A stretch of DNA of 64,000 nt from positions 27,315-91,314 of IMG/VR virus record IMGVR_UViG_3300042892_002114; one strand, written 5' to 3'. Below are positions 1 to 64,000 of the stretch, in pieces. A program made the translations under genes and the position numbers. The notes beneath the pieces are model-generated. The model searched no databases, was not told the DNA's origin, and saw nothing but the letters and a program-made list of their open reading frames with translations. The DNA comes from a virus. How positions within the stretch are numbered: the first letter of the stretch is position 1; each line of letters begins with the position of its first letter.

Positions 1-2969
1 CCGTTGAACACAAACCCATTTTCAATATATGGATTGTTCTTTTTCCAAAAACCTACCTTACTATTCAGTGCATATATAAGTTCCTTCACATCACCAGATA
101 CAGCAGAACGAATGTCTTTGCCTTGTGGATCAACAATCCTGAGTTTTGTGGTGGCTTGGGCTGGTTGACCATTTACGGTCTTTGACGTTTTGTCATCTAC
201 AGCAGCAACAGATTGACCAGACTCGGTCAATGATGCAATTGCTTCTCTGATTAGTTGCTTGGCTAGTTCTATACCAAGATTTGCGTCGTGTTTTATTTTT
301 TCAATATTTTTCATAGCTTCTGGTGTTTCTGCTTTTTCTAATTTTTTTGCAGTGCTGGCCGATTTCATATTTTTTATGAATGTATCCAGCACATATTTTA
401 CAAATTCTTCTCTGGATTTAAATGTTGTTCCATTCTTTGATACAACAACTCCTTTATCAAATGCTCTGTTATTATCAAGTGCTTTACTCAAAGCAACCAC
501 GGTTTCGCATTTTTTCTTTAATGATGGATCGTTTGCATCCAATCCATAATAACCTTGTAATACTGATGAATTTACTTTTGAAACACCAGCAAGATTGCCA
601 TAGAACTTCAATATATCCAAAAATACTTGATTTGGATTAAAGAACACAGGCTTTGAGTTTGTTTTGATCAGAGATGACGCAACCTTGCCATCTATCGTAT
701 TTATATATGGATTGGTGTTTGATCCCAACACAACATTAAGAGCATCGGATAATGCACTCAATAGATTTCCAGTAACAAATCCTTTTAGTCCTTTTTCCGG
801 AGTTGTTCTAATTTTTGTCCATTCCGATGATACTTTATATGACAAAACCAAATCAACTTGAATTTTTTCACCACCAACGTTGAATATTAAATATCCTGTA
901 CCAAAGTCTTTATCTTGAAAGTTTGGATATATATAACTTGGTTTTTTTTCTTGAATAAACTGGATAATCTTTTCTGAATACTTTTTATTAGATGCTAGTT
1001 GTGATGTTCTATCATTAGTTTCTTCTGGTAATATAATTTGAATATCTATATCACCATATTCTACACCATCTTTTTCTAAATCTTGTTTATAATACATTGC
1101 TGAACCTACCGGTCCATTGGATTCTATTGGAGGAAGATTTGAATATGCATTGAATTCTGAAACAAATTTATCCATTGCACTCAAAATATTTAACACTTTC
1201 TTTGGAGTTATAATAGTTGATTGTGTAGAAGTAGATCTCCAACCGCCTTCACCAAACATTTCTTTTTCTATTTCATTTACAACTTCCTCAGCAAAGTTTA
1301 TATATGGATTAACTTCTGATACCGGCTCTGGCTTGTTTGCTATGAGAGTATTCCAAATTTCTTCTTTGTCTTTGTTGCCGACCGGTGGAAGATTTTTCAA
1401 GAATGATTCTTTATCATTGTTCATCAAAAATTCACGCATTTTTGTGCCACTTACATTCACTGTAGCAGTTCTTTCTACACCAATTTTTTTAATTTTATTA
1501 GCAGCCAACAACTCTGGATACTTTTTTAAATCTTCATCTTTGAAGTTTATTTCAACATCATCTTTGTCAGAATACAAATTTATGGTTGGCATATCTGCGG
1601 CATCTTGAGTCAATCTTTGTTCCAACCACGCAAGTTCATGCATAATGGCCCGAACTGGAGAATCAACAAACTTTACTTTTACATTCTTTGGCAAAGATGG
1701 AATAAACACATCACTCCATAGTTTTACAAAGTCATCTCCCTTTATAGGAAACTCACCCTTCTTTATTCTATCGGAAGATGATGTATAAACAATGACTCGA
1801 TCATTTTCATTGGCTGCTTTTTCAATAAGCTTCCAGTGACCAATGTGCAGTGGCTTGCCAGCAATTGGAATAAGACCAAGAGTTTTGTTGGTTGATCCCA
1901 ACAACCCTTGTTTGGATGTCATCAAACGAATCGTATCATGAATATCATCTTTGATTTGAACAATGTTCTTTTTGTTGCCAGCAATCTGTTGTAGAGCATC
2001 AAAGAACTTCTTTAACTTTGGTTGATTCTTAGCAACATAAAAATTTGAATCTGAAATAACATCTTCTTCGGATTTTCCTTCAGTACCAATTGCGGCAAAA
2101 ATATTTTGTATCAATGCTCTGATTTGTTGAAAGTATGCTGAAGCGGCTTCTGGTTCAAGTTTATATGCGTCCTTCTTTGCACCACGAACTCCAGCATCAT
2201 ATTGATCGGCTTGCACCAACTTGAAGAACTCTCCATTATCAAGCTTCATTACCACACCTTCTGTTGTGCCACCCAATGTAGATGGAACAGCCAAAATAGC
2301 CTCCGAAAATTTTGTTACAACATCAGTCGGATTGGTCCAATCAACATTTGTTAGTTTTGATCCAAACAACGGATTCTTCAGCAGATTTTCCTTGCTGAGT
2401 TTTCCCTGAAAGAAGATAGGAAATGATGATATTTCCAACAAGTCTGCCATCTTGTTCACAGATTTGTAGTCTGTTATTTCTTGTTTCGGAATGGTATGCA
2501 AATCTCCGCCAACCACACGATACTGCACTTCACCATAACTTCTTAAAAACAAGCCACCCTTGTTGACATATGTACGAGTCAAAGTGTCTTTGTTTTGAGC
2601 AAACTCAACGCTAAACTCAGTACTCTTTGGAATGCTGTTAATCTTATTGTTTATCTTAGACAAATGATCAAATATCATGGAATATTGACCAATGCCAACA
2701 GAAGATTGGGATATATCACCCTTTTCTTTATCATTCAAATGAGCAAACTCTTTGGCATACAACACAGTTCCTTTGTATGCCACAACCCAATTCTTGGTAT
2801 AATCTGCTTTATCAACTTGCTGTGTACGCACCAATGTCAGTTTTGTTCCATCCACCTTTTCGGTGATGACCATGTTCTGACTTAGTATTTCATTGGCTCT
2901 TTTTAGACGCAGTGACTCTGTTTTTGGTTCAAAAATATACTTTTTTAGGTTTTTTATAGAAATGTCCAT
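1..2969 (-). CDS. Large multidomain nucleotidyltransferase (RNA/DNA-ligase-type adenylation domain + HIGH-family NTase + Pol-beta-type NTase), 3'-truncated by the window edge
   Basis: Manual translation from ATG at 2969 (MDISIKNLKKY...) stays open to base 1 (~989 aa). Motifs: ITEKVDGT (~2844-2867), EGVVMK/FFKLV (~2215-2261), GKPLHIGHW (HIGH at 1836-1847) with SGTKMR, GPVGS...YGDIDIQI (~1035-1115) and QVDLV. Confidence 0.85.
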   Translation of the reverse strand, partial: MDISIKNLKKYIFEPKTESLRLKRANEILSQNMVITEKVDGTKLTLVRTQQVDKADYTKNWVVAYKGTVLYAKEFAHLNDKEKGDISQSSVGIGQYSMIFDHLSKINNKINSIPKSTEFSVEFAQNKDTLTRTYVNKGGLFLRSYGEVQYRVVGGDLHTIPKQEITDYKSVNKMADLLEISSFPIFFQGKLSKENLLKNPLFGSKLTNVDWTNPTDVVTKFSEAILAVPSTLGGTTEGVVMKLDNGEFFKLVQADQYDAGVRGAKKDAYKLEPEAASAYFQQIRALIQNIFAAIGTEGKSEEDVISDSNFYVAKNQPKLKKFFDALQQIAGNKKNIVQIKDDIHDTIRLMTSKQGLLGSTNKTLGLIPIAGKPLHIGHWKLIEKAANENDRVIVYTSSSDRIKKGEFPIKGDDFVKLWSDVFIPSLPKNVKVKFVDSPVRAIMHELAWLEQRLTQDAADMPTINLYSDKDDVEINFKDEDLKKYPELLAANKIKKIGVERTATVNVSGTKMREFLMNNDKESFLKNLPPVGNKDKEEIWNTLIANKPEPVSEVNPYINFAEEVVNEIEKEMFGEGGWRSTSTQSTIITPKKVLNILSAMDKFVSEFNAYSNLPPIESNGPVGSAMYYKQDLEKDGVEYGDIDIQIILPEETNDRTSQLASNKKYSEKIIQFIQEKKPSYIYPNFQDKDFGTGYLIFNVGGEKIQVDLVLSYKVSSEWTKIRTTPEKGLKGFVTGNLLSALSDALNVVLGSNTNPYINTIDGKVASSLIKTNSKPVFFNPNQVFLDILKFYGNLAGVSKVNSSVLQGYYGLDANDPSLKKKCETVVALSKALDNNRAFDKGVVVSKNGTTFKSREEFVKYVLDTFIKNMKSASTAKKLEKAETPEAMKNIEKIKHDANLGIELAKQLIREAIASLTESGQSVAAVDDKTSKTVNGQPAQATTKLRIVDPQGKDIRSAVSGDVKELIYALNSKVGFWKKNNPYIENGFVFN

Positions 2970-2995
2970 GCTTATAAGTATATATCACCGGTTTA

Positions 2996-5131
2996 TTATA
3001 TCAATTTTTTGACTTGTTTCAATACCATATCTGCTGATATTTCCTTGGAACATTCAAAGTTTTTGTTCCTTGGGCACCAAAACCAATCATTGCGACTAAA
3101 CTTGCAGGACATATCGTTCCAACAACCATTACAGACACTTTCATTGATTACTCTATATTCAGTATGAAACTCGCACAGACTCTTGGTAAATCCACTGATC
3201 AACACCACGGGCTTGCCCACGGCCCATGCCAACCAACTCAAACCAGAGCTTAGTCCAATAAAGAACTGTGCGCCTGCTATTTGAGCCATGCGTTCGTCCA
3301 GTGTAAAGTCGCCAGTTTTATCCACACAACCTTCTGGCATATAATTCATACTTTTGTCTACGCCAAAACTATTGTGTCGGTCAATGCACCATACTTCATA
3401 TCCATTGCTCTTTAGATAATCCACCACGGTCTTCCATCCAGTTTTATTGTTCCAATACTTTGCTTGACAAGTACTTTGAGTAGCAATACACACATATTTC
3501 TTCTTTACATTTTTATACTTATTGGCATCAAAAGTAATCTTTGGTTTGTATTCTATATTGGTCAAACCTAGTATGGTTGTGGCAATTGAACATAGATTGA
3601 GCAACCTTGGGTCGGTTGGAATATGATTCTTGGTATTTTCTCCATCAAAACATCCAATCTTGTATTTAGCATAATATGGATCTGTATACACATCCACTGC
3701 CAAAAATTTTATATTTGGATAATTCTTCTCAAACATTGGACGAAGTACTTTATTAAACACTGCACATTCCATTATACATTGATGTTTCTTCTGAAACTCA
3801 TCAACAGCACCAATCCACGCCAACAAATCTCCTAAACTTTCACTGTCCAATACAACTTTAACTTTTTTATTTTTTGGATCAAATGTGTGTTTTTCTACCA
3901 ATACATCATAACCATCTGATATGTCATATACCTCAACCACCCACTTGTTGAAATACTTTGTGGAAGTTGATGCCCACATATTATTTTTAAGTTTCGTTTC
4001 ATATACAACATGACCTGTATGAAAATCAATAAACTTGATCTTATAACTCTTGTCAACTGGACCGGGTATATCTACCTTAGCACCATCATCAAAAGTTATT
4101 TTAATTTTGTTTTCTGGTTTCTTTGGCTCTTTGTATACCACGTCTGTATTTTTATAACTATCAATCAACTGATTACCAAAAATACATTCACAATATTCGC
4201 TGTATAGTTTGGCTAAGTCATGTACTCTGTTGCTGTACGAATTTTCTTTGGCATTTTCCAATGCGGCATTTCTATATGCTTTATAATTTAATCTCACATC
4301 TTCAATACCATGAATTGCTTCAGATATGTCACGTGAAGTAACAACCATACCTTTGTATTTTTTTTCTTCAAACGTACCAACCACTGGCAACCCACATGCC
4401 ATTGCTTCTAATAATGTGAGGTTTGGATGACCAGCCTCTAGTTCAGAGAAGTGTAAAAATATATCATGACTGTTATATAACTCAATGAGCGACTTTTCAT
4501 CCAAGTCATATAACTTGGTCAACTGTTCATAGTTGTTGAGTTCGGGATCGAGTGTTTTGAAGAAGTTATCGTTGTTACGCGGACCAGCAATTGTCAGCGG
4601 TAGTCCCAACTGTTTGGCTGCTTGAATTGCAATAGCAAACCCTTTACGGTCTTTGCTTTGGTCATTAGCATATCCATTGTTGGCTACGCACAACAACTTT
4701 GGACTGCTGCTCATCTCTCTTGTTTTGTATGTAAAGACATCTGTATTGACGGCGTGAGAAAAGTAACGCAACTTTTTGCTGCCAAAATATGGTATCAAAA
4801 ACTTACATGGTGACAAAGAAAACACACTATTTTCAATTGCTTTAAAATTTTCTTTATACACATGCGATTCTTTGCCATACAAAAATGCGTGATGATCATG
4901 AATGCTAAAGATGTATGGAACACCGCGTTCATGAAGCATATTGGCGAGATTGGCCACGTGTACATGCACAACCATACTTTCATCATATTTAACATCATTG
5001 AGATATTTTATCTCATTACGGATGTTCAGCTTGTTCAATTCAAGATGATAATCCCAGATAATTTTTTCGATTGCACCCCACCCATTTGGTGGAATTGATA
5101 TAAGTCCCGGCGTAATATTGATTATTTTCAT
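2996..5131 (-). CDS. GT4-type glycosyltransferase fused to an Aah/TibC-like (autotransporter) protein O-heptosyltransferase domain
   Basis: N-half GT-B motif EAGHPNLTLLEAMACGLPVV. C-half has SLGDLLAW, QSTCQAKYWNN, FIGLSSGLSWLAWAVGKPVVLISGFT and the CNGCWN..CP..C cysteine cluster. Confidence 0.85.
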   Translation of the reverse strand: MKIINITPGLISIPPNGWGAIEKIIWDYHLELNKLNIRNEIKYLNDVKYDESMVVHVHVANLANMLHERGVPYIFSIHDHHAFLYGKESHVYKENFKAIENSVFSLSPCKFLIPYFGSKKLRYFSHAVNTDVFTYKTREMSSSPKLLCVANNGYANDQSKDRKGFAIAIQAAKQLGLPLTIAGPRNNDNFFKTLDPELNNYEQLTKLYDLDEKSLIELYNSHDIFLHFSELEAGHPNLTLLEAMACGLPVVGTFEEKKYKGMVVTSRDISEAIHGIEDVRLNYKAYRNAALENAKENSYSNRVHDLAKLYSEYCECIFGNQLIDSYKNTDVVYKEPKKPENKIKITFDDGAKVDIPGPVDKSYKIKFIDFHTGHVVYETKLKNNMWASTSTKYFNKWVVEVYDISDGYDVLVEKHTFDPKNKKVKVVLDSESLGDLLAWIGAVDEFQKKHQCIMECAVFNKVLRPMFEKNYPNIKFLAVDVYTDPYYAKYKIGCFDGENTKNHIPTDPRLLNLCSIATTILGLTNIEYKPKITFDANKYKNVKKKYVCIATQSTCQAKYWNNKTGWKTVVDYLKSNGYEVWCIDRHNSFGVDKSMNYMPEGCVDKTGDFTLDERMAQIAGAQFFIGLSSGLSWLAWAVGKPVVLISGFTKSLCEFHTEYRVINESVCNGCWNDMSCKFSRNDWFWCPRNKNFECSKEISADMVLKQVKKLI

Positions 5132-5215
5132 TTTAAATTCTTTCTATCCAATTTGGTGTAGTCACCGTATTTGTATCAGTGTATATATTTAAAGTTTTGT
5201 TTGATGTCAAGTATT

Positions 5216-6196
5216 TTATTTCAATCTTACAAAACTTCTATTTTTTGGATCAAGTATGCTATTTTTATTAAATTTAATTAAGCGAGCATCACTGATTCGT
5301 ACAACAAATTCTTGGTTTTTTGGATTTATTTTAAAAACCATGCCCGTGAGCGAATTGGGTATAGTTTCGCATAAAACGTCATCAACATATACCTCCAACT
5401 TATCAGCTCTTGGACTTTTATTTAAATACACAAATGCAATGTCTGTCGTATTTTCTATCTTGAGCACGGTTGAAATACCAACCATGTCAGTCACAATTCC
5501 ATCCTCCGCGAACGCACTCATACCATGCTTACTGGTTGCAAAATATTTTTCAATTCCAATATTTTCAAGCATATGAACGTCTCCAAATAATTTTTTTCTC
5601 TCAACGCTCTTATACAAGAAACTTTCCAGCGTTCCATATGCACCAACTTCTTTGCAGTTAATTATATATTCGTCGGAGGAATTTGAAAACTTAAATGTAT
5701 TCTTAAAAAATTCAATTGATGAATAAAATATCGTTGAAACGAACACATAATCAAATTTTAAAAACATTGCTTTTTTATTGTTAGTTTCAGATATATTTTT
5801 TAAATTTTTTAACTTTATAACATCTTGTTCCGAAAATAGACAGTCACCTTCCACATAAACAAATGAATCATATGAATCTTTCGCAAAATTGACTGCGTTC
5901 ATTATAGAGCGAAACACTGCATAACTATGATTTTTATGATTTGCAAGTTGGTATATTCTAAAGAAAAACTTGGGATAATCCGCGTAAAAATTAACATTTG
6001 GATTTGATGGTATAAAATCGTTGCGACAATCGTATATAAAATATTTAACCATATTTTGTATTTCTTTACTAACCGGACAGTGCGTAACCAACAAAACATC
6101 AAAATCGTTATTAACTCTTTCCAAAACGGATTGTAAAACTTGTTCCGTTTTTTGCTCGGATGGGTATGAGCCAACTATCAATAGTTGTTTTTTCAT
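5216..6196 (-). CDS. Hypothetical protein, possibly GT-A-fold glycosyltransferase-like
   Basis: 326-aa ORF inside the glycosylation cluster; VYVEGD resembles a DxD-like motif. Confidence 0.5.
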   Translation of the reverse strand: MKKQLLIVGSYPSEQKTEQVLQSVLERVNNDFDVLLVTHCPVSKEIQNMVKYFIYDCRNDFIPSNPNVNFYADYPKFFFRIYQLANHKNHSYAVFRSIMNAVNFAKDSYDSFVYVEGDCLFSEQDVIKLKNLKNISETNNKKAMFLKFDYVFVSTIFYSSIEFFKNTFKFSNSSDEYIINCKEVGAYGTLESFLYKSVERKKLFGDVHMLENIGIEKYFATSKHGMSAFAEDGIVTDMVGISTVLKIENTTDIAFVYLNKSPRADKLEVYVDDVLCETIPNSLTGMVFKINPKNQEFVVRISDARLIKFNKNSILDPKNRSFVRLK

Positions 6197-7107
6197 TTTG
6201 TCGCGTATATGAATCCAACTGTATCATTTTCTGTACAATGTCTATATTGTACGTTATATCCATTATCTATGAGTTTTTTGGCTATTGGCTTTGGATCAAA
6301 GTGAAACTCAATGAAGAATTGATTTATTCTATCAAAATGTTTTTGGTTTAAATTTTCAATTACTTTAAATTCAGTTCCTTCGATGTCAAGCTTTAGCAAA
6401 TTTATATTGTCTTCCATACTTAATATAGAATCTACGCATGTTGTTGGTACATGTATTTTTACAGAATTTTCTACATTCAAAAACTCACTTGTACCAACCG
6501 ATGCTCCAAGTGATATGTTTATATCCATACCAACATCCGACACATTCATACCTTTGTTGAGCAGCGTTATGCTTGCATCTTGACCAAAGTTTTTTTCCAA
6601 GTAAAAGAACGCCAATGGATCTGGGTCTATACTGTATATCTTTCTTGCACCAAAGTGTTTAGAATATAAAGTAAAAAACCCAACGTTGGCACCAGCATCA
6701 ACAACTGTACCAGAAACGTCTATATCTTTACACAAATCCCCATAGAAGAAGTCTGCGTATGATGGACCGGTGGGATCAAATGGATCTGAATGAAATGTGC
6801 TGGCAAACCGTTTTGCGTTCTTGTTTACAACAATATTTTGATATTGGATCAGTCGAAAATCTTTGTTATATATTTTTACAACAAATCCGGGAAAATTTGG
6901 ATTATTTATAACAAATGAATTTATTTTTTGGGACAATGGTTGCATCCATAAATTTAAACCGGCCTCCACATCTTGTGTACAAGCATAATAAACAGCACCC
7001 GTATACAAGTCACCAACAGTGAATATATACTTTGACGTATATTGCAATTTATAGTTAAAATAAACTGCAAAATTTTCTCGGTCTAAATATAAGTCGAAAA
7101 AAATCAC
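6193..7107 (-). CDS. FkbM-family SAM-dependent methyltransferase
   Basis: VVDAGANVGFF, LLKLDIEGTE, IEFH motifs. Confidence 0.85.
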   Translation of the reverse strand: MIFFDLYLDRENFAVYFNYKLQYTSKYIFTVGDLYTGAVYYACTQDVEAGLNLWMQPLSQKINSFVINNPNFPGFVVKIYNKDFRLIQYQNIVVNKNAKRFASTFHSDPFDPTGPSYADFFYGDLCKDIDVSGTVVDAGANVGFFTLYSKHFGARKIYSIDPDPLAFFYLEKNFGQDASITLLNKGMNVSDVGMDINISLGASVGTSEFLNVENSVKIHVPTTCVDSILSMEDNINLLKLDIEGTEFKVIENLNQKHFDRINQFFIEFHFDPKPIAKKLIDNGYNVQYRHCTENDTVGFIYATK

Positions 7108-7922
7108 GATAATAGATATTCCAACGTTCTGTTTGTTTCTCCAGCTTCCTTGAAGCCGTGATATAACAAAACTCTATCTGGATCTTCAACCGCCTCCCAA
7201 CTTGAACCAAATGCATCTACGCTGTTCATGAATATTGTATTTTTGGCTTTGCGTTCTTCAACGACCCTCACAGTTTCTAATAGATGTGTATTTACAAATG
7301 CTTGTTTTAGATTTTTATTTGCACCGCGCTTCCATAAGCACACATTGAATGCAGTTTCATCGGCGTATGGAAAATAATCTTTACGACGATCCAACAAATA
7401 TTTGTTCTGGCAGATTGAAGTATATTCTTCAAAGAACTCTTTGCAGTTTGGGTTGAATGCATAAAAACAAGACCAGCAATATCTCATGCTTCTGTTTTCC
7501 AGTCCATGATATTTCATCAATTTTTGTTCGTTGAAAATAATTTTTACTCCATTAACTTCTTGCCAAATGAATGGATATTCATGTGGACCATAACTTGCCA
7601 TAGGATATGACTCGTTATATTTGTGGTCATTAAAGTTGAAGTTTCGCGAGAACAATACGTCTGTATCCGTGAACAAATAATATTCATTTGGAAACATCTG
7701 CATTGTAAGCAAAGAAAGCTCGGCTTTATAGAAGTGGAAGGTTGGATATTGTGGCCGATAATCAACCTTTACTTTTTGCAAGTTCTTGAATTCAAAACTG
7801 CTGTCAAATCCGATTGTATAATAAACAATCTTTATATCGTCTGTGATTTTGTTTGTCAAAGACTTGATACAAGAGATTGCTTGATATTCGCAGTTCTTAT
7901 CGCTGTATAGAAATATAACCAT
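7104..7922 (-). CDS. Putative glycosyltransferase (GT-A-like)
   Basis: FTDTDVLF DxD motif, DETAFNV and LYHG motifs; cluster context. Confidence 0.6.
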   Translation of the reverse strand: MVIFLYSDKNCEYQAISCIKSLTNKITDDIKIVYYTIGFDSSFEFKNLQKVKVDYRPQYPTFHFYKAELSLLTMQMFPNEYYLFTDTDVLFSRNFNFNDHKYNESYPMASYGPHEYPFIWQEVNGVKIIFNEQKLMKYHGLENRSMRYCWSCFYAFNPNCKEFFEEYTSICQNKYLLDRRKDYFPYADETAFNVCLWKRGANKNLKQAFVNTHLLETVRVVEERKAKNTIFMNSVDAFGSSWEAVEDPDRVLLYHGFKEAGETNRTLEYLLS

Positions 7923-7934
7923 AGTTGTGTTTTA

Positions 7935-10487
7935 TTAGAAGGGTTTGAATGTGTACCATTGTCTCCAATATGGCTCGCTAGTGGTTGAATAGACCTTTAA
8001 GTCATTCTTGGCCATAAACTCATTGACGGCTTTTCTGACGCCAAATTTTCCAGCATACACAGGTTCTTTTCCGGAACCTGTCAGCCAAATATCACCGTCG
8101 TCCGGAATATAATCATCGCCACAGAACAACCCACCTTTCTTTACCTTTGGCCACCAAGCTTTCATATCACGCACAACTCCTTCATAAGAATGATCGGCGT
8201 CAATATAAACAAAGTCAAAATGTTCATCTGGAAACATATGAGCACTGGCCGCACTGTCCATGCGAATGATATGAGCACGATTTTGCCATGGTTTGATGTT
8301 CTCACAGGTCTTCACCAAGCAATCGTAATGATACTTATCATCTTGACCGTTCATATCAACATAGCTGCTAAGATGACGCCAAGCATCCACTAGATATAGT
8401 TGACCTTCGTGCCAACGTTCCAATATTATCTTTGAATACTCTCCTCTGAGTACTCCAATTTCAATTCCTTTTCCGTGTGGAAACATATCATTGACCAATA
8501 CCGCCAAATCTCGCTTGTCCGGACATCCACGAGCGTCAAGCATTTTTTGCAAATCCGTGTTTCTATCATCAATCTTCACTTCCGATTTGGTTGCAAAAAT
8601 GAACCCACCCTGTGCGTGTAAGCTTTGGACGGTGCAATTGAACCCAGCCGTTTTCAACTGGTTCAATACCAAAGTTGCATCTTTTTCATAAGTTCTTCCG
8701 CCAATGATATGATATTCCATTAGAATATTATCAATCATAGCCAAATCCGAATCATCCATTGAAGCGAACAAATCATATTCAGCGGTTTCTATGTCCACCT
8801 TCATCAAATCAATCTTTTGGATGTTATATTTCGTCACAAACGATTTGAACGATGTTGCATCTACTTTATACGATGTGTCCGAACCATTCACATTTGCCAC
8901 CGATGATACGATGGAATTTTTGCTGTCAACAAAGAATTCAAGTTGACCATCTTTATTGGACATAGCTTTCTCTACAACCACAACTTCATCTCCAAAAGAA
9001 TTCTTCAATATTTTCAATGCATCCCTATTTGGTTCAACCGAGTAAACTTTTTGGCATTTTGCCGTGTGTTTTATATATTCTGTCCACAGCCCGATATTTG
9101 CACCCACGTCAACAACAGTGTTAAATGTCTTTCCGTGTAAATATTTGTCATATATCTTATCAACAAAGAATTCCGTGTAATTCATATATGTCGGCTGTGT
9201 GTCGTTTTTAAGAATAGATTGATATTTGTTGAATGCGGCGGGCTTTATGCGAAAAGTCTTGGAATCTAGCAATACACCGTTTTGATAAAATTCCACCAAC
9301 AATCCACCAAAGTATGGCTCGGTTTCATAATCAATCACGTGCTTCGGGGTAGGAATAATCCACCATTCCAAATTGGCAGGAAGCTGTGGATATTCAACAG
9401 CCCACACCACAGTGCGAGAATCCAGTTCTTTCACGGAGATGAGTAAATTATCTACGGTTTTATTGGCCGAGAATAGTACCTTGTTGTCTGTATTGTCGTA
9501 TTTTACGTTGAAGCGAGTCATAGATTTTTCTGTATATAGGTTTAGGGCTTTTAGTATTTTGTTTAAATTTTCATCCTTGCTATCATAATCAAGATATTTG
9601 ATATTTTCATATTTGTCATACATTCCCATATACACAGGAGAATTATAAATCAACGTTGGTATATTGTATGATATTGCTTCGCGTATAACCAATGGACTTG
9701 TTTCTTTGTCTCCATTTTCATCCTTGGACACAAACAGAAACAAATCGGCTGCTTGATAAAAATTATCCACATCTTTTCTTTCATTCCACCATTTGCAGTT
9801 GGATGGAAAATCTTTCATCAACGGTTCCCAATAGCTTCTAAAATTGTCTGCTTGATTTCCAATAAAATGAAACTGGATAGGTTGGTCTTTGAGTATTCTG
9901 GCATACTCAATAATTTCTTTTTGGTTTTTTCTTGATGTGAACAAACCAACGTGCACCACATGCTTTTTCTTTGGATCAAGACCCAACACTCTCAGTGCTT
10001 CTTCTCTTGGCTTTCTGGGGTTGATGAGAATAGGATATTCACAAACTTCGGACGGTACATCAATATCTTTGAGATTTTCTTTTTGATATTTGCTCACATA
10101 TATCAATCGGTCTGGAAAGAATACTTTACCTTTTGGATCAAAGCTGCTGTCATGCGATGTTTCAATGATTTTATATCGTCTATCTTTGATGTATATCTTT
10201 TTGGCAATATCATGGTCCATGAAATATTCTGGCATTTCTTCCAGATGCACAACGTCGGGGTCCAAATCTTTGATTATGTCAACTATTTTTGAGCGATCAT
10301 AGTTCACAGAAATCAACCTGTCTTTGAGAATTTCTTTTATTTTGTTCTTTTGTACTGTGAAACAGCCGTGGTCTGCATACTCAATACAATATATCTCGTG
10401 GTCTTTGTGCAAGACCTGTATCTTCTTCAACAAAAATTGCGGACAGCCACCCGTCGATAAATGCGGAGTAATATATAAAATTTTCAT
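7935..10487 (-). CDS. Tri-domain enzyme: GT4 glycosyltransferase + FkbM methyltransferase + class I (Methyltransf_24-like) methyltransferase
   Basis: HLSTGG..RKNQ..ETSPLVIREA; VVDVGANIG..MKVDIE; IEIGVLRG..FVYIDADHSYEG..GGLFCGDDY. Confidence 0.85.
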   Translation of the reverse strand: MKILYITPHLSTGGCPQFLLKKIQVLHKDHEIYCIEYADHGCFTVQKNKIKEILKDRLISVNYDRSKIVDIIKDLDPDVVHLEEMPEYFMDHDIAKKIYIKDRRYKIIETSHDSSFDPKGKVFFPDRLIYVSKYQKENLKDIDVPSEVCEYPILINPRKPREEALRVLGLDPKKKHVVHVGLFTSRKNQKEIIEYARILKDQPIQFHFIGNQADNFRSYWEPLMKDFPSNCKWWNERKDVDNFYQAADLFLFVSKDENGDKETSPLVIREAISYNIPTLIYNSPVYMGMYDKYENIKYLDYDSKDENLNKILKALNLYTEKSMTRFNVKYDNTDNKVLFSANKTVDNLLISVKELDSRTVVWAVEYPQLPANLEWWIIPTPKHVIDYETEPYFGGLLVEFYQNGVLLDSKTFRIKPAAFNKYQSILKNDTQPTYMNYTEFFVDKIYDKYLHGKTFNTVVDVGANIGLWTEYIKHTAKCQKVYSVEPNRDALKILKNSFGDEVVVVEKAMSNKDGQLEFFVDSKNSIVSSVANVNGSDTSYKVDATSFKSFVTKYNIQKIDLMKVDIETAEYDLFASMDDSDLAMIDNILMEYHIIGGRTYEKDATLVLNQLKTAGFNCTVQSLHAQGGFIFATKSEVKIDDRNTDLQKMLDARGCPDKRDLAVLVNDMFPHGKGIEIGVLRGEYSKIILERWHEGQLYLVDAWRHLSSYVDMNGQDDKYHYDCLVKTCENIKPWQNRAHIIRMDSAASAHMFPDEHFDFVYIDADHSYEGVVRDMKAWWPKVKKGGLFCGDDYIPDDGDIWLTGSGKEPVYAGKFGVRKAVNEFMAKNDLKVYSTTSEPYWRQWYTFKPF

Positions 10488-10522
10488 CTTTAGTAGAGTA
10501 TAACCATTGTTTTATTTGTCAA
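10485..10522 (-). promoter_or_regulatory. Sigma70-like promoter with leaderless architecture for glycosylation cluster I
   Basis: Minus strand reads TTGACA-N16-TACTCT-N7-ATG(10487), the same spacing as the array elements. Confidence 0.55.
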
Positions 10523-10679
10523 GCGAAATTTACAAGAATCGCTCGTTCATATATATTGAATACCAAAACAAATTTCAAGTTTTGTATTTATATAATTACT
10601 TCTTTAGTAATAAAAAATTAATAGTTTATACAGTTCAAAAAGAAAAAGCACCGCTCAGGCACCATTATAGAAACCACCG

Positions 10680-12785
10680 CTACCCACCACCGCCAACCAA
10701 CGTGGTTCCGCTTGGATCAACGAATATTTGTTTTTTTAATGGCAAGAACGTTTGATTATATATAAAAGTATAAGAATCTTCACCATATGCAAGTTGATGG
10801 GCACCATCATATAGTTCAGCTTCAATTTCAAACAATTCGTTTCTTAAAGTGGCTTTTATTGGAATCTTTATTTTAAAATTATCCACCGAATAATCCAACG
10901 CCTGATATGAACACAGGTTGAGTTTTGATATACTCCAAGTACCGGACACAGGAACCAACATTATTGTGCCATATCTTTCTATATCAGAAAAGAAAGTTGA
11001 TTTGTATCTTCGACCAGCGCCAAATTTAAATGTACTATCAATTGTGGCAATCTTTATTTTGTCGTCGCCGCTTACAAAATAAACATACAACACCGAAGTG
11101 CTGCTGTTTTCAACCGACGGTTTTACGTTTATAGAAAACTCGTACAATGAATTTTGTTTCAATGTGATTGGATTGCTGTCATATACAGCACCTTGTATCA
11201 AATTTTCTTGAGAATTTGTATATGAAGTCAATTCTGGTGCATTATCAAGTCCCAGATATGATGCAGTTGGATATGATGCAAAATTTATAAAAGCATCCGA
11301 TTTACCATACCAATAAGAATTTGGTAGTAAGGTATAACTTATATACGCCGCAGTTCTACCGACACTTGTATCATCTTTATATATCACATAATCAATTTGA
11401 TTTTCATTTCCTGTGTGAGATACAGTGACACCGTCAATAAACACTTGGTTGGTTTGTGAAAACCCACAACTGCCTTGAACCAGCCAATATTTGGAAACAT
11501 GTGCCGCGTTGTAAAATTCACCGGGATTATTGTACAGTCCATTATCAAATTTGGTTGTTGAAATTAAATTTGTAGGTTTTATTTTTCCTTCACAAATCAA
11601 TGTTTTTGTTTCTGGACTATTTAGGCTGCGACCGTAAACTTTATAGCTATTCAGATCTCCACATAATACTCGCAAATTGTTGAAATAAATATCCAATATG
11701 GATTTTTTGTAGAAAGTGGAACCAGATACAATTGCTCGTGGCAATTCAGTTACAATATTTTTGTGAATAATTTCAAACTCACCATTATCAATACTCAATA
11801 TGTAAAAATTCTTTTTGTGATTAACGGTCTGCTTTGATGGATCATTGCTTGTACCATATCCCTTTATATTTGCCAAGTTATTTTTAGCATATGAAGAATC
11901 TTGATTGGAACGATCTATCAAATCAGACACAGTTGAAAAAGGAATATCTAATAACACCGTTGTGTCATTTACTACGCTGTCAATTTTTGCTATAAAATCG
12001 GTAGAAATCAATCCTTCGTATTGTATTTGGTTGTTTGTATAATTGGTATATGTAAATTTCTTTACGGTTGGACTCTTGATACGAACTTGTTCACCTTCCA
12101 TGGATGAACTGAATTTTGATCCACCTTTCCAATATAATTGATAAATTGGCTTGTCGTATTGATAATCATAATCACCATCCGAGTTATTTTTTGGAAATAC
12201 GGCAATTGATGAAAATGAACCGGACGATATACAATAGGAAGATGTTGGATATATTGGACAATCATATATTTCTGATGAAACTTCAATATATGGAGAATCA
12301 AAGAATCTTACTTCAGTGTCTGTCTTTTTAGTTGGATCAATCAATATATTGCTAGACCATAATATATTTACTTTTGTCAGCGGGGTGGGCGACGGAGCTT
12401 GAATCAGTGGAAGGCGCTGATTTTTATCTATTTTATATCCATTGTTCTTAAAGTAAGCAATTATTCCGGTATAATCTCCAGTATCAAGTCCAATCGAACG
12501 TATTTCCAACCTACCAATGCCAGTTGGTGTGGTTGATGGAATATTAACATAATACAACCTACCAGAATCAGTAACTTCACTGTATTTTGCGTCAGTTGGA
12601 CGTATAATACCAGAAGATAATATATTACCATCCACATCATATGCAGATAATGTAATATCCGAATCTGGAACAACCAAGTTAGTCGGATTTACAATGAATG
12701 AATTTTTTCCAGATTTGAGCGTATCCTTAAAGTCGGATAAAATAAAATATGTATTCTGCGAGTTGCTATCCGGTACTGTGTCCAT
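10680..12785 (-). CDS. Hypothetical protein, probably virion structural
   Basis: 701-aa S/T/N-rich beta-type sequence; upstream ATATTTAT motif at 12807-12814. Confidence 0.55.
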   Translation of the reverse strand: MDTVPDSNSQNTYFILSDFKDTLKSGKNSFIVNPTNLVVPDSDITLSAYDVDGNILSSGIIRPTDAKYSEVTDSGRLYYVNIPSTTPTGIGRLEIRSIGLDTGDYTGIIAYFKNNGYKIDKNQRLPLIQAPSPTPLTKVNILWSSNILIDPTKKTDTEVRFFDSPYIEVSSEIYDCPIYPTSSYCISSGSFSSIAVFPKNNSDGDYDYQYDKPIYQLYWKGGSKFSSSMEGEQVRIKSPTVKKFTYTNYTNNQIQYEGLISTDFIAKIDSVVNDTTVLLDIPFSTVSDLIDRSNQDSSYAKNNLANIKGYGTSNDPSKQTVNHKKNFYILSIDNGEFEIIHKNIVTELPRAIVSGSTFYKKSILDIYFNNLRVLCGDLNSYKVYGRSLNSPETKTLICEGKIKPTNLISTTKFDNGLYNNPGEFYNAAHVSKYWLVQGSCGFSQTNQVFIDGVTVSHTGNENQIDYVIYKDDTSVGRTAAYISYTLLPNSYWYGKSDAFINFASYPTASYLGLDNAPELTSYTNSQENLIQGAVYDSNPITLKQNSLYEFSINVKPSVENSSTSVLYVYFVSGDDKIKIATIDSTFKFGAGRRYKSTFFSDIERYGTIMLVPVSGTWSISKLNLCSYQALDYSVDNFKIKIPIKATLRNELFEIEAELYDGAHQLAYGEDSYTFIYNQTFLPLKKQIFVDPSGTTLVGGGG

Positions 12786-12830
12786 AGGTTGTATATACGC
12801 CTATGGATAAATATGACTCAGACGTTGTTA

Positions 12831-15800
12831 TCAAACGTGATTTATATGTGAAAATCCATCAATCTTCCTGATTTCCAGTTGTTTGTCTACCATGTCTCGC
12901 ATTGCGTCAATATGACTTATTATTATAATAAAATCAAAATGGGGCTTCAGATAATTAAATAACGAATGTAACATCGGAAAATTGGATGCATCCAACGCAG
13001 ATACCCCTTCGTCAACTACCAAAAAGTTGGAACGCGGTAGATTGCTGATGTTGATCAAGGATACTCTCAAAGCCAAAGCACTAACAAACTTTTCCATACC
13101 AGAGCATAGTTCCAATGGCCATTTTTTGTCATCATATTTGATATATACATTGACATTCTTGCCATCTGTTTCAATACTCATACTAAACTCAACCATTTGA
13201 GATAATATATTATTTACTTCTTGTTCAATTCTTGGAATGGCATCTGAAATAATTTTATATGGTACGCCATCTTTACCAATTGAAGTTAGATAATATTGAT
13301 AAGCAGCAAGCTCGTTTTCATACTCTTCTACTTTTTTGATTTGTTCTTCGATATTTTTTATTTGGTCTGTCAATGACACTTTGCGGCTATACGCATCCAC
13401 ATATTCTCGCTCAATATTCTTTAGTTTTGATGTTATAGTAGCAACATCATTTTTCAAATCGTAAACAGATGATTCAACCAGTTTGTTGCTTTCTACAATT
13501 TCTTTGGACTTTTCATACAACTCAACCAGATTGTCAATATCAACTATTCTATTAGAGTTTTTAGAAATTAAATTATTGAGATTGGATTTTTCCAGTTCTT
13601 TCTTGGAAATGAATGCTGTGAGTGTATTGATAGTTTCTTTGAGCAGCACACTTTGTTCATATTGAGCCACAAATGGTTCAACTTCTATAATCTGTGTTTT
13701 GATGGTTGATATGGCATCAAACAGTTCTCTTGCATCAGTTTTGTCGGATTCCAAACTATCTTTAGCAGATATAGCATCTTTTACAAACGCATTATCACAG
13801 CAATATTCACAATTTGGATCATATTTGTGGTTGGATAGATGTTCTATTTTCTTGAGTTTTTCTTTGACCACGAGCTTAAATTTTTCCAATTCTTGCTCAA
13901 GACGAGTTTTTTGACGAACAAAACTTGCATGCTTGTCCGATTTTTCTTTTAGATCATCTGGAAATGCAGATAGTTTATTGGAAGCATCCACATATTCTTT
14001 TTTCTTTGACTCTGTGTTTGTGTCAATAACCGAAATAGCATCAACAGATTGACTATTTTTTGTTTCTAAAGTTTCGCGCTCTTTTTTTAGAGCAAATACA
14101 TTTGTTGGCACATTTTCAAGTTTTATAATCTTGGCTTGTTGTTCAACGATTTTATTATCAAGTTCATTCTTCTTTGATGAATATTGATCGCGTTGACCAG
14201 TCAAATCAATAAGTTTGGACTCTGCCAATCCCAAATCATTTTTATTGGACTCAATCTTGACTTGATTGTTTTCTTTGTTGAATGACTTGATGGCACCTGT
14301 TAGTTCTTTTAGTTTGTCATTGCCCTTGGCCACAAGTTTATCAAACACATTTAGACCAATGAACTGACACAACAAATCCTTGCGTTCAGTTTGACCCATT
14401 TCAACAAACGACCCTTGATTGCCTTGTAATGCAAGTGAAGTTAGTACAAAGTCATCATAATCGCCGATATAATCACGAATGATTTCATTTGTGCTTCTGC
14501 GAGCTTCACTGTTGAGGCTAATCTTTTCGTCTTTCTCCATCTTATAGAAGTTTACATCAACTTTTACATTGCCTTTTTTATCTCTGATGCCTTTGCGCTC
14601 AATGATATATTGAATATCATTTATCTCAAATGTGAACTTGCCATGAAAAGACATTTTTTGTGAGTTCATCACATGAGTTGCTTTGAATGCTCTGGCACTT
14701 TTATCAAATGCTGTAAAGCATAATGCGTCCATCAATGATGATTTTCCGCTCGCATTATTTGCGAACAAACCATACACATCTTCCAGTTTAGTAAAGTCAA
14801 TCACATTGTTTTCACCATAACTAAACATATTACTGAACTCAAACTTGATTGGCTTCCAACGAATGTTGCGTGAAGTGTCATCTTTGCTCAAATCAGCATT
14901 GAGGTCTTTGTTGATTTTATGAACAGACTCAAGTGTGCCATCGTCCATAATATCTGGATATTTAGCTTTGAGTGCTTCACTAATAAGTTTATTTTGATAA
15001 TCAACATTGCCAATCTGACTCAAGTTGGCAGCAGCTTGAACACTTACAACTTTAGAAGCATCGTCGCCATCAACTCGCATATAAATAATGTCGCTGATTT
15101 CATGCGTCTTTTTGATTTCATTTACTACCTTTTTTAGTTCAGTAGCAATAGTTTCTTTGCAACGCACACGAAGTTTTGGCTTCTTGGGCATTGTGCTTAT
15201 ATCAGTCATCAACTTGCCGTCATCAATATCAATAGTGAAATAACCATAATCATTTGGTATTTCTACATGCTTGTATGCTCTGTTCTTTATATCCCACAAA
15301 CAAATGCCGTGACCAAGCAATGCTTCGCCATGATTTTGTTGAATAACCGAACCAGCATAACGAATGATTGGTTTTTCTGATACTGGATCGCACATTTGCA
15401 GATTTTGTGCCAAATGAATATCACCCAACAATGCCATATCATGACCATCAAACATATCATTCATGATACTCTTGTTGGTTACGGTATAACCCACATCAGT
15501 CTTGGCGTCAAATACACCACCATGAAATAAAGCAATCTTTGTATCAAACTCCGTCTTGATTTTCTTGGTCACATCTTTCATTTTTATAAATGAAGTATGG
15601 TCGGTGAAAATAGACATGTTATTTATAAGAATATTAGCAAATGAATACAACTTGCTTTCTTTTAGATAATAAAGATTGTCATGAGCCAAATTTTCTACAA
15701 TAGGAGTCAAACTATCCAATCTCGTTGTGTTTGTGAGAAGACAATCATGATTGCCCGCAATAACAATCGTAGGACGCAAATCAGATAAACTCTTTAGAAG

Positions 15801-16034
15801 GTCGCTCATGAGTTGAACACATTCGGGCGAAAGGTCAACTTTGCTGTGTGTGAGGTCTCCCGCTATAACAACCAATGTGTTTACTGGTGTCTTTTTAACC
15901 TCTTCATACACCTTCCCAAACACTTCACGATATTCTTCATGGCGTTTGGTCAAACGAATATGAATGTCCGCCATATGAACAATATAATCCACTCTGGTTA
16001 GATTGGTGTTTAGTTTCTCAAATGTATCTATCAT
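12831..16034 (-). CDS. Fused Mre11/SbcD nuclease - Rad50/SbcC ATPase (T4 gp47+gp46-like recombination nuclease)
   Basis: ADIH, AGD, GNHD, GDIH metallophosphoesterase motifs; Walker A ANNASGKSS, coiled coil with CEYC zinc hook, signature CSGME, Walker B LVVDEG, IISH. Confidence 0.92.
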   Translation of the reverse strand: MIDTFEKLNTNLTRVDYIVHMADIHIRLTKRHEEYREVFGKVYEEVKKTPVNTLVVIAGDLTHSKVDLSPECVQLMSDLLKSLSDLRPTIVIAGNHDCLLTNTTRLDSLTPIVENLAHDNLYYLKESKLYSFANILINNMSIFTDHTSFIKMKDVTKKIKTEFDTKIALFHGGVFDAKTDVGYTVTNKSIMNDMFDGHDMALLGDIHLAQNLQMCDPVSEKPIIRYAGSVIQQNHGEALLGHGICLWDIKNRAYKHVEIPNDYGYFTIDIDDGKLMTDISTMPKKPKLRVRCKETIATELKKVVNEIKKTHEISDIIYMRVDGDDASKVVSVQAAANLSQIGNVDYQNKLISEALKAKYPDIMDDGTLESVHKINKDLNADLSKDDTSRNIRWKPIKFEFSNMFSYGENNVIDFTKLEDVYGLFANNASGKSSLMDALCFTAFDKSARAFKATHVMNSQKMSFHGKFTFEINDIQYIIERKGIRDKKGNVKVDVNFYKMEKDEKISLNSEARRSTNEIIRDYIGDYDDFVLTSLALQGNQGSFVEMGQTERKDLLCQFIGLNVFDKLVAKGNDKLKELTGAIKSFNKENNQVKIESNKNDLGLAESKLIDLTGQRDQYSSKKNELDNKIVEQQAKIIKLENVPTNVFALKKERETLETKNSQSVDAISVIDTNTESKKKEYVDASNKLSAFPDDLKEKSDKHASFVRQKTRLEQELEKFKLVVKEKLKKIEHLSNHKYDPNCEYCCDNAFVKDAISAKDSLESDKTDARELFDAISTIKTQIIEVEPFVAQYEQSVLLKETINTLTAFISKKELEKSNLNNLISKNSNRIVDIDNLVELYEKSKEIVESNKLVESSVYDLKNDVATITSKLKNIEREYVDAYSRKVSLTDQIKNIEEQIKKVEEYENELAAYQYYLTSIGKDGVPYKIISDAIPRIEQEVNNILSQMVEFSMSIETDGKNVNVYIKYDDKKWPLELCSGMEKFVSALALRVSLINISNLPRSNFLVVDEGVSALDASNFPMLHSLFNYLKPHFDFIIIISHIDAMRDMVDKQLEIRKIDGFSHINHV

Positions 16035-16966
16035 AAAGTTTTTAGTTCGGCTATAAGCTTTGGCTCGTCAAATGTGGTTTCTTTCACCCGAAAGAACTTA
16101 CATTTTAGGCACTCTTCTATTTGTTGTTGTCTTATTGTATCTTTTTCTTTTAGCGTTCCATCCACATTATAATGATGCGGTTCGTCCCACTCAATCACTA
16201 TATTGCGGGTTGGTTCGTAATAGTCAATCCAATATCCAAGTTTTGCGAGGAAATGTTCTCCGCCATTCATTGCGTGCTTTCCATCCCACCCAAGTGCGGA
16301 GTTTATATTATCAAATACTTTACACGCGGATTTATTATATGATGGGACTATTTGATGGCCATTGTATTTGTCTTCCGCTATTTCTTTTATTCTTTTCAAC
16401 CGAAGCTTTGTTTTGCCTTCTTCCGATATTATTGGACCGGGAATATTTTTTAGTTTTCTTGTTTCGCTTATTTTCTTTCGAGTTTCTAATGTATGATTTT
16501 TTCCATACATTCCGTTATTCTCTCCCGCGTTGATTTCTTTTAGCCGTTCTATGGTTGCCAATGAGTGTTTTTTTCCCAGCATTGGATGTGTATATTTTTT
16601 ATGTCTTTTTACAAGACCGGCGCTGACATTTTTTCTCTGCGCTTCGGTCATTTTTACTCCACCTCTGTATGGAGGTTTATATCCAGCATCCATTCTTTTT
16701 TTGGCATGACAAGAACCGCATAAAGATTTTCTCTTTTTTCCGATTTGGTATCCACGCTTTGACTCGTATATCAACATCTTATTACACTTTGGGCAGTGTC
16801 TTATTCTTTTCTTTTGATCCCCAATAACGACCCATTCGGTTTTCACAGATAAGTGCTCTATGACGACTATAGTATAGTTTTGCTCGCTTCCGATTGTCTT
16901 CTCGGATTGACTCTGCGGTTCTTGTTTTTTTTCTTCCCATGATGATGTTGTGTTTGTATTGTTCAT
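16031..16966 (-). CDS. Putative free-standing homing endonuclease (Zn finger, NUMOD3 repeats, C-terminal Vsr/DUF559-like nuclease)
   Basis: CPKC..CGSC; GKKHSLATIERL and GKNHTLETRKKIS NUMOD3 repeats; YWIDYY..VIEWDEPHH..D..RQ nuclease motif. Confidence 0.7.
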   Translation of the reverse strand: MNNTNTTSSWEEKKQEPQSQSEKTIGSEQNYTIVVIEHLSVKTEWVVIGDQKKRIRHCPKCNKMLIYESKRGYQIGKKRKSLCGSCHAKKRMDAGYKPPYRGGVKMTEAQRKNVSAGLVKRHKKYTHPMLGKKHSLATIERLKEINAGENNGMYGKNHTLETRKKISETRKLKNIPGPIISEEGKTKLRLKRIKEIAEDKYNGHQIVPSYNKSACKVFDNINSALGWDGKHAMNGGEHFLAKLGYWIDYYEPTRNIVIEWDEPHHYNVDGTLKEKDTIRQQQIEECLKCKFFRVKETTFDEPKLIAELKTL

Positions 16967-17029
16967 ATAAACATAAATATATGTTGTTAGAACAAAAAGT
17001 GTTAGAACATACTTATTATATTATTATTA

Positions 17030-18001
17030 TTATTCCAATCTTAGCATTGTTAGTGCTCTAAAGTCAAGCACATCTGTTTTTCTAATCTGTTCCATTGTTT
17101 CAACAAATCCCAATGTGTTTGGGTCTTTGCCTTGCAGTCGAACCAACTTGGCTATTTTACCAATAGAGTTTATATATTCTGCGATGCGAATTGCATTATT
17201 CAATGCATCATCATCCAACACAATATTCACTTCTGGACATTTGCTTTGTATAATAGATGTCTTGAGTTTTTGACTCATACTTTTTCCAAAAAGTGGAATT
17301 GCATTTCTTTTTAGCGAGATTGCATCCAAAGCACCCTCACATAAATAAATTGGAAAATCAAAATCAACAAGGTTCTCAAATCCTACAATATTTTTACTAA
17401 ACTCGCTGTTCTTGTATTTGTAGCCATCATCATAATAACTGCGGCAACTATAAAAGTTTAAGTTATTGTTTTTATCATATGACGGAAATACAAGACGATT
17501 GGCAAATGGACCTGTTGCACAATATCCAATATTGTATTTTATAATATCACAGAATGATAGTTTGCGTTTTTTTGCATAGTTTAATGCAATACGATATTCT
17601 ATACTATCATCATTTTCAGCTAAACTTTTAAACTCATCTGGTAAACATAATATTTCACCACAATCTTCATATACTTTATTTGAAGTTAGTGAAGCAATCT
17701 TTTTATCAAACTCTGATAAACTATTTTTAGAAACATGTGCTCCTACAAGAGATTCCAACTTGTTGAACTGTTCTTGCGTGGCTTGTGCAAGTTTCAACAA
17801 CCAATATAATCCTCTGCCTTTTATATTACATGTCCAACAATGCCAAGCATTTGGAGCATCAAGACACACTTCCAATTTTCGCTTGCGATGATGACATTTT
17901 GGACAATGATATTGTAAATTATTTCCTTTACGCAGTCGTCCTGTGTCTTTTAGAACATTATTTACTAAAATTGTGAGTTCTGATGTTTTTAGCGACGACA
18001 T
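17030..18001 (-). CDS. DNA primase (Zn-binding + TOPRIM)
   Basis: CPKCHH..HCWTC zinc finger; YLCEGALDA and VLDDDA TOPRIM motifs; GKDPN. Confidence 0.88.
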   Translation of the reverse strand: MSSLKTSELTILVNNVLKDTGRLRKGNNLQYHCPKCHHRKRKLEVCLDAPNAWHCWTCNIKGRGLYWLLKLAQATQEQFNKLESLVGAHVSKNSLSEFDKKIASLTSNKVYEDCGEILCLPDEFKSLAENDDSIEYRIALNYAKKRKLSFCDIIKYNIGYCATGPFANRLVFPSYDKNNNLNFYSCRSYYDDGYKYKNSEFSKNIVGFENLVDFDFPIYLCEGALDAISLKRNAIPLFGKSMSQKLKTSIIQSKCPEVNIVLDDDALNNAIRIAEYINSIGKIAKLVRLQGKDPNTLGFVETMEQIRKTDVLDFRALTMLRLE

Positions 18002-18051
18002 TTACACCGTCACTATACACAAAAGTGTTATATGGTCAAACTATAAAATCA

Positions 18052-18342
18052 TTAGTATTGCTTATCGCCCTTTTCACTCTCATCTACAATCATAACAATA
18101 TCATTCATATAATCGCGCAAATCACGAAGCGCCTCTGTTGGGTCTTCTCTATTTTCATATGCAGAGATCATTGTGCGTTTTGCAATTTTTCTACATAATA
18201 TGCTATTTTGTTTAAGACGATGTATTTCGTGTATCAATGCCTGTATAAGTTCTTTTTCATCTTTAACAAGTCTTGACTTTATTGGAAAGTCTGGTCCATT
18301 ATTAAATGCTTGCCTTGCTATTGATGCTGGAGAATGGTTCAT
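18052..18342 (-). CDS. Hypothetical protein
   Basis: 96-aa ORF with ATATTTAT motif 5 nt upstream. Confidence 0.6.
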   Translation of the reverse strand: MNHSPASIARQAFNNGPDFPIKSRLVKDEKELIQALIHEIHRLKQNSILCRKIAKRTMISAYENREDPTEALRDLRDYMNDIVMIVDESEKGDKQY

Positions 18343-18371
18343 ATGTTATAAATATAACACCAAGACAGAAA

Positions 18372-18863
18372 TCAACCCGCTAAACTTAATACTATAGCAT
18401 CTCTAACATCTTCCATTCTTTTTTCTTCATTGCCCTTTTTATTAAGAATAGTCCAAGGCTTCATGTCATATAACTTCTCAACTTGCTCTTTTACAAACAC
18501 TTTTGACTTTATTCCTTTGGCACGCGCCATGCCAAATGCTTTCTTTCGTGCTGTTTGAGCATGTATGCTATCTACTTTCAATTTATAATGGTTTTCTAGT
18601 ATATAACCAACAACTGCCTTGTTTTTAACAAGTTTGATTATAACTTGCTGCGAAGTGCCTCCACCAGCAAATCCAAACAAGCTTTCTTCAATCATTATTT
18701 TCTCAAAAGTTTGATCTTTTAAAGCAGTTATAATAAGTTCTGCTTTAGCAGCATACTCAATCGCATCTGAAATATCAACAAACCCAGCACCAAGAATAAT
18801 CTTATCTTCTGCTACAGCCCAACCACAAGTTGTGGTGGATAAATCTAATCCCAATACTTTCAT
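18372..18863 (-). CDS. RuvC-like Holliday junction resolvase
   Basis: VLGLDLSTTTCGWA, IMIEE and C-terminal D..DA RNase H-fold acidic residues. Confidence 0.8.
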   Translation of the reverse strand: MKVLGLDLSTTTCGWAVAEDKIILGAGFVDISDAIEYAAKAELIITALKDQTFEKIMIEESLFGFAGGGTSQQVIIKLVKNKAVVGYILENHYKLKVDSIHAQTARKKAFGMARAKGIKSKVFVKEQVEKLYDMKPWTILNKKGNEEKRMEDVRDAIVLSLAG

Positions 18864-18886
18864 ATAACCTTTTTATAAAAATTATA

Positions 18887-19216
18887 TTACAAACGACCAG
18901 ATGGTGCGTACTTTGTGGTATTAATACCTTTGGTATCAATGTAATTCAATCCCGCGTCTGTAAATTGGGTGATTTGAATTGGTTGCTTGATCTTAAAGTT
19001 TGCTTGTGCAAAATCGTTTCCGGCTGCGCCAATTGGAGTTCCGTTGATTGCATTGGTTGCGGTGTTATCCAAGCCCACATCTTTGGCACTGCCGCCACCA
19101 ACGTTGGCAAGATCTTGATATCTTTTATAAATACCTTCAAGACCGCCATCGGTCAATGAATGTCTGTCAATTGGTGCTTTTGGATCTGGTCTTGGACTTG
19201 TTGAACCTGGGTGCAT
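18887..19216 (-). CDS. Hypothetical protein (possibly virion)
   Basis: 109-aa ORF with AGGAGA Shine-Dalgarno and ATATTTAT motif upstream. Confidence 0.65.
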   Translation of the reverse strand: MHPGSTSPRPDPKAPIDRHSLTDGGLEGIYKRYQDLANVGGGSAKDVGLDNTATNAINGTPIGAAGNDFAQANFKIKQPIQITQFTDAGLNYIDTKGINTTKYAPSGRL

Positions 19217-19252
19217 ATATAGTTTCTCCTGTTGTTTATTATAAATATAATG

Positions 19253-22200
19253 TTATGTATCAAAACGGACAATAATATTGACTGGCCAATCAATTAAATT
19301 TTTTATAGGACGGCCAAGTTTGCCAACTGCCACAAGTTGATTGTCTTGATATAATCCAATCGTAGTAACACATGGTGACAAGAATGAACCAGTTGCGTCA
19401 TATGATGAACTATATTGATAACCAATAAATTCTGGATTTACTCTGAATGGATTGTTGCCGCAATATGGATTTAGATAATCTTCTATATCTTTGACATATC
19501 TACGAGTTGAATCTGATGTGAGATATTGTGCCAAAGTACTTGGATTTAATCTCTTCAACACATATAGTGCCAATATATAACCATCATTCATGTTGATTTT
19601 TCCATCACCATCAATATCCAATAAACCAGTATCATATAAATTATTTGTTATAAACATATATGCAGTGTTGTTGAATGCTGACAAATATGAATATTTGATG
19701 CTGGATGCCGTATCATCTTCTTGTTGTAACACATCTTCGGATTCTGTTTGAAGAATATCATTTGCCCACCAACTAAAATCGGTGTTTGTGTCTTGTTCCA
19801 AAACAATGCCATTATCATCCAACACATAATCTGCATAAAACTTCTTGAGTTTCAAGTATCTCATGATAAGATCTACATCTTTATAATCAAACACACCATC
19901 TTGATTTACATCAAATGTAAGAGGGTTTGGCTGCAATGAAGTTGGGTTGGTACTATAATTAAATTCACCCGGTCTTATTGACACAAGATATTCATGTTCA
20001 TATATTGTATGAGCACCTTGATAATCCAAAGTAAATCCGCGAGAACCAGTTCCTGTCATCACATCATGATACATTGAAGATGTATTGGTGATGGCCAAAT
20101 GTCCATTCTTATAAAACACATTGCCAATCTTTGGATCAACTTCATATTTGTTCATGTCATACACAAACACAGAACCAGAATATGATGATGAAAATGAACC
20201 AGATTGATTTATTGGGTCCAACGCATCATTGCAAACGGAACCAACCACCAAATTCTGCCAGTCTCCACCCGCCATTATGCTTCCGGACCATGCACAGAAT
20301 GAATATGTAAAAGGCGATACACTCTGTGTGACAAAGTGGTTGGTGTTGCCATTACTTCCGCTGTACCAGATATCCATGTAATAATCTCCGTAGTAAAGAA
20401 CGGAATCTACGGTGTATGAATAAGAACGAATGGAAGGAGCTAAATTTACGATTGGTGCTCCGACGCACATAAAATCGGATGCGATAGAAACAGAATATCC
20501 GTAGATATTGTATGGATGATTTTCTTCTTTGTTTCTTCTCAATTCACCGGCTCTATACCAGTTGTCATTTGTAAAATCAAAATTATACAATGTCACTCTA
20601 CCCAACACAGAATCTAAAGAAGCAGAAGATTCATATGCATAATTTTCCAATATATAAGAACCGCTAGAATATACCACAGTTCTACCCAAAGTATCTGGTA
20701 ATGAAGTAACTGCGGCTGTTGTACCGTCAATAGATACGGCATGTCCAAAATTATTATTGGTCAGATATTCTCTGTTTCCAAATGTTTTTGTCAGAAGGTC
20801 ATATTGCCACGCCAAACATGCTTCATCATATCTATATGTGTATAAATATGCCGCGCCCAAAATCATAGCATTTCCTGTATATCCATAGTATGGCTTAAAA
20901 CCTTTATCGGCTTTGCACCCGATAATCAAGTTTTTTCCGCTTATATCCACGCTGTAACCAAACATGTCGGACACAATTGTATCGGACGCATCGACGGAAT
21001 ATTCCGGAGCATCAATATTCAAATCACCATAACCCGAAGTTGCGGTGAATAGTTGATTTTGGCTCCAAGATGCAGTTGGGCATGCGGATAGAGATGCTGA
21101 GTGATAAGAACATGTGAACACAGCCGCGTAGCCTTTACCGGGTTTGTTTGTTCCTACAACCAATCGGTTTGAATCTAAAGATACACACCATCCAAAGTTG
21201 TCACCGACAGACTGATTGCTTGGAGTGATTGTAGTTTCATACACCCACGAATAGTTTCCGGAAACAAATGTTGGTGTATAACTTTGTGACGCAATATATG
21301 AACCGGTTTGCAGTTCTTTGCAAAAATCTTCTTGTGTAACAACCTGCATCCACACGGAACCGGTGTTGATACTTTGACATGGATATTCAGCATCCATGTA
21401 TCTTTTCTTTCTGTACAAATATACTGCACCCTTACTGCCGCTAACACCTGTAGCACCAACCGCTAATATATCATTGTCTATTGCAACCGACGCGCCAAAT
21501 CTGTCTCCGTTGCTTTTTCCTTTTAGAATATTAATTATTCCCCAATTATCTTCGCCACCCTTGTATCTGTCATAAACACACACAAAACCTGGATACATAC
21601 TTGAAGAACATACTGAACCCGTTGGAGAACCAACCGCCAAAAAATTATCTCGCACACACACAGATGTTCCAAAAGAATCTTTAAAATATGACGATGTGTC
21701 TGTCAAACTTTGAGTAAATGGAAAATGAATCTTTGCAATTGGACGATGATGACCCCGAGTTTCATCATACTTGAATAACGCGGCATGACCAATGCGAGCA
21801 TCGGATAAACTATAAGCATCCATAGATGAACCAACCGCAACATATTTGGACCAACAACTCACAGATTCACCAAAGTGTTCATTTTCGGGAAAAAATAAAT
21901 CCTGATGACTTCCTGTGTTTAATACCCACTCAGATCCACTTGATACTGGTGGAACATATGTTACTTGAAGCCCCATCGCCATATATTGTTTGGCATTAAT
22001 ATAATTAACATATTGCGTGGAACCATTACTAAATGTTACATAAAATAAACCACTACCCGTGTCCCATTGTGAAATTGATACGTGAGTGTCTCTTATTGCT
22101 TGTATCTCTGCCGTTGATGGAAAGTGCGAACCGGTTGCATACAAGTTGGTGTAACCATCGTCATGAATTTTTAGAGTCTGGTGAATATCAGAATCATCCA

Positions 22201-22633
22201 CAAGTTTAACCGTATTTGGTATAACTTTTTCACCATATACATTATGTTTCAATGTGGCAGTGATGATGCGATCATGAATTTCACGAACTTCTTCTTTTCC
22301 AGTTTTTGGATCTTGTGTATATTCTTCAACACCAAACAACTTGATTGGTTCGCCGACATTCTTATAAAACATAGCATCGGTCATACTATGTATATTTCTG
22401 GCATATTTACCAGAAGAATTTATTGGCTCATTGGTTGATACATAGTATATGCTACCAGACGGATAAAATGGAGTTGAAAGTTTAAGACCTTCATTCACTT
22501 CCATTCTTCCATTATAATAAGTGCTATCACCATATGTGTTTACGCTCGCAGAATCAATGCTTTGTAATGTCCAATGCTTGAACGTGCTAAATGGTCTTAC
22601 TGTGATGTCTCCCGCAGTGAACTGCTTAATCAT
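19253..22633 (-). CDS. Virion/baseplate-associated protein with FG-GAP-like beta-propeller repeats and paired EF-hand/dockerin-like loops
   Basis: Repeated FGxSV..xVGA blades; DVNQDGVFDYKD and DIDGDGKINMND; C-terminal TTIGLY..LVAVGKL..P shared with the neighbouring gene. Confidence 0.7.
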   Translation of the reverse strand: MIKQFTAGDITVRPFSTFKHWTLQSIDSASVNTYGDSTYYNGRMEVNEGLKLSTPFYPSGSIYYVSTNEPINSSGKYARNIHSMTDAMFYKNVGEPIKLFGVEEYTQDPKTGKEEVREIHDRIITATLKHNVYGEKVIPNTVKLVDDSDIHQTLKIHDDGYTNLYATGSHFPSTAEIQAIRDTHVSISQWDTGSGLFYVTFSNGSTQYVNYINAKQYMAMGLQVTYVPPVSSGSEWVLNTGSHQDLFFPENEHFGESVSCWSKYVAVGSSMDAYSLSDARIGHAALFKYDETRGHHRPIAKIHFPFTQSLTDTSSYFKDSFGTSVCVRDNFLAVGSPTGSVCSSSMYPGFVCVYDRYKGGEDNWGIINILKGKSNGDRFGASVAIDNDILAVGATGVSGSKGAVYLYRKKRYMDAEYPCQSINTGSVWMQVVTQEDFCKELQTGSYIASQSYTPTFVSGNYSWVYETTITPSNQSVGDNFGWCVSLDSNRLVVGTNKPGKGYAAVFTCSYHSASLSACPTASWSQNQLFTATSGYGDLNIDAPEYSVDASDTIVSDMFGYSVDISGKNLIIGCKADKGFKPYYGYTGNAMILGAAYLYTYRYDEACLAWQYDLLTKTFGNREYLTNNNFGHAVSIDGTTAAVTSLPDTLGRTVVYSSGSYILENYAYESSASLDSVLGRVTLYNFDFTNDNWYRAGELRRNKEENHPYNIYGYSVSIASDFMCVGAPIVNLAPSIRSYSYTVDSVLYYGDYYMDIWYSGSNGNTNHFVTQSVSPFTYSFCAWSGSIMAGGDWQNLVVGSVCNDALDPINQSGSFSSSYSGSVFVYDMNKYEVDPKIGNVFYKNGHLAITNTSSMYHDVMTGTGSRGFTLDYQGAHTIYEHEYLVSIRPGEFNYSTNPTSLQPNPLTFDVNQDGVFDYKDVDLIMRYLKLKKFYADYVLDDNGIVLEQDTNTDFSWWANDILQTESEDVLQQEDDTASSIKYSYLSAFNNTAYMFITNNLYDTGLLDIDGDGKINMNDGYILALYVLKRLNPSTLAQYLTSDSTRRYVKDIEDYLNPYCGNNPFRVNPEFIGYQYSSSYDATGSFLSPCVTTIGLYQDNQLVAVGKLGRPIKNLIDWPVNIIVRFDT

Positions 22634-22674
22634 ATAGACATAAATATTTGTCTACACTGGGATTTACCCGTTAC

Positions 22675-23823
22675 TCAAACATCAATTTTTATTTTTATCA
22701 AGCACTCGTTGGTAAAGTCTTTTAACAACGGCTGACTCAACTTGGCAACTGCAACAAGGTCGTTGTTGTCATTATATAAACCAACTGTGGTGATATATAC
22801 CTTTGGATTGGTATAAAAATCGCTAAATCTTAGCTTACCAATGTCTTGAGAATTGCTCGGATTATCGTTATCGGATATTACAAATGTTGGATTGTTGCTG
22901 TAGTTGTATTCTTGGTTCTTTACTCGAACAAAGAAGTGACGAGCAGGAACATATTCAGTTACTCTGGCTTTCATACCACTAAATACCGCACCGTTCTTTA
23001 TAGAACTAAACAACAAATTGCTCATGCGAGCAAATTGTGATCCCCATTCGTTTGCAGTATTCCAGTACAAAGAGTATCCATCAACTTTACCAATCAATTC
23101 ATGTACCTTCTTGGCATTTAGAATAATAATACCCAAGTCTGGATACATCAAACCAATTGCTTGATAATTTCTTGTAGAAAGAGAACCGGAAGCCAATGTT
23201 CCTTGTAGCAGGTTGTATCTCTTACCACCAGTTTGAACGCCGGTGTCTGGATTAATTCTAGAGTCATCAATTATTGTGATTATGGTTCCGAAACCACCCA
23301 CACCGGAACCACTCAGTGTCATTTCAAATTGACCGGGATCTAATTTGTCTTTATACTTAGCATTTCTAAAAGAAATTGCGTAGATATCATCCGCGTTTTC
23401 GTATGCATCAGAACCTGAAATAGAAGAAGATATAAACGTGAACTTGTCGTCACCGGGTGACAGCAACAAGTTTCTGTACTGATTATATATTGCCTTGGTT
23501 GGAAACAACAAACTTCCTTGCGAAGAATTTGTGTCGAAAGTAGAAGAACCGGACCCCGCATAATGACCATATGCAATGGAGAAATAAATATCGGAATTTG
23601 ATGATCCGGTTGGAGCATCATACACATTGGTATAGTAAAGACCATTCAATGGTTCAAACAATGAAGAAGATTGTTGGGTTTGACGGCTACTGGTGTAAAA
23701 TGATGAACCCACAGATACGGAACCACTTCCCCATATCGCTTCACCATCACTCCACAATCCGGTGGAAACTGGCTGAGTTCTTCCCGCCACTATGTCTGTC
23801 GAATCAAATTGTTTAAAAATCAT
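22675..23823 (-). CDS. Virion structural protein, paralogous termini with 19253-22633
   Basis: MIFKQFD N-terminus; EYNYSNNPT..TTVGLYND..LVAVAKLSQP C-terminus. Confidence 0.65.
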   Translation of the reverse strand: MIFKQFDSTDIVAGRTQPVSTGLWSDGEAIWGSGSVSVGSSFYTSSRQTQQSSSLFEPLNGLYYTNVYDAPTGSSNSDIYFSIAYGHYAGSGSSTFDTNSSQGSLLFPTKAIYNQYRNLLLSPGDDKFTFISSSISGSDAYENADDIYAISFRNAKYKDKLDPGQFEMTLSGSGVGGFGTIITIIDDSRINPDTGVQTGGKRYNLLQGTLASGSLSTRNYQAIGLMYPDLGIIILNAKKVHELIGKVDGYSLYWNTANEWGSQFARMSNLLFSSIKNGAVFSGMKARVTEYVPARHFFVRVKNQEYNYSNNPTFVISDNDNPSNSQDIGKLRFSDFYTNPKVYITTVGLYNDNNDLVAVAKLSQPLLKDFTNECLIKIKIDV

Positions 23824-23833
23824 TGTGGTAAAA

Positions 23834-24475
23834 TTACGAGGTTGTGGTTCCCTTTACATTCACAGTAACTGGTATTGTTACCGATCCGCCACTTTCATTT
23901 CCAACCACCGTGAGAGTTGCACTCAAGGTTTGTGTCAATGCTGAGTTTGGAACAAAACGGAAACGAAGACCAAGGCTAACTTGAGCAGTCGTCGAAGAAA
24001 CATCTCCAATAAAAGTTGGGATAGTTGCGTTTGTAACATTCTGAAGTTGTTCGCCGATTATTGTGCCAGCCGACTTGTTGGACAAAATTGCTGTATAACC
24101 AAGAGTTGTGTTATACACTGGATTGGTAGAAGGAACAATAACCACTTCTCCCTTATAGTCCTTGTCTACATAAATTGCACTTTGTCCAAGAGAAATGACT
24201 GGGATAGACGTGACTCCGGAAGGCAGAGTAACAAGCTTGTATTTTAGCAACTGAGTTTCGTCAGTGAATGCTTCAAATACCGGTGTGTTGCGAATAGCCA
24301 AATCATAGTAGGCTGAACCCTGTGGGTGATTTGGTTGATACAGACGATAATCAATTTCGTCGTCGGCCAAGGCATATGACTTGATATTCAATCCGCCATT
24401 TGCCGCAAGTAGCTCTCTACCCTTCTTTGTCAAGACCGCATCCACTGTTATTATTTCATTATTGATATACGCCAT
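23834..24475 (-). CDS. Virion structural protein (baseplate region)
   Basis: DAVLTKKGRELLA..ALADDEIDY motif; position within the baseplate module. Confidence 0.6.
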   Translation of the reverse strand: MAYINNEIITVDAVLTKKGRELLAANGGLNIKSYALADDEIDYRLYQPNHPQGSAYYDLAIRNTPVFEAFTDETQLLKYKLVTLPSGVTSIPVISLGQSAIYVDKDYKGEVVIVPSTNPVYNTTLGYTAILSNKSAGTIIGEQLQNVTNATIPTFIGDVSSTTAQVSLGLRFRFVPNSALTQTLSATLTVVGNESGGSVTIPVTVNVKGTTTS

Positions 24476-24526
24476 ATAGTGTTACTTTCTCAATAAATAT
24501 ATATCTGATTACTTTTTTTACTATTT

Positions 24527-27500
24527 TTACACCGTTTTTGTTTCAATTGGCTCAGAGTTATTCAACAAACCGGTGGTAACATCAACAGTAGTTTTTTTAT
24601 TTTGACTGTGCTTTTTCCACTTAAAACGGACTTTTGAATTGTCGTATGAGTTTATTTCCTTTAAAGAAAACTGTCGTTTACCGTATTTATGGTGATTGTT
24701 GAAATACCCATTCAGCAATTCGGCGTTCTGGGGGTAATATTCCATAGATAGTGTTTTTTTATAATCAATGCCAGAAGACAAAGAACCGAAGAATGTACCC
24801 GATGTTCTATATTTGAAGTCGTCGGTGACAGGACCAGTTCCAGATGACAAAAATGTGGTATTATATTTTGCAAGATTCAATGTAGCCGGAACTCCGCCGA
24901 ATATACTTCCAACAAAATGATATGTTCCACCAGAATATGTAAAAGTTCCGGTGTAAATCATAGGATATGCCGAAACATAATCAGCAGTTATAGAAATGCC
25001 GGGTGATGATATTACACCATTTCCCGTCGATCCCCACACAGAACCGGATAATATTGTGCCATTCAATGAATGTGCTGATGATACAGTGAAAGATGTTGGC
25101 AACCCAATTGACGATGGAACAAAGCTGACGCTTCCGCTGTAGTATATATCTTCATAGGAAATTGTCGTGATATATGAAGTTAATTCTGGCAATTTTGCCA
25201 TATTAATTTTGTAATAAGAAGACGACATTGTTTGAACTGTTCCATTCAAATTGACATTTATCTCACGGTCATTGAACGAAGACGATGGTAAATTGTATTT
25301 GTTGTATACTTGATACTGCTTCTTGACTTTGATTACATCGGCTCTGTAATATTCTCCATTATAGTATGTTACTCCATTGTCTGAATATACTCCAAATCCG
25401 TACTGGTCTTCGTCGGTTGGAAAAAATATTTGATTTACATCACTTAAAATTGATGTTCCTTCATTTTTCGTAACCAAAGTATCTTCAAATTTTGGAACCT
25501 GTGTTCCGGCGATTCCGCGATTAACTTCTATGTGCGATTCTTTTTGTTGAATGGTTTCTTGAACCATTGGCTTCAACTGAATCTTCGGACGCTCCAAAAT
25601 GGACGGTTCAATCAAAATACCATCAACGAGGTTGGCTCTGGCTGGAACAACCGACTTGATATATTTGAACATCGCCTTATCAAAATAGAATCGTACCACG
25701 TTCATAAACAACTGATAGTCTATTGCACCAAATCCTTGGTCATAGAATATTTGCCTAAACTTTTCAAATCGAGTGTATGAGCTTGCATACACATATGAAG
25801 GGTCTCCAATTAATTCAGATAACGGATAATTTCCAAAGAACTTGATTATTTCTGTGTTTTGAATTTCTGAAGGAGAGAAGAATATACCAAGTCTATTAGA
25901 TCCCATGCCAACAAGTTCACTTGATTGTAGGGACGAGCGTTCGGTTGAAGACAAGCTTGATATCAACTCTTGTTCAACATAATTTATTTTATTGCTTCCG
26001 AACTTACCAGCACCATAATCAGGTAATTTTACTGTCTGTCTTGAATCCTTGCGAGTAAACTGCCAAGGAAATCCGGGTCCATTTGTAGGATCACATTCGG
26101 TCACTTGCTTCAGCGGAATATTATTTTCTGGGAAGTTTACTGCATCAAACGTCGGAAAATCACTACGGAAAGACAAATTGTTTAAGGTGGTGGAATTTGA
26201 AGGTGCATGCAATTCCAATGGACGTTCAAACGATATTCTGAGAAGATTATCAGAAATCATATTCACCGGAGAATTCATATCATATGCATTCTGATGCAAT
26301 GTGTGATTTTCAAAAACAGAATCGCTGATGGGAGATTCCCAAATTTTTATTTCATCAATGTTTCCAAAGAATGCTTCTGGATCAATATTTAATGAAGCGG
26401 TATTCTGGTTATAGTTACCAATATAAACATGTGAACCAGAACGGAATTGTGTATTACAACTTCCACTCAAATATTGGCTTGCCGTTGCAAAGAATGTTAT
26501 TCTTGAATCCTCGGCTCGTTGCAGTTGCACATCATACTTAATTGGGTATTGATCTATTTGAGACGGAGTGAAATTGTAAACGGAAAATTCTTGGGATGCA
26601 TCATGGCGGCGAAGCATGGCGTGATAGGTATTGCCATCAAACACCGGTGCCTTGTTGGTCATGATAGTCTTTACGCTACCGGAACCATCGTCCAAGCTAA
26701 AGAACAGTTTTCCCCAATCCAATCCTTTGTCTCTATATACACCCAATAACCAACTACCTGGACATTCAGCTAATCTGAATACATGTCCTTCCTCACTTGT
26801 GTTGGTTTTGTCAAACGCAAAGTTGAATTCTAATGTTTGAGCACTTCCAGTCCAGTTGACCTTGAAATATTCCGAATTTCCACCAAAATATGGTTCGTAT
26901 TTTACTTCGTCGATCACATACTCAGAAGTATCTTGTAGATTATGTATATTATGAATTCCACCATACTCTTTTATTTTTATGATATTCTTTGGTATTCCAA
27001 AGCAGCTCAACAATGATGACAATGAAGCTTCTGTACCTTTGGTCTTGTAGATATAAGGCAGGGTGTTGAGAATACGCTTCCAGATGATTTGATTCCGCTG
27101 TTCTTCGGACAATTGTCTAGTTTGGTTATACAACTCTGTGCCAATATCAAAATCGTTTTGATTAAATGAAGACAATAATAACGGTAGATTCTCTTTAGAA
27201 ATCTCCGCTTCCCATCCAAGCGATGCCAACATGTCTTCAACAATGTCCACAGAAATACCATAATTTGAACTGTTGGAATAATTGTTTTTCTCAGTGATTT
27301 GCTTGATGCTCAAAGAAAGATTGTCAAAGAAATGACCAACCATGCCAACAAACTTTATATAATCAATATTGGCATCCGATTCTTCCACCATGAATTGTGG
27401 AAGATTGTTAATTAAAGAATTTCCATTGCTGCGATCATACAAAGACGACGAACCAATATGCTCCGTATACCATACAGGATTGTTGTACAAGAATTTCTCA

Positions 27501-29206
27501 TACCCATCCATTGAAGTTTCAATGTTGTCTATTTCCGTGTTAGCGTCTGTACGTTCTTTTATATAAAACTGATCGTCTGGATTGCTATCAAGTTTGGTTG
27601 TAAAATATTCTATGTCGCCTTGCAATTTTTCAATTTGAGACTTTTTTGTATCAAATGCGGAAACTCTTAAAGTTGCTGATGAGAAATTTACAAAGTTTTC
27701 AAATTTTCTGTAATTTGTATTATCAACAATGGTATCAAACGGAACACTTATCTTGGAAACCATTTCGCTGTACGCACTGCCGGTTTGGTTTATCAATTGT
27801 TCCATTGATAAAGCTTCTGTAGCATTACCCTGACTCTCAATCCTAACCAAAAAATTTGGACCCTTTAACCGAATCGTTTGTATATTTGGTTTGGTAAAAT
27901 AGTATAAATTCTGAACTATAGGAAGAAATCCAAAGTTGTTCGAGATCCACAGATCATCTCCAACTGATATTGACGATGGTAAAGGATCGCTCAGTTTTAA
28001 TACCAACTTATCGTAAAATCTTGGATCGGCGGTGGAAACCACCTTTTTATTGAGAATGGAATATTTTTTATCTCCGTCAAAATTTACATAATTCTTAAAA
28101 TATCCGGACAAATATATGTTGTGCTTTGCCTCTATAACATAAATTTCCGGATAAAAAATGAGATTATAATAGATATACCCAAGAAATTCTAGTATAGAGT
28201 TATAATCGTCCGGCTTCCTGTTGGTTATTCTGTTGAGTTCTTGATCAACTACAAATCTGAATATGCTATAATAGTAGTCGCGTACATCTTGAAAATTGGT
28301 ACCGGACTCATAATTCTGATATAACCAGTTTTTGAATTGGTCATATATTCCAAGAATATCATTTGTAGAAATTTCTCCACTGTTGCGAATGTTACCCTTC
28401 TTCACGCCATAGAACATGTCGGTCAGAAGATTTATAGCATCAATATCATTACCAGATTCCGATTCTCTGCTGTTCAATCCGTAATTATACTTAAAGCTTG
28501 CGGCGGCATTTAAATATTGATTTTTCGCCGCGTAATATAAATTGTATATTGGTGGAGAAGAAATAGAATCTGTAAGAGACTCTGCGATTTCCTTAATTTG
28601 AAATTGATAATTTAAGAATACATTAAATTCATCAACGGTGTTTGATCGTATTCCTTTTAGAGTCTTGGGAATTATTGCTATTTCAGTTCTTGATGTAGAG
28701 ATTGTATCTATTATCAGCTTTTCGTCCGAACCGGATTCTGTTCCAACCAAATTTCTCAATAATTCTATGGAAACCTTGTAATTTCCATCGGTTATTCCCA
28801 CATTGTTCAACTCTTTGGATACATCCAATAAAATAGAACTTGTTAAAACGGAACCGGATGTATTTGTTGAATCGGTTGTTTCGGAATAATCTGGCGTCGA
28901 ATCTATAATAGGAAGAGTACTATTAAACTTCTCGTATGAATAAGTAACATATTTGTTGGTTACATCATAATATGACTGAGTATTTTTTGTATACGATCCG
29001 GACGACATGATCACGGATGCAGTTACTTGAGACTCATCAAAATTGAATACTGAGATCTTTATTATGTCCTTATCCGACTCCCCAAACGGAAAATTAACAT
29101 AAGTTTGATTCTCGGTATAAAACTTCAAATCTTTTTCAGAAAAAGTAGAACCAACATTCAAAGAAGATGTGGATTGTGTTCTATATTTTATATCTGTAAG
29201 TTTCAT
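24527..29206 (-). CDS. Large baseplate/tail structural protein
   Basis: 1559 aa; YIYKTKGT..L..FG wedge-like motif; LamG-like GNIDEIKIW segment; context. Confidence 0.65.
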   Translation of the reverse strand: MKLTDIKYRTQSTSSLNVGSTFSEKDLKFYTENQTYVNFPFGESDKDIIKISVFNFDESQVTASVIMSSGSYTKNTQSYYDVTNKYVTYSYEKFNSTLPIIDSTPDYSETTDSTNTSGSVLTSSILLDVSKELNNVGITDGNYKVSIELLRNLVGTESGSDEKLIIDTISTSRTEIAIIPKTLKGIRSNTVDEFNVFLNYQFQIKEIAESLTDSISSPPIYNLYYAAKNQYLNAAASFKYNYGLNSRESESGNDIDAINLLTDMFYGVKKGNIRNSGEISTNDILGIYDQFKNWLYQNYESGTNFQDVRDYYYSIFRFVVDQELNRITNRKPDDYNSILEFLGYIYYNLIFYPEIYVIEAKHNIYLSGYFKNYVNFDGDKKYSILNKKVVSTADPRFYDKLVLKLSDPLPSSISVGDDLWISNNFGFLPIVQNLYYFTKPNIQTIRLKGPNFLVRIESQGNATEALSMEQLINQTGSAYSEMVSKISVPFDTIVDNTNYRKFENFVNFSSATLRVSAFDTKKSQIEKLQGDIEYFTTKLDSNPDDQFYIKERTDANTEIDNIETSMDGYEKFLYNNPVWYTEHIGSSSLYDRSNGNSLINNLPQFMVEESDANIDYIKFVGMVGHFFDNLSLSIKQITEKNNYSNSSNYGISVDIVEDMLASLGWEAEISKENLPLLLSSFNQNDFDIGTELYNQTRQLSEEQRNQIIWKRILNTLPYIYKTKGTEASLSSLLSCFGIPKNIIKIKEYGGIHNIHNLQDTSEYVIDEVKYEPYFGGNSEYFKVNWTGSAQTLEFNFAFDKTNTSEEGHVFRLAECPGSWLLGVYRDKGLDWGKLFFSLDDGSGSVKTIMTNKAPVFDGNTYHAMLRRHDASQEFSVYNFTPSQIDQYPIKYDVQLQRAEDSRITFFATASQYLSGSCNTQFRSGSHVYIGNYNQNTASLNIDPEAFFGNIDEIKIWESPISDSVFENHTLHQNAYDMNSPVNMISDNLLRISFERPLELHAPSNSTTLNNLSFRSDFPTFDAVNFPENNIPLKQVTECDPTNGPGFPWQFTRKDSRQTVKLPDYGAGKFGSNKINYVEQELISSLSSTERSSLQSSELVGMGSNRLGIFFSPSEIQNTEIIKFFGNYPLSELIGDPSYVYASSYTRFEKFRQIFYDQGFGAIDYQLFMNVVRFYFDKAMFKYIKSVVPARANLVDGILIEPSILERPKIQLKPMVQETIQQKESHIEVNRGIAGTQVPKFEDTLVTKNEGTSILSDVNQIFFPTDEDQYGFGVYSDNGVTYYNGEYYRADVIKVKKQYQVYNKYNLPSSSFNDREINVNLNGTVQTMSSSYYKINMAKLPELTSYITTISYEDIYYSGSVSFVPSSIGLPTSFTVSSAHSLNGTILSGSVWGSTGNGVISSPGISITADYVSAYPMIYTGTFTYSGGTYHFVGSIFGGVPATLNLAKYNTTFLSSGTGPVTDDFKYRTSGTFFGSLSSGIDYKKTLSMEYYPQNAELLNGYFNNHHKYGKRQFSLKEINSYDNSKVRFKWKKHSQNKKTTVDVTTGLLNNSEPIETKTV

Positions 29207-29424
29207 AGTTCTTTGAATGTAACATCATATTTTGTTTCTACTTTGATTGGATCATACACAACATTCTGTAAAGGAATGGTTATCGAGGATGAATACAACT
29301 GGCCACTAACATTTTGTATAATCAAATTACCGTATGAATCTATGTTTGGGATTATTGACCCGCTGGAATATAGAGTCTGTATATCATTTTGATTATAACC
29401 TGTCAGATATGGATTTGGTTTCAT
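29203..29424 (-). CDS. Hypothetical protein
   Basis: 73 aa; translationally coupled (4-nt overlaps) on both sides. Confidence 0.65.
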   Translation of the reverse strand: MKPNPYLTGYNQNDIQTLYSSGSIIPNIDSYGNLIIQNVSGQLYSSSITIPLQNVVYDPIKVETKYDVTFKEL

Positions 29425-30755
29425 CTAGAGATCTTGAATGCGGTTGGAACAGTGAATGTCATTATAGAGCCACTTTGCTCTGAACGAATTTCTACCTTGT
29501 AATATCTTTCTTGAGGAAGACCGGTTGTATCCAACATAAAATAATTTCCATATGAATCAAAACTTAATCTGGTATATTCGTCATATGGCAATACAGAATC
29601 TTCGGTTTCAGCGTCTTTAATAGAATAGAAACTTGAACTTGGTAAATAATACGGAGTCAAATAGTCTGAAAGTTTGTTTGTAAATGTTTTTTGTGGATAA
29701 CGCTTTCTTGAAGTTACATCCATTCTTAAAATAGAACCGTGCTTATATTCTTTAGCAAGGTTCTTCATATTAACAACGGCGTCTCTCAATTGAATTGGGT
29801 CAGCACTACCGGTTTCTATTAACGCATCATTCCAAGCAACATCAATGTATGGAGAATATATTGTATTGGTTTCTTTGGAGAAGAATCTTAATTTCCCATA
29901 ATCAATAGAACTTGATTCATCGCTATGTAATACAATCAATCCGTTATTTTCAATTCCACCTGTTAGCCATGCTTCTACGATTGGGGTTACATCCATACGA
30001 ACATCGCTGGTTTGATAATCAAACGATTGAGTGCAAGCATATCCTCCGGTAACTGGTGCTATATAAGATGAAGTTGCTGGTGGAACATAAGTGTCGTCGC
30101 AATTTGGAAACGGATTATATGGATTGTTGTATGGAAGTTGAGCATATCCAGAACCAGAACCTAGCAAGCTTGCAGAAATCCACCAAACACCACCGCCGCT
30201 ACAATCGGTTAAAGAACCAGTTGTCCATTTTTCAGAGAATCCATCAACAAACTTCCAATTTGCTCCATCCGACGCAGATTGACCATCGTACTTATATCCA
30301 GAACCCATTCCCCAAGATTGAGAAATTGGATATGCAGCAAGTGTGTATTTTACAGGAACTTCTTTAGATTCGCATGTTTTTAGAACAAGATAAAAGCGAG
30401 GATTTACTATCTTGTTACATACTATAGAAGATGATATATCACTCAAATCAAATTGTAATAATGCTCTTGATAATACAGAACCTTGAGTAACTTGACTGGT
30501 TTGGATATATGAACTTGATATAACCTTCGGGTCGGTTGAACCTGAATCAAAGGAAGCGGACATCGAACCGCTTAAAAGTTCAATGCTTGAACTGGTGAAT
30601 GAAATTGGTGTGGAATATGTTCCCTTACTTGAGCAACTAGCATAAGATACCCGTTTTTCCACTTCAATAATTTCGTCCAACCCCATGTTCTTGAACATAT
30701 ATGACGGATCGTTGCTGATGGTGGTGTCTTTGGTTGGATATAAAAAGTAATGCAT
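29421..30755 (-). CDS. Virion structural protein (DNRLRE-like beta-sandwich)
   Basis: KDTTI..SRALLQFDLS..DVT.IV.AW..NNGLI..FFSKE pattern. Confidence 0.55.
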   Translation of the reverse strand: MHYFLYPTKDTTISNDPSYMFKNMGLDEIIEVEKRVSYASCSSKGTYSTPISFTSSSIELLSGSMSASFDSGSTDPKVISSSYIQTSQVTQGSVLSRALLQFDLSDISSSIVCNKIVNPRFYLVLKTCESKEVPVKYTLAAYPISQSWGMGSGYKYDGQSASDGANWKFVDGFSEKWTTGSLTDCSGGGVWWISASLLGSGSGYAQLPYNNPYNPFPNCDDTYVPPATSSYIAPVTGGYACTQSFDYQTSDVRMDVTPIVEAWLTGGIENNGLIVLHSDESSSIDYGKLRFFSKETNTIYSPYIDVAWNDALIETGSADPIQLRDAVVNMKNLAKEYKHGSILRMDVTSRKRYPQKTFTNKLSDYLTPYYLPSSSFYSIKDAETEDSVLPYDEYTRLSFDSYGNYFMLDTTGLPQERYYKVEIRSEQSGSIMTFTVPTAFKISR

Positions 30756-30811
30756 ATACTATGTTCTTTACATTATAAATATACTCCCCAACCAATAAAT
30801 TGAGCCTATAT

Positions 30812-32767
30812 TTATGCCACTCTGCCTACAATGTCTTTTGTGGGAAATCTTACTTCAAATATCGAAGGATCAATTGATGGATATACCACCTTGTCTAATG
30901 TAGCTTTGACTATATCATATTCATATGGAGAATAATCACCATCTCGCAATGTTAAATTTTTGATTTTCAATGAAGAAACGGATTGCACTCCATCAATCTT
31001 GGCAATCTCCAGCTCAAGGCGACTCAAATTAATTGGTTGGCAAAACTGAATATTGTTGATGTCAAAGAATTGTTGAACCAAAGTCAAACAATTTGCCAAC
31101 ACTTCTCGCTTATTATAATTTTTATAAGCAATGATAGTGAAGTCCACTCCGATATTTATTATATATCCATCCAATAGATTTACACTGTCTGTCAACATAC
31201 GATATTGATTGAGATAGTTCTTGAGATTTTGACGAATGGCTTCGTTTGTATTTATCAAACGTTGGTTCGTATCATAACCAAGCAAATATAGATTGATGGC
31301 CGACTGGTTGTTCTGGTTGATATTCTTACGATTTGTATTTTCAGGACCAAGTGAGCTTGTAGAAAGTTGATTTGGAAATGCCTGTATATTTGGTAAATCC
31401 AAGTTAGTATCTGCAACAGCATACGCCTTGGCAACAGAACCAAACTTTGACGGCATTGAATATGTTCTTACAACATAATCTTTTTGAGTAACTGCTCTAC
31501 CTTGTGCAGAAAAACTTGATAATGCATTGTTGCGAATTTCATCATTGGTTTCCGAACCGCGACCGCCAGAAGCTGGAACCGGGTTATTTACTTTTACAGA
31601 ACGTCTGACCAAATTTGTAAGTCCCTGATCAAACACAGGTAATTCTGTGATATCTCCGAAGAATTCAACGTTGGTAATGTTCTTTATAGTATTGGCATTA
31701 ACATTGCTTTCCAATCCACCACCTGTGATATAACGAATGGTCAATGTTGTGTTGCTCGGAGCTTGTCCAAATGCCCTAGACGACAGAAAATTTGCTGGGT
31801 CGTAGTTTATGCTCTCATTTCTGAATGTGTTTGGTTTTCCAACCGTATATACGTTTGGAACAATGATTTCGTCGTCGGAGATATTTGTACCAGACCCAAA
31901 CTCCAAGAATGTTGTATTGTCGGCTTGTACACCGGTAACAAACCGTTTAGATGTTCTTAAATACTTTAGTAAGAACGGAACGGTGTCTCTGTGTGAAGAA
32001 AGTGACATATCGTTTTTGTATATATTCTCACTTTCAATTGGCACCAAATCTTGTGCAAGATAATCTGTTTCATGCCACCGATTTCCGTCAGAATCATATA
32101 CATCAAAAACTTCAATGATATTTGTTTCAGATAGATATATTTTATAAAATGGAGATGGTGCTGATATGCTCACAGTTTTGCTTATCAATTGACCAGAAAA
32201 TGCTTCAGCGGACTTTTTTAATACATAAAATTCTGGCTGACTAGCAGCGTTGCGTTGATATACAGAAACTTCAAGCGGATCGTTCTGGGTATCTACAGTA
32301 AAGTCTACTGGTACACTAGTCAAAAATGAAACTCCGGAATCGCTAGTAGCGGACATACCGGGTTTTATGATTTGAGCATAACTCATATCCGGAACAATGC
32401 TACCGTCTTCTGAAATTTTTGATGGCACCAATTGATATACATCAAAATTTGTTACGCTTGGAGCGGTTGGTTTTGACTTGTAACTCAAAGAACGAGCAGA
32501 ATCAATAATATTCTGACGCTCTTCTGAATTTACCAACATAGATTCTTTGAATTGATAGTCTATATAATATGATAATACGTCACCAACATAAGCCGCCATT
32601 TCAATATACATCATGCCAGGTGAAGCATCGCTAAAATCCTTGTATGTGTTTGGATAATATGTTTTAGAAAAATCAATCAAAGACTGCTTCAATTGCGAGA
32701 AGTCCTTGCTTAGATACTTAACATCTCTTTTTCCAGGTTGAAAGGATTTTGGTGTGTCTAAAATCAT
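30812..32767 (-). CDS. Baseplate wedge subunit (T4 gp6 / baseplate J-like)
   Basis: KDFSQLK..YPNTYKDF..AYVGDVLSYY; ASGG..E..EIR..QGRAVTQKDY; adjacent to a gp25-like gene. Confidence 0.85.
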   Translation of the reverse strand: MILDTPKSFQPGKRDVKYLSKDFSQLKQSLIDFSKTYYPNTYKDFSDASPGMMYIEMAAYVGDVLSYYIDYQFKESMLVNSEERQNIIDSARSLSYKSKPTAPSVTNFDVYQLVPSKISEDGSIVPDMSYAQIIKPGMSATSDSGVSFLTSVPVDFTVDTQNDPLEVSVYQRNAASQPEFYVLKKSAEAFSGQLISKTVSISAPSPFYKIYLSETNIIEVFDVYDSDGNRWHETDYLAQDLVPIESENIYKNDMSLSSHRDTVPFLLKYLRTSKRFVTGVQADNTTFLEFGSGTNISDDEIIVPNVYTVGKPNTFRNESINYDPANFLSSRAFGQAPSNTTLTIRYITGGGLESNVNANTIKNITNVEFFGDITELPVFDQGLTNLVRRSVKVNNPVPASGGRGSETNDEIRNNALSSFSAQGRAVTQKDYVVRTYSMPSKFGSVAKAYAVADTNLDLPNIQAFPNQLSTSSLGPENTNRKNINQNNQSAINLYLLGYDTNQRLINTNEAIRQNLKNYLNQYRMLTDSVNLLDGYIINIGVDFTIIAYKNYNKREVLANCLTLVQQFFDINNIQFCQPINLSRLELEIAKIDGVQSVSSLKIKNLTLRDGDYSPYEYDIVKATLDKVVYPSIDPSIFEVRFPTKDIVGRVA

Positions 32768-33168
32768 ATATTATTTGTGTTCATTCCCACTTGCAATGTT
32801 TGTTGGTCAAAAACTCCAATAGATGGAACGGTGAATACAACAGACACATCCAAGCGATTATAATTGTTATCTTTGTTATTCGCCACTGACACAGACTGCA
32901 CATTCACATAACTCATCCATTTGGCAATGTCTCTCCGAATAGTACTATCAATAATTGGAGTCATATCATCTGACATATTCTCAAATAATACATTCCACAA
33001 CCCAGATCCAAAATCTGGGTTCATTCTGCGTTCTCCCTTTTTTGTTTTTAGCAACAAATTTAAGTTGGATTTTACTTGTTCAATTACACTGTAACTTTGG
33101 TTGAAATATCCATGTTGCCCATGAGTGATGGGAAGAACTATACCATAAGTTTGTGTTGCAGTTGCCAT
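32764..33168 (-). CDS. Baseplate wedge subunit gp25-like
   Basis: NLNLLLKTKKGERRMNPDFGSGL..LFE motif. Confidence 0.88.
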   Translation of the reverse strand: MATATQTYGIVLPITHGQHGYFNQSYSVIEQVKSNLNLLLKTKKGERRMNPDFGSGLWNVLFENMSDDMTPIIDSTIRRDIAKWMSYVNVQSVSVANNKDNNYNRLDVSVVFTVPSIGVFDQQTLQVGMNTNNI

Positions 33169-33170
33169 CT

Positions 33171-33620
33171 TTAAGCCGGTCTACCAGATTTTGCTTTGGC
33201 GTCAATCGCCTTCATCAATTTGGAATAGTCTCTGGTCATTGCATTTGCTACGGCGGCAACGTCCTTGTTTTCGGCCAACACTTCTTTTGGTAGATTTTTG
33301 ATAGTGTCTATTGCAGATGGAATAGACACAGAACTTTCGTCCGGTATTCCTCCAACCGTCTCGTTCAATATTTGGTTAAATATTGGGTTTGAAGAAAATG
33401 TTCTTGGTGCTTGTACCGGTGCTTTCTTAATCGGCGTCTCGAAAGAAACCGATGGCTTTTTTCTTGGTGCAGCAGGTATAGTTGGTTCTTTTTCTTCGGT
33501 AATAACCGGTTGGGCGGTGATTCGCTCGGCCAATACTTCCATTAGATATTGAGGAAGAGCATTATTGATCTCTTCTCGCACAACCGTTCTTATAATTTCT
33601 ACCAGTTCTTTCTTGTTCAT
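33171..33620 (-). CDS. Hypothetical protein
   Basis: 149 aa; AAGGA SD and ATATTTAT upstream; IIRTVVREE/ILNET motifs. Confidence 0.65.
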   Translation of the reverse strand: MNKKELVEIIRTVVREEINNALPQYLMEVLAERITAQPVITEEKEPTIPAAPRKKPSVSFETPIKKAPVQAPRTFSSNPIFNQILNETVGGIPDESSVSIPSAIDTIKNLPKEVLAENKDVAAVANAMTRDYSKLMKAIDAKAKSGRPA

Positions 33621-33660
33621 ATATATGATTCCTTATATAAATATAATGTGTTTTTGATAA

Positions 33661-34557
33661 TTATCCCGATGGTGGGAAACTGAATGCACTTATTTTATCA
33701 TTCGTGAATGATGTAGCGCCTGAAAGTGTATTGTTTATTGGGGTAGATACCGCCGATAGATTAAGATTTGCGGTTCCACCCGAAGTATTTTCCGACACAA
33801 TACCCGAAACGCCGTCTTGAACATCGATGGTCGCACCAGATGTTGCATTTTGGATATTTCCTTGTATTCCTTGCATTTGATCCTGTAGTTTAGATATACC
33901 AGTCTGGTCCATTGCACCGTTTACCGCATCACCAACCTGGTTTTTCAAATCTCCAACCGCCTGATCTACCATATCCTCAACCAATGACTTTAATATTGCA
34001 CCGGGATTTCCGGAAGATAGTGCGGAAATTATCGCAATCGCCCCACCTACCATTGCCATGTTTATTTTAAGACCCGGTGCAAATGGCGGAACTATAGTTG
34101 TGTATTTTGTAATTTTGTCGGCAATAAACTTTGGTCCGGCACCAAGAAGAATACCGGCTTTATCCAAACCTGGAAAGCTTGGCATGTTTGGCAAATTCAA
34201 ACTTGGAAGCGGTGGCAATGATGCTGCAAAATTTGGAAGAGATGTTGATAATCCCATGGTACCTGCGACACCCGACAGAGAAGTTGGACCCCCGAACGCC
34301 GCCGATATACCACCAATCGTCGTGGGAGCCCCAAAACTTGAAACAGCCCCCGACAATGTTTTTGGAACCCCGCCAATTGTTGAGGAAATTCCCGAAACAG
34401 ATGCAATGGAAGATAAAGAAGAACCCGCTCCAATAGATATTGTGGGAGATTTTAACATCGACAAACCGGTGGATGTCACGCCGTTTGTCATAGCCGATAG
34501 AGACGTTGGTGGACTGGAAGACACAGTCGGTGCAGAAAATAATGGAATGTCTGGCAT
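33661..34557 (-). CDS. Low-complexity S/G/A/P-rich hypothetical protein (baseplate module)
   Basis: 298-aa ORF contiguous with the spike-like gene. Confidence 0.55.
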   Translation of the reverse strand: MPDIPLFSAPTVSSSPPTSLSAMTNGVTSTGLSMLKSPTISIGAGSSLSSIASVSGISSTIGGVPKTLSGAVSSFGAPTTIGGISAAFGGPTSLSGVAGTMGLSTSLPNFAASLPPLPSLNLPNMPSFPGLDKAGILLGAGPKFIADKITKYTTIVPPFAPGLKINMAMVGGAIAIISALSSGNPGAILKSLVEDMVDQAVGDLKNQVGDAVNGAMDQTGISKLQDQMQGIQGNIQNATSGATIDVQDGVSGIVSENTSGGTANLNLSAVSTPINNTLSGATSFTNDKISAFSFPPSG

Positions 34558-34560
34558 ATG

Positions 34561-35988
34561 TTAATCTACCCCCCCAGCAACGAACACTCTACCACTCATG
34601 AGTGAACTCAATTGAGAGCGAAGAGCCAGCAAACTGATCTGGGATGCTTGTAGAGACAGCAATTGCTCCGCCCACAATACTGACGCGGGTGGTAATATAG
34701 GAAGTAGGGTTGGGCCAGTTTTGGTCAAATGTAAGTGAGTCTGTAGGGCCATTAGGACTTGAATTTGTGTATTGACATTCAATAACATCCAATCGCACAT
34801 TGAATACATCCAAGCCACCGTACTTCTTCCTAACAAAGCGGGTTCATATGTTTTTCCATGATCTCCCAAATATATCTTAGGAGAATTTATTGTCGCCGTC
34901 TTTAATGCGGTGAGTGTCATTCTATTAACACATGATATAGAAATTGCGTCGTCACTTGTCATTCCAATGTTTTTCTTAGAGAAGAAAAACATTTCATTGG
35001 ATTTGGAAGAAAGCACCAACCTATCGCTGTTTATTACGATCTGATCACCGTCCAGTTTTGGTAAACCCACCGGTTTGTTTCCACGTATTATTGCGTTCGT
35101 TGTCGTGGGTTGAAATTTTGAAACAGTTTTGCCAGAAGTAATGTGTACGGAAGATCCATCTTTATTTATATCTTCTTCTGTATATCCCTTTGCGGTAAAT
35201 CCTTCTGGATTTTTAATTGGTGCTTGACGGTTACGCAGCAGAATCATCGGATTACCACCTCCGTCAGCGTAATCATCTTTTCCATTGTCATTTCCCCTAA
35301 CACCGTCATATGCTCCAAATCTTATAGAAGATCCAAATCTTGATTCTAGTATAGTATCTCCTTCATATCTTTTAATAGAGCGAATCTTTGGATTAAATTT
35401 AAAATAGTTTCCCAATACTCCTGTATAATTTTCCCCACCAAAAAAATTCATAGTAGATTTTGGACCTGTGTATGGTTCTCCGTTGTTGTATTCATCTGTA
35501 TTTTGATCTACCCAACCAGACACACGCTCAGTTATAAAACTTGCATTGCTATTCACAACCGATTTGAAGTTTAATTTACGAGAATAGAAATAGCTTTCCA
35601 TATATCTTCCAACAATCACCATTTCATTCATCAACGGCCACTCGGTTATACCAGTATTTTCAATTGGATATGCCCAACCAAGTTGTTCTTTATCTTTACC
35701 TCTTTCACTGTTCAAGAATCTAAATTTTATTGCACCAATTTGACCATAATCATTTGTACCGGAAACAGGTTCACTGCCATCTATGTTCGGTGGAAAATCG
35801 TTTGTATCCAATTCGTCTGTAAATGCAGGGTGTTTATCGTCCAATATAATATCCAGTACTACCGCTTCTTCCAATTCATAGAAATAACTTGTATCAGGTT
35901 TGCGTTCAATAACAAACCTTTTTGAAGCAAGCATGTCATCTTGCTTTATGTTGAGGTCACTTCTGCGTTCTGTTTCTGTGTATGACAT
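34561..35988 (-). CDS. Putative baseplate hub/central spike protein (gp5/VgrG-like)
   Basis: N-terminal OB-fold-like region (AYP..PLMNEMV), EGDTILESRFGSSIRFG, beta-helix-like tail ending INSPKIYLG..EPALLG, HLH. Confidence 0.6.
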   Translation of the reverse strand: MSYTETERRSDLNIKQDDMLASKRFVIERKPDTSYFYELEEAVVLDIILDDKHPAFTDELDTNDFPPNIDGSEPVSGTNDYGQIGAIKFRFLNSERGKDKEQLGWAYPIENTGITEWPLMNEMVIVGRYMESYFYSRKLNFKSVVNSNASFITERVSGWVDQNTDEYNNGEPYTGPKSTMNFFGGENYTGVLGNYFKFNPKIRSIKRYEGDTILESRFGSSIRFGAYDGVRGNDNGKDDYADGGGNPMILLRNRQAPIKNPEGFTAKGYTEEDINKDGSSVHITSGKTVSKFQPTTTNAIIRGNKPVGLPKLDGDQIVINSDRLVLSSKSNEMFFFSKKNIGMTSDDAISISCVNRMTLTALKTATINSPKIYLGDHGKTYEPALLGRSTVAWMYSMCDWMLLNVNTQIQVLMALQTHLHLTKTGPTLLPILPPASVLWAEQLLSLQASQISLLALRSQLSSLMSGRVFVAGGVD

Positions 35989-36368
35989 TATTTAGGTTCT
36001 GCTTTTGATTTTTCTGGAGACTTCATTGTTTTGGCGGTTTCTTCTATAGCCGACATGAGTTGCTTTTTTTCTTCTTCTGTCAATATTGTACCACCACCTT
36101 CGCCGTCCGGTCCAACCTTACCAGACATCAATCGTTGAATAATTGCGGCAAGTTTGATTAGTTGCTCATCATTGCGCACAGACACATCAAAATATTCTTT
36201 GAGCAACGGAACGATTGTAACAGCGTCATTTACAGTCTTGATCATGTCCTTCAAGTCGGTAATCAATATGTCCAACTGATCTTTCTTTTGTTCCGAGTTA
36301 TTTATAATATCTTTACACAAAGAAGCAAAACTTTTTCCCTTGTAAATCTCAAATTCATACGTTTCCAT
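35988..36368 (-). CDS. Hypothetical protein
   Basis: 126-aa helical ORF; CTATTTAT motif 4 nt upstream. Confidence 0.65.
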   Translation of the reverse strand: METYEFEIYKGKSFASLCKDIINNSEQKKDQLDILITDLKDMIKTVNDAVTIVPLLKEYFDVSVRNDEQLIKLAAIIQRLMSGKVGPDGEGGGTILTEEEKKQLMSAIEETAKTMKSPEKSKAEPK

Positions 36369-36409
36369 GCCTATAAATAGTTATTGAGTGAGTATTTTAA
36401 CGTTGGTTG

Positions 36410-37312
36410 TCAAGCATCAATACCAGTTATTTTTCCGGTGTTATAATATTCCTCTCGTATTTTACGCTGTGGCTCCATGAGCTTATTTATAACTTTTGTA
36501 ATGTGTTGAGTTTGGCAGTCTGCGATTTCTCGTATATATAGATACAATGCTTTTTTATTGAATATATCAATACGATCAGCATTTCTGAATATTTCAACAA
36601 CTGCATTTGCAATCTTCAAGTCACGATCTTTGGTAAAATACTTGCCCACATTTTGGTCCCAATATTCGACCATGAGTTTGATAAATTCACGTGCTTCACT
36701 TTCTTGTTTTTCGTGTTCTGGTTGAACCACAAACTCACCAGAGTCTCCGGTTTGTTCACAAATCTCAACGTGTTTCTTGAAACGACGATATGTTGTATTA
36801 TTGTCCAAGATAAACCAATGCTTGGCTACAATACTAAAATAGCTGAATGCCTTACCTTTTCCCTTTTCATATTTGCTCATATTTGCTACCATATGTGAAA
36901 TGGCTTGCTTCTGAATATCAAGCGGACTTACATCAGCATAACTAAACTTGAATGTATTATAAATATTCTCGGCTATTTTACCAAATGCACCTTGTATCTT
37001 TTCGTTGTATATTTTATCTTTTTCTCTTGGGTCTTCTGTTTCATTATAAGCAACAATGGCCGATTCTGTATCTGGAGTAAAGTATACATTAGAAACCTTT
37101 TTTTCAACTCCTTCAACTGCCTCTTTTTTGTTCTTTTTTCCTTTTGGTCTACCACGTGGGCGAGAAATCTTTTCATTTACATGAAACTCCGCAGTATGCA
37201 CAGTTTGTTTCTTAATTTTATTTTTAGGCTTTTGAGATTTGACAACTTTTTTTGTTGGCTTGGACTTTTTTACAACTTTCTTTTGCTTGTCGGTTTTTTT
37301 AATTTTCTTCAT
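36410..37312 (-). CDS. Putative phage sigma-factor-like transcription protein
   Basis: KYEKGKGKAFSYFSIVAKHWFI resembles sigma region 2.3-2.4; C-terminal HTH-like IREIADCQTQHITKVI; basic N-terminal tail with an AT-hook (RPRGRPK). Confidence 0.55.
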   Translation of the reverse strand: MKKIKKTDKQKKVVKKSKPTKKVVKSQKPKNKIKKQTVHTAEFHVNEKISRPRGRPKGKKNKKEAVEGVEKKVSNVYFTPDTESAIVAYNETEDPREKDKIYNEKIQGAFGKIAENIYNTFKFSYADVSPLDIQKQAISHMVANMSKYEKGKGKAFSYFSIVAKHWFILDNNTTYRRFKKHVEICEQTGDSGEFVVQPEHEKQESEAREFIKLMVEYWDQNVGKYFTKDRDLKIANAVVEIFRNADRIDIFNKKALYLYIREIADCQTQHITKVINKLMEPQRKIREEYYNTGKITGIDA

Positions 37313-37313
37313 T

Positions 37314-37589
37314 TTATTTTATGCTGTCATTGAACTCTTGTATCACTCTTTGTATTTCGGAAAAAACAAATCCAACATCATCGTCTTTTTCAAACAAGTT
37401 TTTGTCATCGACCATTTTTAAGCGTTTATACACATTTTCTATTTCTGTACGATATTTGTCTATTTCTGTACGATATTCTTCAATCCACTCTTCATGTACT
37501 TCAATCTTTTTTAGCATGTTGTAGCATGCAAATCCCAACGCGCAGGTTGAGATGAAAAACAAAACCATTAATGTTACTATTATCCACAT
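37314..37589 (-). CDS. Small membrane-anchored coiled-coil protein
   Basis: N-terminal hydrophobic helix followed by heptad repeats. Confidence 0.6.
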   Translation of the reverse strand: MWIIVTLMVLFFISTCALGFACYNMLKKIEVHEEWIEEYRTEIDKYRTEIENVYKRLKMVDDKNLFEKDDDVGFVFSEIQRVIQEFNDSIK

Positions 37590-37592
37590 AAA

Positions 37593-37745
37593 TTATTGCT
37601 CCTCTTCTTCAAGTTCATCGGCGTCATAACCGAGTTCTTCTTTCAGTATTGTTAGAGCATCTTCAACGGCTGGCCAGCTGTGTCGTTCAAGTGCGTGTTC
37701 AAGTAGTTCTTTTATTTCTTCAAGGTTATCAATGTCGATGTTCAT
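37593..37745 (-). CDS. Small acidic hypothetical protein (50 aa, not in ORF track)
   Basis: MNIDIDNLEEIKELLEHALERHSWPAVEDALTILKEELGYDADELEEEEQ; exactly fills the gap between neighbours. Confidence 0.65.
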   Translation of the reverse strand: MNIDIDNLEEIKELLEHALERHSWPAVEDALTILKEELGYDADELEEEEQ

Positions 37746-37746
37746 A

Positions 37747-38361
37747 TTATAGAATTGCCCAGCCTTGCTCCACGAGTTCCAAGGCTTTCTTGTATTTTAT
37801 ATATTGAGTTTCTCCAGCTTTTTCTACCATAACTTTATCATTTCTTCCATATTTGACCTTTTTCTCTACTACAGGAACAAAACGAACACCTTCATCAATC
37901 ATCAACACACCATTGGTATGGTCAGTTTCATGTTGAATGCAGATGCTTTCAAGCAAACCCAAGTCCTTGCCCACAGATTCTTGGGTGGTTGGGTCTGTAT
38001 CTGGACCAAATGAAAGAGGATTGGCGTGATTGAGAGTTGATACAGTAACTTTCAATGAACGAATTGTGTTGGTAAGCTTGCCTGGCAAACTCAAACAACC
38101 TTCAGTAAAGATAAGCTTTTCTTTACTTGATTCTACAATGGTAGGATTCATGAGAATAATCGGAGGATTATCTTTACGAACTCTTACAATTGATACCGCC
38201 TTGGGTATTCCTATTTGTATAGCAGAAAGGCCAATACCATGTGAAAGTGTATCCAAAGCCTCTATCAATTTTTTGGCTATTTCTTCACCTTCTTGTATTG
38301 TTGATACTGGTTCGGTTTTCTTGTGTAGAATATCTTTATTTTTGACAATTTTGTAACTCAT
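37747..38361 (-). CDS. def: Peptide deformylase
   Basis: GIGLSAIQIG, EGCLS and QHETDHTNG, the three PDF motifs. Confidence 0.93.
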   Translation of the reverse strand: MSYKIVKNKDILHKKTEPVSTIQEGEEIAKKLIEALDTLSHGIGLSAIQIGIPKAVSIVRVRKDNPPIILMNPTIVESSKEKLIFTEGCLSLPGKLTNTIRSLKVTVSTLNHANPLSFGPDTDPTTQESVGKDLGLLESICIQHETDHTNGVLMIDEGVRFVPVVEKKVKYGRNDKVMVEKAGETQYIKYKKALELVEQGWAIL

Positions 38362-38444
38362 ATTTTGTGAATGGTCGTATGCACATTCACATGTATATGC
38401 TAAATGTTTATATTGTCAATATATAAAAAATAAAATTTAAAGAA

Positions 38445-39995
38445 TTATCTTGGAGACACTTTACCGCTTGTTATTCCGTGCGGAGCGGTTGGTGCTTTGG
38501 GTGGCAATGCTATGTGTGGTGTTTCTTCATCAACTGATTCTGATGATATAACAACATCATCAACCACAATAGATTCATTGACCAAAACATCTTCAGCGAC
38601 TGCGTCGGGAGTTGGCGTTGGTTCTGGTGTGGATGTTGGTTCGGATGATGCAGTTGGGGTTGGATCTGATACTGATGTCGTCGGAGTTGGTGTTGGAGTT
38701 GATGTTGGTTCTGGCTCTATCACATTCTTTGGTTGTTGTTTATTTTCAGATTTTTCATCTTTTTTAATCAATGCATTAAACGCCAAAATTAAACATATTG
38801 CCAATGGATCAAACACTCCAATAATTGCCCAAATAAAATAATTAACCGCATCGTCCAATGGAATGTTTAGACTTTTAGCAATAAACTTAAATGTACCAAC
38901 ATCTGTATGAACAATCTTTTCTTGTGTTTCGGTATTTTGTGCTCGCAACGCTTGTATATTATTTTGATATTCAGTTATTTTCTGTTTACTTTGTTCAGTC
39001 ATTTCACCTTTTTTAGTATTTAATGCAACAATCTTTTCATCTGTTTCTTTGTTGTATGCTGCTATAGACGCGGCAATTTCGGCACTTTCTTTCTCAACAT
39101 TCTTTATATTGGTGTCAATTTCACTTCTTTGAGATTTGCTGCGAGATTCAATTGCTGCTACACGATCATTATATTCTTTTACTTGACCGGCATATTGCTG
39201 ACGAAGTTTTTCCATTCTGTCTTGTGAAGATTTTATTTGAGCATCAATATCATCACGTTCTTTTTGTTGTGATTGTTTGATTTCTCGGGCTTTATCCAAG
39301 CCACCTTTTTTGAACATGTTTCCACTTCCTTGGTCTATCCATTTTTGTACTTCTTTGTCCAATATCTCAAGTCGTGAATTATACAGTTTGATTTGTTCAA
39401 GTTCTCTGCCAATATCAGAATCAGTAGATGACTTGGATAATTCCAATGCTTGTTTTGCCGACATTATATCAGACGAAGCATCTTTGTTTGTATCAGTTGA
39501 CTTTCTTATAGTTTCTGCTTGCTGATTCTTTTGATTTATAAGCAAAGTGCGCTGTTCAATTATTTTCTTTCTATTGTCCTCGATAGACCGCGTTTCCGCT
39601 TCATTATAAGTTGATGTCTTCAAAGATACTATTTCCTTCTCAATGTCTTTTATATTGGTTATATTTGCTTCTATTTGATGTTCATAGCCTTGTACAGCGA
39701 TAGAAGTAGCAGTATATCCCGCACTCAAATATCCATATATACCTATTGAGGTTATGAGCATAAGTATCATTGTTGCCGAAACCATATAAGCCTTCATCCA
39801 CAAAGTTATATCATTCCATTTTTGTTTTAAAAACGTAGCAGTAATAAATTTTCCAACTTCAAGAGCAATTCCCATTATTATAATGGATATGCCGCCGCCA
39901 ACAAACAACAACTTTAATCCAACGATACTAAAATACGCACCGCACACAGATATTGCTATTGCACTCAATAATACTAAAAATGCTAAAAAGTTCAT
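38445..39995 (-). CDS. Membrane protein with long coiled coil and C-terminal Pro/Thr-rich tail
   Basis: Likely start MNFLAFL at 39995; 3 N-terminal TM segments, coiled coil, TM (IIGVFDPLAICL), PT repeats. Confidence 0.7.
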   Translation of the reverse strand: MNFLAFLVLLSAIAISVCGAYFSIVGLKLLFVGGGISIIIMGIALEVGKFITATFLKQKWNDITLWMKAYMVSATMILMLITSIGIYGYLSAGYTATSIAVQGYEHQIEANITNIKDIEKEIVSLKTSTYNEAETRSIEDNRKKIIEQRTLLINQKNQQAETIRKSTDTNKDASSDIMSAKQALELSKSSTDSDIGRELEQIKLYNSRLEILDKEVQKWIDQGSGNMFKKGGLDKAREIKQSQQKERDDIDAQIKSSQDRMEKLRQQYAGQVKEYNDRVAAIESRSKSQRSEIDTNIKNVEKESAEIAASIAAYNKETDEKIVALNTKKGEMTEQSKQKITEYQNNIQALRAQNTETQEKIVHTDVGTFKFIAKSLNIPLDDAVNYFIWAIIGVFDPLAICLILAFNALIKKDEKSENKQQPKNVIEPEPTSTPTPTPTTSVSDPTPTASSEPTSTPEPTPTPDAVAEDVLVNESIVVDDVVISSESVDEETPHIALPPKAPTAPHGITSGKVSPR

Positions 39996-40041
39996 ATGTA
40001 TATATAATTTGTCTGAACATATAAATATCAATGTGTATTAT

Positions 40042-40070
40042 AAAAACAACCCCGCATTTCTGCGGGGTTG
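40042..40070 (-). terminator. Rho-independent terminator downstream of hsp20
   Basis: CAACCCCGCA-gaaa-TGCGGGGTTG stem followed by TTTTT on the minus strand. Confidence 0.8.
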
Positions 40071-40186
40071 AATTAGGGGTGACTGAATCAATCACCCTCC
40101 ACCAGTCTCATATAATAGGAGAGACGCCTATATAACCTTTAACACTGATATAATGTATGAAGATATATCAATTGTCAACACTTATC

Positions 40187-40633
40187 TTATAGCAACTTGA
40201 TTTTTTGTGGCTTTTGTTCTTCAATTTTAATTCTGGGCAATATAATCTTGATTGCTCCATTTTGATAATCAACCTTTATTTTACTTTTATCAATACCTTC
40301 GCCAACAGCAAAAGAGCGAACAAAACTTGAACGCTTTATTTCTCTATAAACATAACGAGCATTATTGTCTGTTTCAGTTGATGCTGGCTTCTTTCCACCA
40401 CGAATAGTGAGAGTATCGCCTTCTAGTTCAACGCTTACATCTTCTTTGTCTAGTCCAGCAACATCTGCTTCTAGCACAAGTTTATCTATATATTCAACCA
40501 CATCCACTTTGGGAAAACTGGTTTTTGTATATGAACCTACATATGGTGTTACTCCGAAGTTATTGAAAACTTCATCAAACAATCTATCAAAAGGGGTGAG
40601 AAACTCATCCCGTGTGTATTTAGTTAGTGACAT
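40187..40633 (-). CDS. Small heat-shock protein (Hsp20/alpha-crystallin family)
   Basis: FPKVDVVE..DVAGLDKEDVSV..TLTIRG..REIKRSSFVRSF..YQNGAIKIILP. Confidence 0.92.
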   Translation of the reverse strand: MSLTKYTRDEFLTPFDRLFDEVFNNFGVTPYVGSYTKTSFPKVDVVEYIDKLVLEADVAGLDKEDVSVELEGDTLTIRGGKKPASTETDNNARYVYREIKRSSFVRSFAVGEGIDKSKIKVDYQNGAIKIILPRIKIEEQKPQKIKLL

Positions 40634-40811
40634 ATTTATTGTATCCTTTATTTATATCGGCTTCATTATGAACACCGACATATACACATTATCATGTTTC
40701 GTGCCAAATATTGTGTCACACTATCTACCTCGTAATTAATAAAAAATACATATTTTATGTGTATCATTTTGTCACACACATGAGACTATATGTATCAAGA
40801 AATTGTCTCGA

Positions 40812-41924
40812 TTACAACAAACGAACTGGTTTGTTTACATATTTCAAAAAGCCTTTTGATTTTGATACCGGCCATATAACAAAGTTTGTGGGTTTTCTAT
40901 CGGATACAATCTTATATGTTTTTTTATAATTTTTAAATTTTTCGTATGATTCCAATGAATCTACTTGTAAGTCTTCTCTGTATATAGATTCATGCTTATC
41001 ATCCTCTATACAAAAAAATAAAAATTTAAAATCGTGGCATACTTCTATATCAAATTCAGTCCATTCAACTTCCACGGCATATTCTGTTTTACTTGTGTTT
41101 TTTAAACCCGCTTCTGTTGTCTTATTATACTCATATGAAAAAAGTTTTAATTCTTCTCGCCAATTGCATTTATATAAATCAAACCAATCGGGATTGTTGA
41201 GACAACACAAATCAAAAATTTTTTCATCGCTACCAATATACCCTTGACTCAAAACATACTCAACGTGTCGGCAAAATTCGTCTTGCAACGGTGAAATTAA
41301 ATTTCTATGTAAAAAGAATATTGTTCCTTTCAATAATCTCATTTGGGACATAACATGCAGCTTTATATCTCTCGTGTAATTTTTTATATTGTCATTTATA
41401 CAAAAGAATTTTATTTTGTTTTCTATAAGCAATAATTTGGATGGGTCTGGCCATTTCTTAATATTCTCAATTTCATTTGCTCCTCGAATAAAACCGGCGT
41501 CAACCCAACCAAAATATTCGGTATTGAATGGATTTATTTCCGACACTTGTTGTAAATAATTGACTTTATTGAACATCAGCACATTATATAATGGCTTTGT
41601 CATCTCGGGAACATGTTTATGATGAACCGTCATTTGAAATTCTTCGGAATACATCAATTTTTCCAATTTATCATTAAACATTTTATATGATGGTAATTGG
41701 TCTATTGTAGTCTCTTTTATTATGGTTTTGCTGAGATCTGGGTCTATTTTTAATCTCGTTTTCAGTATCCTCTCAACAAATTTTCTCTCGGTCAGAATGT
41801 ATAACTTTATATCAAGAGATAGTAAATTATCAAACCAATGCATATACATTTCATTAGACACAGTAAAAGCGTCCCAATTTTTTCTGTCTATATCAAAATA
41901 AAATGTACAAAATGTTATATCCAT
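40812..41924 (-). CDS. HtrL/WlaTC-like glycosyltransferase with a C-terminal accessory domain
   Basis: YNVLMFNKV..NPFNTEYFGWVDAG..SDEKIF pattern; ATG at 41924. Confidence 0.65.
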   Translation of the reverse strand: MDITFCTFYFDIDRKNWDAFTVSNEMYMHWFDNLLSLDIKLYILTERKFVERILKTRLKIDPDLSKTIIKETTIDQLPSYKMFNDKLEKLMYSEEFQMTVHHKHVPEMTKPLYNVLMFNKVNYLQQVSEINPFNTEYFGWVDAGFIRGANEIENIKKWPDPSKLLLIENKIKFFCINDNIKNYTRDIKLHVMSQMRLLKGTIFFLHRNLISPLQDEFCRHVEYVLSQGYIGSDEKIFDLCCLNNPDWFDLYKCNWREELKLFSYEYNKTTEAGLKNTSKTEYAVEVEWTEFDIEVCHDFKFLFFCIEDDKHESIYREDLQVDSLESYEKFKNYKKTYKIVSDRKPTNFVIWPVSKSKGFLKYVNKPVRLL

Positions 41925-42697
41925 GACCAAGTAAATAATGCTCGTTTATGTTTTAAAATACAATTTGTGTTTGTTTTTATAAAATATTTATCGTGTTCCG
42001 ACAGCACACTGGATACGCTAAACCCAGCACTTGCCAGAGAAGTGGGAACAAATCCTTCCGAGTATCCAAAGAATCCCTGCTTATTTAATTCAAGTAAATA
42101 TGCCAAGGATTTATTTGAATATCTTACGATTGGGAAGAAAGATCCCATATGCTTATCTGTTGATTTGTAATTATCACCGGGTCCCGGCGCAAATCCCAAC
42201 CAATTGCCAGCAGAACCCATTCTATTGTTGGAAACACTTACTCTATCAAATCCAATATACTGTTCTTTTTGGAATACTTGTATTGCAGTAAAATCATCAT
42301 CGTATGCTTCATAGTCACCGAGAAGCTGCTTTAGGTTTCCATCGAAGCTTACATCGTCATCAAAAAACCAATAGTATTTATAGTTTGGATTTTTTATATA
42401 ATATGCAAGCATTCTAAAATGTGCATAGAAATATTTTGGATTTTGATGATTACCCCATCTATGCATATGGCTTATAGGTCTGTTGAAATTGTGCTCTGCA
42501 AAAAATGCATCATCAAAGAGTGTGACAGGAATTCCTTGGTATTTTGCACTTACTTCATTGGAAGTCATTGCAGTCTGGTTATCAAACGCCAATTCAAAAA
42601 TGGGAAATTTTTGATCACGAAATGTAAAGATATTATTGTACCAGTCTCCCGAAAAAGTCTTTGGGTATGTGCAAAGCACTACGGCAGTATCATTCAT
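41915..42697 (-). CDS. Putative glycosyltransferase (GT-A-like)
   Basis: YKYYWFFDDDVSF motif; ATGA overlap start at 42697. Confidence 0.55.
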   Translation of the reverse strand: MNDTAVVLCTYPKTFSGDWYNNIFTFRDQKFPIFELAFDNQTAMTSNEVSAKYQGIPVTLFDDAFFAEHNFNRPISHMHRWGNHQNPKYFYAHFRMLAYYIKNPNYKYYWFFDDDVSFDGNLKQLLGDYEAYDDDFTAIQVFQKEQYIGFDRVSVSNNRMGSAGNWLGFAPGPGDNYKSTDKHMGSFFPIVRYSNKSLAYLLELNKQGFFGYSEGFVPTSLASAGFSVSSVLSEHDKYFIKTNTNCILKHKRALFTWSWI

Positions 42698-43509
42698 AGG
42701 TTGTTTACTTTCTTTATAATCTCGTGCCATTCTGGTACTCTGTTGAATTGATGAACCATATCATACTTTTTTCCGAACTTGTTTACCACATAACCGTCCA
42801 TCATTGCCGGAATTCCATATTTTATTTTGTGTTTAAATCCCCAAGATTCAAAGAATTGAGTTGGACCCGAAACTGCGCAGTGCATTGCCCAGCCGTCGTC
42901 CAAATTGAAAATTTTCAATTTGTCTATTTGATTCTTTGTCACCATAACAATAAGGGCAGCTTGGTCTTTGATGTTATGCGCACTGGAACCAGTTTCACAC
43001 AGTTGATACATTCTTGACAGAAGGTTACACAATGCCTCTCTTTTTCCGGCAATGATACCGGAGTTTATTACTTCCGTTTTTTTGCATTCCTGGAAACTCT
43101 CTGGAAAAATTTTGTTGATGTTGTCGGAGTTCCACGGTTCTTCTCCAACATTCACCCCCTCTCCGCTAACAAACAGATCATAATTCGAAGTATCAAGATT
43201 ATCAAATGGATTTCCCTGAAACACTACATCAAATACATCAGTTGCAATAAACAAATCGGTATTAGACGCTGTCAAATAATCAGCGGTGTGCTTTAGTCTT
43301 TCATGGTTTATAAACCAAGTATCTTTTACAACAACCTCAACGGGCTTTATTCCCAAATTTTCACAAGATTTCAAGTCTTGCGTGGTTGAATTTGCACACA
43401 AAAGAACAACTTCACCATCACAGTATCTCCTAAAACTGTTTGACCAAAGTTTTATTTTTTCAATGTTATTTGTTACGTTGTTTGATAGTCCTATCAAAGA
43501 AGTCTTCAT
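42694..43509 (-). CDS. Putative glycosyltransferase
   Basis: ATDVFDVVFQGNPF, INSGIIAG, DQAAL, VHQFNR motifs. Confidence 0.65.
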   Translation of the reverse strand: MKTSLIGLSNNVTNNIEKIKLWSNSFRRYCDGEVVLLCANSTTQDLKSCENLGIKPVEVVVKDTWFINHERLKHTADYLTASNTDLFIATDVFDVVFQGNPFDNLDTSNYDLFVSGEGVNVGEEPWNSDNINKIFPESFQECKKTEVINSGIIAGKREALCNLLSRMYQLCETGSSAHNIKDQAALIVMVTKNQIDKLKIFNLDDGWAMHCAVSGPTQFFESWGFKHKIKYGIPAMMDGYVVNKFGKKYDMVHQFNRVPEWHEIIKKVNNL

Positions 43510-44072
43510 TTGTATGTAGTTTTTAAATCGGAGTTAAAGTGAAATATTGTTGGAAACAGATATTCCAATGTATAATTTACATGAGTTATAACATTTCCCA
43601 ACATTACGGTTTTCAAAATTTTTTCATAAAATTCACACGGGTTTTTCAATATCATAGTTTTTGACACTATGTATTGACATCCACTTGTAAATTTTATTGG
43701 AATATTATATTGTATTCCATTTTCTTCTGCGTATTTTATTGTAGACGATAATATTTGATCACTGTCTCTGATATATGTGGTTCCTAAAGGCAAAAACTCA
43801 GTTTCAAAATCAAAACCATTGACCAAATCCAAAAAATTGCTGCAATGAGCAAATGGATTGTCTTGAGAAAAACATACAAAATCCGGAAGATTGTTGTAAT
43901 TGTTTATTATGTAATTCAAATATGCTCCTGTATCATATCCTTCATTTGGCATATTGAACTCAAATTTGTCATTTTGTTTAGGATTCTTGTTATACACAAG
44001 ATATGGGTGTTTGATATCTTTCACCCAATCCAAGTTCTCTTTGAAATGACATATAACCACCACCAATTTCAT
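43506..44072 (-). CDS. DUF3431-like protein (glycan-related)
   Basis: VVICHFKENLDW..YNK..PNEG..YLNYIINNYNNLPD..F.Q..PF.H pattern. Confidence 0.65.
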   Translation of the reverse strand: MKLVVVICHFKENLDWVKDIKHPYLVYNKNPKQNDKFEFNMPNEGYDTGAYLNYIINNYNNLPDFVCFSQDNPFAHCSNFLDLVNGFDFETEFLPLGTTYIRDSDQILSSTIKYAEENGIQYNIPIKFTSGCQYIVSKTMILKNPCEFYEKILKTVMLGNVITHVNYTLEYLFPTIFHFNSDLKTTYK

Positions 44073-44075
44073 AAG

Positions 44076-45359
44076 TTACAATTTTCCCGTTATTTTATCG
44101 CACCAACCTTTTGACTTACTATATGGCCATACAACCCATTTATCTGGTTTTTTTTCACAATCAAATTCTCGCCAAATCTTGATGTAAGAATTTTCGCCAG
44201 CATTTTTTAGTTGTTTGACTTCTCTTTCATCACAATCTTTGCGATATATAGTTTCTTCGTTTTTTTCAAATGCTACGCACCAAAAATCGTAATCATCCAA
44301 TGGAACTTGTGATGTTTGAATGTCGATGCAATGTTTGAATATACTAGAAAATGATTTTTCCCATTCTTCTTCGGTTTCAAAAATTTGTTGATTGGGCGGA
44401 TATTTTTTATCCAATGTATATTGTTGAACGGCTCTGTTTGAAAATTTAAGACCTGAATATTTTTCATATTCTCTCAAAGTTCTTGCTTTACCAAATCCGT
44501 ATATTCCCCAATCAATGGTATTATGATTTTCACCATCCATGGAAAATAATACTCTATTTCTTTTATGGCATTCGGAATTTCTTTGCCCCCAATCTTTTTT
44601 ATCAACAATTTCTTCTATTTTTGCACCAGAATGATCGTCCCAATGCTTGGTTCTTCCTTTGCGTGTATATTCGTGCCACGCAATTATCTTGTGGGGATGG
44701 AATAAATCATATCCATGTGTGTATGCACGAACTGCAATACTTATTTCTTCTCCATGAAAATAATACTCTGGATCGTGTTGAACCTCTTTGCAAAACTGAC
44801 CGGTAGTAAAAGCAAAGTGTGCAGAATAAAATCTAGATGGAACTGGTTCTGTTTTGTCTTTCCAATCTGGAATAGATGCGGGGAGAAAAAACACTGCACC
44901 TTCTGGGATAAATCTATCGAAATCCATTCTCCAAGGAACTTGAGTTCTGCCAGCCGGATCATTGTCTGGATCAAATGCCGGAATGTATGAAGTCAATAAT
45001 GGCTTTTTATGCCCCTTTTCTTTCAGTTGTTTATACATTCCAATAACAATATCATCCCAATATTTTACAAACCTATGGTGTGAATCAAGTTGTAGGGTAT
45101 ATTCTTCATCATTGTATCTTTGTTGAATTTGATTTCTTGCCCAACAAGCTCCTTTGCTTTGTTTGTAATCAATATCAATTATTTTTACATTTGACAAAGA
45201 CTTTATTTCATCAATATTTTCTTCAGGAGCGTGTTGCCATGCAATGCAAAATACTAAATTTTCTGGATGTTTTGCATTTGCTATGCAGTCTTTTATTGTT
45301 GCGACAAGTTGCGGATCGCGATATGATGCAATTTGAATGAATATTTTATCTTTGAGCAT
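44076..45359 (-). CDS. GT60-like polypeptide N-acetylglucosaminyltransferase (Skp1 Gnt1/Gnt2-like)
   Basis: IFIQIASYRD, GACWAR, QLDSHHRF, FHGEE..R.YTHGYD..HP, RTL.EY motifs. Confidence 0.75.
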   Translation of the reverse strand: MLKDKIFIQIASYRDPQLVATIKDCIANAKHPENLVFCIAWQHAPEENIDEIKSLSNVKIIDIDYKQSKGACWARNQIQQRYNDEEYTLQLDSHHRFVKYWDDIVIGMYKQLKEKGHKKPLLTSYIPAFDPDNDPAGRTQVPWRMDFDRFIPEGAVFFLPASIPDWKDKTEPVPSRFYSAHFAFTTGQFCKEVQHDPEYYFHGEEISIAVRAYTHGYDLFHPHKIIAWHEYTRKGRTKHWDDHSGAKIEEIVDKKDWGQRNSECHKRNRVLFSMDGENHNTIDWGIYGFGKARTLREYEKYSGLKFSNRAVQQYTLDKKYPPNQQIFETEEEWEKSFSSIFKHCIDIQTSQVPLDDYDFWCVAFEKNEETIYRKDCDEREVKQLKNAGENSYIKIWREFDCEKKPDKWVVWPYSKSKGWCDKITGKL

Positions 45360-45646
45360 ATAACATTTATAACATTTACTTGTATATATACAAGTTATAA
45401 ATAATATTAAACAATTGCCAATTGGAAAAATTGCTCAATAATATTCTATAATATCTGTGTCGCAGACAATCAGATATGGTGATTTAACGGAAGTCAGTAG
45501 GCGTATTTCGGAAATTCCTGTACATAAGCCTCCGCATATTTTGTATCGAATACCATCTCTGATGAGGTCCATTTTTGCATTTTTAGTTGAGAGCGATATT
45601 AAAGCCGGTCTAATCACTTCGGATGTATGTTCCAGTGTTTTCATAA

Positions 45647-48076
45647 TTATCCTACGCAAGATGGCGAGCCAGCGCCCCGTACACATGCGGTGTGGGCATT
45701 TGCTCCGCCCGTTGTCAAATAACTCGTATCGTCTTCAGTACCAACAACGGGTCCGACAACATAACTTTCGGATGCTCCATCGCACCTAGTATATACTCCA
45801 GTATTGATACTATAATTACTATACGAGTATACAGGATTTTCCGGGTCGCTGTCGTCATACACCTTTGTTTGCGACCAAACCCAAGTTTGTTCGTGACACG
45901 GTATTGCTGTTGGCGTTGGTTCTGGTTCAGTTGGCGTCGGTTCTGGTTCAGTTGGCGTTGGCGCTGGTTCAGTTGGCGTTGGCGCTGGTTCAGTTGCCGT
46001 TGGCGTTGGCGCTGGTTCAGTTGCCGTTGGCGTTGGCGCTGGTTCAGTTGCCGTTGGCGTTGGCGCTGGTTCAGTTGCCGTTGGAGTTGGTGTCGGCTGC
46101 GGTGTTGCCGTTGGCGTTGGTGTCGGCTGCGGTGTTGCCGTTGGAGTCGGCGTCGGTGTCGGTGTCGGCGTTGGCGTTGGTGCACCGGTCCCAAAATTGT
46201 AAGTTTGTTCTGCACTTAGATAAGTTCCAGTATTAGTTGTAACGCTTGCTCTGGCTCTGATCCAATACGGAGGAGTTGCTACTATTCCAGATTGAGCATT
46301 TGTAACAAGCAAGTAATCGCTGTTTGCGCCTTCATTACTTGGAGGAGCGCCATTTGTTCCAATTGTAACATATCCCGCACCGGCAAGACCGGCTTCCGAT
46401 GCGGCGGACTTCAATTGTATTGTATGTGAACTAAATGTTTGTGAGTATGCATATGCCGAAGAATGTACGTCAAATCTGCCAGGAGAGGATTCTATTATAA
46501 ATCCAACATCTACGAATGGTGTCAGTGATGTAGCCGTTGGGGTAGGAATTGGCGTTGCCGTTGGCGTTGGCATCGGTGTTGCTGTTGGTCCAACGCTGGT
46601 TGCCGTCGGCGCTGGCATCGGTGTTGCTGTTGGTCCAACGCTGGTTGCCGTTGGCGTTGGTGTCGGTGTTGCTGTTGGTCCAACGCCGGTTGCCGTTGGC
46701 GTTGGTGTCGGTGTTGCTGTTGGTCCAACGCCGGTTGCCGTTGGCGTTGGTGTCGGTGTTGCCGTTGCCGTTGGTGTTGGCGTGGGTGTTGGAGTCGGTG
46801 TTGCTGTTGCCGTCGGTGTTGGCGTAGGCGGTACATACAACACCGCACCATATTCACTCACATATCCTTCAAAACTAAATGTGCATGGTGCCGCACTTGA
46901 ACTATAAAACACATAAATTGATTTATCTGTGTGTGCTACACCCAATTCCAATAATTGCAGATTGTTTCTGCTGTATTTTGCATCTGTCAATGGAACTCTA
47001 TTATTGTTCCATGAATGTATTCCACTTGCGCCAACTGGTGCAACAGATGATGTTGATCCAATTGACAACAATGGAGAACCAGTTGAATAAACAAATGCAT
47101 CTGTCAAAACATAATTATCTGGAAGAATATCTCTTTTGTTTCCATTACCAAGATAACTAGATGTTCCATCACTCTTGAATCTCAAACTAAATTCTTTATC
47201 TGGATTGCTTGCTCTTGCGCCAGACACTGGTAATAAAATATGATTTGTTCCTTTTGAATCCAACCATTGAGTTGGTCCCGGATTTAAATTTGGAGAAGTA
47301 TAAGAAGCAATCAATGTTGTATCTGAATTATTTACACCACTATAAAACATGCTTTTAATTTTGTTGGCGGTCAATTCTGTGTTGAATACATGAGCTTCAT
47401 AAATTGTACAATCAATATTGAATGCAGTAGAATGTCCATTGCCCATAACCACATATGATGATGAAATTGGTGTAGCAGAACTATATTGTGTACCAATCAA
47501 TGTGCTGTTCAAATACAACTTCAAAGTGCCAGAAGAATCTCTGGTTAGAACTGCTTCAAAAACTTTGTCTTCGTAATCACACATAAAATTCGTCACTGGG
47601 ATTTTCCCCTCAGTAATTCCATCGTATGTATAACCAATCAAATCATTATTTTCCATTCCAATATATGCAGTTTGGCTACCGGACACAAGTGTTTCTTTAG
47701 ATTCTCCTATACCGAAAATTGCACGAAATACTGGTGGATCGGGGTACATGGAAGAAGGAATAAATGCACGAACCATCAAACTAAATTCTGTTCCAACTTC
47801 TGGAAATTCTCCATAACAACGCAAATTCAAATCTGATATTGGTGCAATGTTTTGGTCAAACACAAGTCCATTGGCCGATTGATAGCCATGCATTGGCGTG
47901 AACACTTCCAAGAATCCACCAGATACAACATATTTGGCCAAATCACCGGCAGAAATTGCTTTGGTTTCTCCGGTCGGAGATGTGTTTTCAGACACATCCA
48001 CTATAGGAATCAAATCGCCATAAACAAGCTGGCTACCACTTACTCTGCGAAGTTGAGATGTTTTCTGATTAGACAT
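45647..48076 (-). CDS. Putative virion fibre/decoration protein: LamG-like domain plus further domains joined by long Pro/Thr linkers
   Basis: [18 protein letters not shown] LamG-like segment; two PT-rich tracts; ATATTTAT motif upstream. Confidence 0.65.
45905..46185. repeat. Coding tandem repeats (TEPAPTPTA 27-nt and related units)
   Basis: Consecutive near-identical gttggcgttggcgctggttcagttgcc units. Confidence 0.85.
46530..46830. repeat. Coding tandem repeats (approx. 39-nt TAT(G/S)VGPTATP(T/M)P units)
   Basis: Four consecutive ...gttgctgttggtccaacgc... units plus PT runs. Confidence 0.85.
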
Positions 48077-48155
48077 AGTATCTTTTCATTATAAATATCA
48101 ATCTATTTGAAAAATATATATCAATCTGCCCCTTTTATAACAAGAACTTTTTATA

Positions 48156-48938
48156 TTACCCAAGTCTTTTTATCTTTTTTACAATAAACTTAGTCAATGC
48201 ACTGCGAAGAATGTCATCATCTGTAAATTCAAATGTATATATGCCATTTTCTTTGCTGTCATCATCATTGAACAGATTGAATATATCTCTGAAACCAGAC
48301 CTTGTTCCAATGTCAGATTGCTGCGGATCTCCGCACATAAATACTTTACAAAATTCTCCAGTTCTTGTCATCATGGTGATCAATTCTTTCTGTGTGCAAT
48401 TCTGCAATTCATCTCCCACCACAGCTTTTGCATTCCAGTTTAATCCTCTCAAATATCCAATTGGCAATCCTTCTACTCTGTTTTCTTTTATCAAATATTG
48501 AATATCTTCTTTTGGCAGAAGTTCATCCATTTTGTCTATCAGTGGTCGTTTGAACGGAGATAATTTGTCGTCGGCTTCACCTGGCAATGTTCCCATTTTA
48601 ACATCCGCACTTTCAACAATACTTCTTACATAAAGTATGTCGCTAACTTTTTTCTCATTCATGAGCATCAATGATGCTAGTACAGACAAATATGTTTTTG
48701 TAGAACCTGCTGGACCAGATATGAGCAACAGTTTTACTTTACGATCCATTGCCAACTCAATGAAAGCTTTCTGCTTCGGAGTAAGTTCTCTGTGCAATAT
48801 GGTTAAATAATGATCTATTTTATTTCTTTGATGAACAACTGGACTTTTATCTTTTGCGGGTTGTTGAGACAAAGATAATGTTTGGCTTGGTGCATTATTT
48901 TTCTTTTTGTTGTTGTTCAGTCGTTTTTGTTTTGACAT
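48156..48938 (-). CDS. phoH: PhoH-family ATPase
   Basis: GPAGSTKT, LPG...K, YLRG, DELQN, TRTGE, GDPQQSD, DILRS motifs. Confidence 0.92.
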   Translation of the reverse strand: MSKQKRLNNNKKKNNAPSQTLSLSQQPAKDKSPVVHQRNKIDHYLTILHRELTPKQKAFIELAMDRKVKLLLISGPAGSTKTYLSVLASLMLMNEKKVSDILYVRSIVESADVKMGTLPGEADDKLSPFKRPLIDKMDELLPKEDIQYLIKENRVEGLPIGYLRGLNWNAKAVVGDELQNCTQKELITMMTRTGEFCKVFMCGDPQQSDIGTRSGFRDIFNLFNDDDSKENGIYTFEFTDDDILRSALTKFIVKKIKRLG

Positions 48939-48939
48939 A

Positions 48940-49311
48940 TTATTTTTTTATTTTTTTGTATGTGAATATAGTACTCAATTTATCCAATTTACTTATAATT
49001 TTTTTAATTCTTGCACAAATTTGAAACTGTTGATGGTCCATACTGAACTCAAAGACAGTTTCTAAACTTTCCTTGAAATCTTTTCTTTGCAAGACCACCA
49101 CAAAACTTGAATTTTTAAAACAGAATAATTCTATTCCGCCAAGTTTGTTTGATATAGCATACTCTATTGTATTTACAATATTGATATTTATTTCTTTTCT
49201 GTTTTCCAGAACATACTTTTCCATTTCGGAATTATCACAGGGAAGTTCAACAACTTCATATTTTGAATTTAAAACTTTATTAGACTTCTTTTTACGCGGA
49301 GTCTTTTTCAT
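48940..49311 (-). CDS. Hypothetical protein
   Basis: 123-aa ORF in operon-like arrangement. Confidence 0.6.
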   Translation of the reverse strand: MKKTPRKKKSNKVLNSKYEVVELPCDNSEMEKYVLENRKEININIVNTIEYAISNKLGGIELFCFKNSSFVVVLQRKDFKESLETVFEFSMDHQQFQICARIKKIISKLDKLSTIFTYKKIKK

Positions 49312-49669
49312 ATACTGAAGATAAATATATCTCTAGCCATGCTTTACCCATCATATTCACAAATTTTTCGTTCTGAGAAAGTTTTAGTTCTCCTGTAGAA
49401 TCTAATATAATATGCACAACTTCGTGAAAGAATGTTTCTATCATTGTTTCTTCTGTAATGATTAACTTTCGTTCCACCATTTTGCCGTCTTCTTTATATC
49501 GTTTTGTTACTTCTCCCAAATCTTGAATTTGAATCAACTTCAAATCTTCGTCCGCGTTTCCATAACAATCCTCGGTTTCAAACAAATCTTTTTTTATAAC
49601 AACGGTATATTTGTGTCCAAGTAGTGTAAATTCTTTCGGAATATTGATTTTTTTAATTGGATTCAGCAC
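49292..49669 (-). CDS. HExxH zincin-like small protein
   Basis: ETFFHEVVHII..NE motif; GTG start; ATACTTAT motif upstream. Confidence 0.6.
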   Translation of the reverse strand: MLNPIKKINIPKEFTLLGHKYTVVIKKDLFETEDCYGNADEDLKLIQIQDLGEVTKRYKEDGKMVERKLIITEETMIETFFHEVVHIILDSTGELKLSQNEKFVNMMGKAWLEIYLSSVYEKDSA

Positions 49670-49747
49670 TACATATAAGTATCATGGAAAATAGAAAAGA
49701 ACCTAATTTAGTTGATAAAGCAAGAAGTTTAGGAACTGCTGTAACCA

Positions 49748-50203
49748 TTATATACACTTCATCAAAAGTTTATAATAATAAGTATAATCCATTCTGCGCT
49801 TAACACTGCCAGATTTGTGCTTGAATACACTTTTTATAGTAACAAAATCGTCTCCAATTTTTTCTGTATCAAACATAGTTGACAGATATTCATTCACCGC
49901 AATATCTTGTGATATGTTTGACCATTCTCTGTCATGCTTTGGATTAATTAGCCAATGACCAAACATAACATGACACATTTCATGGCAGATAATAAATACT
50001 TTTTTTGTATCATCACATTTCTTCCAAAAATTTGGATTGGCAACAATTCTAAAATTATTGTTGTGTATTTCTAACTCAACACTTTCAGCATCTTTGTTAA
50101 ATACCATATGCTCAAATGTTCTCCACATACCATCAAACAATGGATTGACGCACAAAAGTTGCATTGACAACCAACCAAAATCTTTCTTGTTCAATTTTTT
50201 CAT
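49748..50203 (-). CDS. Metallopeptidase-like protein (DUF2201 N-terminal-like)
   Basis: NPNFW..FIICHEMCHV..H..NI..D..VN pattern. Confidence 0.6.
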   Translation of the reverse strand: MKKLNKKDFGWLSMQLLCVNPLFDGMWRTFEHMVFNKDAESVELEIHNNNFRIVANPNFWKKCDDTKKVFIICHEMCHVMFGHWLINPKHDREWSNISQDIAVNEYLSTMFDTEKIGDDFVTIKSVFKHKSGSVKRRMDYTYYYKLLMKCI

Positions 50204-50207
50204 AAAT

Positions 50208-50232
50208 AAAAAAGGGGAGCATATGCTCCCCT
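50208..50232 (-). terminator. Rho-independent terminator
   Basis: Perfect palindrome AGGGGAGCATATGCTCCCCT followed by a T-run on the minus strand. Confidence 0.8.
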
Positions 50233-50237
50233 ATATT

Positions 50238-50441
50238 TTATCGGCTACGGCGAGCCTTTTTCTTGGGCCTCTCGGTCTTGGTGGCAACATACTTCTCACC
50301 AGCAGACTTTCTGCGTGCTGCATTTACCCACGAGTTGCGCGTCTTGCGACTAGCAAACTCGTATGTTTTACCTTCTGCCAGCAGACTTTTCACCTCTTCC
50401 TCGGAGGTTGCCAGCAGGATTTTTTGCTTTAGTCCAGTCAT
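50238..50441 (-). CDS. Small basic hypothetical protein
   Basis: 67 aa, K/R-rich C-terminus. Confidence 0.6.
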   Translation of the reverse strand: MTGLKQKILLATSEEEVKSLLAEGKTYEFASRKTRNSWVNAARRKSAGEKYVATKTERPKKKARRSR

Positions 50442-50444
50442 AAA

Positions 50445-50639
50445 TTAACGACGATAGTTGAGTTGACGAACATCAAGCTTGCTACCATCTGGATTGCGCT
50501 TGATAATACCCGCCCAATACTCATATTCCCTTTGGGCATCTAGCTTGGAGTCATACTCCGAATCGCTTACGCGGATGCCGTTCCGAAAAATGGCATACAT
50601 TGCTGGTTCAGTTTGATTGTCAACTGTGTTATTTTGCAT
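50445..50639 (-). CDS. Hypothetical protein
   Basis: 64-aa ORF between promoter and terminator. Confidence 0.6.
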   Translation of the reverse strand: MQNNTVDNQTEPAMYAIFRNGIRVSDSEYDSKLDAQREYEYWAGIIKRNPDGSKLDVRQLNYRR

Positions 50640-50651
50640 ACTTTTTGTTTT

Positions 50652-50840
50652 TTAGTCGTTATACTGAGAATAGGCATAACTGTCGAGCATAGACAGTTCG
50701 TCTGTAATATCATGAATTGTGGGCTCAATCATGGCTGGTAGCCCAACCATCTTAACAGGTTGTTCAGTGTCCACAGAAACATTGTTTTTGGGACGACCAA
50801 CGCCGCGAGTTTGTTTAGTTGTATTGGATGTTTTATTCAT
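50652..50840 (-). CDS. Hypothetical protein (AT-hook-like GRPK), predicted leaderless
   Basis: Start MNKTS at 50840, preceded by TTGACT-N17-CAGTAT-N7 (50841-50876). Confidence 0.6.
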   Translation of the reverse strand: MNKTSNTTKQTRGVGRPKNNVSVDTEQPVKMVGLPAMIEPTIHDITDELSMLDSYAYSQYND

Positions 50841-51058
50841 CTTGTATATACTGGCTGCACATTTAATAAAAGTCAACCACTTTTTTCGTAAATATACTAT
50901 TTATAATAACCCCTCATGAAAAATAGCATATACACATTTTTTGATAGAATGAGGCACGCTGGTATGCATTGTTTGTGCATAATAAAATGTATAAGATTGA
51001 GAAGAAATCCTGTGTTTTATATCAAAGGATTGTGTCGTACATTATTTACTATAAAGTA

Positions 51059-52456
51059 TTAACAAGCGCGAGATGACGTGGCGGCGGTTCCTGTATACTG
51101 GGTTGTTATCGCAACTCCGCATGCAACAGAATACACTTTTCCATTTGGAGTTCCGGACGTGCTACTTGCGTTTCTGGTTACACCATATGGGTCGGTATAA
51201 TCAAAATTGTAATTACCCTGCTGATTACAAGTTGCATCAATCTGACGCGAATCCAATCTTGGGTCCGATGTTGATGAACACGCGGAAGTTCTCAAATTTG
51301 TTCCATACACAAGACGAAGTGAATTTTGAACAATACAAACTCCGTTAACAGCGGTGGTGTATGGAGTTCCAGTTGAAGAAACAATCGTCGGTCCTCCTCC
51401 GGAATTCTCCCACGATGCAGATACTCGACCAACCGAATCATAGTCCATCCATATTCGTTGACTTGGAACCGGAGTGGCCGTTGGCGTCGGTGTAGGCGTT
51501 GCTGTTGGTGTCGGCGTAGGAGTTGCCGTTGGTGTGGGAGTCGGCGTTGGGGTTGGTCCGGTTGGTGTTGGCGTTGGTGTTGGCGTTGGACCGGTTGCTG
51601 TTGGAGTTGGTGTCGGCGTTGCTGTTGGCGTTGGTGTTGGTGTCGGAGTGGACGTTGGCGTTGCTGTTGGCGTCGGAGTTGGTGCGGCAACACAATCAAC
51701 AACATTTTCTGGATCAAATGAAAATACATCATTATAACTCACAACTTCCAACAAATCAACACATGGAAATGCTCCAGACCCCGTTAAAGATTGAGTTGTA
51801 ACTCCGTTGATAATTTCACTGATATTATCAGATCCACCCGTACTAAGATTTCTGGTGTGATATTGATAATACCCGGATGCATTAAAAACTTTTAAATTTG
51901 TTGAGTATGAACCAGAACGGTATGAAAATAATTGTGCTTTTTTCAAACCATTTCCAGTTACTTTTGTCACTCTCATACGCACAGTATCCGGTATATTAGT
52001 TGTACGCATATATGAAAGAATATATGTTCCGGATTGGAAGTTTGATGTGATATTATAAGATTGTCCAGTTGTCAATGTTGCTGCTACTACATTTCCATTA
52101 AAAACCACAGGATCGAGTGTTGTTGCAGCACGATCCCAATCAAGTGTATATGCTGTTTGTGATTGCGAGTCTATTCGCCAAACCAACTTTACTTCATTAC
52201 CATAGCATTTTGTTGAACCAGTGATTTGTATTTCATTGCAAGAAAACGATGCGGACATGTTTGCATCAACTGTTGGTGTTGGTGTTGGCGTTGGTGTTGG
52301 TGTTACATCTGAAACATACGGATCTCCCCAGCCAATATTGCGAGAATCAAATTCTTGTTTTAGATAAGCAAGTCCTTCGTCGGTGCCAATAATTTCTCCA
52401 AGTTTTCCAAATACGCTTCCCGATGGTGTCCCGTGTGATGCAATTGTGTTAGACAT
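51059..52456 (-). CDS. Putative virion fibre protein with PT linkers
   Basis: Start MSNTIASHG at 52456 overlaps the upstream stop; N-terminal module shared with 52449-53438; long (PT)n tract. Confidence 0.7.
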
Positions 52457-53438
52457 AAATTGTGATATAACCATTGCCGGTTGCCAAACTTTCTTGGTTT
52501 CCTGTCTCATATACCCCACCGCCGCTGCTTCCGCCTCGTATGAAGGAAATTCCCACGTCACCACCTCCCGCACCACCACCACCTTGGCCGGGACCATATG
52601 TGTTGGTATTATGATTCTGAGGACCGGAAGGACCATCTATTGCAATAAACAATATATCTTGCCACTCACCGTATGACGGCCCGACTGGACCGGCGTTACT
52701 AGAGCCACCACCTCCACCGCCACCACCCACACCGATTTGTAATTCATCAGACCCATTTAAAATCACCGAAGCTCCACCTCCACCACCCCCGCCAGTTGAA
52801 AATGCCTCTCCCATAGCAGCAACTCCACCACGCCCACCGCTGTAATACCCAGCACCGGGCTCTCCGCCCTCCCATGCAAAATACCCAACACTACCACCCA
52901 CGTTTCCTGGAATTAATTTATATGTTCCATCCAAACCGAAACCTCCTGAGAATCGCGACCCTTTTCCTCCAACTCCACCGGAATATGTCGAATCTCCACC
53001 AGCGCCCCCCGCAGCGCCGTTGATATCAATATACACGTTAAACGCACCCACCGCCGGAGAAATTGTCCACGTGTTATAACCAGATACAGTCAAAGGTCCA
53101 TCCACATCCAAGTTCCATGTTGTTTTTGATCCTATTGCGGGTGATATATTCAACACTCTTTGTCCTGATGTCGGAGTAGGGGTTGGTGTCGGACCTCCTC
53201 CAGTTGGAGTTGGTGTCGGCGTAGCCGTTGGTGTCGGCGTAGCCGTTGGAGTTGGTGTTGATGTCGGAGTTGGCGTAGGCGTCGGAGTTGGTGCAACATT
53301 ATACGCTCTCCATCCAATATTTGAAGAATCGCCAGATATTTTCACATATTTTAATCCATCGTTCATTTCTATCAATGATCCTATGGTGCCAAAAACTTGA
53401 CCATTTGGATTTCCATGCAGTGGTATTGTTCTTACCAT
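52449..53438 (-). CDS. Putative virion fibre protein: N-terminal module, PT linker, glycine-rich domain
   Basis: [24 protein letters not shown] polyglycine domain. Confidence 0.7.
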
Positions 53439-53441
53439 AAA

Positions 53442-55181
53442 TTATATATCTCCTTCATTCACATTCATTATGTTATTAAACTCTGCCACAGTTATGCCAA
53501 GTGCATCTGCGATTTCAATTGCTTTTATATTTTTGTATCCCATTGCCAACAATGCTTCACGCTTTTTTGCTGGTGGCAACAAATGAATCTTTTTATTCAA
53601 TTTTTCAATTTCTTCTGGTGGCAATGATTTGATTTTTTTCACATCACCAAACAGTGTAGAAATAAAATCTTTTTGATTTGCATCTGGCTTGCCGGTGTTG
53701 GCATCAACATTACTTGCTTTGGTGAGTGGAGTTGTTGATCCATTGCCGTAACTTCTTTCCAACCAATCAACTTCATAATCATTCAAGTCGCCAGTTTCTT
53801 TATGCATGTTTTTGAAAAAGTTTTTTACCCAATTCCAATTTTTCACAACTTTTTGTGTATTATTCCAAAAACTCATCAGTTTCTTTCTATACCACAAACG
53901 ACCAAAAATTGTTCCTTGTATGTTTCTGAAATTAATACCTTGGTTTCCGGTTCTGCCGCCGTTTTTTAAATATTCATGAAATGCACTTGGTTGCGTCAAC
54001 AGTTCTCTTAACGCAACTATATTGTCGGTATTTATGCCATTCTTTTCAAGTCTTCTTTGCAAACTTGCGTCGTTGGCATCTGGGCGGTCCAGTAAATATA
54101 TATACAAAGTTTCCATTGTATCCATGATGTCAGCGTGTATTCCACCCACATTGACTATGCTGCATTTTTGTGTGATAATAAAAGCAACAGCATCTGCATC
54201 TGTCCATTCAGAAATTTCTTTTCCCGACAAACCAACCACAGCGTCAGGATCTTCATTTATCAAATCTTTTAGTTTGATATGACCTTCCAGTGCTGGTACA
54301 GCAGCATCTGCTCTAGCAGCATAATCAAACCCTTTGGCAGCTTTTTTCAAGTGATCTGCTTTATATGTTGATCCAGCTAATTTTTTCTTTGCTTTTGAAT
54401 CCAGATGTTGAACCGCCAATAGTTTTTTTATTTCTTCTGGACTCAATTTTTCTTTGTTTGAATTGCCCACAAGTTCTGAATATGCAAACAAACCTCGCGT
54501 GTCCACAAATTCATAAGCAAACTTTGTTTTATCAAGTTTCATTGCACTCATCAACTTTTCAACAAGTTGGAAATTTTCATTTACAATTTCATCCTTGCTG
54601 TTCCAAAAACTGATTGCATTTTTCTTGATCCAAATTCTACCAGCCGGAACAGTGGCTGAATCGTCCGCGTTTCCTCGAATATTCAATTGACGAAAACGCA
54701 GTCTATTGTTGTGTAAATAATTTCTGATTGTTTCAACATCATCACCTTGTTGCTGCAAACCAACAAAACCCACAGTTGCTGCATCATCACCATCATCTTC
54801 TTTTTCTGCGTATGAATATGCAGATATATTACCAAACACATCACGCTTGATTTTATACATGTTTTTGAACGTGGCGGCATATAAGGTGGCTTTATGTGAA
54901 GCTGTTTGCAACATTTCTTCCATGCTGCCATGGGTGTTTTTTTCAGAATACATTATTACACCAGTTTCAACATCAAAGAAAAAAGCATAAGCATCATTAG
55001 ATAAATATTTGAATGTTGCACCAGTTTTTGGCACAGCTGCACCAAGACTGTTTAGTCTTTCTGCATCAGATTTTTTTGTTTTATCATTTGAATTTCCCGA
55101 CAAATCAATTCTGTCAGGAGATTCATCCAATATACTTTCCAACAAAAATTCTATATCAAATGGCAATCTGGGCTTGTTCAT
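53442..55181 (-). CDS. Hypothetical protein made of two tandem homologous domains
   Basis: Duplicated motifs ESPD/EDPD, DAYAF/DAVAF, GRIW..ISFWN/GRLW..MSFWN. Confidence 0.7.
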   Translation of the reverse strand: MNKPRLPFDIEFLLESILDESPDRIDLSGNSNDKTKKSDAERLNSLGAAVPKTGATFKYLSNDAYAFFFDVETGVIMYSEKNTHGSMEEMLQTASHKATLYAATFKNMYKIKRDVFGNISAYSYAEKEDDGDDAATVGFVGLQQQGDDVETIRNYLHNNRLRFRQLNIRGNADDSATVPAGRIWIKKNAISFWNSKDEIVNENFQLVEKLMSAMKLDKTKFAYEFVDTRGLFAYSELVGNSNKEKLSPEEIKKLLAVQHLDSKAKKKLAGSTYKADHLKKAAKGFDYAARADAAVPALEGHIKLKDLINEDPDAVVGLSGKEISEWTDADAVAFIITQKCSIVNVGGIHADIMDTMETLYIYLLDRPDANDASLQRRLEKNGINTDNIVALRELLTQPSAFHEYLKNGGRTGNQGINFRNIQGTIFGRLWYRKKLMSFWNNTQKVVKNWNWVKNFFKNMHKETGDLNDYEVDWLERSYGNGSTTPLTKASNVDANTGKPDANQKDFISTLFGDVKKIKSLPPEEIEKLNKKIHLLPPAKKREALLAMGYKNIKAIEIADALGITVAEFNNIMNVNEGDI

Positions 55182-55217
55182 ATATTTTATAAATATAAAT
55201 ATACGAAACTACTGACA

Positions 55218-55412
55218 TTATAGCGGTTTTGGTGGTGTTACTCTACCCAGTGGCTTGGTCAAAACTGTTTCATAACCCATACGAGCATTGGTCTTGTCAA
55301 CAATACCCTGTTTCACAATCTCAGCAGCAGCTGCATTATAGTTTGGTGCAGAAGTGACATCTTTGGTCATGTCTTTTACAATTTTTCCAATTTCGGAGAT
55401 ATTTGGTTTCAT
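55218..55412 (-). CDS. Hypothetical protein (64 aa)
   Basis: Start MKPNISEIG at 55412 with ATACTTAT at 55421-55428. Confidence 0.6.
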   Translation of the reverse strand: MKPNISEIGKIVKDMTKDVTSAPNYNAAAAEIVKQGIVDKTNARMGYETVLTKPLGRVTPPKPL

Positions 55413-55500
55413 ATATATCAATAAGTATATGCTCAAGACATTTATGTTGATATATACAAAAACTATATAACAAAAAATCAATCTTGACTTATTATGAAAC

Positions 55501-55875
55501 ATGTTCATGATATATGCCACAACTAAAAAAGATATGCTATTTAATTTAGAAACAATCAAACGTAGACTTGATATGCTAAAATTGCCGCCAACGACAGGGC
55601 AAATTATATTAAACAAGTGGCATGCTAGAAAATTTAAAAAGAAATTCAAAATTTCATATCAAGCGTGGATAAATGATGACGCAAGTATTATATCCGAGGA
55701 TGAAGTAGTCGAATGGGAAGCATCCTTTGGATGGAACGATGAATGTTTCGAAGAACTATTTTGTCATATAAAATATGCTAAATGGCGGGGAAATAGATGG
55801 AAATTTACATATAGACCAGAAACCAAAGAATTTCGAAAAGAAATGTTCCAGCGTTGGAGAAATGCCACATATTAA
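55501..55875 (+). CDS. Hypothetical protein (Trp-rich); start uncertain
   Basis: One of only two credible plus-strand ORFs; TTGACT box upstream at ~55484. Confidence 0.55.
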   Translation: MFMIYATTKKDMLFNLETIKRRLDMLKLPPTTGQIILNKWHARKFKKKFKISYQAWINDDASIISEDEVVEWEASFGWNDECFEELFCHIKYAKWRGNRWKFTYRPETKEFRKEMFQRWRNATY

Positions 55876-55890
55876 AATACACAATATATT

Positions 55891-56187
55891 ATGCCAATAA
55901 ACATGGATATAATCGAAAATAGGCTATATCAGCTTAGATATGAAGAGTATATGTCAAAGCCTAAAAAGAAAACCAAACCTGAAGTATATACTCAATCTCG
56001 GATACAAGAAGAAATATTCTTTAATGACGCATTGTATTTTGATATACACAGAGAACACTCACACGAGTTTTCTGATCTTATGAGAAATGGTTGGCCAGAA
56101 AATCTGTCAAAGGAAAATTTAAAATTACAAAAAATCTATATAAGAAGAAGAGTATATGATATGGGTAGATATGTTATCAAGAACTAA
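55891..56187 (+). CDS. Hypothetical protein
   Basis: 98-aa plus-strand ORF directly after 55501-55875. Confidence 0.55.
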   Translation: MPINMDIIENRLYQLRYEEYMSKPKKKTKPEVYTQSRIQEEIFFNDALYFDIHREHSHEFSDLMRNGWPENLSKENLKLQKIYIRRRVYDMGRYVIKN

Positions 56188-56388
56188 CATATAGAATATC
56201 ATATATACAAAAATCCTATAAACAAAAATTAGAAAAATTCTAAATTCAAAAAATAGGGTATAATATCATAAAAGTGTGTATAGGATATATGAAATTTTAA
56301 CTATATGAAAAATACATGCACAACATATGCTTTTCGTATATACGAAAAGTGTATAAGAAAAATTGACCTCGAATAGAGAATGAATATG

Positions 56389-56522
56389 GACCCCCGTGGG
56401 GGGTGGGGGTTTACCCCACCTAGAAGGCACCAAACACCCCACCTAGAGGGGGGAGGGGTGGGGGGTTAAAGCCACCGTCCCCCCATCCCCCCGTGCGGGG
56501 GTGGCGTGATCCACGCCACCCT
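56389..56522. other. G/C homopolymer island with hairpins and a direct repeat
   Basis: Runs of G4-G6 and C4-C6; ACCCCACCTAGA twice (56413-56424, 56436-56447); perfect hairpin GGTGGCGTG-atc-CACGCCACC (56500-56520). Confidence 0.75.
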
Positions 56523-56526
56523 CTCG

Positions 56527-56799
56527 TCAGACCGTCGGCTCTTGCCAGTAAACCTTGCTGAAGGTCGTGCCCCAAGTGTCGGGACGAACGGCGATGGCCT
56601 TGAAGACCAAGGAGTTGTCGTGGCTCGGGTCAAAGACCTGATAGCCATATACCGGCCCCTTGTTCATGTCGCTGTCGCGCAGTATGTTGACGGCATAGCC
56701 CACCCGCTTGGCCTCCTTGACCAGATTCTTGATGAAGCTGGTGGAGCAGACGCGGGTGAAGGTTGACCGAACAGGAGCAGTGTTGATGGTGGAGTTCAT
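56527..56799 (-). CDS. Hypothetical cassette protein (GC-rich codons)
   Basis: 90 aa; ATG sits in a repeat copy. Confidence 0.75.
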   Translation of the reverse strand: MNSTINTAPVRSTFTRVCSTSFIKNLVKEAKRVGYAVNILRDSDMNKGPVYGYQVFDPSHDNSLVFKAIAVRPDTWGTTFSKVYWQEPTV

Positions 56800-56845
56800 G
56801 TTCTAAACAATGACGATTATTTATAAAAAGTAAAGCACAAAGCAC

Positions 56846-56870
56846 AAAAAAGGGGCTTTTTATTGCCCCC
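56846..56870 (-). terminator. Rho-independent terminator
   Basis: GGGGC/GCCCC stem followed by a T6 run on the minus strand. Confidence 0.6.
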
Positions 56871-56878
56871 TGTTTTAT

Positions 56879-57202
56879 TTAAATGATGCCCGCAACAAGC
56901 ATCCAACTTGGACTACCTTCGCTGTCATAGCCGTCTGGCTCAACTACCTGACCAAGCATTGACTTGGCAACACCATCGTCGCTCCACTTTTCCATGGTCT
57001 TGAGCGAAGGAGCCTTGAACTTAGTGAAGTAGCGTGGCAGACTAGAGCAACGCAGCTTCACTGTCACAGGAACGCCGCCAGCACTGCCACCAGCCAGTGC
57101 GCAAACAGTGCCACCATCCTTGAAGATTACATTTAATTTTGTGCCAACAGGAATAACCAGACCGTTCTTGAACTTGATTTCTTTGTTATTAACGAGGTTC
57201 AT
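56879..57202 (-). CDS. Hypothetical cassette protein
   Basis: 107 aa; C-terminal VEPDG..G.PSW motif; ATG in repeat. Confidence 0.75.
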   Translation of the reverse strand: MNLVNNKEIKFKNGLVIPVGTKLNVIFKDGGTVCALAGGSAGGVPVTVKLRCSSLPRYFTKFKAPSLKTMEKWSDDGVAKSMLGQVVEPDGYDSEGSPSWMLVAGII

Positions 57203-57233
57203 GTTATAGATAGTGTCTTACTTTTTATAAATG

Positions 57234-57500
57234 TCAACCAATTATTTTATCCAACGCGCTGATTGCAAGCAAATGACTTTCTTTACATTGCTTTGCACGC
57301 AGTTGCAAGTGCTCAACACTAACATTCTTATAAAAATTATCTATAATATATTTGTTTTTGTCGCTCACATCTCCGTTGCTAATGTCATGAATGCATTCAG
57401 CACGACTATATTCATAACTGTCATAATCCAAAGTGTCCATTTCCGAAAGTAAAATGTCTTGCAAAGCCCAAGGCAAATCAAAGAATGATGTTGGTTTCAT
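57234..57500 (-). CDS. Hypothetical cassette protein
   Basis: 88 aa; ATG in repeat; TGA stop lies inside the next TTGACA. Confidence 0.7.
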   Translation of the reverse strand: MKPTSFFDLPWALQDILLSEMDTLDYDSYEYSRAECIHDISNGDVSDKNKYIIDNFYKNVSVEHLQLRAKQCKESHLLAISALDKIIG

Positions 57501-57532
57501 GTTCTAAACTATGAGTTAGATTTTATAAAATG

Positions 57533-57739
57533 TCAAGGATTTTTATGGTCGCCAACCCAGATTCCAATGGGCGACTTGGAACGATCATATGCGCCATTCG
57601 CGCCGATAGGATAAATAAGATCAAGCGCATTTATGCCAGAAAATCGACCAGTTACACCGTTCATAACATCACAGCTAATGTCTCCACCGTGAACTTTCTT
57701 GATGTCGTTGAGTTGCTTGATAAGGTCTTTAAGTTTCAT
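57533..57739 (-). CDS. Hypothetical cassette protein
   Basis: Start MKLKDLIKQL defined by the repeat; TGA stop inside the next TTGACA. Confidence 0.7.
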   Translation of the reverse strand: MKLKDLIKQLNDIKKVHGGDISCDVMNGVTGRFSGINALDLIYPIGANGAYDRSKSPIGIWVGDHKNP

Positions 57740-57786
57740 GTTATAAATACTGACAGAGTTTTTATAAATGTCAAACCAAATTTCAA

Positions 57787-57993
57787 TCAATCCATACGCT
57801 TAACAATTACTTTAGTTTGTTTCATTATGGATGAAAAAACGACCTGACTCAGTCTTTCGTTCCTCTGAATTTCGCCCAGTGTATTTGGGTTAACAACTCG
57901 TTGTGCTCCCTCTTGGCTAATACCATAACCGTTTGCGGCATAAAATGAACCAAGCAAAATATAGTTTAGAGAATAGACGTAAATTAAGTTCAT
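57787..57993 (-). CDS. Hypothetical cassette protein
   Basis: Start MNLIYVY preceded by a half repeat (TAGTATTTATAAC). Confidence 0.6.
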   Translation of the reverse strand: MNLIYVYSLNYILLGSFYAANGYGISQEGAQRVVNPNTLGEIQRNERLSQVVFSSIMKQTKVIVKRMD

Positions 57994-58003
57994 GTTATAA
58001 ATA

Positions 58004-58159
58004 CTAAAATAGGGTGCTGCCAATGTATGAGAGAATCAATCCAATAGAGCACAACAGTAATGCCAATTTACGGTATTTACCTTGCCCAATAGAATGGTTG
58101 TAAATAAAAAAGCCAGCGATAGAGAGCAAGCAGCCGAATAAGAGCAGGAATGATTTCAT
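58004..58159 (-). CDS. Small two-TM membrane cassette protein
   Basis: Start MKSFLLLFG defined by the repeat; two hydrophobic segments. Confidence 0.65.
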   Translation of the reverse strand: MKSFLLLFGCLLSIAGFFIYNHSIGQGKYRKLALLLCSIGLILSYIGSTLF

Positions 58160-58190
58160 GTTATAAATACTGACAGAGTTTTTATAAAAG

Positions 58191-58394
58191 TCAAGCCTTT
58201 GGAACAAGCACACCTTCTTTATTTCGTGAACGCTTTAAAGCATACCACGTCCAAGCGAATGGAAGAGCGAACGAAAGTAGAATTACAATTAACTTAAGAG
58301 TGATGGTTTCTTTCTTGAACGCTCTGATTGAGTAGTTTACATTCGATTTAAAATGCGCTTTGAAAGAGGTGTCTGTGGTTCGCGTGTAAATCAT
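58191..58394 (-). CDS. Small single-TM cassette protein
   Basis: 67 aa; ATG in repeat. Confidence 0.65.
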   Translation of the reverse strand: MIYTRTTDTSFKAHFKSNVNYSIRAFKKETITLKLIVILLSFALPFAWTWYALKRSRNKEGVLVPKA

Positions 58395-58425
58395 AAGAGA
58401 GATAATGACTTACTTTTTATAAATG

Positions 58426-58641
58426 TCAAGCAGCCTTTTCACCTTTGATAAACAGCAATTCTTTGACCTGCTTGATCTTGACAGTTTGACCCTCCTCGGC
58501 CAGAATTTTTGCTTCTTTCATAGCAGATTTGAGTGTTTTGAGTGTGGTGTCCAAGGTTTCATCGTCATATTCTCCCCAACCACTTGTGGCACCAATCGTG
58601 TAGAGTTCAAAGTATGTCTTGGTAAGTTTCTTGGATTTCAT
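58426..58641 (-). CDS. Hypothetical cassette protein
   Basis: 71 aa; ATG in repeat. Confidence 0.7.
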   Translation of the reverse strand: MKSKKLTKTYFELYTIGATSGWGEYDDETLDTTLKTLKSAMKEAKILAEEGQTVKIKQVKELLFIKGEKAA

Positions 58642-58673
58642 GTTATAAATACTGACTTACTTATTATAAAATG

Positions 58674-58892
58674 TCAAGCACTCAATGCAAAATTGCTGCC
58701 AAATTTTCCAGTAACATTGCTGCGTTCAAAAGCAACAATGTCATTGTTCACAGAAAAAACAATTGAACGTATGATACCATATTCATCAAATTGAATGTTC
58801 AACAGTTTATATGATGTATTGGGTGCTACAACAATCCAAGTGTTGTTGTAGGTTTTCAAATTGGCGACATTGTTGAAGATAACAAATTTCAT
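58674..58892 (-). CDS. Hypothetical cassette protein
   Basis: 72 aa; ATG in repeat. Confidence 0.65.
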   Translation of the reverse strand: MKFVIFNNVANLKTYNNTWIVVAPNTSYKLLNIQFDEYGIIRSIVFSVNNDIVAFERSNVTGKFGSNFALSA

Positions 58893-58931
58893 ACACTTAG
58901 ATTGATCTATTATTTATAATAAGTCAAGAAA

Positions 58932-59096
58932 TTACTTCTTTTGATTTTCTAGAATCTCCTTTAGTTCCTTGGCGAAATCAACGACCCAGTATTCATCCAA
59001 TCCAAGATCGCCCTTGGCCCAATGATCGCCGCCGAGACGCTTTGCGTGCTTAATGAAAAGCTTATCTACCAGTTCTTGAAAATCGTTGTCGTTCAT
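58932..59096 (-). CDS. Hypothetical cassette protein (54 aa, not in ORF track)
   Basis: MNDNDFQELVDKLFIKHAKRLGGDHWAKG...; ATG in a degenerate repeat (TGGACT-N16-CACTAT-N7). Confidence 0.65.
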   Translation of the reverse strand: MNDNDFQELVDKLFIKHAKRLGGDHWAKGDLGLDEYWVVDFAKELKEILENQKK

Positions 59097-59142
59097 AAAA
59101 GTAATAGTGAACTAAATTAAAAAAAAGTCCAGACAAAAGTAT

Positions 59143-59178
59143 AAAAAAAAGAGGGAGTCGCCACCACGCGACTCCCTC
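59143..59178 (-). terminator. Rho-independent terminator
   Basis: GAGGGAGTCGC/GCGACTCCCTC 11-bp stem plus T8. Confidence 0.85.
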
Positions 59179-59204
59179 AACTATGAACACTCTCAACCTA
59201 AATC

Positions 59205-59558
59205 TTAGTGGTGGTTATAACAAGAAATTGGCTTGCCACCCCACACATAAAAGTTGCTGTAGCTGTTGTTCTTGACGCGATAGCCGTCGCCATCAGCAGT
59301 AAACCGCTTGGTTTCAGTATCACCCTTGATGCGATCCGTAGCAGGCGTGCTGATCCATTCCATGCCACCGCCGCCACTGTATTTGTTGTCAGCAGGCAAG
59401 CGCACAATCTTGACGCTTTTGCCAGTTACGGCCACAACCTTGGCCCACGACGCAATGCTGGCTTCATAGCCACTGATGCTGACCAATATGTCGCCAACCT
59501 TGGGACCATTGACAACCGTGGGCTTGTTTACCAGATCAGGAGAAAAGATAGAGTTCAT
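59205..59558 (-). CDS. Hypothetical cassette protein
   Basis: 117 aa; KVGDIL...GYE motif; ATG in repeat. Confidence 0.75.
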   Translation of the reverse strand: MNSIFSPDLVNKPTVVNGPKVGDILVSISGYEASIASWAKVVAVTGKSVKIVRLPADNKYSGGGGMEWISTPATDRIKGDTETKRFTADGDGYRVKNNSYSNFYVWGGKPISCYNHH

Positions 59559-59601
59559 GTTGTAAACTATGACTGGTTTTTATAAAAAGTCGAGACAATA
59601 A

Positions 59602-60018
59602 TCAAATGTTGTTGAGAATATTTTGACTGTTGACGAATGTCTCATCGCCATTGTCATGCATAATCTTAACGCTAAAATCCTTGGCATCTAGACCATCAAA
59701 CAAAGATGTGTTCAAAAACATATGTGGAAAAGATTCAATCAATTCAACAAATCCACTGTTAAATGATGGCGTATGAATCCAACGACCATTGCTGAGTTTA
59801 TTAAACTCCTCACTATGAGTGCCTTTCACAAGCAAATTGGACCATTCCATAAGTTTTTGTTTATCAACAGATGCATCTCCACAAAATTTGCCAGAATTAT
59901 ATGGAAGATTGAAATACTCAAGCAGCATTTCATGCATGATCTCAGATTGATAGTCAGACAGACTTTGCTTGATCTCGTCGATTGTCAGAGCAATTGTGGT
60001 GTGCTTGGTGATCTTCAT
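59602..60018 (-). CDS. Hypothetical cassette protein
   Basis: 138 aa; ATG in repeat. Confidence 0.7.
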   Translation of the reverse strand: MKITKHTTIALTIDEIKQSLSDYQSEIMHEMLLEYFNLPYNSGKFCGDASVDKQKLMEWSNLLVKGTHSEEFNKLSNGRWIHTPSFNSGFVELIESFPHMFLNTSLFDGLDAKDFSVKIMHDNGDETFVNSQNILNNI

Positions 60019-60062
60019 GTTTAGAATACTGACAGAGTTTTTATAAAAAGCAACAGTATTTT

Positions 60063-60350
60063 TTAGTCAAACGCAGGATGACTGGCATTTGCAACATAGA
60101 TATGAAAATGTGCTGTGCTGCGTGGAGCACGATAATCATTCAAATTTACGACATTAACATATTTCATTTCGTTGCGCGACTTGACCCAGCTCAATAGCTT
60201 GTCAACACTAGCATATGATTCCACAGCCCAAGCCACACGGCTGGCTCCACCTCTTGCTCCACCCCAGCCGCTCATGCACTTGTCCTTGGCAACGATTGCC
60301 CACTTGTGAGTGATTTTCTGAGATTCATTGCGATCATCTACGGTTTTCAT
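60063..60350 (-). CDS. Hypothetical cassette protein
   Basis: Start MKTVDDR defined by the repeat; DKCMSGWGGA..R.EMKYV motif. Confidence 0.75.
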   Translation of the reverse strand: MKTVDDRNESQKITHKWAIVAKDKCMSGWGGARGGASRVAWAVESYASVDKLLSWVKSRNEMKYVNVVNLNDYRAPRSTAHFHIYVANASHPAFD

Positions 60351-60393
60351 GTTATATATACTGACTATTTTTTTATAAAAAGCAACTCTATTT

Positions 60394-60525
60394 TTACTGC
60401 CACTTGTTGTTTCTGTTCTTGCGAGTGTAGGCACCTTTGCCTTTTTTGGTTTTGTGAATCTGATTGCCCAGATTCATGCCAGAGCTGAACACGCTGCGAA
60501 GTTTGATTGGCGAGTTGGTCTTCAT
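60394..60525 (-). CDS. ArfA-like (alternative ribosome-rescue factor A-like) peptide, 43 aa, not in ORF track
   Basis: MKTNSPIKLRSVFSSGMNLGNQIHKTKKGKGAYTRKNRNNKWQ; KKGKGxYxRK matches the ArfA core KKGKGSYxRK. Confidence 0.6.
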   Translation of the reverse strand: MKTNSPIKLRSVFSSGMNLGNQIHKTKKGKGAYTRKNRNNKWQ

Positions 60526-60557
60526 GTTGAATACACTGACAGAGTTTTTATAAAAGG

Positions 60558-60743
60558 TCAAGAAGCTTCTTCGGTATCTTGATCAACGTAACTGTATGAA
60601 ATACAATCAATTTCGTTCCAAAACTTATTCAAGGCTTTGATCTCGGCCTCAATTTTGGACTCTGCTGAAACGGTATATGTGCGTTCTACCTGTTCACGCG
60701 GGTCATAAACACTTTGAGCGTAGATGGTGGTGATGAAGTTCAT
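60558..60743 (-). CDS. Hypothetical cassette protein
   Basis: Start MNFITTIY defined by the repeat. Confidence 0.7.
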   Translation of the reverse strand: MNFITTIYAQSVYDPREQVERTYTVSAESKIEAEIKALNKFWNEIDCISYSYVDQDTEEAS

Positions 60744-60774
60744 GTTTATGACTATGGCAGAGTTTTTATAAATG

Positions 60775-60996
60775 TCAAACAGATATTGGTGCTGGACGAC
60801 CAGTGGCGTCATCAAAAATATAATTCACTGCATCTTCTGATTGTGCAGCACGACTTTTGATTGGAACATACCAACGAGAAAGCAGCTCATGCCCAGCTTT
60901 TTCAGCTTCAATTTTGGTGGCAAATCGCAGAGCATTGCTTGCCCAAGATTTTTCGCCTTGATACATTGTGCAAACTTCAGTTTTCCAAGATTTCAT
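60775..60996 (-). CDS. Hypothetical cassette protein
   Basis: Start MKSWKTEV defined by the repeat; W..NALRFAT..EA motif. Confidence 0.75.
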   Translation of the reverse strand: MKSWKTEVCTMYQGEKSWASNALRFATKIEAEKAGHELLSRWYVPIKSRAAQSEDAVNYIFDDATGRPAPISV

Positions 60997-61034
60997 ATTT
61001 AAGATAATGTATGAGTTTTTATTAAAAGCGAGAC

Positions 61035-61199
61035 TTATTTTACTTTTTTGGATGATAGTTGAGCTTTCCAAGCAGCAACAACTGCATCAACTGCGAACTT
61101 ATGCTCGTCTTCTGTGATTCTCGTAGCAGCACAAGCTTCGTCCAGCTCAAACACAATGTTGCCAATTTCAACGCCAGTGATAATTGATTTAGAGTTCAT
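61035..61199 (-). CDS. Hypothetical cassette protein
   Basis: Start MNSKSII defined by the repeat. Confidence 0.65.
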   Translation of the reverse strand: MNSKSIITGVEIGNIVFELDEACAATRITEDEHKFAVDAVVAAWKAQLSSKKVK

Positions 61200-61245
61200 A
61201 AATAAGATAATGTATGATTTTTTATTAAAAGCGAGACTTATTTTT

Positions 61246-61443
61246 TCAATCAACAAAGTAAATCACTTTGTCAGAGTGCCCTACGTCATAACTCAGTCTC
61301 ATTTTCATAAGCCGTTCAGAGTTCTTGTCGAGATAGTCGTGGAACTCTTCATATGAGCAATCAGTAAACCGCATCCAAATTCTCAATCGAAGTTGAGTAG
61401 GAAACCGGCCAAGCTCTCTCTCAAAGTTGATGATAATTTTCAT
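61246..61443 (-). CDS. Hypothetical cassette protein
   Basis: 65 aa; ATG in repeat. Confidence 0.65.
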   Translation of the reverse strand: MKIIINFERELGRFPTQLRLRIWMRFTDCSYEEFHDYLDKNSERLMKMRLSYDVGHSDKVIYFVD

Positions 61444-61481
61444 ATTTAAAACAATAGCAGAGTTTTTATAGAAAGCGAGAC

Positions 61482-61700
61482 TTATTTTAAATTTTCAACG
61501 GTCCAACCACGCTGCCAAGCATCCATGAGCTTCAACAGTTGCTTGGTAAATTTCCAATCAGCTGTGCTGTATTTCTTGATGAAATAACTAAACTCAACAT
61601 CAGATGCACAAGCACACAAGATGCCACGCTGAAAAGCGGCTGCACCCATAACAGTTGCTTTGTTCAAGTCGTTCTGAAAATCTGCTTTGGTGAGGTTCAT
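61482..61700 (-). CDS. Hypothetical cassette protein
   Basis: 72 aa; G..AF..G...AW.RGW motif; ATG in repeat. Confidence 0.7.
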   Translation of the reverse strand: MNLTKADFQNDLNKATVMGAAAFQRGILCACASDVEFSYFIKKYSTADWKFTKQLLKLMDAWQRGWTVENLK

Positions 61701-61736
61701 ACTTAAAACAATGTCAGAGTTTTTATAAAAAGCAAG

Positions 61737-61769
61737 AAAAAAGGGGAGGTTTTTTATGCCTCCTCTTTT
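61737..61769 (-). terminator. Rho-independent terminator
   Basis: GAGGAGG/CCTCCCC stem followed by T6 on the minus strand. Confidence 0.65.
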
Positions 61770-61790
61770 CTTATGAACCCAACGAAAAAA

Positions 61791-61982
61791 TCAAAAGTCA
61801 AGAAATTCTGGTTCAATAAGTGATACATTTATAGCATCATCAAACAGCAGCACATTGTCACCATTGTCTTCATCAACCCAATATGTCAATGACATATTTT
61901 GATTTTCATGAATAACTGCAACAGTGCCTGTGCTTGTTGAACAGTTATGAGGAAATGATAATCTGTCGCCTACAAGATACAT
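61791..61982 (-). CDS. Hypothetical protein (second gene of a two-gene cassette)
   Basis: Start MYLVGDRL 1 nt after the stop of 61984-62295; no repeat of its own. Confidence 0.55.
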   Translation of the reverse strand: MYLVGDRLSFPHNCSTSTGTVAVIHENQNMSLTYWVDEDNGDNVLLFDDAINVSLIEPEFLDF

Positions 61983-61983
61983 T

Positions 61984-62295
61984 TTACTCGTCCTCCCCAC
62001 CAAAGCTGTCAATCGACGGGCAGTAGTTTTCCTCGTCATCATAGCCAGCGGAACGCAGAGCGTCAGCATCAGCCTCGCCGTCGTGGCGAAACTGGTCAGG
62101 CTCGTTGTCATCACCAGAGCTACCGAAATCAACAATGCCTTGCTCATGCAACAAGTCCACGAGATAATCAACATCATCGGTGTTGATTGTCATATTGTCA
62201 TAATCAACGCTATACTGGGGCGTGCTGTCAAGCTCCAGAGCAGTGACGGCGAGCAGAAACAGACCCTTTTCGGTGAAGGTGATTGAGGAGTTCAT
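61984..62295 (-). CDS. Highly acidic cassette protein
   Basis: 103 aa, D/E-rich, DADAL.SAG..DE.Y motif; ATG in repeat. Confidence 0.75.
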   Translation of the reverse strand: MNSSITFTEKGLFLLAVTALELDSTPQYSVDYDNMTINTDDVDYLVDLLHEQGIVDFGSSGDDNEPDQFRHDGEADADALRSAGYDDEENYCPSIDSFGGEDE

Positions 62296-62337
62296 ATTTA
62301 AAACAATGACAGAATTTTTATAAAAAGCAAGACCTAT

Positions 62338-62529
62338 TTATTCTTCGGAGGTTTTGGACTTACATGGCAAAGGGCGGACAATTTCCAGATCAACACGCCA
62401 CTCATAAGTGGCATCATTTCCATAAGCAATCTTGACCAAATTACTTCCATCTCCGTAGTGGCCAACAACCATACACTGAAAGCCCTTGAACCTGCCCTTA
62501 TGTGGGATGACGATTGAATGAAGTTTCAT
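62338..62529 (-). CDS. Hypothetical cassette protein (KOW/SH3-like)
   Basis: Start MKLHSIV defined by the repeat; GRFKG..VV pattern. Confidence 0.6.
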   Translation of the reverse strand: MKLHSIVIPHKGRFKGFQCMVVGHYGDGSNLVKIAYGNDATYEWRVDLEIVRPLPCKSKTSEE

Positions 62530-62567
62530 GAGTAATACTATGACTATTTTTTTATAAAAAGCAACTC

Positions 62568-62795
62568 TTATTTTGCCAATTTGCTGTTCACAACGTGTTT
62601 GATCAGGTCGTTGAGACCCTTGCCCACATACTTGCAACGCTTGAGCAAGTTTTTGCTGTCATAATTCGGAAAGCCACTTTCTTCTTCTATCGAATCGGGT
62701 GAAAGAAAAACCCACTTATTTTCTGCCCTGAGATACAGATAAATAAAACCTTCTTTATTTTCAACGTAATAACCGGGTTTTGGTGATTTGTTCAT
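62568..62795 (-). CDS. Hypothetical cassette protein
   Basis: 75 aa; ATG in repeat. Confidence 0.7.
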   Translation of the reverse strand: MNKSPKPGYYVENKEGFIYLYLRAENKWVFLSPDSIEEESGFPNYDSKNLLKRCKYVGKGLNDLIKHVVNSKLAK

Positions 62796-62833
62796 ATTTA
62801 GAATAATGTCAGAGTTTTTATAAAAAGCAACAC

Positions 62834-63079
62834 TTATTTATCAAAAGTTGCGATTGGCTCAATGCCACCCACCAAGCTGCGAACAAAATGACATTTCAGC
62901 GTGTCGCTGTTCCAAGCAGTAAAAGTGAATTTGCGACCATCATAGCTCAACACTTTTTTGCTGATCTTCTTTACATCATCCCAACCATTTGGAACATCAA
63001 CAGTAAGAAATTCACGCTGAACATCTGGACGATATGAGTAAACAACTGAAATGTCGTTGGGAAGAATGGTTGCTTTCAT
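62834..63079 (-). CDS. Hypothetical cassette protein
   Basis: 81 aa; ATG in repeat. Confidence 0.7.
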   Translation of the reverse strand: MKATILPNDISVVYSYRPDVQREFLTVDVPNGWDDVKKISKKVLSYDGRKFTFTAWNSDTLKCHFVRSLVGGIEPIATFDK

Positions 63080-63117
63080 ATTTAAAACAATGACAGAATT
63101 TTTATAAAAAGCAACTC

Positions 63118-63246
63118 TTATTTTTTCTTCTTTGGCACACTAACAATGTATTTTCCACTGCGTTCAGAGAAAGCATAATTGCTTGTTGCTAAATTTTTCT
63201 TGGCAAATTCAATAACTTGCTGCTTTGTGAATCGTTTGAGTTTCAT
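63118..63246 (-). CDS. Small basic protein (42 aa, not in ORF track)
   Basis: MKLKRFTKQQVIEFAKKNLATSNYAFSERSGKYIVSVPKKKK; stop abuts the next repeat. Confidence 0.5.
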   Translation of the reverse strand: MKLKRFTKQQVIEFAKKNLATSNYAFSERSGKYIVSVPKKKK

Positions 63247-63297
63247 GAATAAAAATTGTGCGTGAGTTGATATGCGCACCCCATCATTGAAATTTAT

Positions 63298-63591
63298 TTA
63301 CACAATCTCAACGTCCTTGAAATATCGCTCAGAACGATGCAGAATTTCACTCCAATCATTTTCTACGCTACTTGGAATTTCATCATCAAAGTGCGGAAAC
63401 GCTTCGGCACGACCAAGCGCAATGTTCAACGCCAGTTCTGGGTTGAACTTGTCGCCTCGGTTGGTGGCACACAGGCTGTAGCCAAAGCCAACTGTATTGT
63501 CGTGCCGCTTCACAGCGACGACCACGCCGACTTTTTGCCGTCGCCGGTTGCGAACATACTGAAAGATAGTGTTGTTAGGAGGATTGATCAT
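63298..63591 (-). CDS. Hypothetical cassette protein
   Basis: Start MINPPNN about 25 nt downstream of a repeat copy; G.S.C...D.F....G..IA..RA-like motif common in phage proteins. Confidence 0.7.
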   Translation of the reverse strand: MINPPNNTIFQYVRNRRRQKVGVVVAVKRHDNTVGFGYSLCATNRGDKFNPELALNIALGRAEAFPHFDDEIPSSVENDWSEILHRSERYFKDVEIV

Positions 63592-63660
63592 AGGTATTGT
63601 GTTGTTGTTTGACTGAAATAATGATAGTAGCAGAGTTTTTATAAAAAGCAACTCTATTTT

Positions 63661-64000
63661 TTAGCGAAGATACGCAGGACCATATTCAGTGAATTTGGTC
63701 AGCACGTTGGCATCCTTGACGTTGCCGCGCACGCCCTTGGCAACAGGAGCCTTCCAAGTGCCTTTGAGCAAATCGCCAGTGGCTACGTCATAGAAGCAAT
63801 AAACGCCAACGGCTTTGAGCGGACCAGTGCGATGCGGCACGCGCTCACACTTAGCAAGTTTGGCATAACGCTCGCCCACGCTGTCAACCATGACCACGGG
63901 AGCATCATTGTGCGTGAAGTTGTTGCGTTGCCAATAATCACTGATTTTCTTGTTCACGCCACGAATAAAATCCGTGAGCGGCATATCATTTTTCAGAGCA
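63661..64000 (-). CDS. Hypothetical phage protein, 5' end probably outside the window
   Basis: Frame stays open upstream of the ATG at 63984; TGDLLKGTWKAP.KGVRGNV motif. Confidence 0.65.
   Translation of the reverse strand, partial: ALKNDMPLTDFIRGVNKKISDYWQRNNFTHNDAPVVMVDSVGERYAKLAKCERVPHRTGPLKAVGVYCFYDVATGDLLKGTWKAPVAKGVRGNVKDANVLTKFTEYGPAYLR

Follow-up and report, generated by a model that had tools for sequence, protein, structure and literature searches.

Phage proteins known to be injected into the host include small inhibitors (the internal proteins of T4, e.g. IPI), an ADP-ribosyltransferase (T4 Alt), and RNA polymerases. Among eukaryotic viruses, the repair enzymes of African swine fever virus (ASFV) have been reported as virion components. 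In RlaP systems, an RNA-ligase-fold enzyme is strictly linked, in an operon or by fusion, to a nucleotidyltransferase of the Pol-beta superfamily, and end-healing enzymes are sometimes found close by. In T4, a capsid-targeting sequence brings the internal proteins and Alt into the head, and gp21 cleaves after Glu in I/L-x-E motifs (PMC12991175, PMC5694885, PMC3012670). The literature and databases that were searched contain no description of an injected repair set consisting of a ligase and a polymerase. We analysed a viral open frame that joins enzymes of these kinds in one chain and carries predicted head-protease sites between them.

A giant open frame with four nucleotidyl-transfer domains

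The window analysed (the whole stretch of 64,000 nucleotides) lies at bases 5427-69426 on the viral contig L002 (73.7 kb), which comes from a T4-like jumbo phage. A single uninterrupted minus-strand frame extends from window position 2969 and runs off the window start (3..2969, residues 1-989, i.e. 989 aa within the window). A further 317 residues are encoded upstream of the window (L002:4478-5428, minus strand), and the full ORF (L002:4475-8395) encodes 1306 aa, an intact chain of 150 kDa with four nucleotidyl-transfer domains (D1-D4). The first-pass annotation had described a giant frame leaving the window, a fusion of three nucleotidyltransferase superfamilies, and a fourth domain beginning near base 230. 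The minus-strand frame was confirmed, all of the named motifs were located, and D4 was found to start at S917 (window 219-221). AlphaFold models (pLDDT 89.6 and 88.5) place the motifs in the folds that had been named. A joining of separate genes by sequencing error, the caveat raised at that stage, is opposed by at least 38 full-length fused homologues (1279-1372 aa, 51-97% identity) drawn from independent assemblies in JGI, ENA, Logan, and NCBI, in which the linkers between the modules are also conserved; shorter variants retain the ligase-HIGH part (D1 and D2) and one nucleotidyltransferase module. The named motifs are invariant across 43 relatives, down to ~42% identity, and thus do not reflect chance. 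The 26-base spacer upstream of the gene contains neither a clear T4 late-promoter box (TATAAATA) nor a Shine-Dalgarno sequence.

D1 (2190..2969, minus strand, residues 1-260) is an RNA-ligase-type covalent nucleotidyltransferase domain, with motif I (EKVDG, window 2847-2861, residues 37-41, minus strand), motif IV (EGVVMK, window 2244-2261, residues 237-242, minus strand), and motif V (FFKLV, residues 248-252, minus strand). Motif I reads EKxDGTK and contains the lysine K38. E37-K38-x-D40-G41, E122 (motif III), E237-G238 (motif IV), and K250 (motif V) are invariant in the 43 relatives. The modelled adenylyltransferase fold is nearest to RNA ligases, over DNA ligases or capping enzymes, so that D1 is a putative ATP-dependent RNA-ligase-type enzyme of the Rnl2/Rnl5-like kind. 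Against Pfam RNA_ligase (PF09414), it scores below the cut-off (21.9 bits versus 27), and the copy in a complete relative genome (G001) reaches 25 bits. The ligase core is followed by a helical region (1899..2189, minus strand, residues 261-357; DSSP helices span 259-357) that is possibly the counterpart of the C-terminal helical domains in Rnl2 or Trl1; structural alignments to Trl1 and an Aquifex ligase-like protein reach residues 339-346.

D2 (1320..1898, minus strand, residues 358-550) is a Rossmann nucleotidyltransferase of the HIGH superfamily resembling NMNAT, NaMNAT, and PPAT. In its PLHIGH (window 1836-1853, residues 373-378) and SGTKMR (window 1434-1451, residues 507-512) motifs, both on the minus strand, P373-x-H375-x-G377-H378 and S507-G508-T509-x-M511-R512 are invariant. 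The top structural matches are NMN and NaMN adenylyltransferases, and the NMNAT family phrog_3462 was matched too, with family scores under the curated cut-offs (14.6 bits versus 21 for Pfam CTP_transf_like; 16.7 versus 341 for NCBIfam nadR_NMN_Atrans). Database searches returned no solved structure or named family that combines a D1-type domain with a HIGH nucleotidyltransferase in one chain, and the ligase-HIGH fusion is unmentioned in two Aravind-lab surveys.

D3 (222..1247, minus strand, residues 575-916) is a minimal nucleotidyltransferase resembling family-X polymerases (PolX), with a palm and thumb at approximately residues 579-817 and a helical tail behind them. Its GPVGS, GDIDI, and QVDLV motifs (residues 619-623, 639-643, and 704-708, minus strand) contain the invariant residues G622-S623, D640, D642, and D706. 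The fold covers the whole of ASFV Pol X; the 8-kDa lyase domain and the helix-hairpin-helix fingers are missing, and alignments begin at approximately Pol beta residue 142. ASFV Pol X likewise lacks the 8-kDa domain and the fingers. The folds of CCA-adding enzymes and CD-NTases seem to match D3 more poorly, apparently over the palm core only. The earlier Pol-beta-type assignment holds at the superfamily level, but the suggested likeness to CCA-adding enzymes and CD-NTases probably gives way to a family-X palm and thumb, and there are two such paralogous modules, not one.

The second module is D4 (residues 917-1306; L002:4478-5647, minus strand; phrog_19290), of which the start (3..221, minus strand, residues 917-989) lies in the window and the rest, including the catalytic residues, lies beyond it. 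A second set of motifs (GS...GDIDV...QIDFE) is found past the window edge, and the columns of G990-S991, D1014, D1016, D1085, and K1121-G1122 are conserved at ≥90%. Profile comparison shows D4 to be a diverged paralogue of D3 (hhalign with richer profiles: probability 96.7%, E 4.7e-10, 278 columns); the signal was weaker in BLASTP (E 0.024) and when the hhalign profiles were thin (E 0.023). Since D3 filled the fold-search lists of the two-domain model and D4 was absent from them, the fold of D4 rests on its homology to D3. Searched against Pfam, D3 and D4, together with eight of their standalone relatives, gave no meaningful match at E up to 10, and the D4 profile found no match among PDB sequences. 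Neither module matches the RlaP family PF10127, and comparison with the canonical RlaP of G001 gave a probability of <1% (hhalign against a single RlaP sequence, with limited sensitivity). Apart from one cluster in which 33% of the members carry NTP_transf_2, no more than a lead, the protein atlas returned only unnamed viral clusters, and the BFVD matches comprise phage proteins that are uncharacterised and PolX entries from giant viruses.

Junction sites, leaders, and occurrence of homologues in virions

Two junctions in the chain carry predicted prohead-protease sites of the T4 type, [LIVMF]-x-E, which is kept in nearly all relatives with the middle residue free. Junction 1 (F572-G573-E574 / G575; 1245..1256, minus strand) lies in a low-confidence linker (pLDDT 54-72). 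Glu stands at P1 in every one of ~57 relatives, the P3 residue is hydrophobic with a single exception, 11 residue types occur at P2, and an invariant GGWR directly follows the site. Junction 2 (L914-T915-E916 / S917; 219..230, minus strand) lies in a disordered linker (pLDDT <50 at model residues 343-350), with P1 Glu and P3 Leu or Ile in every relative where the motif was found (~45), eight residue types at P2, and a conserved SG(Q/K)S after the site. It aligns exactly with the N-terminus or the leader end of standalone D4-like proteins. Near-total conservation of P3 and P1, a variable P2, and a disordered linker are combined at 2 of the 18 [LIVMF]xE sites in the protein. The P1 Glu is missing in proteins that start M-GGN, indicating that the fold does not need it. 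The head-protease motifs at the junctions suggest that the protein is probably loaded into the capsid and cut into three enzymes.

Standalone D4-like proteins form 732 representative clusters. Among 147 representatives, 71 start M/GGN and 59 have leaders ending in [LIVMF]xE/GGN (per-site background of the motif, 0.021). These leaders resemble those of T4 IPII/IPIII (MKTYQEFIAE/A) and IPI (MKTFKEF...ITE/A), as read from the T4 record, and 10 of the 59 fit the pattern ^M..[FYI]..[FY], compared with 2.6% of shuffled leaders. The leader of CP220 gp100 is MKLSELMFILE/GGN; leaders are present on both genes in locus L045 and also on some other ligase-HIGH proteins. The 1306-aa protein itself begins MDISIK and has no N-terminal capsid-targeting leader. 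Roughly one in two standalone D4-like proteins and most ligase-HIGH proteins likewise lack a leader, suggesting that packaging may not be universal in the family. The two kinds of gene are closely associated, the ligase-HIGH gene directly following the D4-like gene in 24 of 35 non-redundant distant viral loci.

MS/MS of CsCl-purified virions of Campylobacter phage IBB_35 lists both homologues (PMC3322345, Table S2): gene 1-56, a D4-like protein with the N-terminus MKLSELMFILE/GGN, at 17% coverage, and genes 2-25 and 2-24 at 2.9% (low) and 23.7% coverage, respectively. The latter two are a single ligase-HIGH gene split by a frameshift. The ligase-HIGH protein of IBB_35 and CP220 has no leader and was still detected in virions. 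The virion list includes at least one probable non-structural protein, and the study saw no gross size shifts (PMC3322345), although a gel would not reveal the loss of an 11-residue leader. The link from the D4-like and ligase-HIGH proteins to virion proteomics is new to this analysis. The conserved prohead-protease-type junction sites, the leaders, and the detection in virions were all absent from the first-pass annotation.

A gp21-type protease (PF03420, 88.7 bits) is encoded in G001 ~16 kb from the gene, whose product there is ~95% identical to the protein described here. The protease was seen only in G001 and not in G000, because the latter is a 27%-complete fragment. In the present contig, the gene adjoins those for the terminase and portal; in CP220 it is two genes from the portal gene, and in six loci it is within two genes of Gp23. 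Phosphoesterase genes and P-loop or polynucleotide-kinase-like genes, i.e. neighbours of the end-healing type, flank the split operon in some loci.

Proposed function and alternatives

The best reading, which we regard as slightly more probable than not, is that of a repair polyprotein that is loaded into the capsid, cut by the head protease, and injected to fill and seal broken ends. We infer that this particular protein is itself packaged and cut. A polyprotein of nucleic-acid end-joining enzymes would enter the prohead of the T4-like jumbo phage, where a gp21-type protease would cut after E574 and E916. Three products are predicted: residues 1-574, a nick-sealing RNA-ligase-type enzyme with an NMNAT-like adenylyltransferase; residues 575-916, a minimal PolX-like nucleotidyltransferase; and residues 917-1306, a second, diverged one. 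The mature enzymes would be ejected into the host along with the DNA and would probably cooperate there early in infection on broken nucleic acid, the PolX-like modules adding one or a few (ribo)nucleotides at a 3'-OH and the Rnl2/Rnl5-like ligase then sealing the nick. By analogy, candidate substrates are the incoming phage DNA, via a ribonucleotide patch, or RNA. Prediction of a complex between the ligase-HIGH part (1-560) and D4 (917-1306) gave a score of 0.00, which is evidence neither way.

A free Gly-Gly N-terminus (GGN or GGW) is predicted for every family member. Proteins starting M-GGN would acquire it on losing the initiator Met, and the others when the prohead protease cuts after [LIVMF]-x-E. 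Its universality suggests that activity, or the binding of DNA or RNA ends, may depend on the new alpha-amino end. Some repair lyases use N-terminal amine nucleophiles, a possible parallel. On this reading, which we regard as speculative and rather improbable, the head protease would license nucleotidyltransferase zymogens that are inert in the producer cell and become active only inside the capsid, as a ribonucleotide-patch fill-and-seal machine mending the incoming genome after nicking, restriction, or glycosylase attack by the host.

An explanation to which we assign a similarly low probability is that of an uncut cytoplasmic multi-enzyme for tRNA or RNA repair, in which the ligase rejoins RNAs that host anticodon nucleases have cleaved, the Pol-beta-type modules replace missing nucleotides in the way proposed for RlaP, and the [LIVMF]xE sites are relics or structural features. 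The proximity of D1 to RNA ligases rather than DNA ligases, the lack of a leader on the giant protein and on half of the standalone D4-like proteins, and the kinase-like and phosphoesterase genes flanking the split operon in some loci would all fit this explanation, and RlaP systems have been proposed to work by this combination of an RNA ligase and a Pol-beta nucleotidyltransferase (PMC7824862). However, G001 already holds separate genes for a DNA ligase and canonical Rnl1, Rnl2, and RlaP elsewhere (the RlaP neighbourhood contains no ligase), which indicates that the giant protein is not the ordinary cytoplasmic tRNA-repair set of the phage. The protease-site pattern of junction conservation, the absence of the P1 Glu from M-GGN starters, the homologues in purified virions, and the position of the gene amid head and packaging genes also argue against it. 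Of the tRNA-repair or counter-defence toolkit envisaged at first, repair or counter-defence thus remains the best functional class, and the cytoplasmic tRNA-repair part is judged improbable.

It is very unlikely that the protein, instead of repairing, is packaged as an effector functionally analogous to T4 Alt that attaches nucleotides to host proteins or to targets other than nucleic acids. In favour of this, the packaging signatures are shared with the T4 internal proteins and Alt, mature D3 and D4 would begin with an invariant, unexplained Gly-Gly, and the Pol-beta and HIGH folds include enzymes that modify proteins and small molecules. Against this stand the specific resemblance of D3 to a polymerase palm and thumb, which takes in all of ASFV Pol X, its obligatory partnership with a polynucleotide-ligase fold bearing all ligase motifs, and the end-healing-type enzymes near the gene in some loci.

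Lower still in our ranking is a role in restoring NAD+ or nucleotide pools against NADase defences, or in making or sequestering signalling nucleotides through the Pol-beta modules. Both ideas had been raised initially; the NMNAT-like matches of D2 would suit the former, and weak Foldseek matches that include cGAS, OAS, and CD-NTases the latter. NAD restoration gains no support from gene context, since the complete genome G001 contains no match to its partner NadV (NAPRTase; PF04095). Moreover, D2 scores under every curated cut-off and is fused in every case to a ligase-fold domain, unlike NadM and NadR with their Nudix or kinase domains. For interference with signal nucleotides, nothing further in support was found. 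Finally, although the same modules occur as adjacent separate genes in other phages and a frameshift lies within the IBB_35 ligase-HIGH gene, an artefactual fusion by sequencing or assembly error has a negligible probability in view of the independently assembled homologues, the uninterrupted frame, and the conserved linkers.

Implications and comparison with known systems

If the packaged-repair reading is correct, the protein would constitute a new kind of cargo for capsids and reveal a new principle of counter-defence, in which damage is repaired on arrival instead of the nucleases being blocked; in the zymogen version, phages would have their first known injected counter-defence based on DNA-break repair. 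A role would be provided for hundreds of 'hypothetical' phage proteins (732 D4-like clusters of phrog_19290, and phrog_27149), some of which had been detected in Campylobacter phage virions without being understood. T4-type head loading would then accept very large multi-enzyme chains, which is relevant to protein delivery by T4-like capsids, and the compact PolX-like and RNA-ligase-like enzymes may be of use as reagents.

A purely mechanistic analogy is bacterial LigD non-homologous end joining, in which a polymerase domain that adds ribonucleotides as a short patch and a ligase that prefers nicks with a 3'-ribonucleotide share one polypeptide. LigD differs in that its polymerase is primase-like and not of the Pol-beta fold, its ligase is a DNA ligase, and the system is cellular, not packaged. 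D1 shares the EKxDGTK motif I and motifs III-V with T4 RNA ligase 2, Naegleria NgrRnl (Rnl5), and trypanosome REL1, but differs from them in its sub-cut-off Pfam score and its fusion to a HIGH nucleotidyltransferase. The strict linkage of a ligase fold to a Pol-beta-superfamily enzyme and the occasional end-healing neighbours recall RlaP systems, for which no description as virion cargo was found; in contrast to these, D3 and D4 do not match RlaP, and the lineage keeps a separate canonical RlaP. As in ASFV Pol X, D3 consists of palm and thumb only and has a ligase as its partner, but the two share no recognisable similarity in sequence (identity over the structural alignment is 17%), the ligase is of the Rnl2/Rnl5-like RNA-ligase type and not a DNA ligase, and two polymerase-like modules and an NMNAT-like domain are contained within one polyprotein. 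The resemblance to the head cargo of T4 (IPI, IPII, IPIII, and Alt) lies in the I/L-x-E cut motif (PMC12991175), the gp21-type protease, the occurrence of homologues in virions, and the leaders of the MK(S/T)(F/Y)xxF...[LI]xE type carried by relatives, whereas the protein described here is a 150-kDa, four-domain chain with predicted internal cut sites and no N-terminal leader.

The giant open frame and its genomic setting

The stretch analysed spans bases 5427-69426 of an IMG/VR viral contig 73.7 kb long, for which CheckV estimated a completeness of 27%. A single open frame on the minus strand runs from window position 2969 past the window start and, when the upstream DNA is added, the whole ORF (contig positions L002:4475-8395) encodes a protein of 1306 aa. 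The first-pass annotation had described a fused multi-nucleotidyltransferase (multi-NTase) frame in this region, and this overall observation is confirmed: all of its motifs were found at the positions quoted, and a second set, GS...GDIDV...QIDFE, is present in the 317 residues of the giant protein encoded outside the window. The protein comprises an RNA-ligase-type domain (D1), a HIGH-superfamily, NMNAT-like domain (D2) and two Pol-beta-type modules, D3 (residues 575-916) and D4 (residues 917-1306). Independent assemblies contain at least 38 homologues of full length, with 1279-1372 aa and 51-97% identity, which rules out an assembly or sequencing artefact as the origin of the fusion. Shorter relatives consist of the D1+D2 (ligase-HIGH) half and one of the two C-terminal modules.

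The contig is derived from a T4-like tailed phage and contains genes for a baseplate wedge, an SbcCD-like fusion, a terminase and a portal. The large terminase subunit gene (L002:1-1725) and then a portal-like gene fragment (L002:1793-3448) are located on the minus strand just before the window; the middle part of the fragment shows matches to HNH endonuclease families, as would be expected if an intein or homing endonuclease had inserted there. Three further minus-strand genes lie within the window: directly upstream of the giant ORF, a 711-aa gene (2996-5131) whose residues 1-253 match phage glycosyltransferase families (phrog_33732 and phrog_2170); a gene for an 850-aa protein (7935-10487) with two separate methyltransferase-type matches, phrog_8156 (residues 456-578) and phrog_2675 (residues 662-797); and one for the 1067-aa fusion of SbcD-like and SbcC-like nuclease subunits (12831-16034; phrog_100, residues 17-325; phrog_77, residues 295-1065).

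Fold relationships and linked genes

AlphaFold models were built from family alignments for residues 1-575 (pLDDT 89.6) and 571-1306 (pLDDT 88.5). D4 was absent from the fold-search match lists of the latter model; in a profile comparison (hhalign, rich profiles), D4 aligned with D3 over 278 columns with all motifs in register (probability 96.7%, E 4.7e-10), and on this sequence evidence the two modules are clearly homologous. Neither matched any Pfam family, and RlaP was rejected as the identity of both.

A complete relative phage genome (G001, 297 kb), which encodes a ∼95% identical copy of the giant protein, carries a separate gene for an ATP-dependent DNA ligase, together with genes for Rnl2-type (canonical, 91 bits) and Rnl1-type ligases and for a canonical RlaP, indicating that the giant protein is neither the replicative ligase nor the ordinary RNA-repair set. 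No NadV was found in this genome, and a NadV-NMNAT salvage pair is therefore not supported. The earlier interpretation, which had proposed RNA repair, NAD restoration or signal interference, is thus supported in part: the repair reading is retained, whereas the ordinary RNA-repair set and NAD restoration through such a pair are not. Near the canonical RlaP gene (G001:94000-110000, locus L056) there are also genes for a 496-aa protein with a tyrosinase domain (PF00264, E 1.8e-33), which is unusual in a phage, for a cyclic-nucleotide-binding protein (PF00027) and for an exonuclease resembling RNase T.

A search with the D4 profile yielded 732 representative clusters (E ≤1e-3), mostly of standalone proteins of 370-420 aa. 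Among 35 non-redundant distant viral loci with a D4-like gene, a ligase-HIGH gene is present in 26 and is the immediately next gene in 24. Both genes also occur in cultured phages of Campylobacter (CP220 group) and Vibrio (Va1 group; Va1_161 and Va1_166 in phage Va1), in which every copy is annotated as hypothetical. This fusion, fission and operon conservation indicates that the ligase-HIGH and PolX-like enzymes are functionally tied. The neighbouring genes encode the T4-type major capsid protein (six loci), calcineurin-like phosphoesterases (five loci) and P-loop kinases of the polynucleotide-kinase kind (three loci). In one split locus (L048), an HslV-family peptidase gene (5245-5790, plus strand) lies upstream of the D4-like/ligase-HIGH pair and a phosphoesterase gene (8544-9128, plus strand; phrog_547, E 1.4e-39) downstream. 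D4-like modules with long extra regions were found in proteins of up to 1180 aa (P0119, P0150, P0170, P0179, P0183, P0213 and P0220) and in a predicted viral protein of 1096 aa named ParB/Sulfiredoxin (BFVD A0A6J5TD12); the module thus has partners other than ligase-HIGH.

Junction motifs, leaders and virion proteins

The two junctions of the giant protein, E574↓G575 and E916↓S917 (↓, predicted cut), read [LIVMF]-x-E↓G-G-W-R and [LI]-x-E↓S-G-(Q/K)-S, respectively, and both fall in low-confidence linkers of the models. In all relatives in which the motif was found, P1 is Glu; P3 is hydrophobic with a single exception, and P2 varies (11 and 8 residue types at the E574 and E916 sites, respectively). 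The giant protein contains 18 [LIVMF]xE sites, and only at the two junctions does such conservation coincide with disorder and an unconstrained P2; elsewhere, conserved sites lie within catalytic motifs and have a fixed P2. In the D4 alignment, the standalone proteins start exactly at the D3/D4 junction. Among 147 standalone D4-like representatives, 71 start with M↓GGN and 59 have a leader of 4-450 residues ending in [LIVMF]-x-E↓GGN (per-site background of [LIVMF]xE, 0.021); six of the remaining eight have Met immediately ahead of GGN. Since the proteins starting with M-GGN lack Glu at this site, Glu is not needed by the fold. The Gly-Gly N-terminus is invariant in every mature NTase module and may reflect activation by cleavage.

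Many of the relatives' leaders (e.g. MKSFKQFLLE↓, MKAFKQFVIEEKLLTE↓, MKKFKQFLKE↓ and, in CP220 gp100, MKLSELMFILE↓) resemble the capsid-targeting sequence of T4 internal proteins, which in the T4 record reads MKTYQEFIAE↓A in IPII/IPIII and MKTFKEF...ITE↓A in IPI. Leaders are also present on some ligase-HIGH proteins (e.g. MKSFSQYLVE↓SVKDDMM-DISIK), and at one locus (L045) on both the D4-like and ligase-HIGH proteins. In T4, this sequence loads Alt and the internal proteins into the core, and the prohead protease gp21 cleaves after Glu at I/L-x-E motifs (PMC3012670, PMC5694885, PMC12991175). G001 encodes a gp21-type protease (PF03420, 88.7 bits) ∼16 kb from the giant gene. In the T4 RefSeq record, gene 57B, which adjoins ipI (NC_000866, 73952-74410), bears the unexpected label 'RNA ligase'.

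MS/MS analysis of Campylobacter phage vB_CcoM-IBB_35 virions, purified with PEG and CsCl, detected 38 proteins (Carvalho et al. 2012, PMC3322345), including the products of genes 1-56 (44,446 Da, 'no homologs', 17.0% coverage), 2-25 (2.9%) and 2-24 (23.7%), although coverage of 2-25 is low and at least one of the 38 is probably non-structural. By coordinates, gene 1-56 is a D4-like gene (N-terminus MKLSELMFILE↓GGN). Genes 2-25 and 2-24 represent a ligase-HIGH gene broken by a frameshift (contig 2, HM246721, 22806-26852; locus L134) and correspond to residues 1-365 and 364-503 of the single 503-aa CP220 gp026 (99 and 97% identity, respectively). Virion peptides were reported from both parts; the frameshift may therefore reflect an error in sequencing or be bypassed. 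The IBB_35 ligase-HIGH protein has no leader, yet is present in the particles; the missing leader of the giant protein is thus not fatal to the packaging proposal.

A proposed packaged repair polyprotein

Given the established folds, motifs, paralogy and gene linkage, junction motifs, relatives' leaders, a protease gene in a relative and homologues in virions (published MS/MS), the best explanation as a whole, which we favour by a modest degree, is a packaged, cut and injected fill-and-seal repair polyprotein. The prohead would take in the polyprotein, cleavage after E574 and E916 would release ligase-HIGH (∼65 kDa), D3 (∼39 kDa) and D4 (∼44 kDa), and these products would leave the capsid together with the DNA by ejection. 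A PolX-like enzyme may then put one or a few nucleotides on a 3'-OH, and the nick would be closed by the Rnl2/Rnl5-like ligase; ligases of this class (T4 Rnl2 and NgrRnl) seal nicks with RNA as the 3'-OH strand. Within this explanation, confidence is lowest for the repair function and for its substrate. One candidate target is the incoming phage DNA, mended via a ribonucleotide patch, for which LigD-type end joining and ASFV-type mini base-excision repair serve as models; another is RNA of the host or phage. No published description of the fusion or the family was found in the literature searched, and the known kinds with which the giant protein belongs are T4-type capsid cargo and repair sets combining a ligase with a Pol-beta-type NTase.

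Follow-up and report, generated by a model that had tools for sequence, protein, structure and literature searches.

Organisation of the cassette array

Within the window (the whole 64,000-nucleotide stretch analysed here), we identified an array of small ORFs on the minus strand punctuated by copies of a 44-nt element (Table 1). An iterated PWM scan of both strands of the genome, a check proposed in an earlier note on this DNA, located 30 copies between window positions 56,828 and 68,144 (genome 62,254–73,570), every one of them on the minus strand; the plus strand of the array has no copy. With an 18-mer core and up to three mismatches, the expected number of matches in the window is 0.27; 12 were found, a count not reached in any of 100 shuffled sequences; the repeat is thus strand-specific and well above chance level. 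About 24 copies lie in the window, 21 of them ending exactly in an ATG and three being degenerate or truncated (anchors including 58,920 and 58,001); one in-window copy (anchor 63,645) is separated from its gene by a 32-nt leader. The earlier note had counted 24 copies, a total that we also reached, as 21 exact-ATG copies, one leadered copy and two degenerate or truncated ones, and its two quoted examples (57,737–57,774 and 62,293–62,330) are correct. The array continues past the window end, as had been expected, with eight further PWM copies, the last at genome 73,570 (contig end at 73,750). Units occur about once per 230–400 bp across more than 11 kb.

From 5′ to 3′, the element is composed of an A-rich stretch that often contains the TAA of the upstream gene, a -35 box, a 16-bp spacer with an invariant TTTATAAAAA and a G at -14, a -10 box, six variable bases, a pyrimidine and the ATG. 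Its consensus reads TTGACA or TTGCTT (also TTGACT), 16 nt including TTTATAAAAA, G-n-CAnTnT, 7 nt and ATG. Information content peaks at the T-TG of the -35 box, TTTATAAAAA, G(-14), the CA and T of the -10 box and the ATG, and TTTATAAAAA is conserved to the same degree as the -35 box. Each unit also contains a perfect 8–12-bp palindrome, TTTTATAAAA. Similarity between elements declines with their distance from each other (r = -0.27, p = 0.0005). The earlier note described the copies as lacking a stem-loop, which is accurate for most of them, but three are directly preceded by a terminator-like hairpin.

The array ORFs encode 42–138 aa and nearly all are ORFans, for which reason the role in host takeover or anti-defence put forward in the earlier note is speculative. 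As claimed before, they are mutually unrelated, and a blastp search as permissive as E<=1 revealed no paralogues among them (best 0.097). Substitutions between orthologues number 113/93/245 at codon positions 1/2/3, on which basis we regard these ORFs as real genes. The previously reported near-absence of other intergenic DNA was also confirmed: the distance from the upstream stop codon to the ATG is 31–47 nt in 22/26 cassettes, so the intergenic space is not bigger than the element itself.

Table 1. Elements, ORFs and hairpins of the array, in window coordinates.
Feature	Position	Strand	Element (PWM score)	ORF	Remarks
Array, in-window part	56527..64000	-			PWM scan, gene table; whole array to window 68,144
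Leadered cassette	63298..63657	-	63,614–63,657, TTGCTT...TACTAT (30.9)	97 aa, 63,298–63,591	32-nt CA-rich leader
Cassette	62834..63120	-	63,077–63,120 (51.3)	81 aa	
Cassette, cluster 13	62568..62836	-	62,793–62,836 (50.9)	75 aa	Other position in G001/G002
Cassette	62338..62570	-	62,527–62,570 (39.8)	63 aa	This genome only
Cassette	61984..62336	-	62,293–62,336 (52.5)	103 aa	Very acidic
Element-less ORF	61791..61982	-		63 aa	TAAAATG coupling to upstream gene
Cassette	61482..61770	-	61,698–61,741 (49.2)	72 aa	Weak hairpin ~61,740–61,770 (fold z -1.2)
Cassette	61246..61484	-	61,441–61,484 (46.3)	65 aa	This genome only
Cassette	61035..61240	-	61,197–61,240 (39.1)	54 aa	
Cassette	60775..61037	-	60,994–61,037 (45.8)	73 aa	
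Cassette	60558..60784	-	60,741–60,784 (43.4)	61 aa	
Cassette	60394..60566	-	60,523–60,566 (40.7)	43 aa	ArfA-like
Cassette	60063..60391	-	60,348–60,391 (43.0)	95 aa	
Cassette, cluster 23	59602..60059	-	60,016–60,059 (49.0)	138 aa	Presence/absence polymorphic in nature, junction at ATG
Cassette, cluster 24	59205..59599	-	59,556–59,599 (35.6)	117 aa	In all relatives
PeSL-like cassette	58932..59178	-	59,094–59,137, degenerate (20.8)	54 aa	Strong terminator hairpin 59,151–59,178 (-26.3 kcal/mol, z -5.3)
Cassette	58674..58932	-	Degenerate (TTGACTTATTATAAATAA...)	72 aa	Homology-block end 58,928
Cassette	58426..58682	-	58,639–58,682 (34.1)	71 aa	
Cassette	58191..58435	-	58,392–58,435 (35.2)	67 aa	
Cassette	58004..58200	-	58,157–58,200 (53.3)	51 aa	Hydrophobic
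Cassette, truncated element	57787..58010	-	...TTTATAAC-ATG left	68 aa	Homology-block end 58,009; candidate recombination scar
Cassette	57533..57780	-	57,737–57,780 (49.6)	68 aa	
Cassette	57234..57541	-	57,498–57,541 (30.1)	88 aa	
Cassette	56879..57243	-	57,200–57,243 (41.3)	107 aa	
Last cassette	56527..56871	-	56,797–56,840 (25.4)	90 aa	Terminator-like hairpin 56,850–56,871 (fold z -2.5)
Isolated element copy outside array	50652..50881	-	(23.1)	62 aa	Element before the ORF

Putative promoter geometry and the start codon

For the analysis of spacing, the ATG was left out of the detection matrix. The end of the -10 box lies 7 nt from the ATG in 25/29 copies of the contig studied here (G000), 22/35 of G003 and 15/25 of G005, and the other copies in these three mostly have 6, 8 or 9 nt. 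A pyrimidine directly precedes the start codon in 25/25, 22/24, 23/23 and 16/17 copies. In G005, a diverged and GC-richer relative, the six bases between the -10 box and the C are unconserved, whereas their number and the C-ATG are kept. Based on this, we infer that transcription probably starts at the A of the ATG, yielding a leaderless mRNA. The earlier note had assigned each unit its own promoter of sigma70 geometry with the ATG at the expected +1, and both the spacing and the Y-ATG rule hold in G005. A Pribnow box 6–8 nt from the start codon is a recognised mark of bacterial leaderless genes (PMC6028130). The non-array genes carry another motif (TATATTTATA) at a variable 4–25 nt from the ATG, so that only the array shows the rigid spacing. 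Shared descent of the copies could account for part of the constant spacing.

The Shine-Dalgarno (SD) sequence, reported as missing from the array, is indeed found in none of its units; however, this is a trait of the phage as a whole, with an SD-like 4-mer in only 8/45 non-array genes. Because the absence is genome-wide, it is by itself no evidence for leaderless mRNA. It would also suit a reading, which we consider quite unlikely, in which the transcription start lies elsewhere than at the ATG and the units are AU-rich, unstructured, SD-independent translation-initiation regions or short leaders in read-through transcripts, their constant distance from the ATG being due to the copying of one repeat. 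The use of short SD-less leaders by other genes and the presence of terminators in only 3/24 units are consistent with this, as are the 30–32-nt CA-rich leaders preceding the genes of two units, which indicate that this host can initiate translation behind a leader without an SD sequence. However, the -35/-10 geometry puts +1 at the ATG, and the pattern in G005, where the seven bases before the ATG have diverged completely at the same length and with the C kept, is expected neither from descent by itself nor from a translation enhancer. With so few terminators, read-through transcripts would also cover most of the ORFs, whose translation would then begin at internal AUGs.

The identity of the polymerase bears on the same element. 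The -10 box matches TATAAT poorly and has a C at -12, and a plain sigma70 promoter has no need of a conserved TTTATAAAAA. A generic sigma70 scan recovered only about four units and found the region not enriched (26 sites versus 20.3 in shuffles). These properties could be explained if the units were promoters for a phage-directed form of polymerase (a phage sigma or co-factor, or a virion or phage RNAP) that recognises the invariant TTGAC-TTTATAAAAA and CAnTnT as a specific sequence, in which case the start might still be at the ATG. Both TTTATAAAAA and the C at -12 are conserved beyond the needs of sigma70 even in the diverged G005, and only this clade has the motif, which the named relatives Mel-JY01 and the Flavobacterium immuto phages lack. 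Nonetheless, we regard a phage-directed polymerase as unlikely, since the perfect TTGACA or TTGACT, the canonical 16-bp spacing and a hexamer with A(-11) and T(-7) together with the G at -14 are textbook sigma70 features, T4-type phages transcribe their early genes with host RNAP (PMC2988021), a search for a MotA homologue identified none, and the non-array genes are enriched in another motif.

Rearrangements among relatives

The same array, with cassette insertions and deletions, was identified in five related contigs (G001–G005), one of which is a complete 297-kb genome. Among these contigs, we also found a translocation of cluster 13, a swap of clusters 29/31 and a duplication of cluster 56. 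The ends of homology blocks fall inside the element (-50 to +10 of its ATG) in 25/38 unique cases versus 15.7% expected (p = 5e-12), and several of the remaining ends sit at degenerate or truncated elements. The earlier note had proposed that the shared repeat serves gain, loss and reordering of genes, to be refuted by identical gene order or by breakpoints unrelated to the repeat; instead, the relatives differ in both cassette content and order, with breakpoints in the repeat. Breakpoints at gene boundaries are also expected from selection for intact genes.

The elements at the junctions are chimeric, each being a full, correctly spaced unit assembled from halves of two parental units, with switch points spread between the -35 region and the ATG. 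Such mosaics suggest exchange by general homologous recombination or by gene conversion. The junction of gene 24 was surveyed in 12 full-length metagenome or virus loci and G000, where this gene is preceded by either gene 23 or gene 22. Where gene 22 precedes it, the promoter of gene 23 itself is fused to gene 24 precisely at the ATG.

Since intergenic DNA here is almost all unit, breakpoint enrichment alone cannot separate exchange through the repeat from illegitimate events anywhere in the DNA, of which selection retains those falling between genes, the repeats having no role in recombination. We consider the latter very unlikely given the complete and correctly spaced chimeric units at junctions, the one junction lying exactly at an ATG, the truncated unit at a breakpoint and the homogenisation of neighbouring units. 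Furthermore, recombination between units has been shown experimentally for promoter-early stem-loops (PeSLs) (PMC2839356).

A dedicated site-specific recombinase acting on a core site in the unit, such as the TTTTATAAAA palindrome, would be in line with the presence of this palindrome in every unit and with single-gene cassettes bordered by units. Such an integron-like mechanism appears highly improbable: neither the complete relative nor this contig yielded a tyrosine integrase, the switch points do not converge on a single fixed site, fold analysis showed no attC-like hairpin formed by the units, and each cassette comes with a promoter of its own. Accordingly, the "integrase-free" part of the earlier description as an "integron-like, integrase-free" system stands, but the integron frame is wrong in view of the missing attC-like hairpin, the promoter on each cassette and the mosaic junctions. 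G003 encodes a RecA-family recombinase (RecA/UvsX homologue), and the window encodes a 1,067-aa SbcCD-like protein (SbcCD/gp46-47-like nuclease). Based on the lack of an integrase and the presence of the RecA/UvsX homologue, we consider the array a PeSL-type system rather than an analogue of integrons.

Proposed model

We favour, as the likely explanation overall, that the array is a hyperplastic and presumably early region of an uncultured T4-related giant phage in which leaderless promoter units support homologous shuffling of cassettes. Each ORFan would be fused to a 44-bp unit with predicted promoter activity, at which a sigma70-family holoenzyme, most likely that of the host, would initiate at the A of the ATG. 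Each promoter would thus give rise to an mRNA with a putatively leaderless first cistron, and because only 3/24 units have a terminator, the transcripts would continue past their own units and form nested sets. As every gene is flanked by a common sequence of ~44 bp, recombination or gene conversion between units, the pathway suggested by the junctions, would delete, insert, duplicate and move genes. Shuffling of this kind would leave each gene expressed.

Comparison with known systems

Like integrons, the array consists of single-gene cassettes with unrelated functions that vary between relatives; unlike integrons, it has no intI and no attC hairpin, there is a promoter for each cassette, and exchange appears homologous rather than site-specific. 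Leaderless genes are common in bacterial groups such as Actinobacteria and Deinococcus-Thermus. The array shares with bacterial leaderless genes (GeneMarkS-2 "group C", PMC6028130) a -10 box 6–8 nt before the ATG and no ribosome-binding site; here, however, the pattern is restricted to one class of phage genes, whereas the other genes are leadered and SD-less.

T4 early promoters are strong sigma70 promoters with an extended -10 box and A-rich UP-like tracts. The -35/-10 geometry, the G of a TGn-like extended -10 and the A-rich upstream tract are shared with the units described here, as are, presumably, the location before small early genes and the use of host polymerase. In contrast, T4 early mRNAs have leaders and SD sequences, and the T4 consensus is GTTTAC...TATAAT rather than TTGAC-TTTATAAAAA...CAnTnT (T4 early promoters are reviewed in PMC2988021).

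PeSLs are mobile regulatory cassettes in hyperplastic regions of the T4-type phages RB49/phi1, T4/PST and KVP40/nt-1 (Arbiol et al, 2010, PMC2839356; Comeau et al, 2014, PMC4122927). Both systems feature repeated sigma70-type early promoter units before small ORFans in a T4-related phage, a unit that runs through the start codon (PMC4122927, PMC2839356) and an AT-rich stretch 5′ of the -35 box. In both, close relatives differ by indels, replacements and displacements whose junctions lie in the units, and no integrase is involved. The upstream terminator hairpin is likewise shared, but by three units here, 21/24 in-window units being without a stem-loop. The units of this phage further differ from PeSLs in the lack of an SD sequence, the invariant TTTATAAAAA in the spacer, the CAnTnT -10 box and their higher density, and, because the ATG sits at the expected +1, they would provide no leader. 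The array is an SD-free and mostly stem-loop-free variant of the gene-shuffling cassette known from T4-type phages.

Source contig and relationship to known phages

The window corresponds to bases 5,427–69,426 of a 73,750-bp virus contig (G000) with a completeness of 27% according to CheckV, and all long genes in the window are carried by the minus strand. The encoded T4-type proteins comprise a gp6-like baseplate wedge protein, a primase and a gp47/gp46-like nuclease; glycosyltransferases and methyltransferases are also encoded. The nearest named phages, Microcystis phage Mel-JY01 and the Flavobacterium “immuto” phages, share only 36–43% amino acid identity, and a close relative, G003, is represented by a record of 297,258 bp with a completeness rating of 100%. 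Based on the T4-type proteins, the distance to named phages and the size of this relative, the contig is part of the genome of a giant phage that is uncultured and related to T4. The nuclease is one protein of 1,067 aa with matches to an SbcD-like and an SbcC-like PHROG and thus represents a fusion of the equivalents of T4 gp47 and gp46; this fusion is shared with Mel-JY01 and a 484-kb uncultured phage.

The array analysed here had no megablast match among GenBank phages, and its unit motif was absent from Mel-JY01 and the Flavobacterium immuto phages. As clues to the host, psbA was absent from G003, and a search of 185,579 prokaryote genomes with the 18-mer of the repeat returned single chance-level matches only and no array.

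An array of putative promoter units fused to start codons

The array of repeated elements claimed in the earlier note was borne out by our analysis: allowing up to three mismatches, the 18-nt core matched the window 12 times, against 0.27 matches expected. An iterated weight matrix identified 30 copies in the array; every one is in minus-strand orientation, and the plus strand has none. The 24 copies that had been counted in the window were recovered as 21 units ending in ATG, one with a 32-nt leader, one degenerate and one truncated. On the gene strand, the consensus reads aaaaTAAgag-TTGCTT or TTGACA-TTTATAAAAA-CTCTG-t-CAnTnT-7 nt-ATG-AA. The distance from the upstream stop codon to the ATG is 31–47 nt in 22/26 units, so that the unit occupies the entire intergenic space and the upstream stop often lies within it.

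Of about 34 array genes, 26 have their own promoter unit. The array ORFs inside the window encode 42–138 aa, those past its end reach 226 aa, and no paralogy was detected among them by blastp even at E ≤ 1. Substitutions between orthologues number 113/93/245 at the three codon positions, which identifies the array ORFs as real genes. Neither Rfam families nor tRNAs were found in the array. One 63-aa ORF lacks its own unit and overlaps the upstream stop codon (TAAAATG); the only SD-like sequence of the array, GGAGGA, is located 8 nt before this ORF, within the upstream gene. A lone unit outside the array lies in the region of structural genes. Just beyond the last cassette, an island of G-runs and C-runs (ccccgtggggggtggggg...) marks the meeting point of the minus-strand array and the only plus-strand ORFs; the Rfam match at this island is far below threshold (27 bits versus a gathering score of 80).

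A hairpin with a U-run precedes 3 of the 24 in-window units, and typical units fold no better than shuffled sequences. The absence of a stem-loop noted earlier therefore holds for most copies but not for these three. Because typical units have no terminator, transcripts from most promoters should read into the next cassettes.

Coordinates of the array, its units and neighbouring features
Feature	Position	Strand	Details
SbcD/SbcC fusion protein, 1,067 aa	window 12831–16034	−	SbcD-like PHROG, residues 17–325; SbcC-like PHROG, residues 295–1065
TATATTTATA examples	before ATGs at 55181, 48076, 30755, 22633, 16966
Lone unit and small ORFs	window 50238–50881	−	unit at window 50,869 (PWM 23); heads 62-aa ORF, then two further small ORFs
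ATATATACAAAAAnnTATAAnnAAAAAT copies	window 55450–55478, 56201–56229, 56336–56364
Plus-strand ORFs	55501–56187	+
G-run/C-run island	window 56380–56520
Array units (weight matrix)	genome 62,254–73,570	−	30 copies
TTGACA-type units	56,799–58,641	−
TTGCTT-type units	60,018–63,079	−
Terminator hairpin	56,850–56,871		z −2.5
Terminator hairpin	59,151–59,178		−26.3 kcal/mol, z −5.3
Weak terminator hairpin	near 61,740–61,770
Block end at terminator	56,873
Block end at truncated unit	58,009
Block end at degenerate unit	58,928
ArfA-like cassette protein, 43 aa	window 60394–60525	−
ORF without own unit, 63 aa	window 61791–61982	−
Acidic cassette protein, 103 aa	window 61984–62295	−
Leadered units	window 63614–63657; genome 70,240–70,283	−	first −10 base T, not C (TACTAT, TACAGT)

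Promoter geometry

Information content across the units peaks at five places, corresponding to the TTG of the −35 box, TTTATAAAAA, a G two bases 5' of the −10 hexamer, the C-A and final T of the hexamer, and the ATG. The −35 box (TTGACA, TTGACT or TTGCTT) is separated by 16 bp from the −10 hexamer (CAnTnT), which places A at −11, T at −7 and G at −14. The positions most needed in a sigma70-type −10 box are the A at the second and the T at the sixth position, and the G at −14 agrees with the G of an extended −10. The repeated unit thus has the build of a sigma70-like early promoter, as do promoter-early stem-loop (PeSL) elements, whose boxes are about 17 bp apart. The hexamers CAGTAT, CATTGT and CACTCT match TATAAT weakly. 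A generic sigma70 scan returned 26 sites versus 20.3 in shuffled sequences, with no regional enrichment, and recovered only about four units because their −10 box deviates from TATAAT.

Two T4 promoter types were considered for the conserved boxes and dropped. A T4 Mot box, which TTGCTT might resemble, sits closer to the −10 than the 16 bp separating TGCTT from the −10 in the units. MotA (PF09114) was not found in G000 or the complete G003, in a search where the controls also lacked a match and which is thus weak evidence. The reading of TTTATAAAAA as a T4-type late promoter was rejected in view of the motifs used by non-array genes: upstream of these genes the T4 late consensus TATAAATA hardly occurs (ATAAATA in 1/45), and they use TATATTTATA. 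The latter is enriched 16–17-fold in the 45 nt before non-array genes, its distance from the ATG varying between 4 and 25 nt, and probably serves this clade as its late or middle promoter. TATATAC is enriched 11-fold upstream of non-array genes and, together with the three copies of ATATATACAAAAAnnTATAAnnAAAAAT, may represent a second promoter class.

The conservation of TTTATAAAAA is far above the needs of a spacer. On a bolder reading, which we regard as unlikely, the promoter and start codon would form a single 44-bp “expression socket”, the early messages of this clade would be obligatorily leaderless, and TTTTATAAAA, a palindrome that is invariant and lies between the two promoter boxes, would bind a factor, of phage or host origin, dedicated to switching the array as a whole on or off or to promoting exchange. 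An ORF brought in at the ATG by recombination would be expressed immediately, and the array would act as a co-regulated gene-capture platform and not merely as repeated promoters.

Position of the start codon

Five related IMG/VR contigs (G001–G005) were identified by an exact 18-mer scan. Each contains 21–35 strand-specific units, most of which end in ATG; the units of G003 are restricted to about 172–213 kb, with 34 in forward and 2 in reverse orientation. With the ATG left out of the detection matrix, we recorded how far the hexamer lies from the first ATG opening an ORF of at least 30 aa. This distance was 7 nt in 25/29 units of G000, the others being one at 6 nt, two leadered units (30 and 32 nt) and one without such an ATG. 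The same spacing was found in 22/35 units of G003 (six others at 6 or 9 nt; in the last seven the ATG is 1, 27 or 32 nt away or lacking) and in 15/25 units of the diverged relative G005 (six at 6 or 8 nt; in the last four the ATG is 1, 3 or 34 nt away or lacking). A pyrimidine directly precedes the ATG in 25/25, 22/24, 23/23 and 16/17 units. The array of G005 has a GC content of 50% versus 39% in G000, and in G005 the preceding base is a C in 15/17 units. The six bases between the hexamer and this C are unconserved in G005 (cttttgt, aataccc, gactcca), with their length kept.

Bacterial RNA polymerase selects a purine start after a pyrimidine, 7–8 nt past the −10. This start-site selection predicts the pattern of the units: a fixed length, a free sequence and a final Y-A. 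Judged by the spacing and by the base before the ATG, the transcription start of most units is likely to coincide with the ATG or to lie no more than one base from it. Leaderless genes have been described as having a Pribnow box 6–8 nt from the start codon (PMC6028130), and the units show a −10 box at 6–8 nt before the AUG and no ribosome-binding site. None of 13 metagenome loci encoding gene 24, the 117-aa array ORF, begins at the ATG.

No Shine-Dalgarno sequence was found in the array units. This absence is not specific to the array, since an SD-like 4-mer occurs in only 8/45 non-array genes; the host evidently initiates translation without it. The two units that are not fused to the ATG have 30–32-nt leaders with a common CA-rich tract (AACAACAACA...). 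Full-text literature searches yielded no account of leaderless arrays of early genes in T4-like phages, and only incidental mentions concerned leaderless early genes in T4-like phages or cyanophages. In phiKZ, the one giant phage with mapped starts that we encountered in the literature, there are no leaderless transcripts.

Cassette shuffling among relatives

Homologous blocks of these genomes are 83–98% nucleotide-identical, yet cassette order differs and many cassettes are found in some genomes only. Among the orthologue clusters of array ORFs, cluster 13 is flanked by 12 and 14 in G000 and by 20 and 21 in G001/G002, clusters 29 and 31 have exchanged places among relatives, cluster 114 occupies different positions in G001 and G003, and cluster 56 is duplicated in G001/G002. 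The earlier note had named the position of breakpoints relative to the repeat as a test of its proposal, and the comparison agreed with it: the relatives differ in content and order, and 25/38 unique block ends within the array are located at −50 to +10 of a unit ATG, where 15.7% would be expected (binomial p = 5e-12). Several of the remaining ends coincide with a degenerate unit, a truncated unit or a terminator.

The units at junctions are chimeras. In G003 and G004, which lack cassettes 28–32, the junction consists of the left half of the unit preceding gene 28 and the right half of the unit preceding gene 33. The G001 unit before gene 18 is pieced together from both units that flank gene 17 in G000. 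In G000 and 12 full-length loci, the gene before gene 24 is either gene 23, the 138-aa ORF, or gene 22; in the gene 22–24 arrangement, the complete promoter found before gene 23 in G000 leads straight into gene 24, with the junction exactly at the ATG.

Similarity between units falls with distance (r = −0.27, permutation p = 0.0005), and TTGCTT-type and TTGACA-type units form clusters. The similarity of neighbouring units fits local gene conversion or duplication. We identified no tyrosine integrase (PF00589) in G000 or the complete G003, using a search whose control matched 14/14 genomes, and G003 encodes a RecA-family protein (RecA/UvsX). As the points of switching are spread over the unit, from its −35 region to its ATG, a site-specific mechanism is less likely than general homologous recombination.

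Cassette proteins

The array ORFs produced only three sub-threshold Pfam matches, PHROGs of unknown function only and, in the protein atlas, viral hypotheticals only; the PDB yielded only weak ArfA matches, to one ORF. The host-takeover or anti-defence roles suggested for the cassettes in the earlier note would follow solely by analogy with T4 early genes.

The ORF with PDB matches encodes a 43-aa cassette protein in which KTKKGKGAYTRK is in register with the C-terminal KKGKGSYxRK motif of ArfA. Its Pfam ArfA score is 22.7 bits versus a cut-off of 25.5, and all six weak PDB matches (E 0.27–0.85) are to this ribosome-rescue factor. The cassette is among the most widely shared and is present in G001–G005. 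Another early cassette protein, of 103 aa, is extremely acidic (27 D+E versus 3 K+R), a composition also seen in DNA-mimic anti-restriction proteins; it had no match in Pfam, PHROG or the PDB, and viral hypotheticals only in the atlas.

Implications and comparison with known systems

Confirmation of the start sites would make this a clear natural example of a lytic phage with a whole early-gene class on leaderless mRNAs, and the “mobile regulatory cassettes” of T4-type phages would be reducible to a bare promoter and ATG. The fixed architecture provides a sequence rule, TTGAC-TTTATAAAAA-N6-CAnTnT-N6-Y-ATG, which could be used to locate the true starts of tiny ORFan genes and the limits of the early regulon in uncultured giant phages. 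The same architecture makes two ideas testable, namely that recombination inside promoters drives the turnover of accessory genes and that initiation in the host is SD-independent or leaderless. With a junction exactly at the ATG, unrelated coding sequences would be swappable behind a resident promoter with expression kept.

The interpretation in the earlier note is supported as regards a promoter and start codon in each unit and gene shuffling at the repeat; its integron-like framing is not. Integrons have an adjacent tyrosine-recombinase integrase (intI), which is missing here, in line with the absence of PF00589. The units have no attC-like imperfect hairpins, containing only an 8–12-bp AT palindrome without a stable fold. 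Integron cassettes are promoterless and under a common Pc, whereas each unit-linked gene here, 26 of about 34 array genes, has its own promoter.

The PeSL unit comprises an AT-rich region, a stem-loop, −35/−10 boxes, a Shine-Dalgarno sequence and a start codon (PMC4122927). PeSLs are repeated early-promoter units in hyperplastic regions, where they mediate deletion, insertion and replacement of ORFans (PMC2839356, PMC4122927), and for those of RB49 and phi1, experiments demonstrated mini-circles as well as crossovers in the stretch from the −10 to the ATG (PMC2839356). In contrast to PeSLs, most units here lack the stem-loop, and all lack the Shine-Dalgarno sequence and leader while keeping the start codon. 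The units nevertheless share with PeSLs the promoter, start codon, genomic setting and behaviour: they are set among small ORFans in a variable region of a T4-type phage, and close relatives show indels, replacements and displacements with junctions in the units. Since two defining PeSL features, the stem-loop and the Shine-Dalgarno sequence with its leader, do not hold, the units are not strict PeSLs, nor are they an integron analogue; they are a variant that works like a PeSL.
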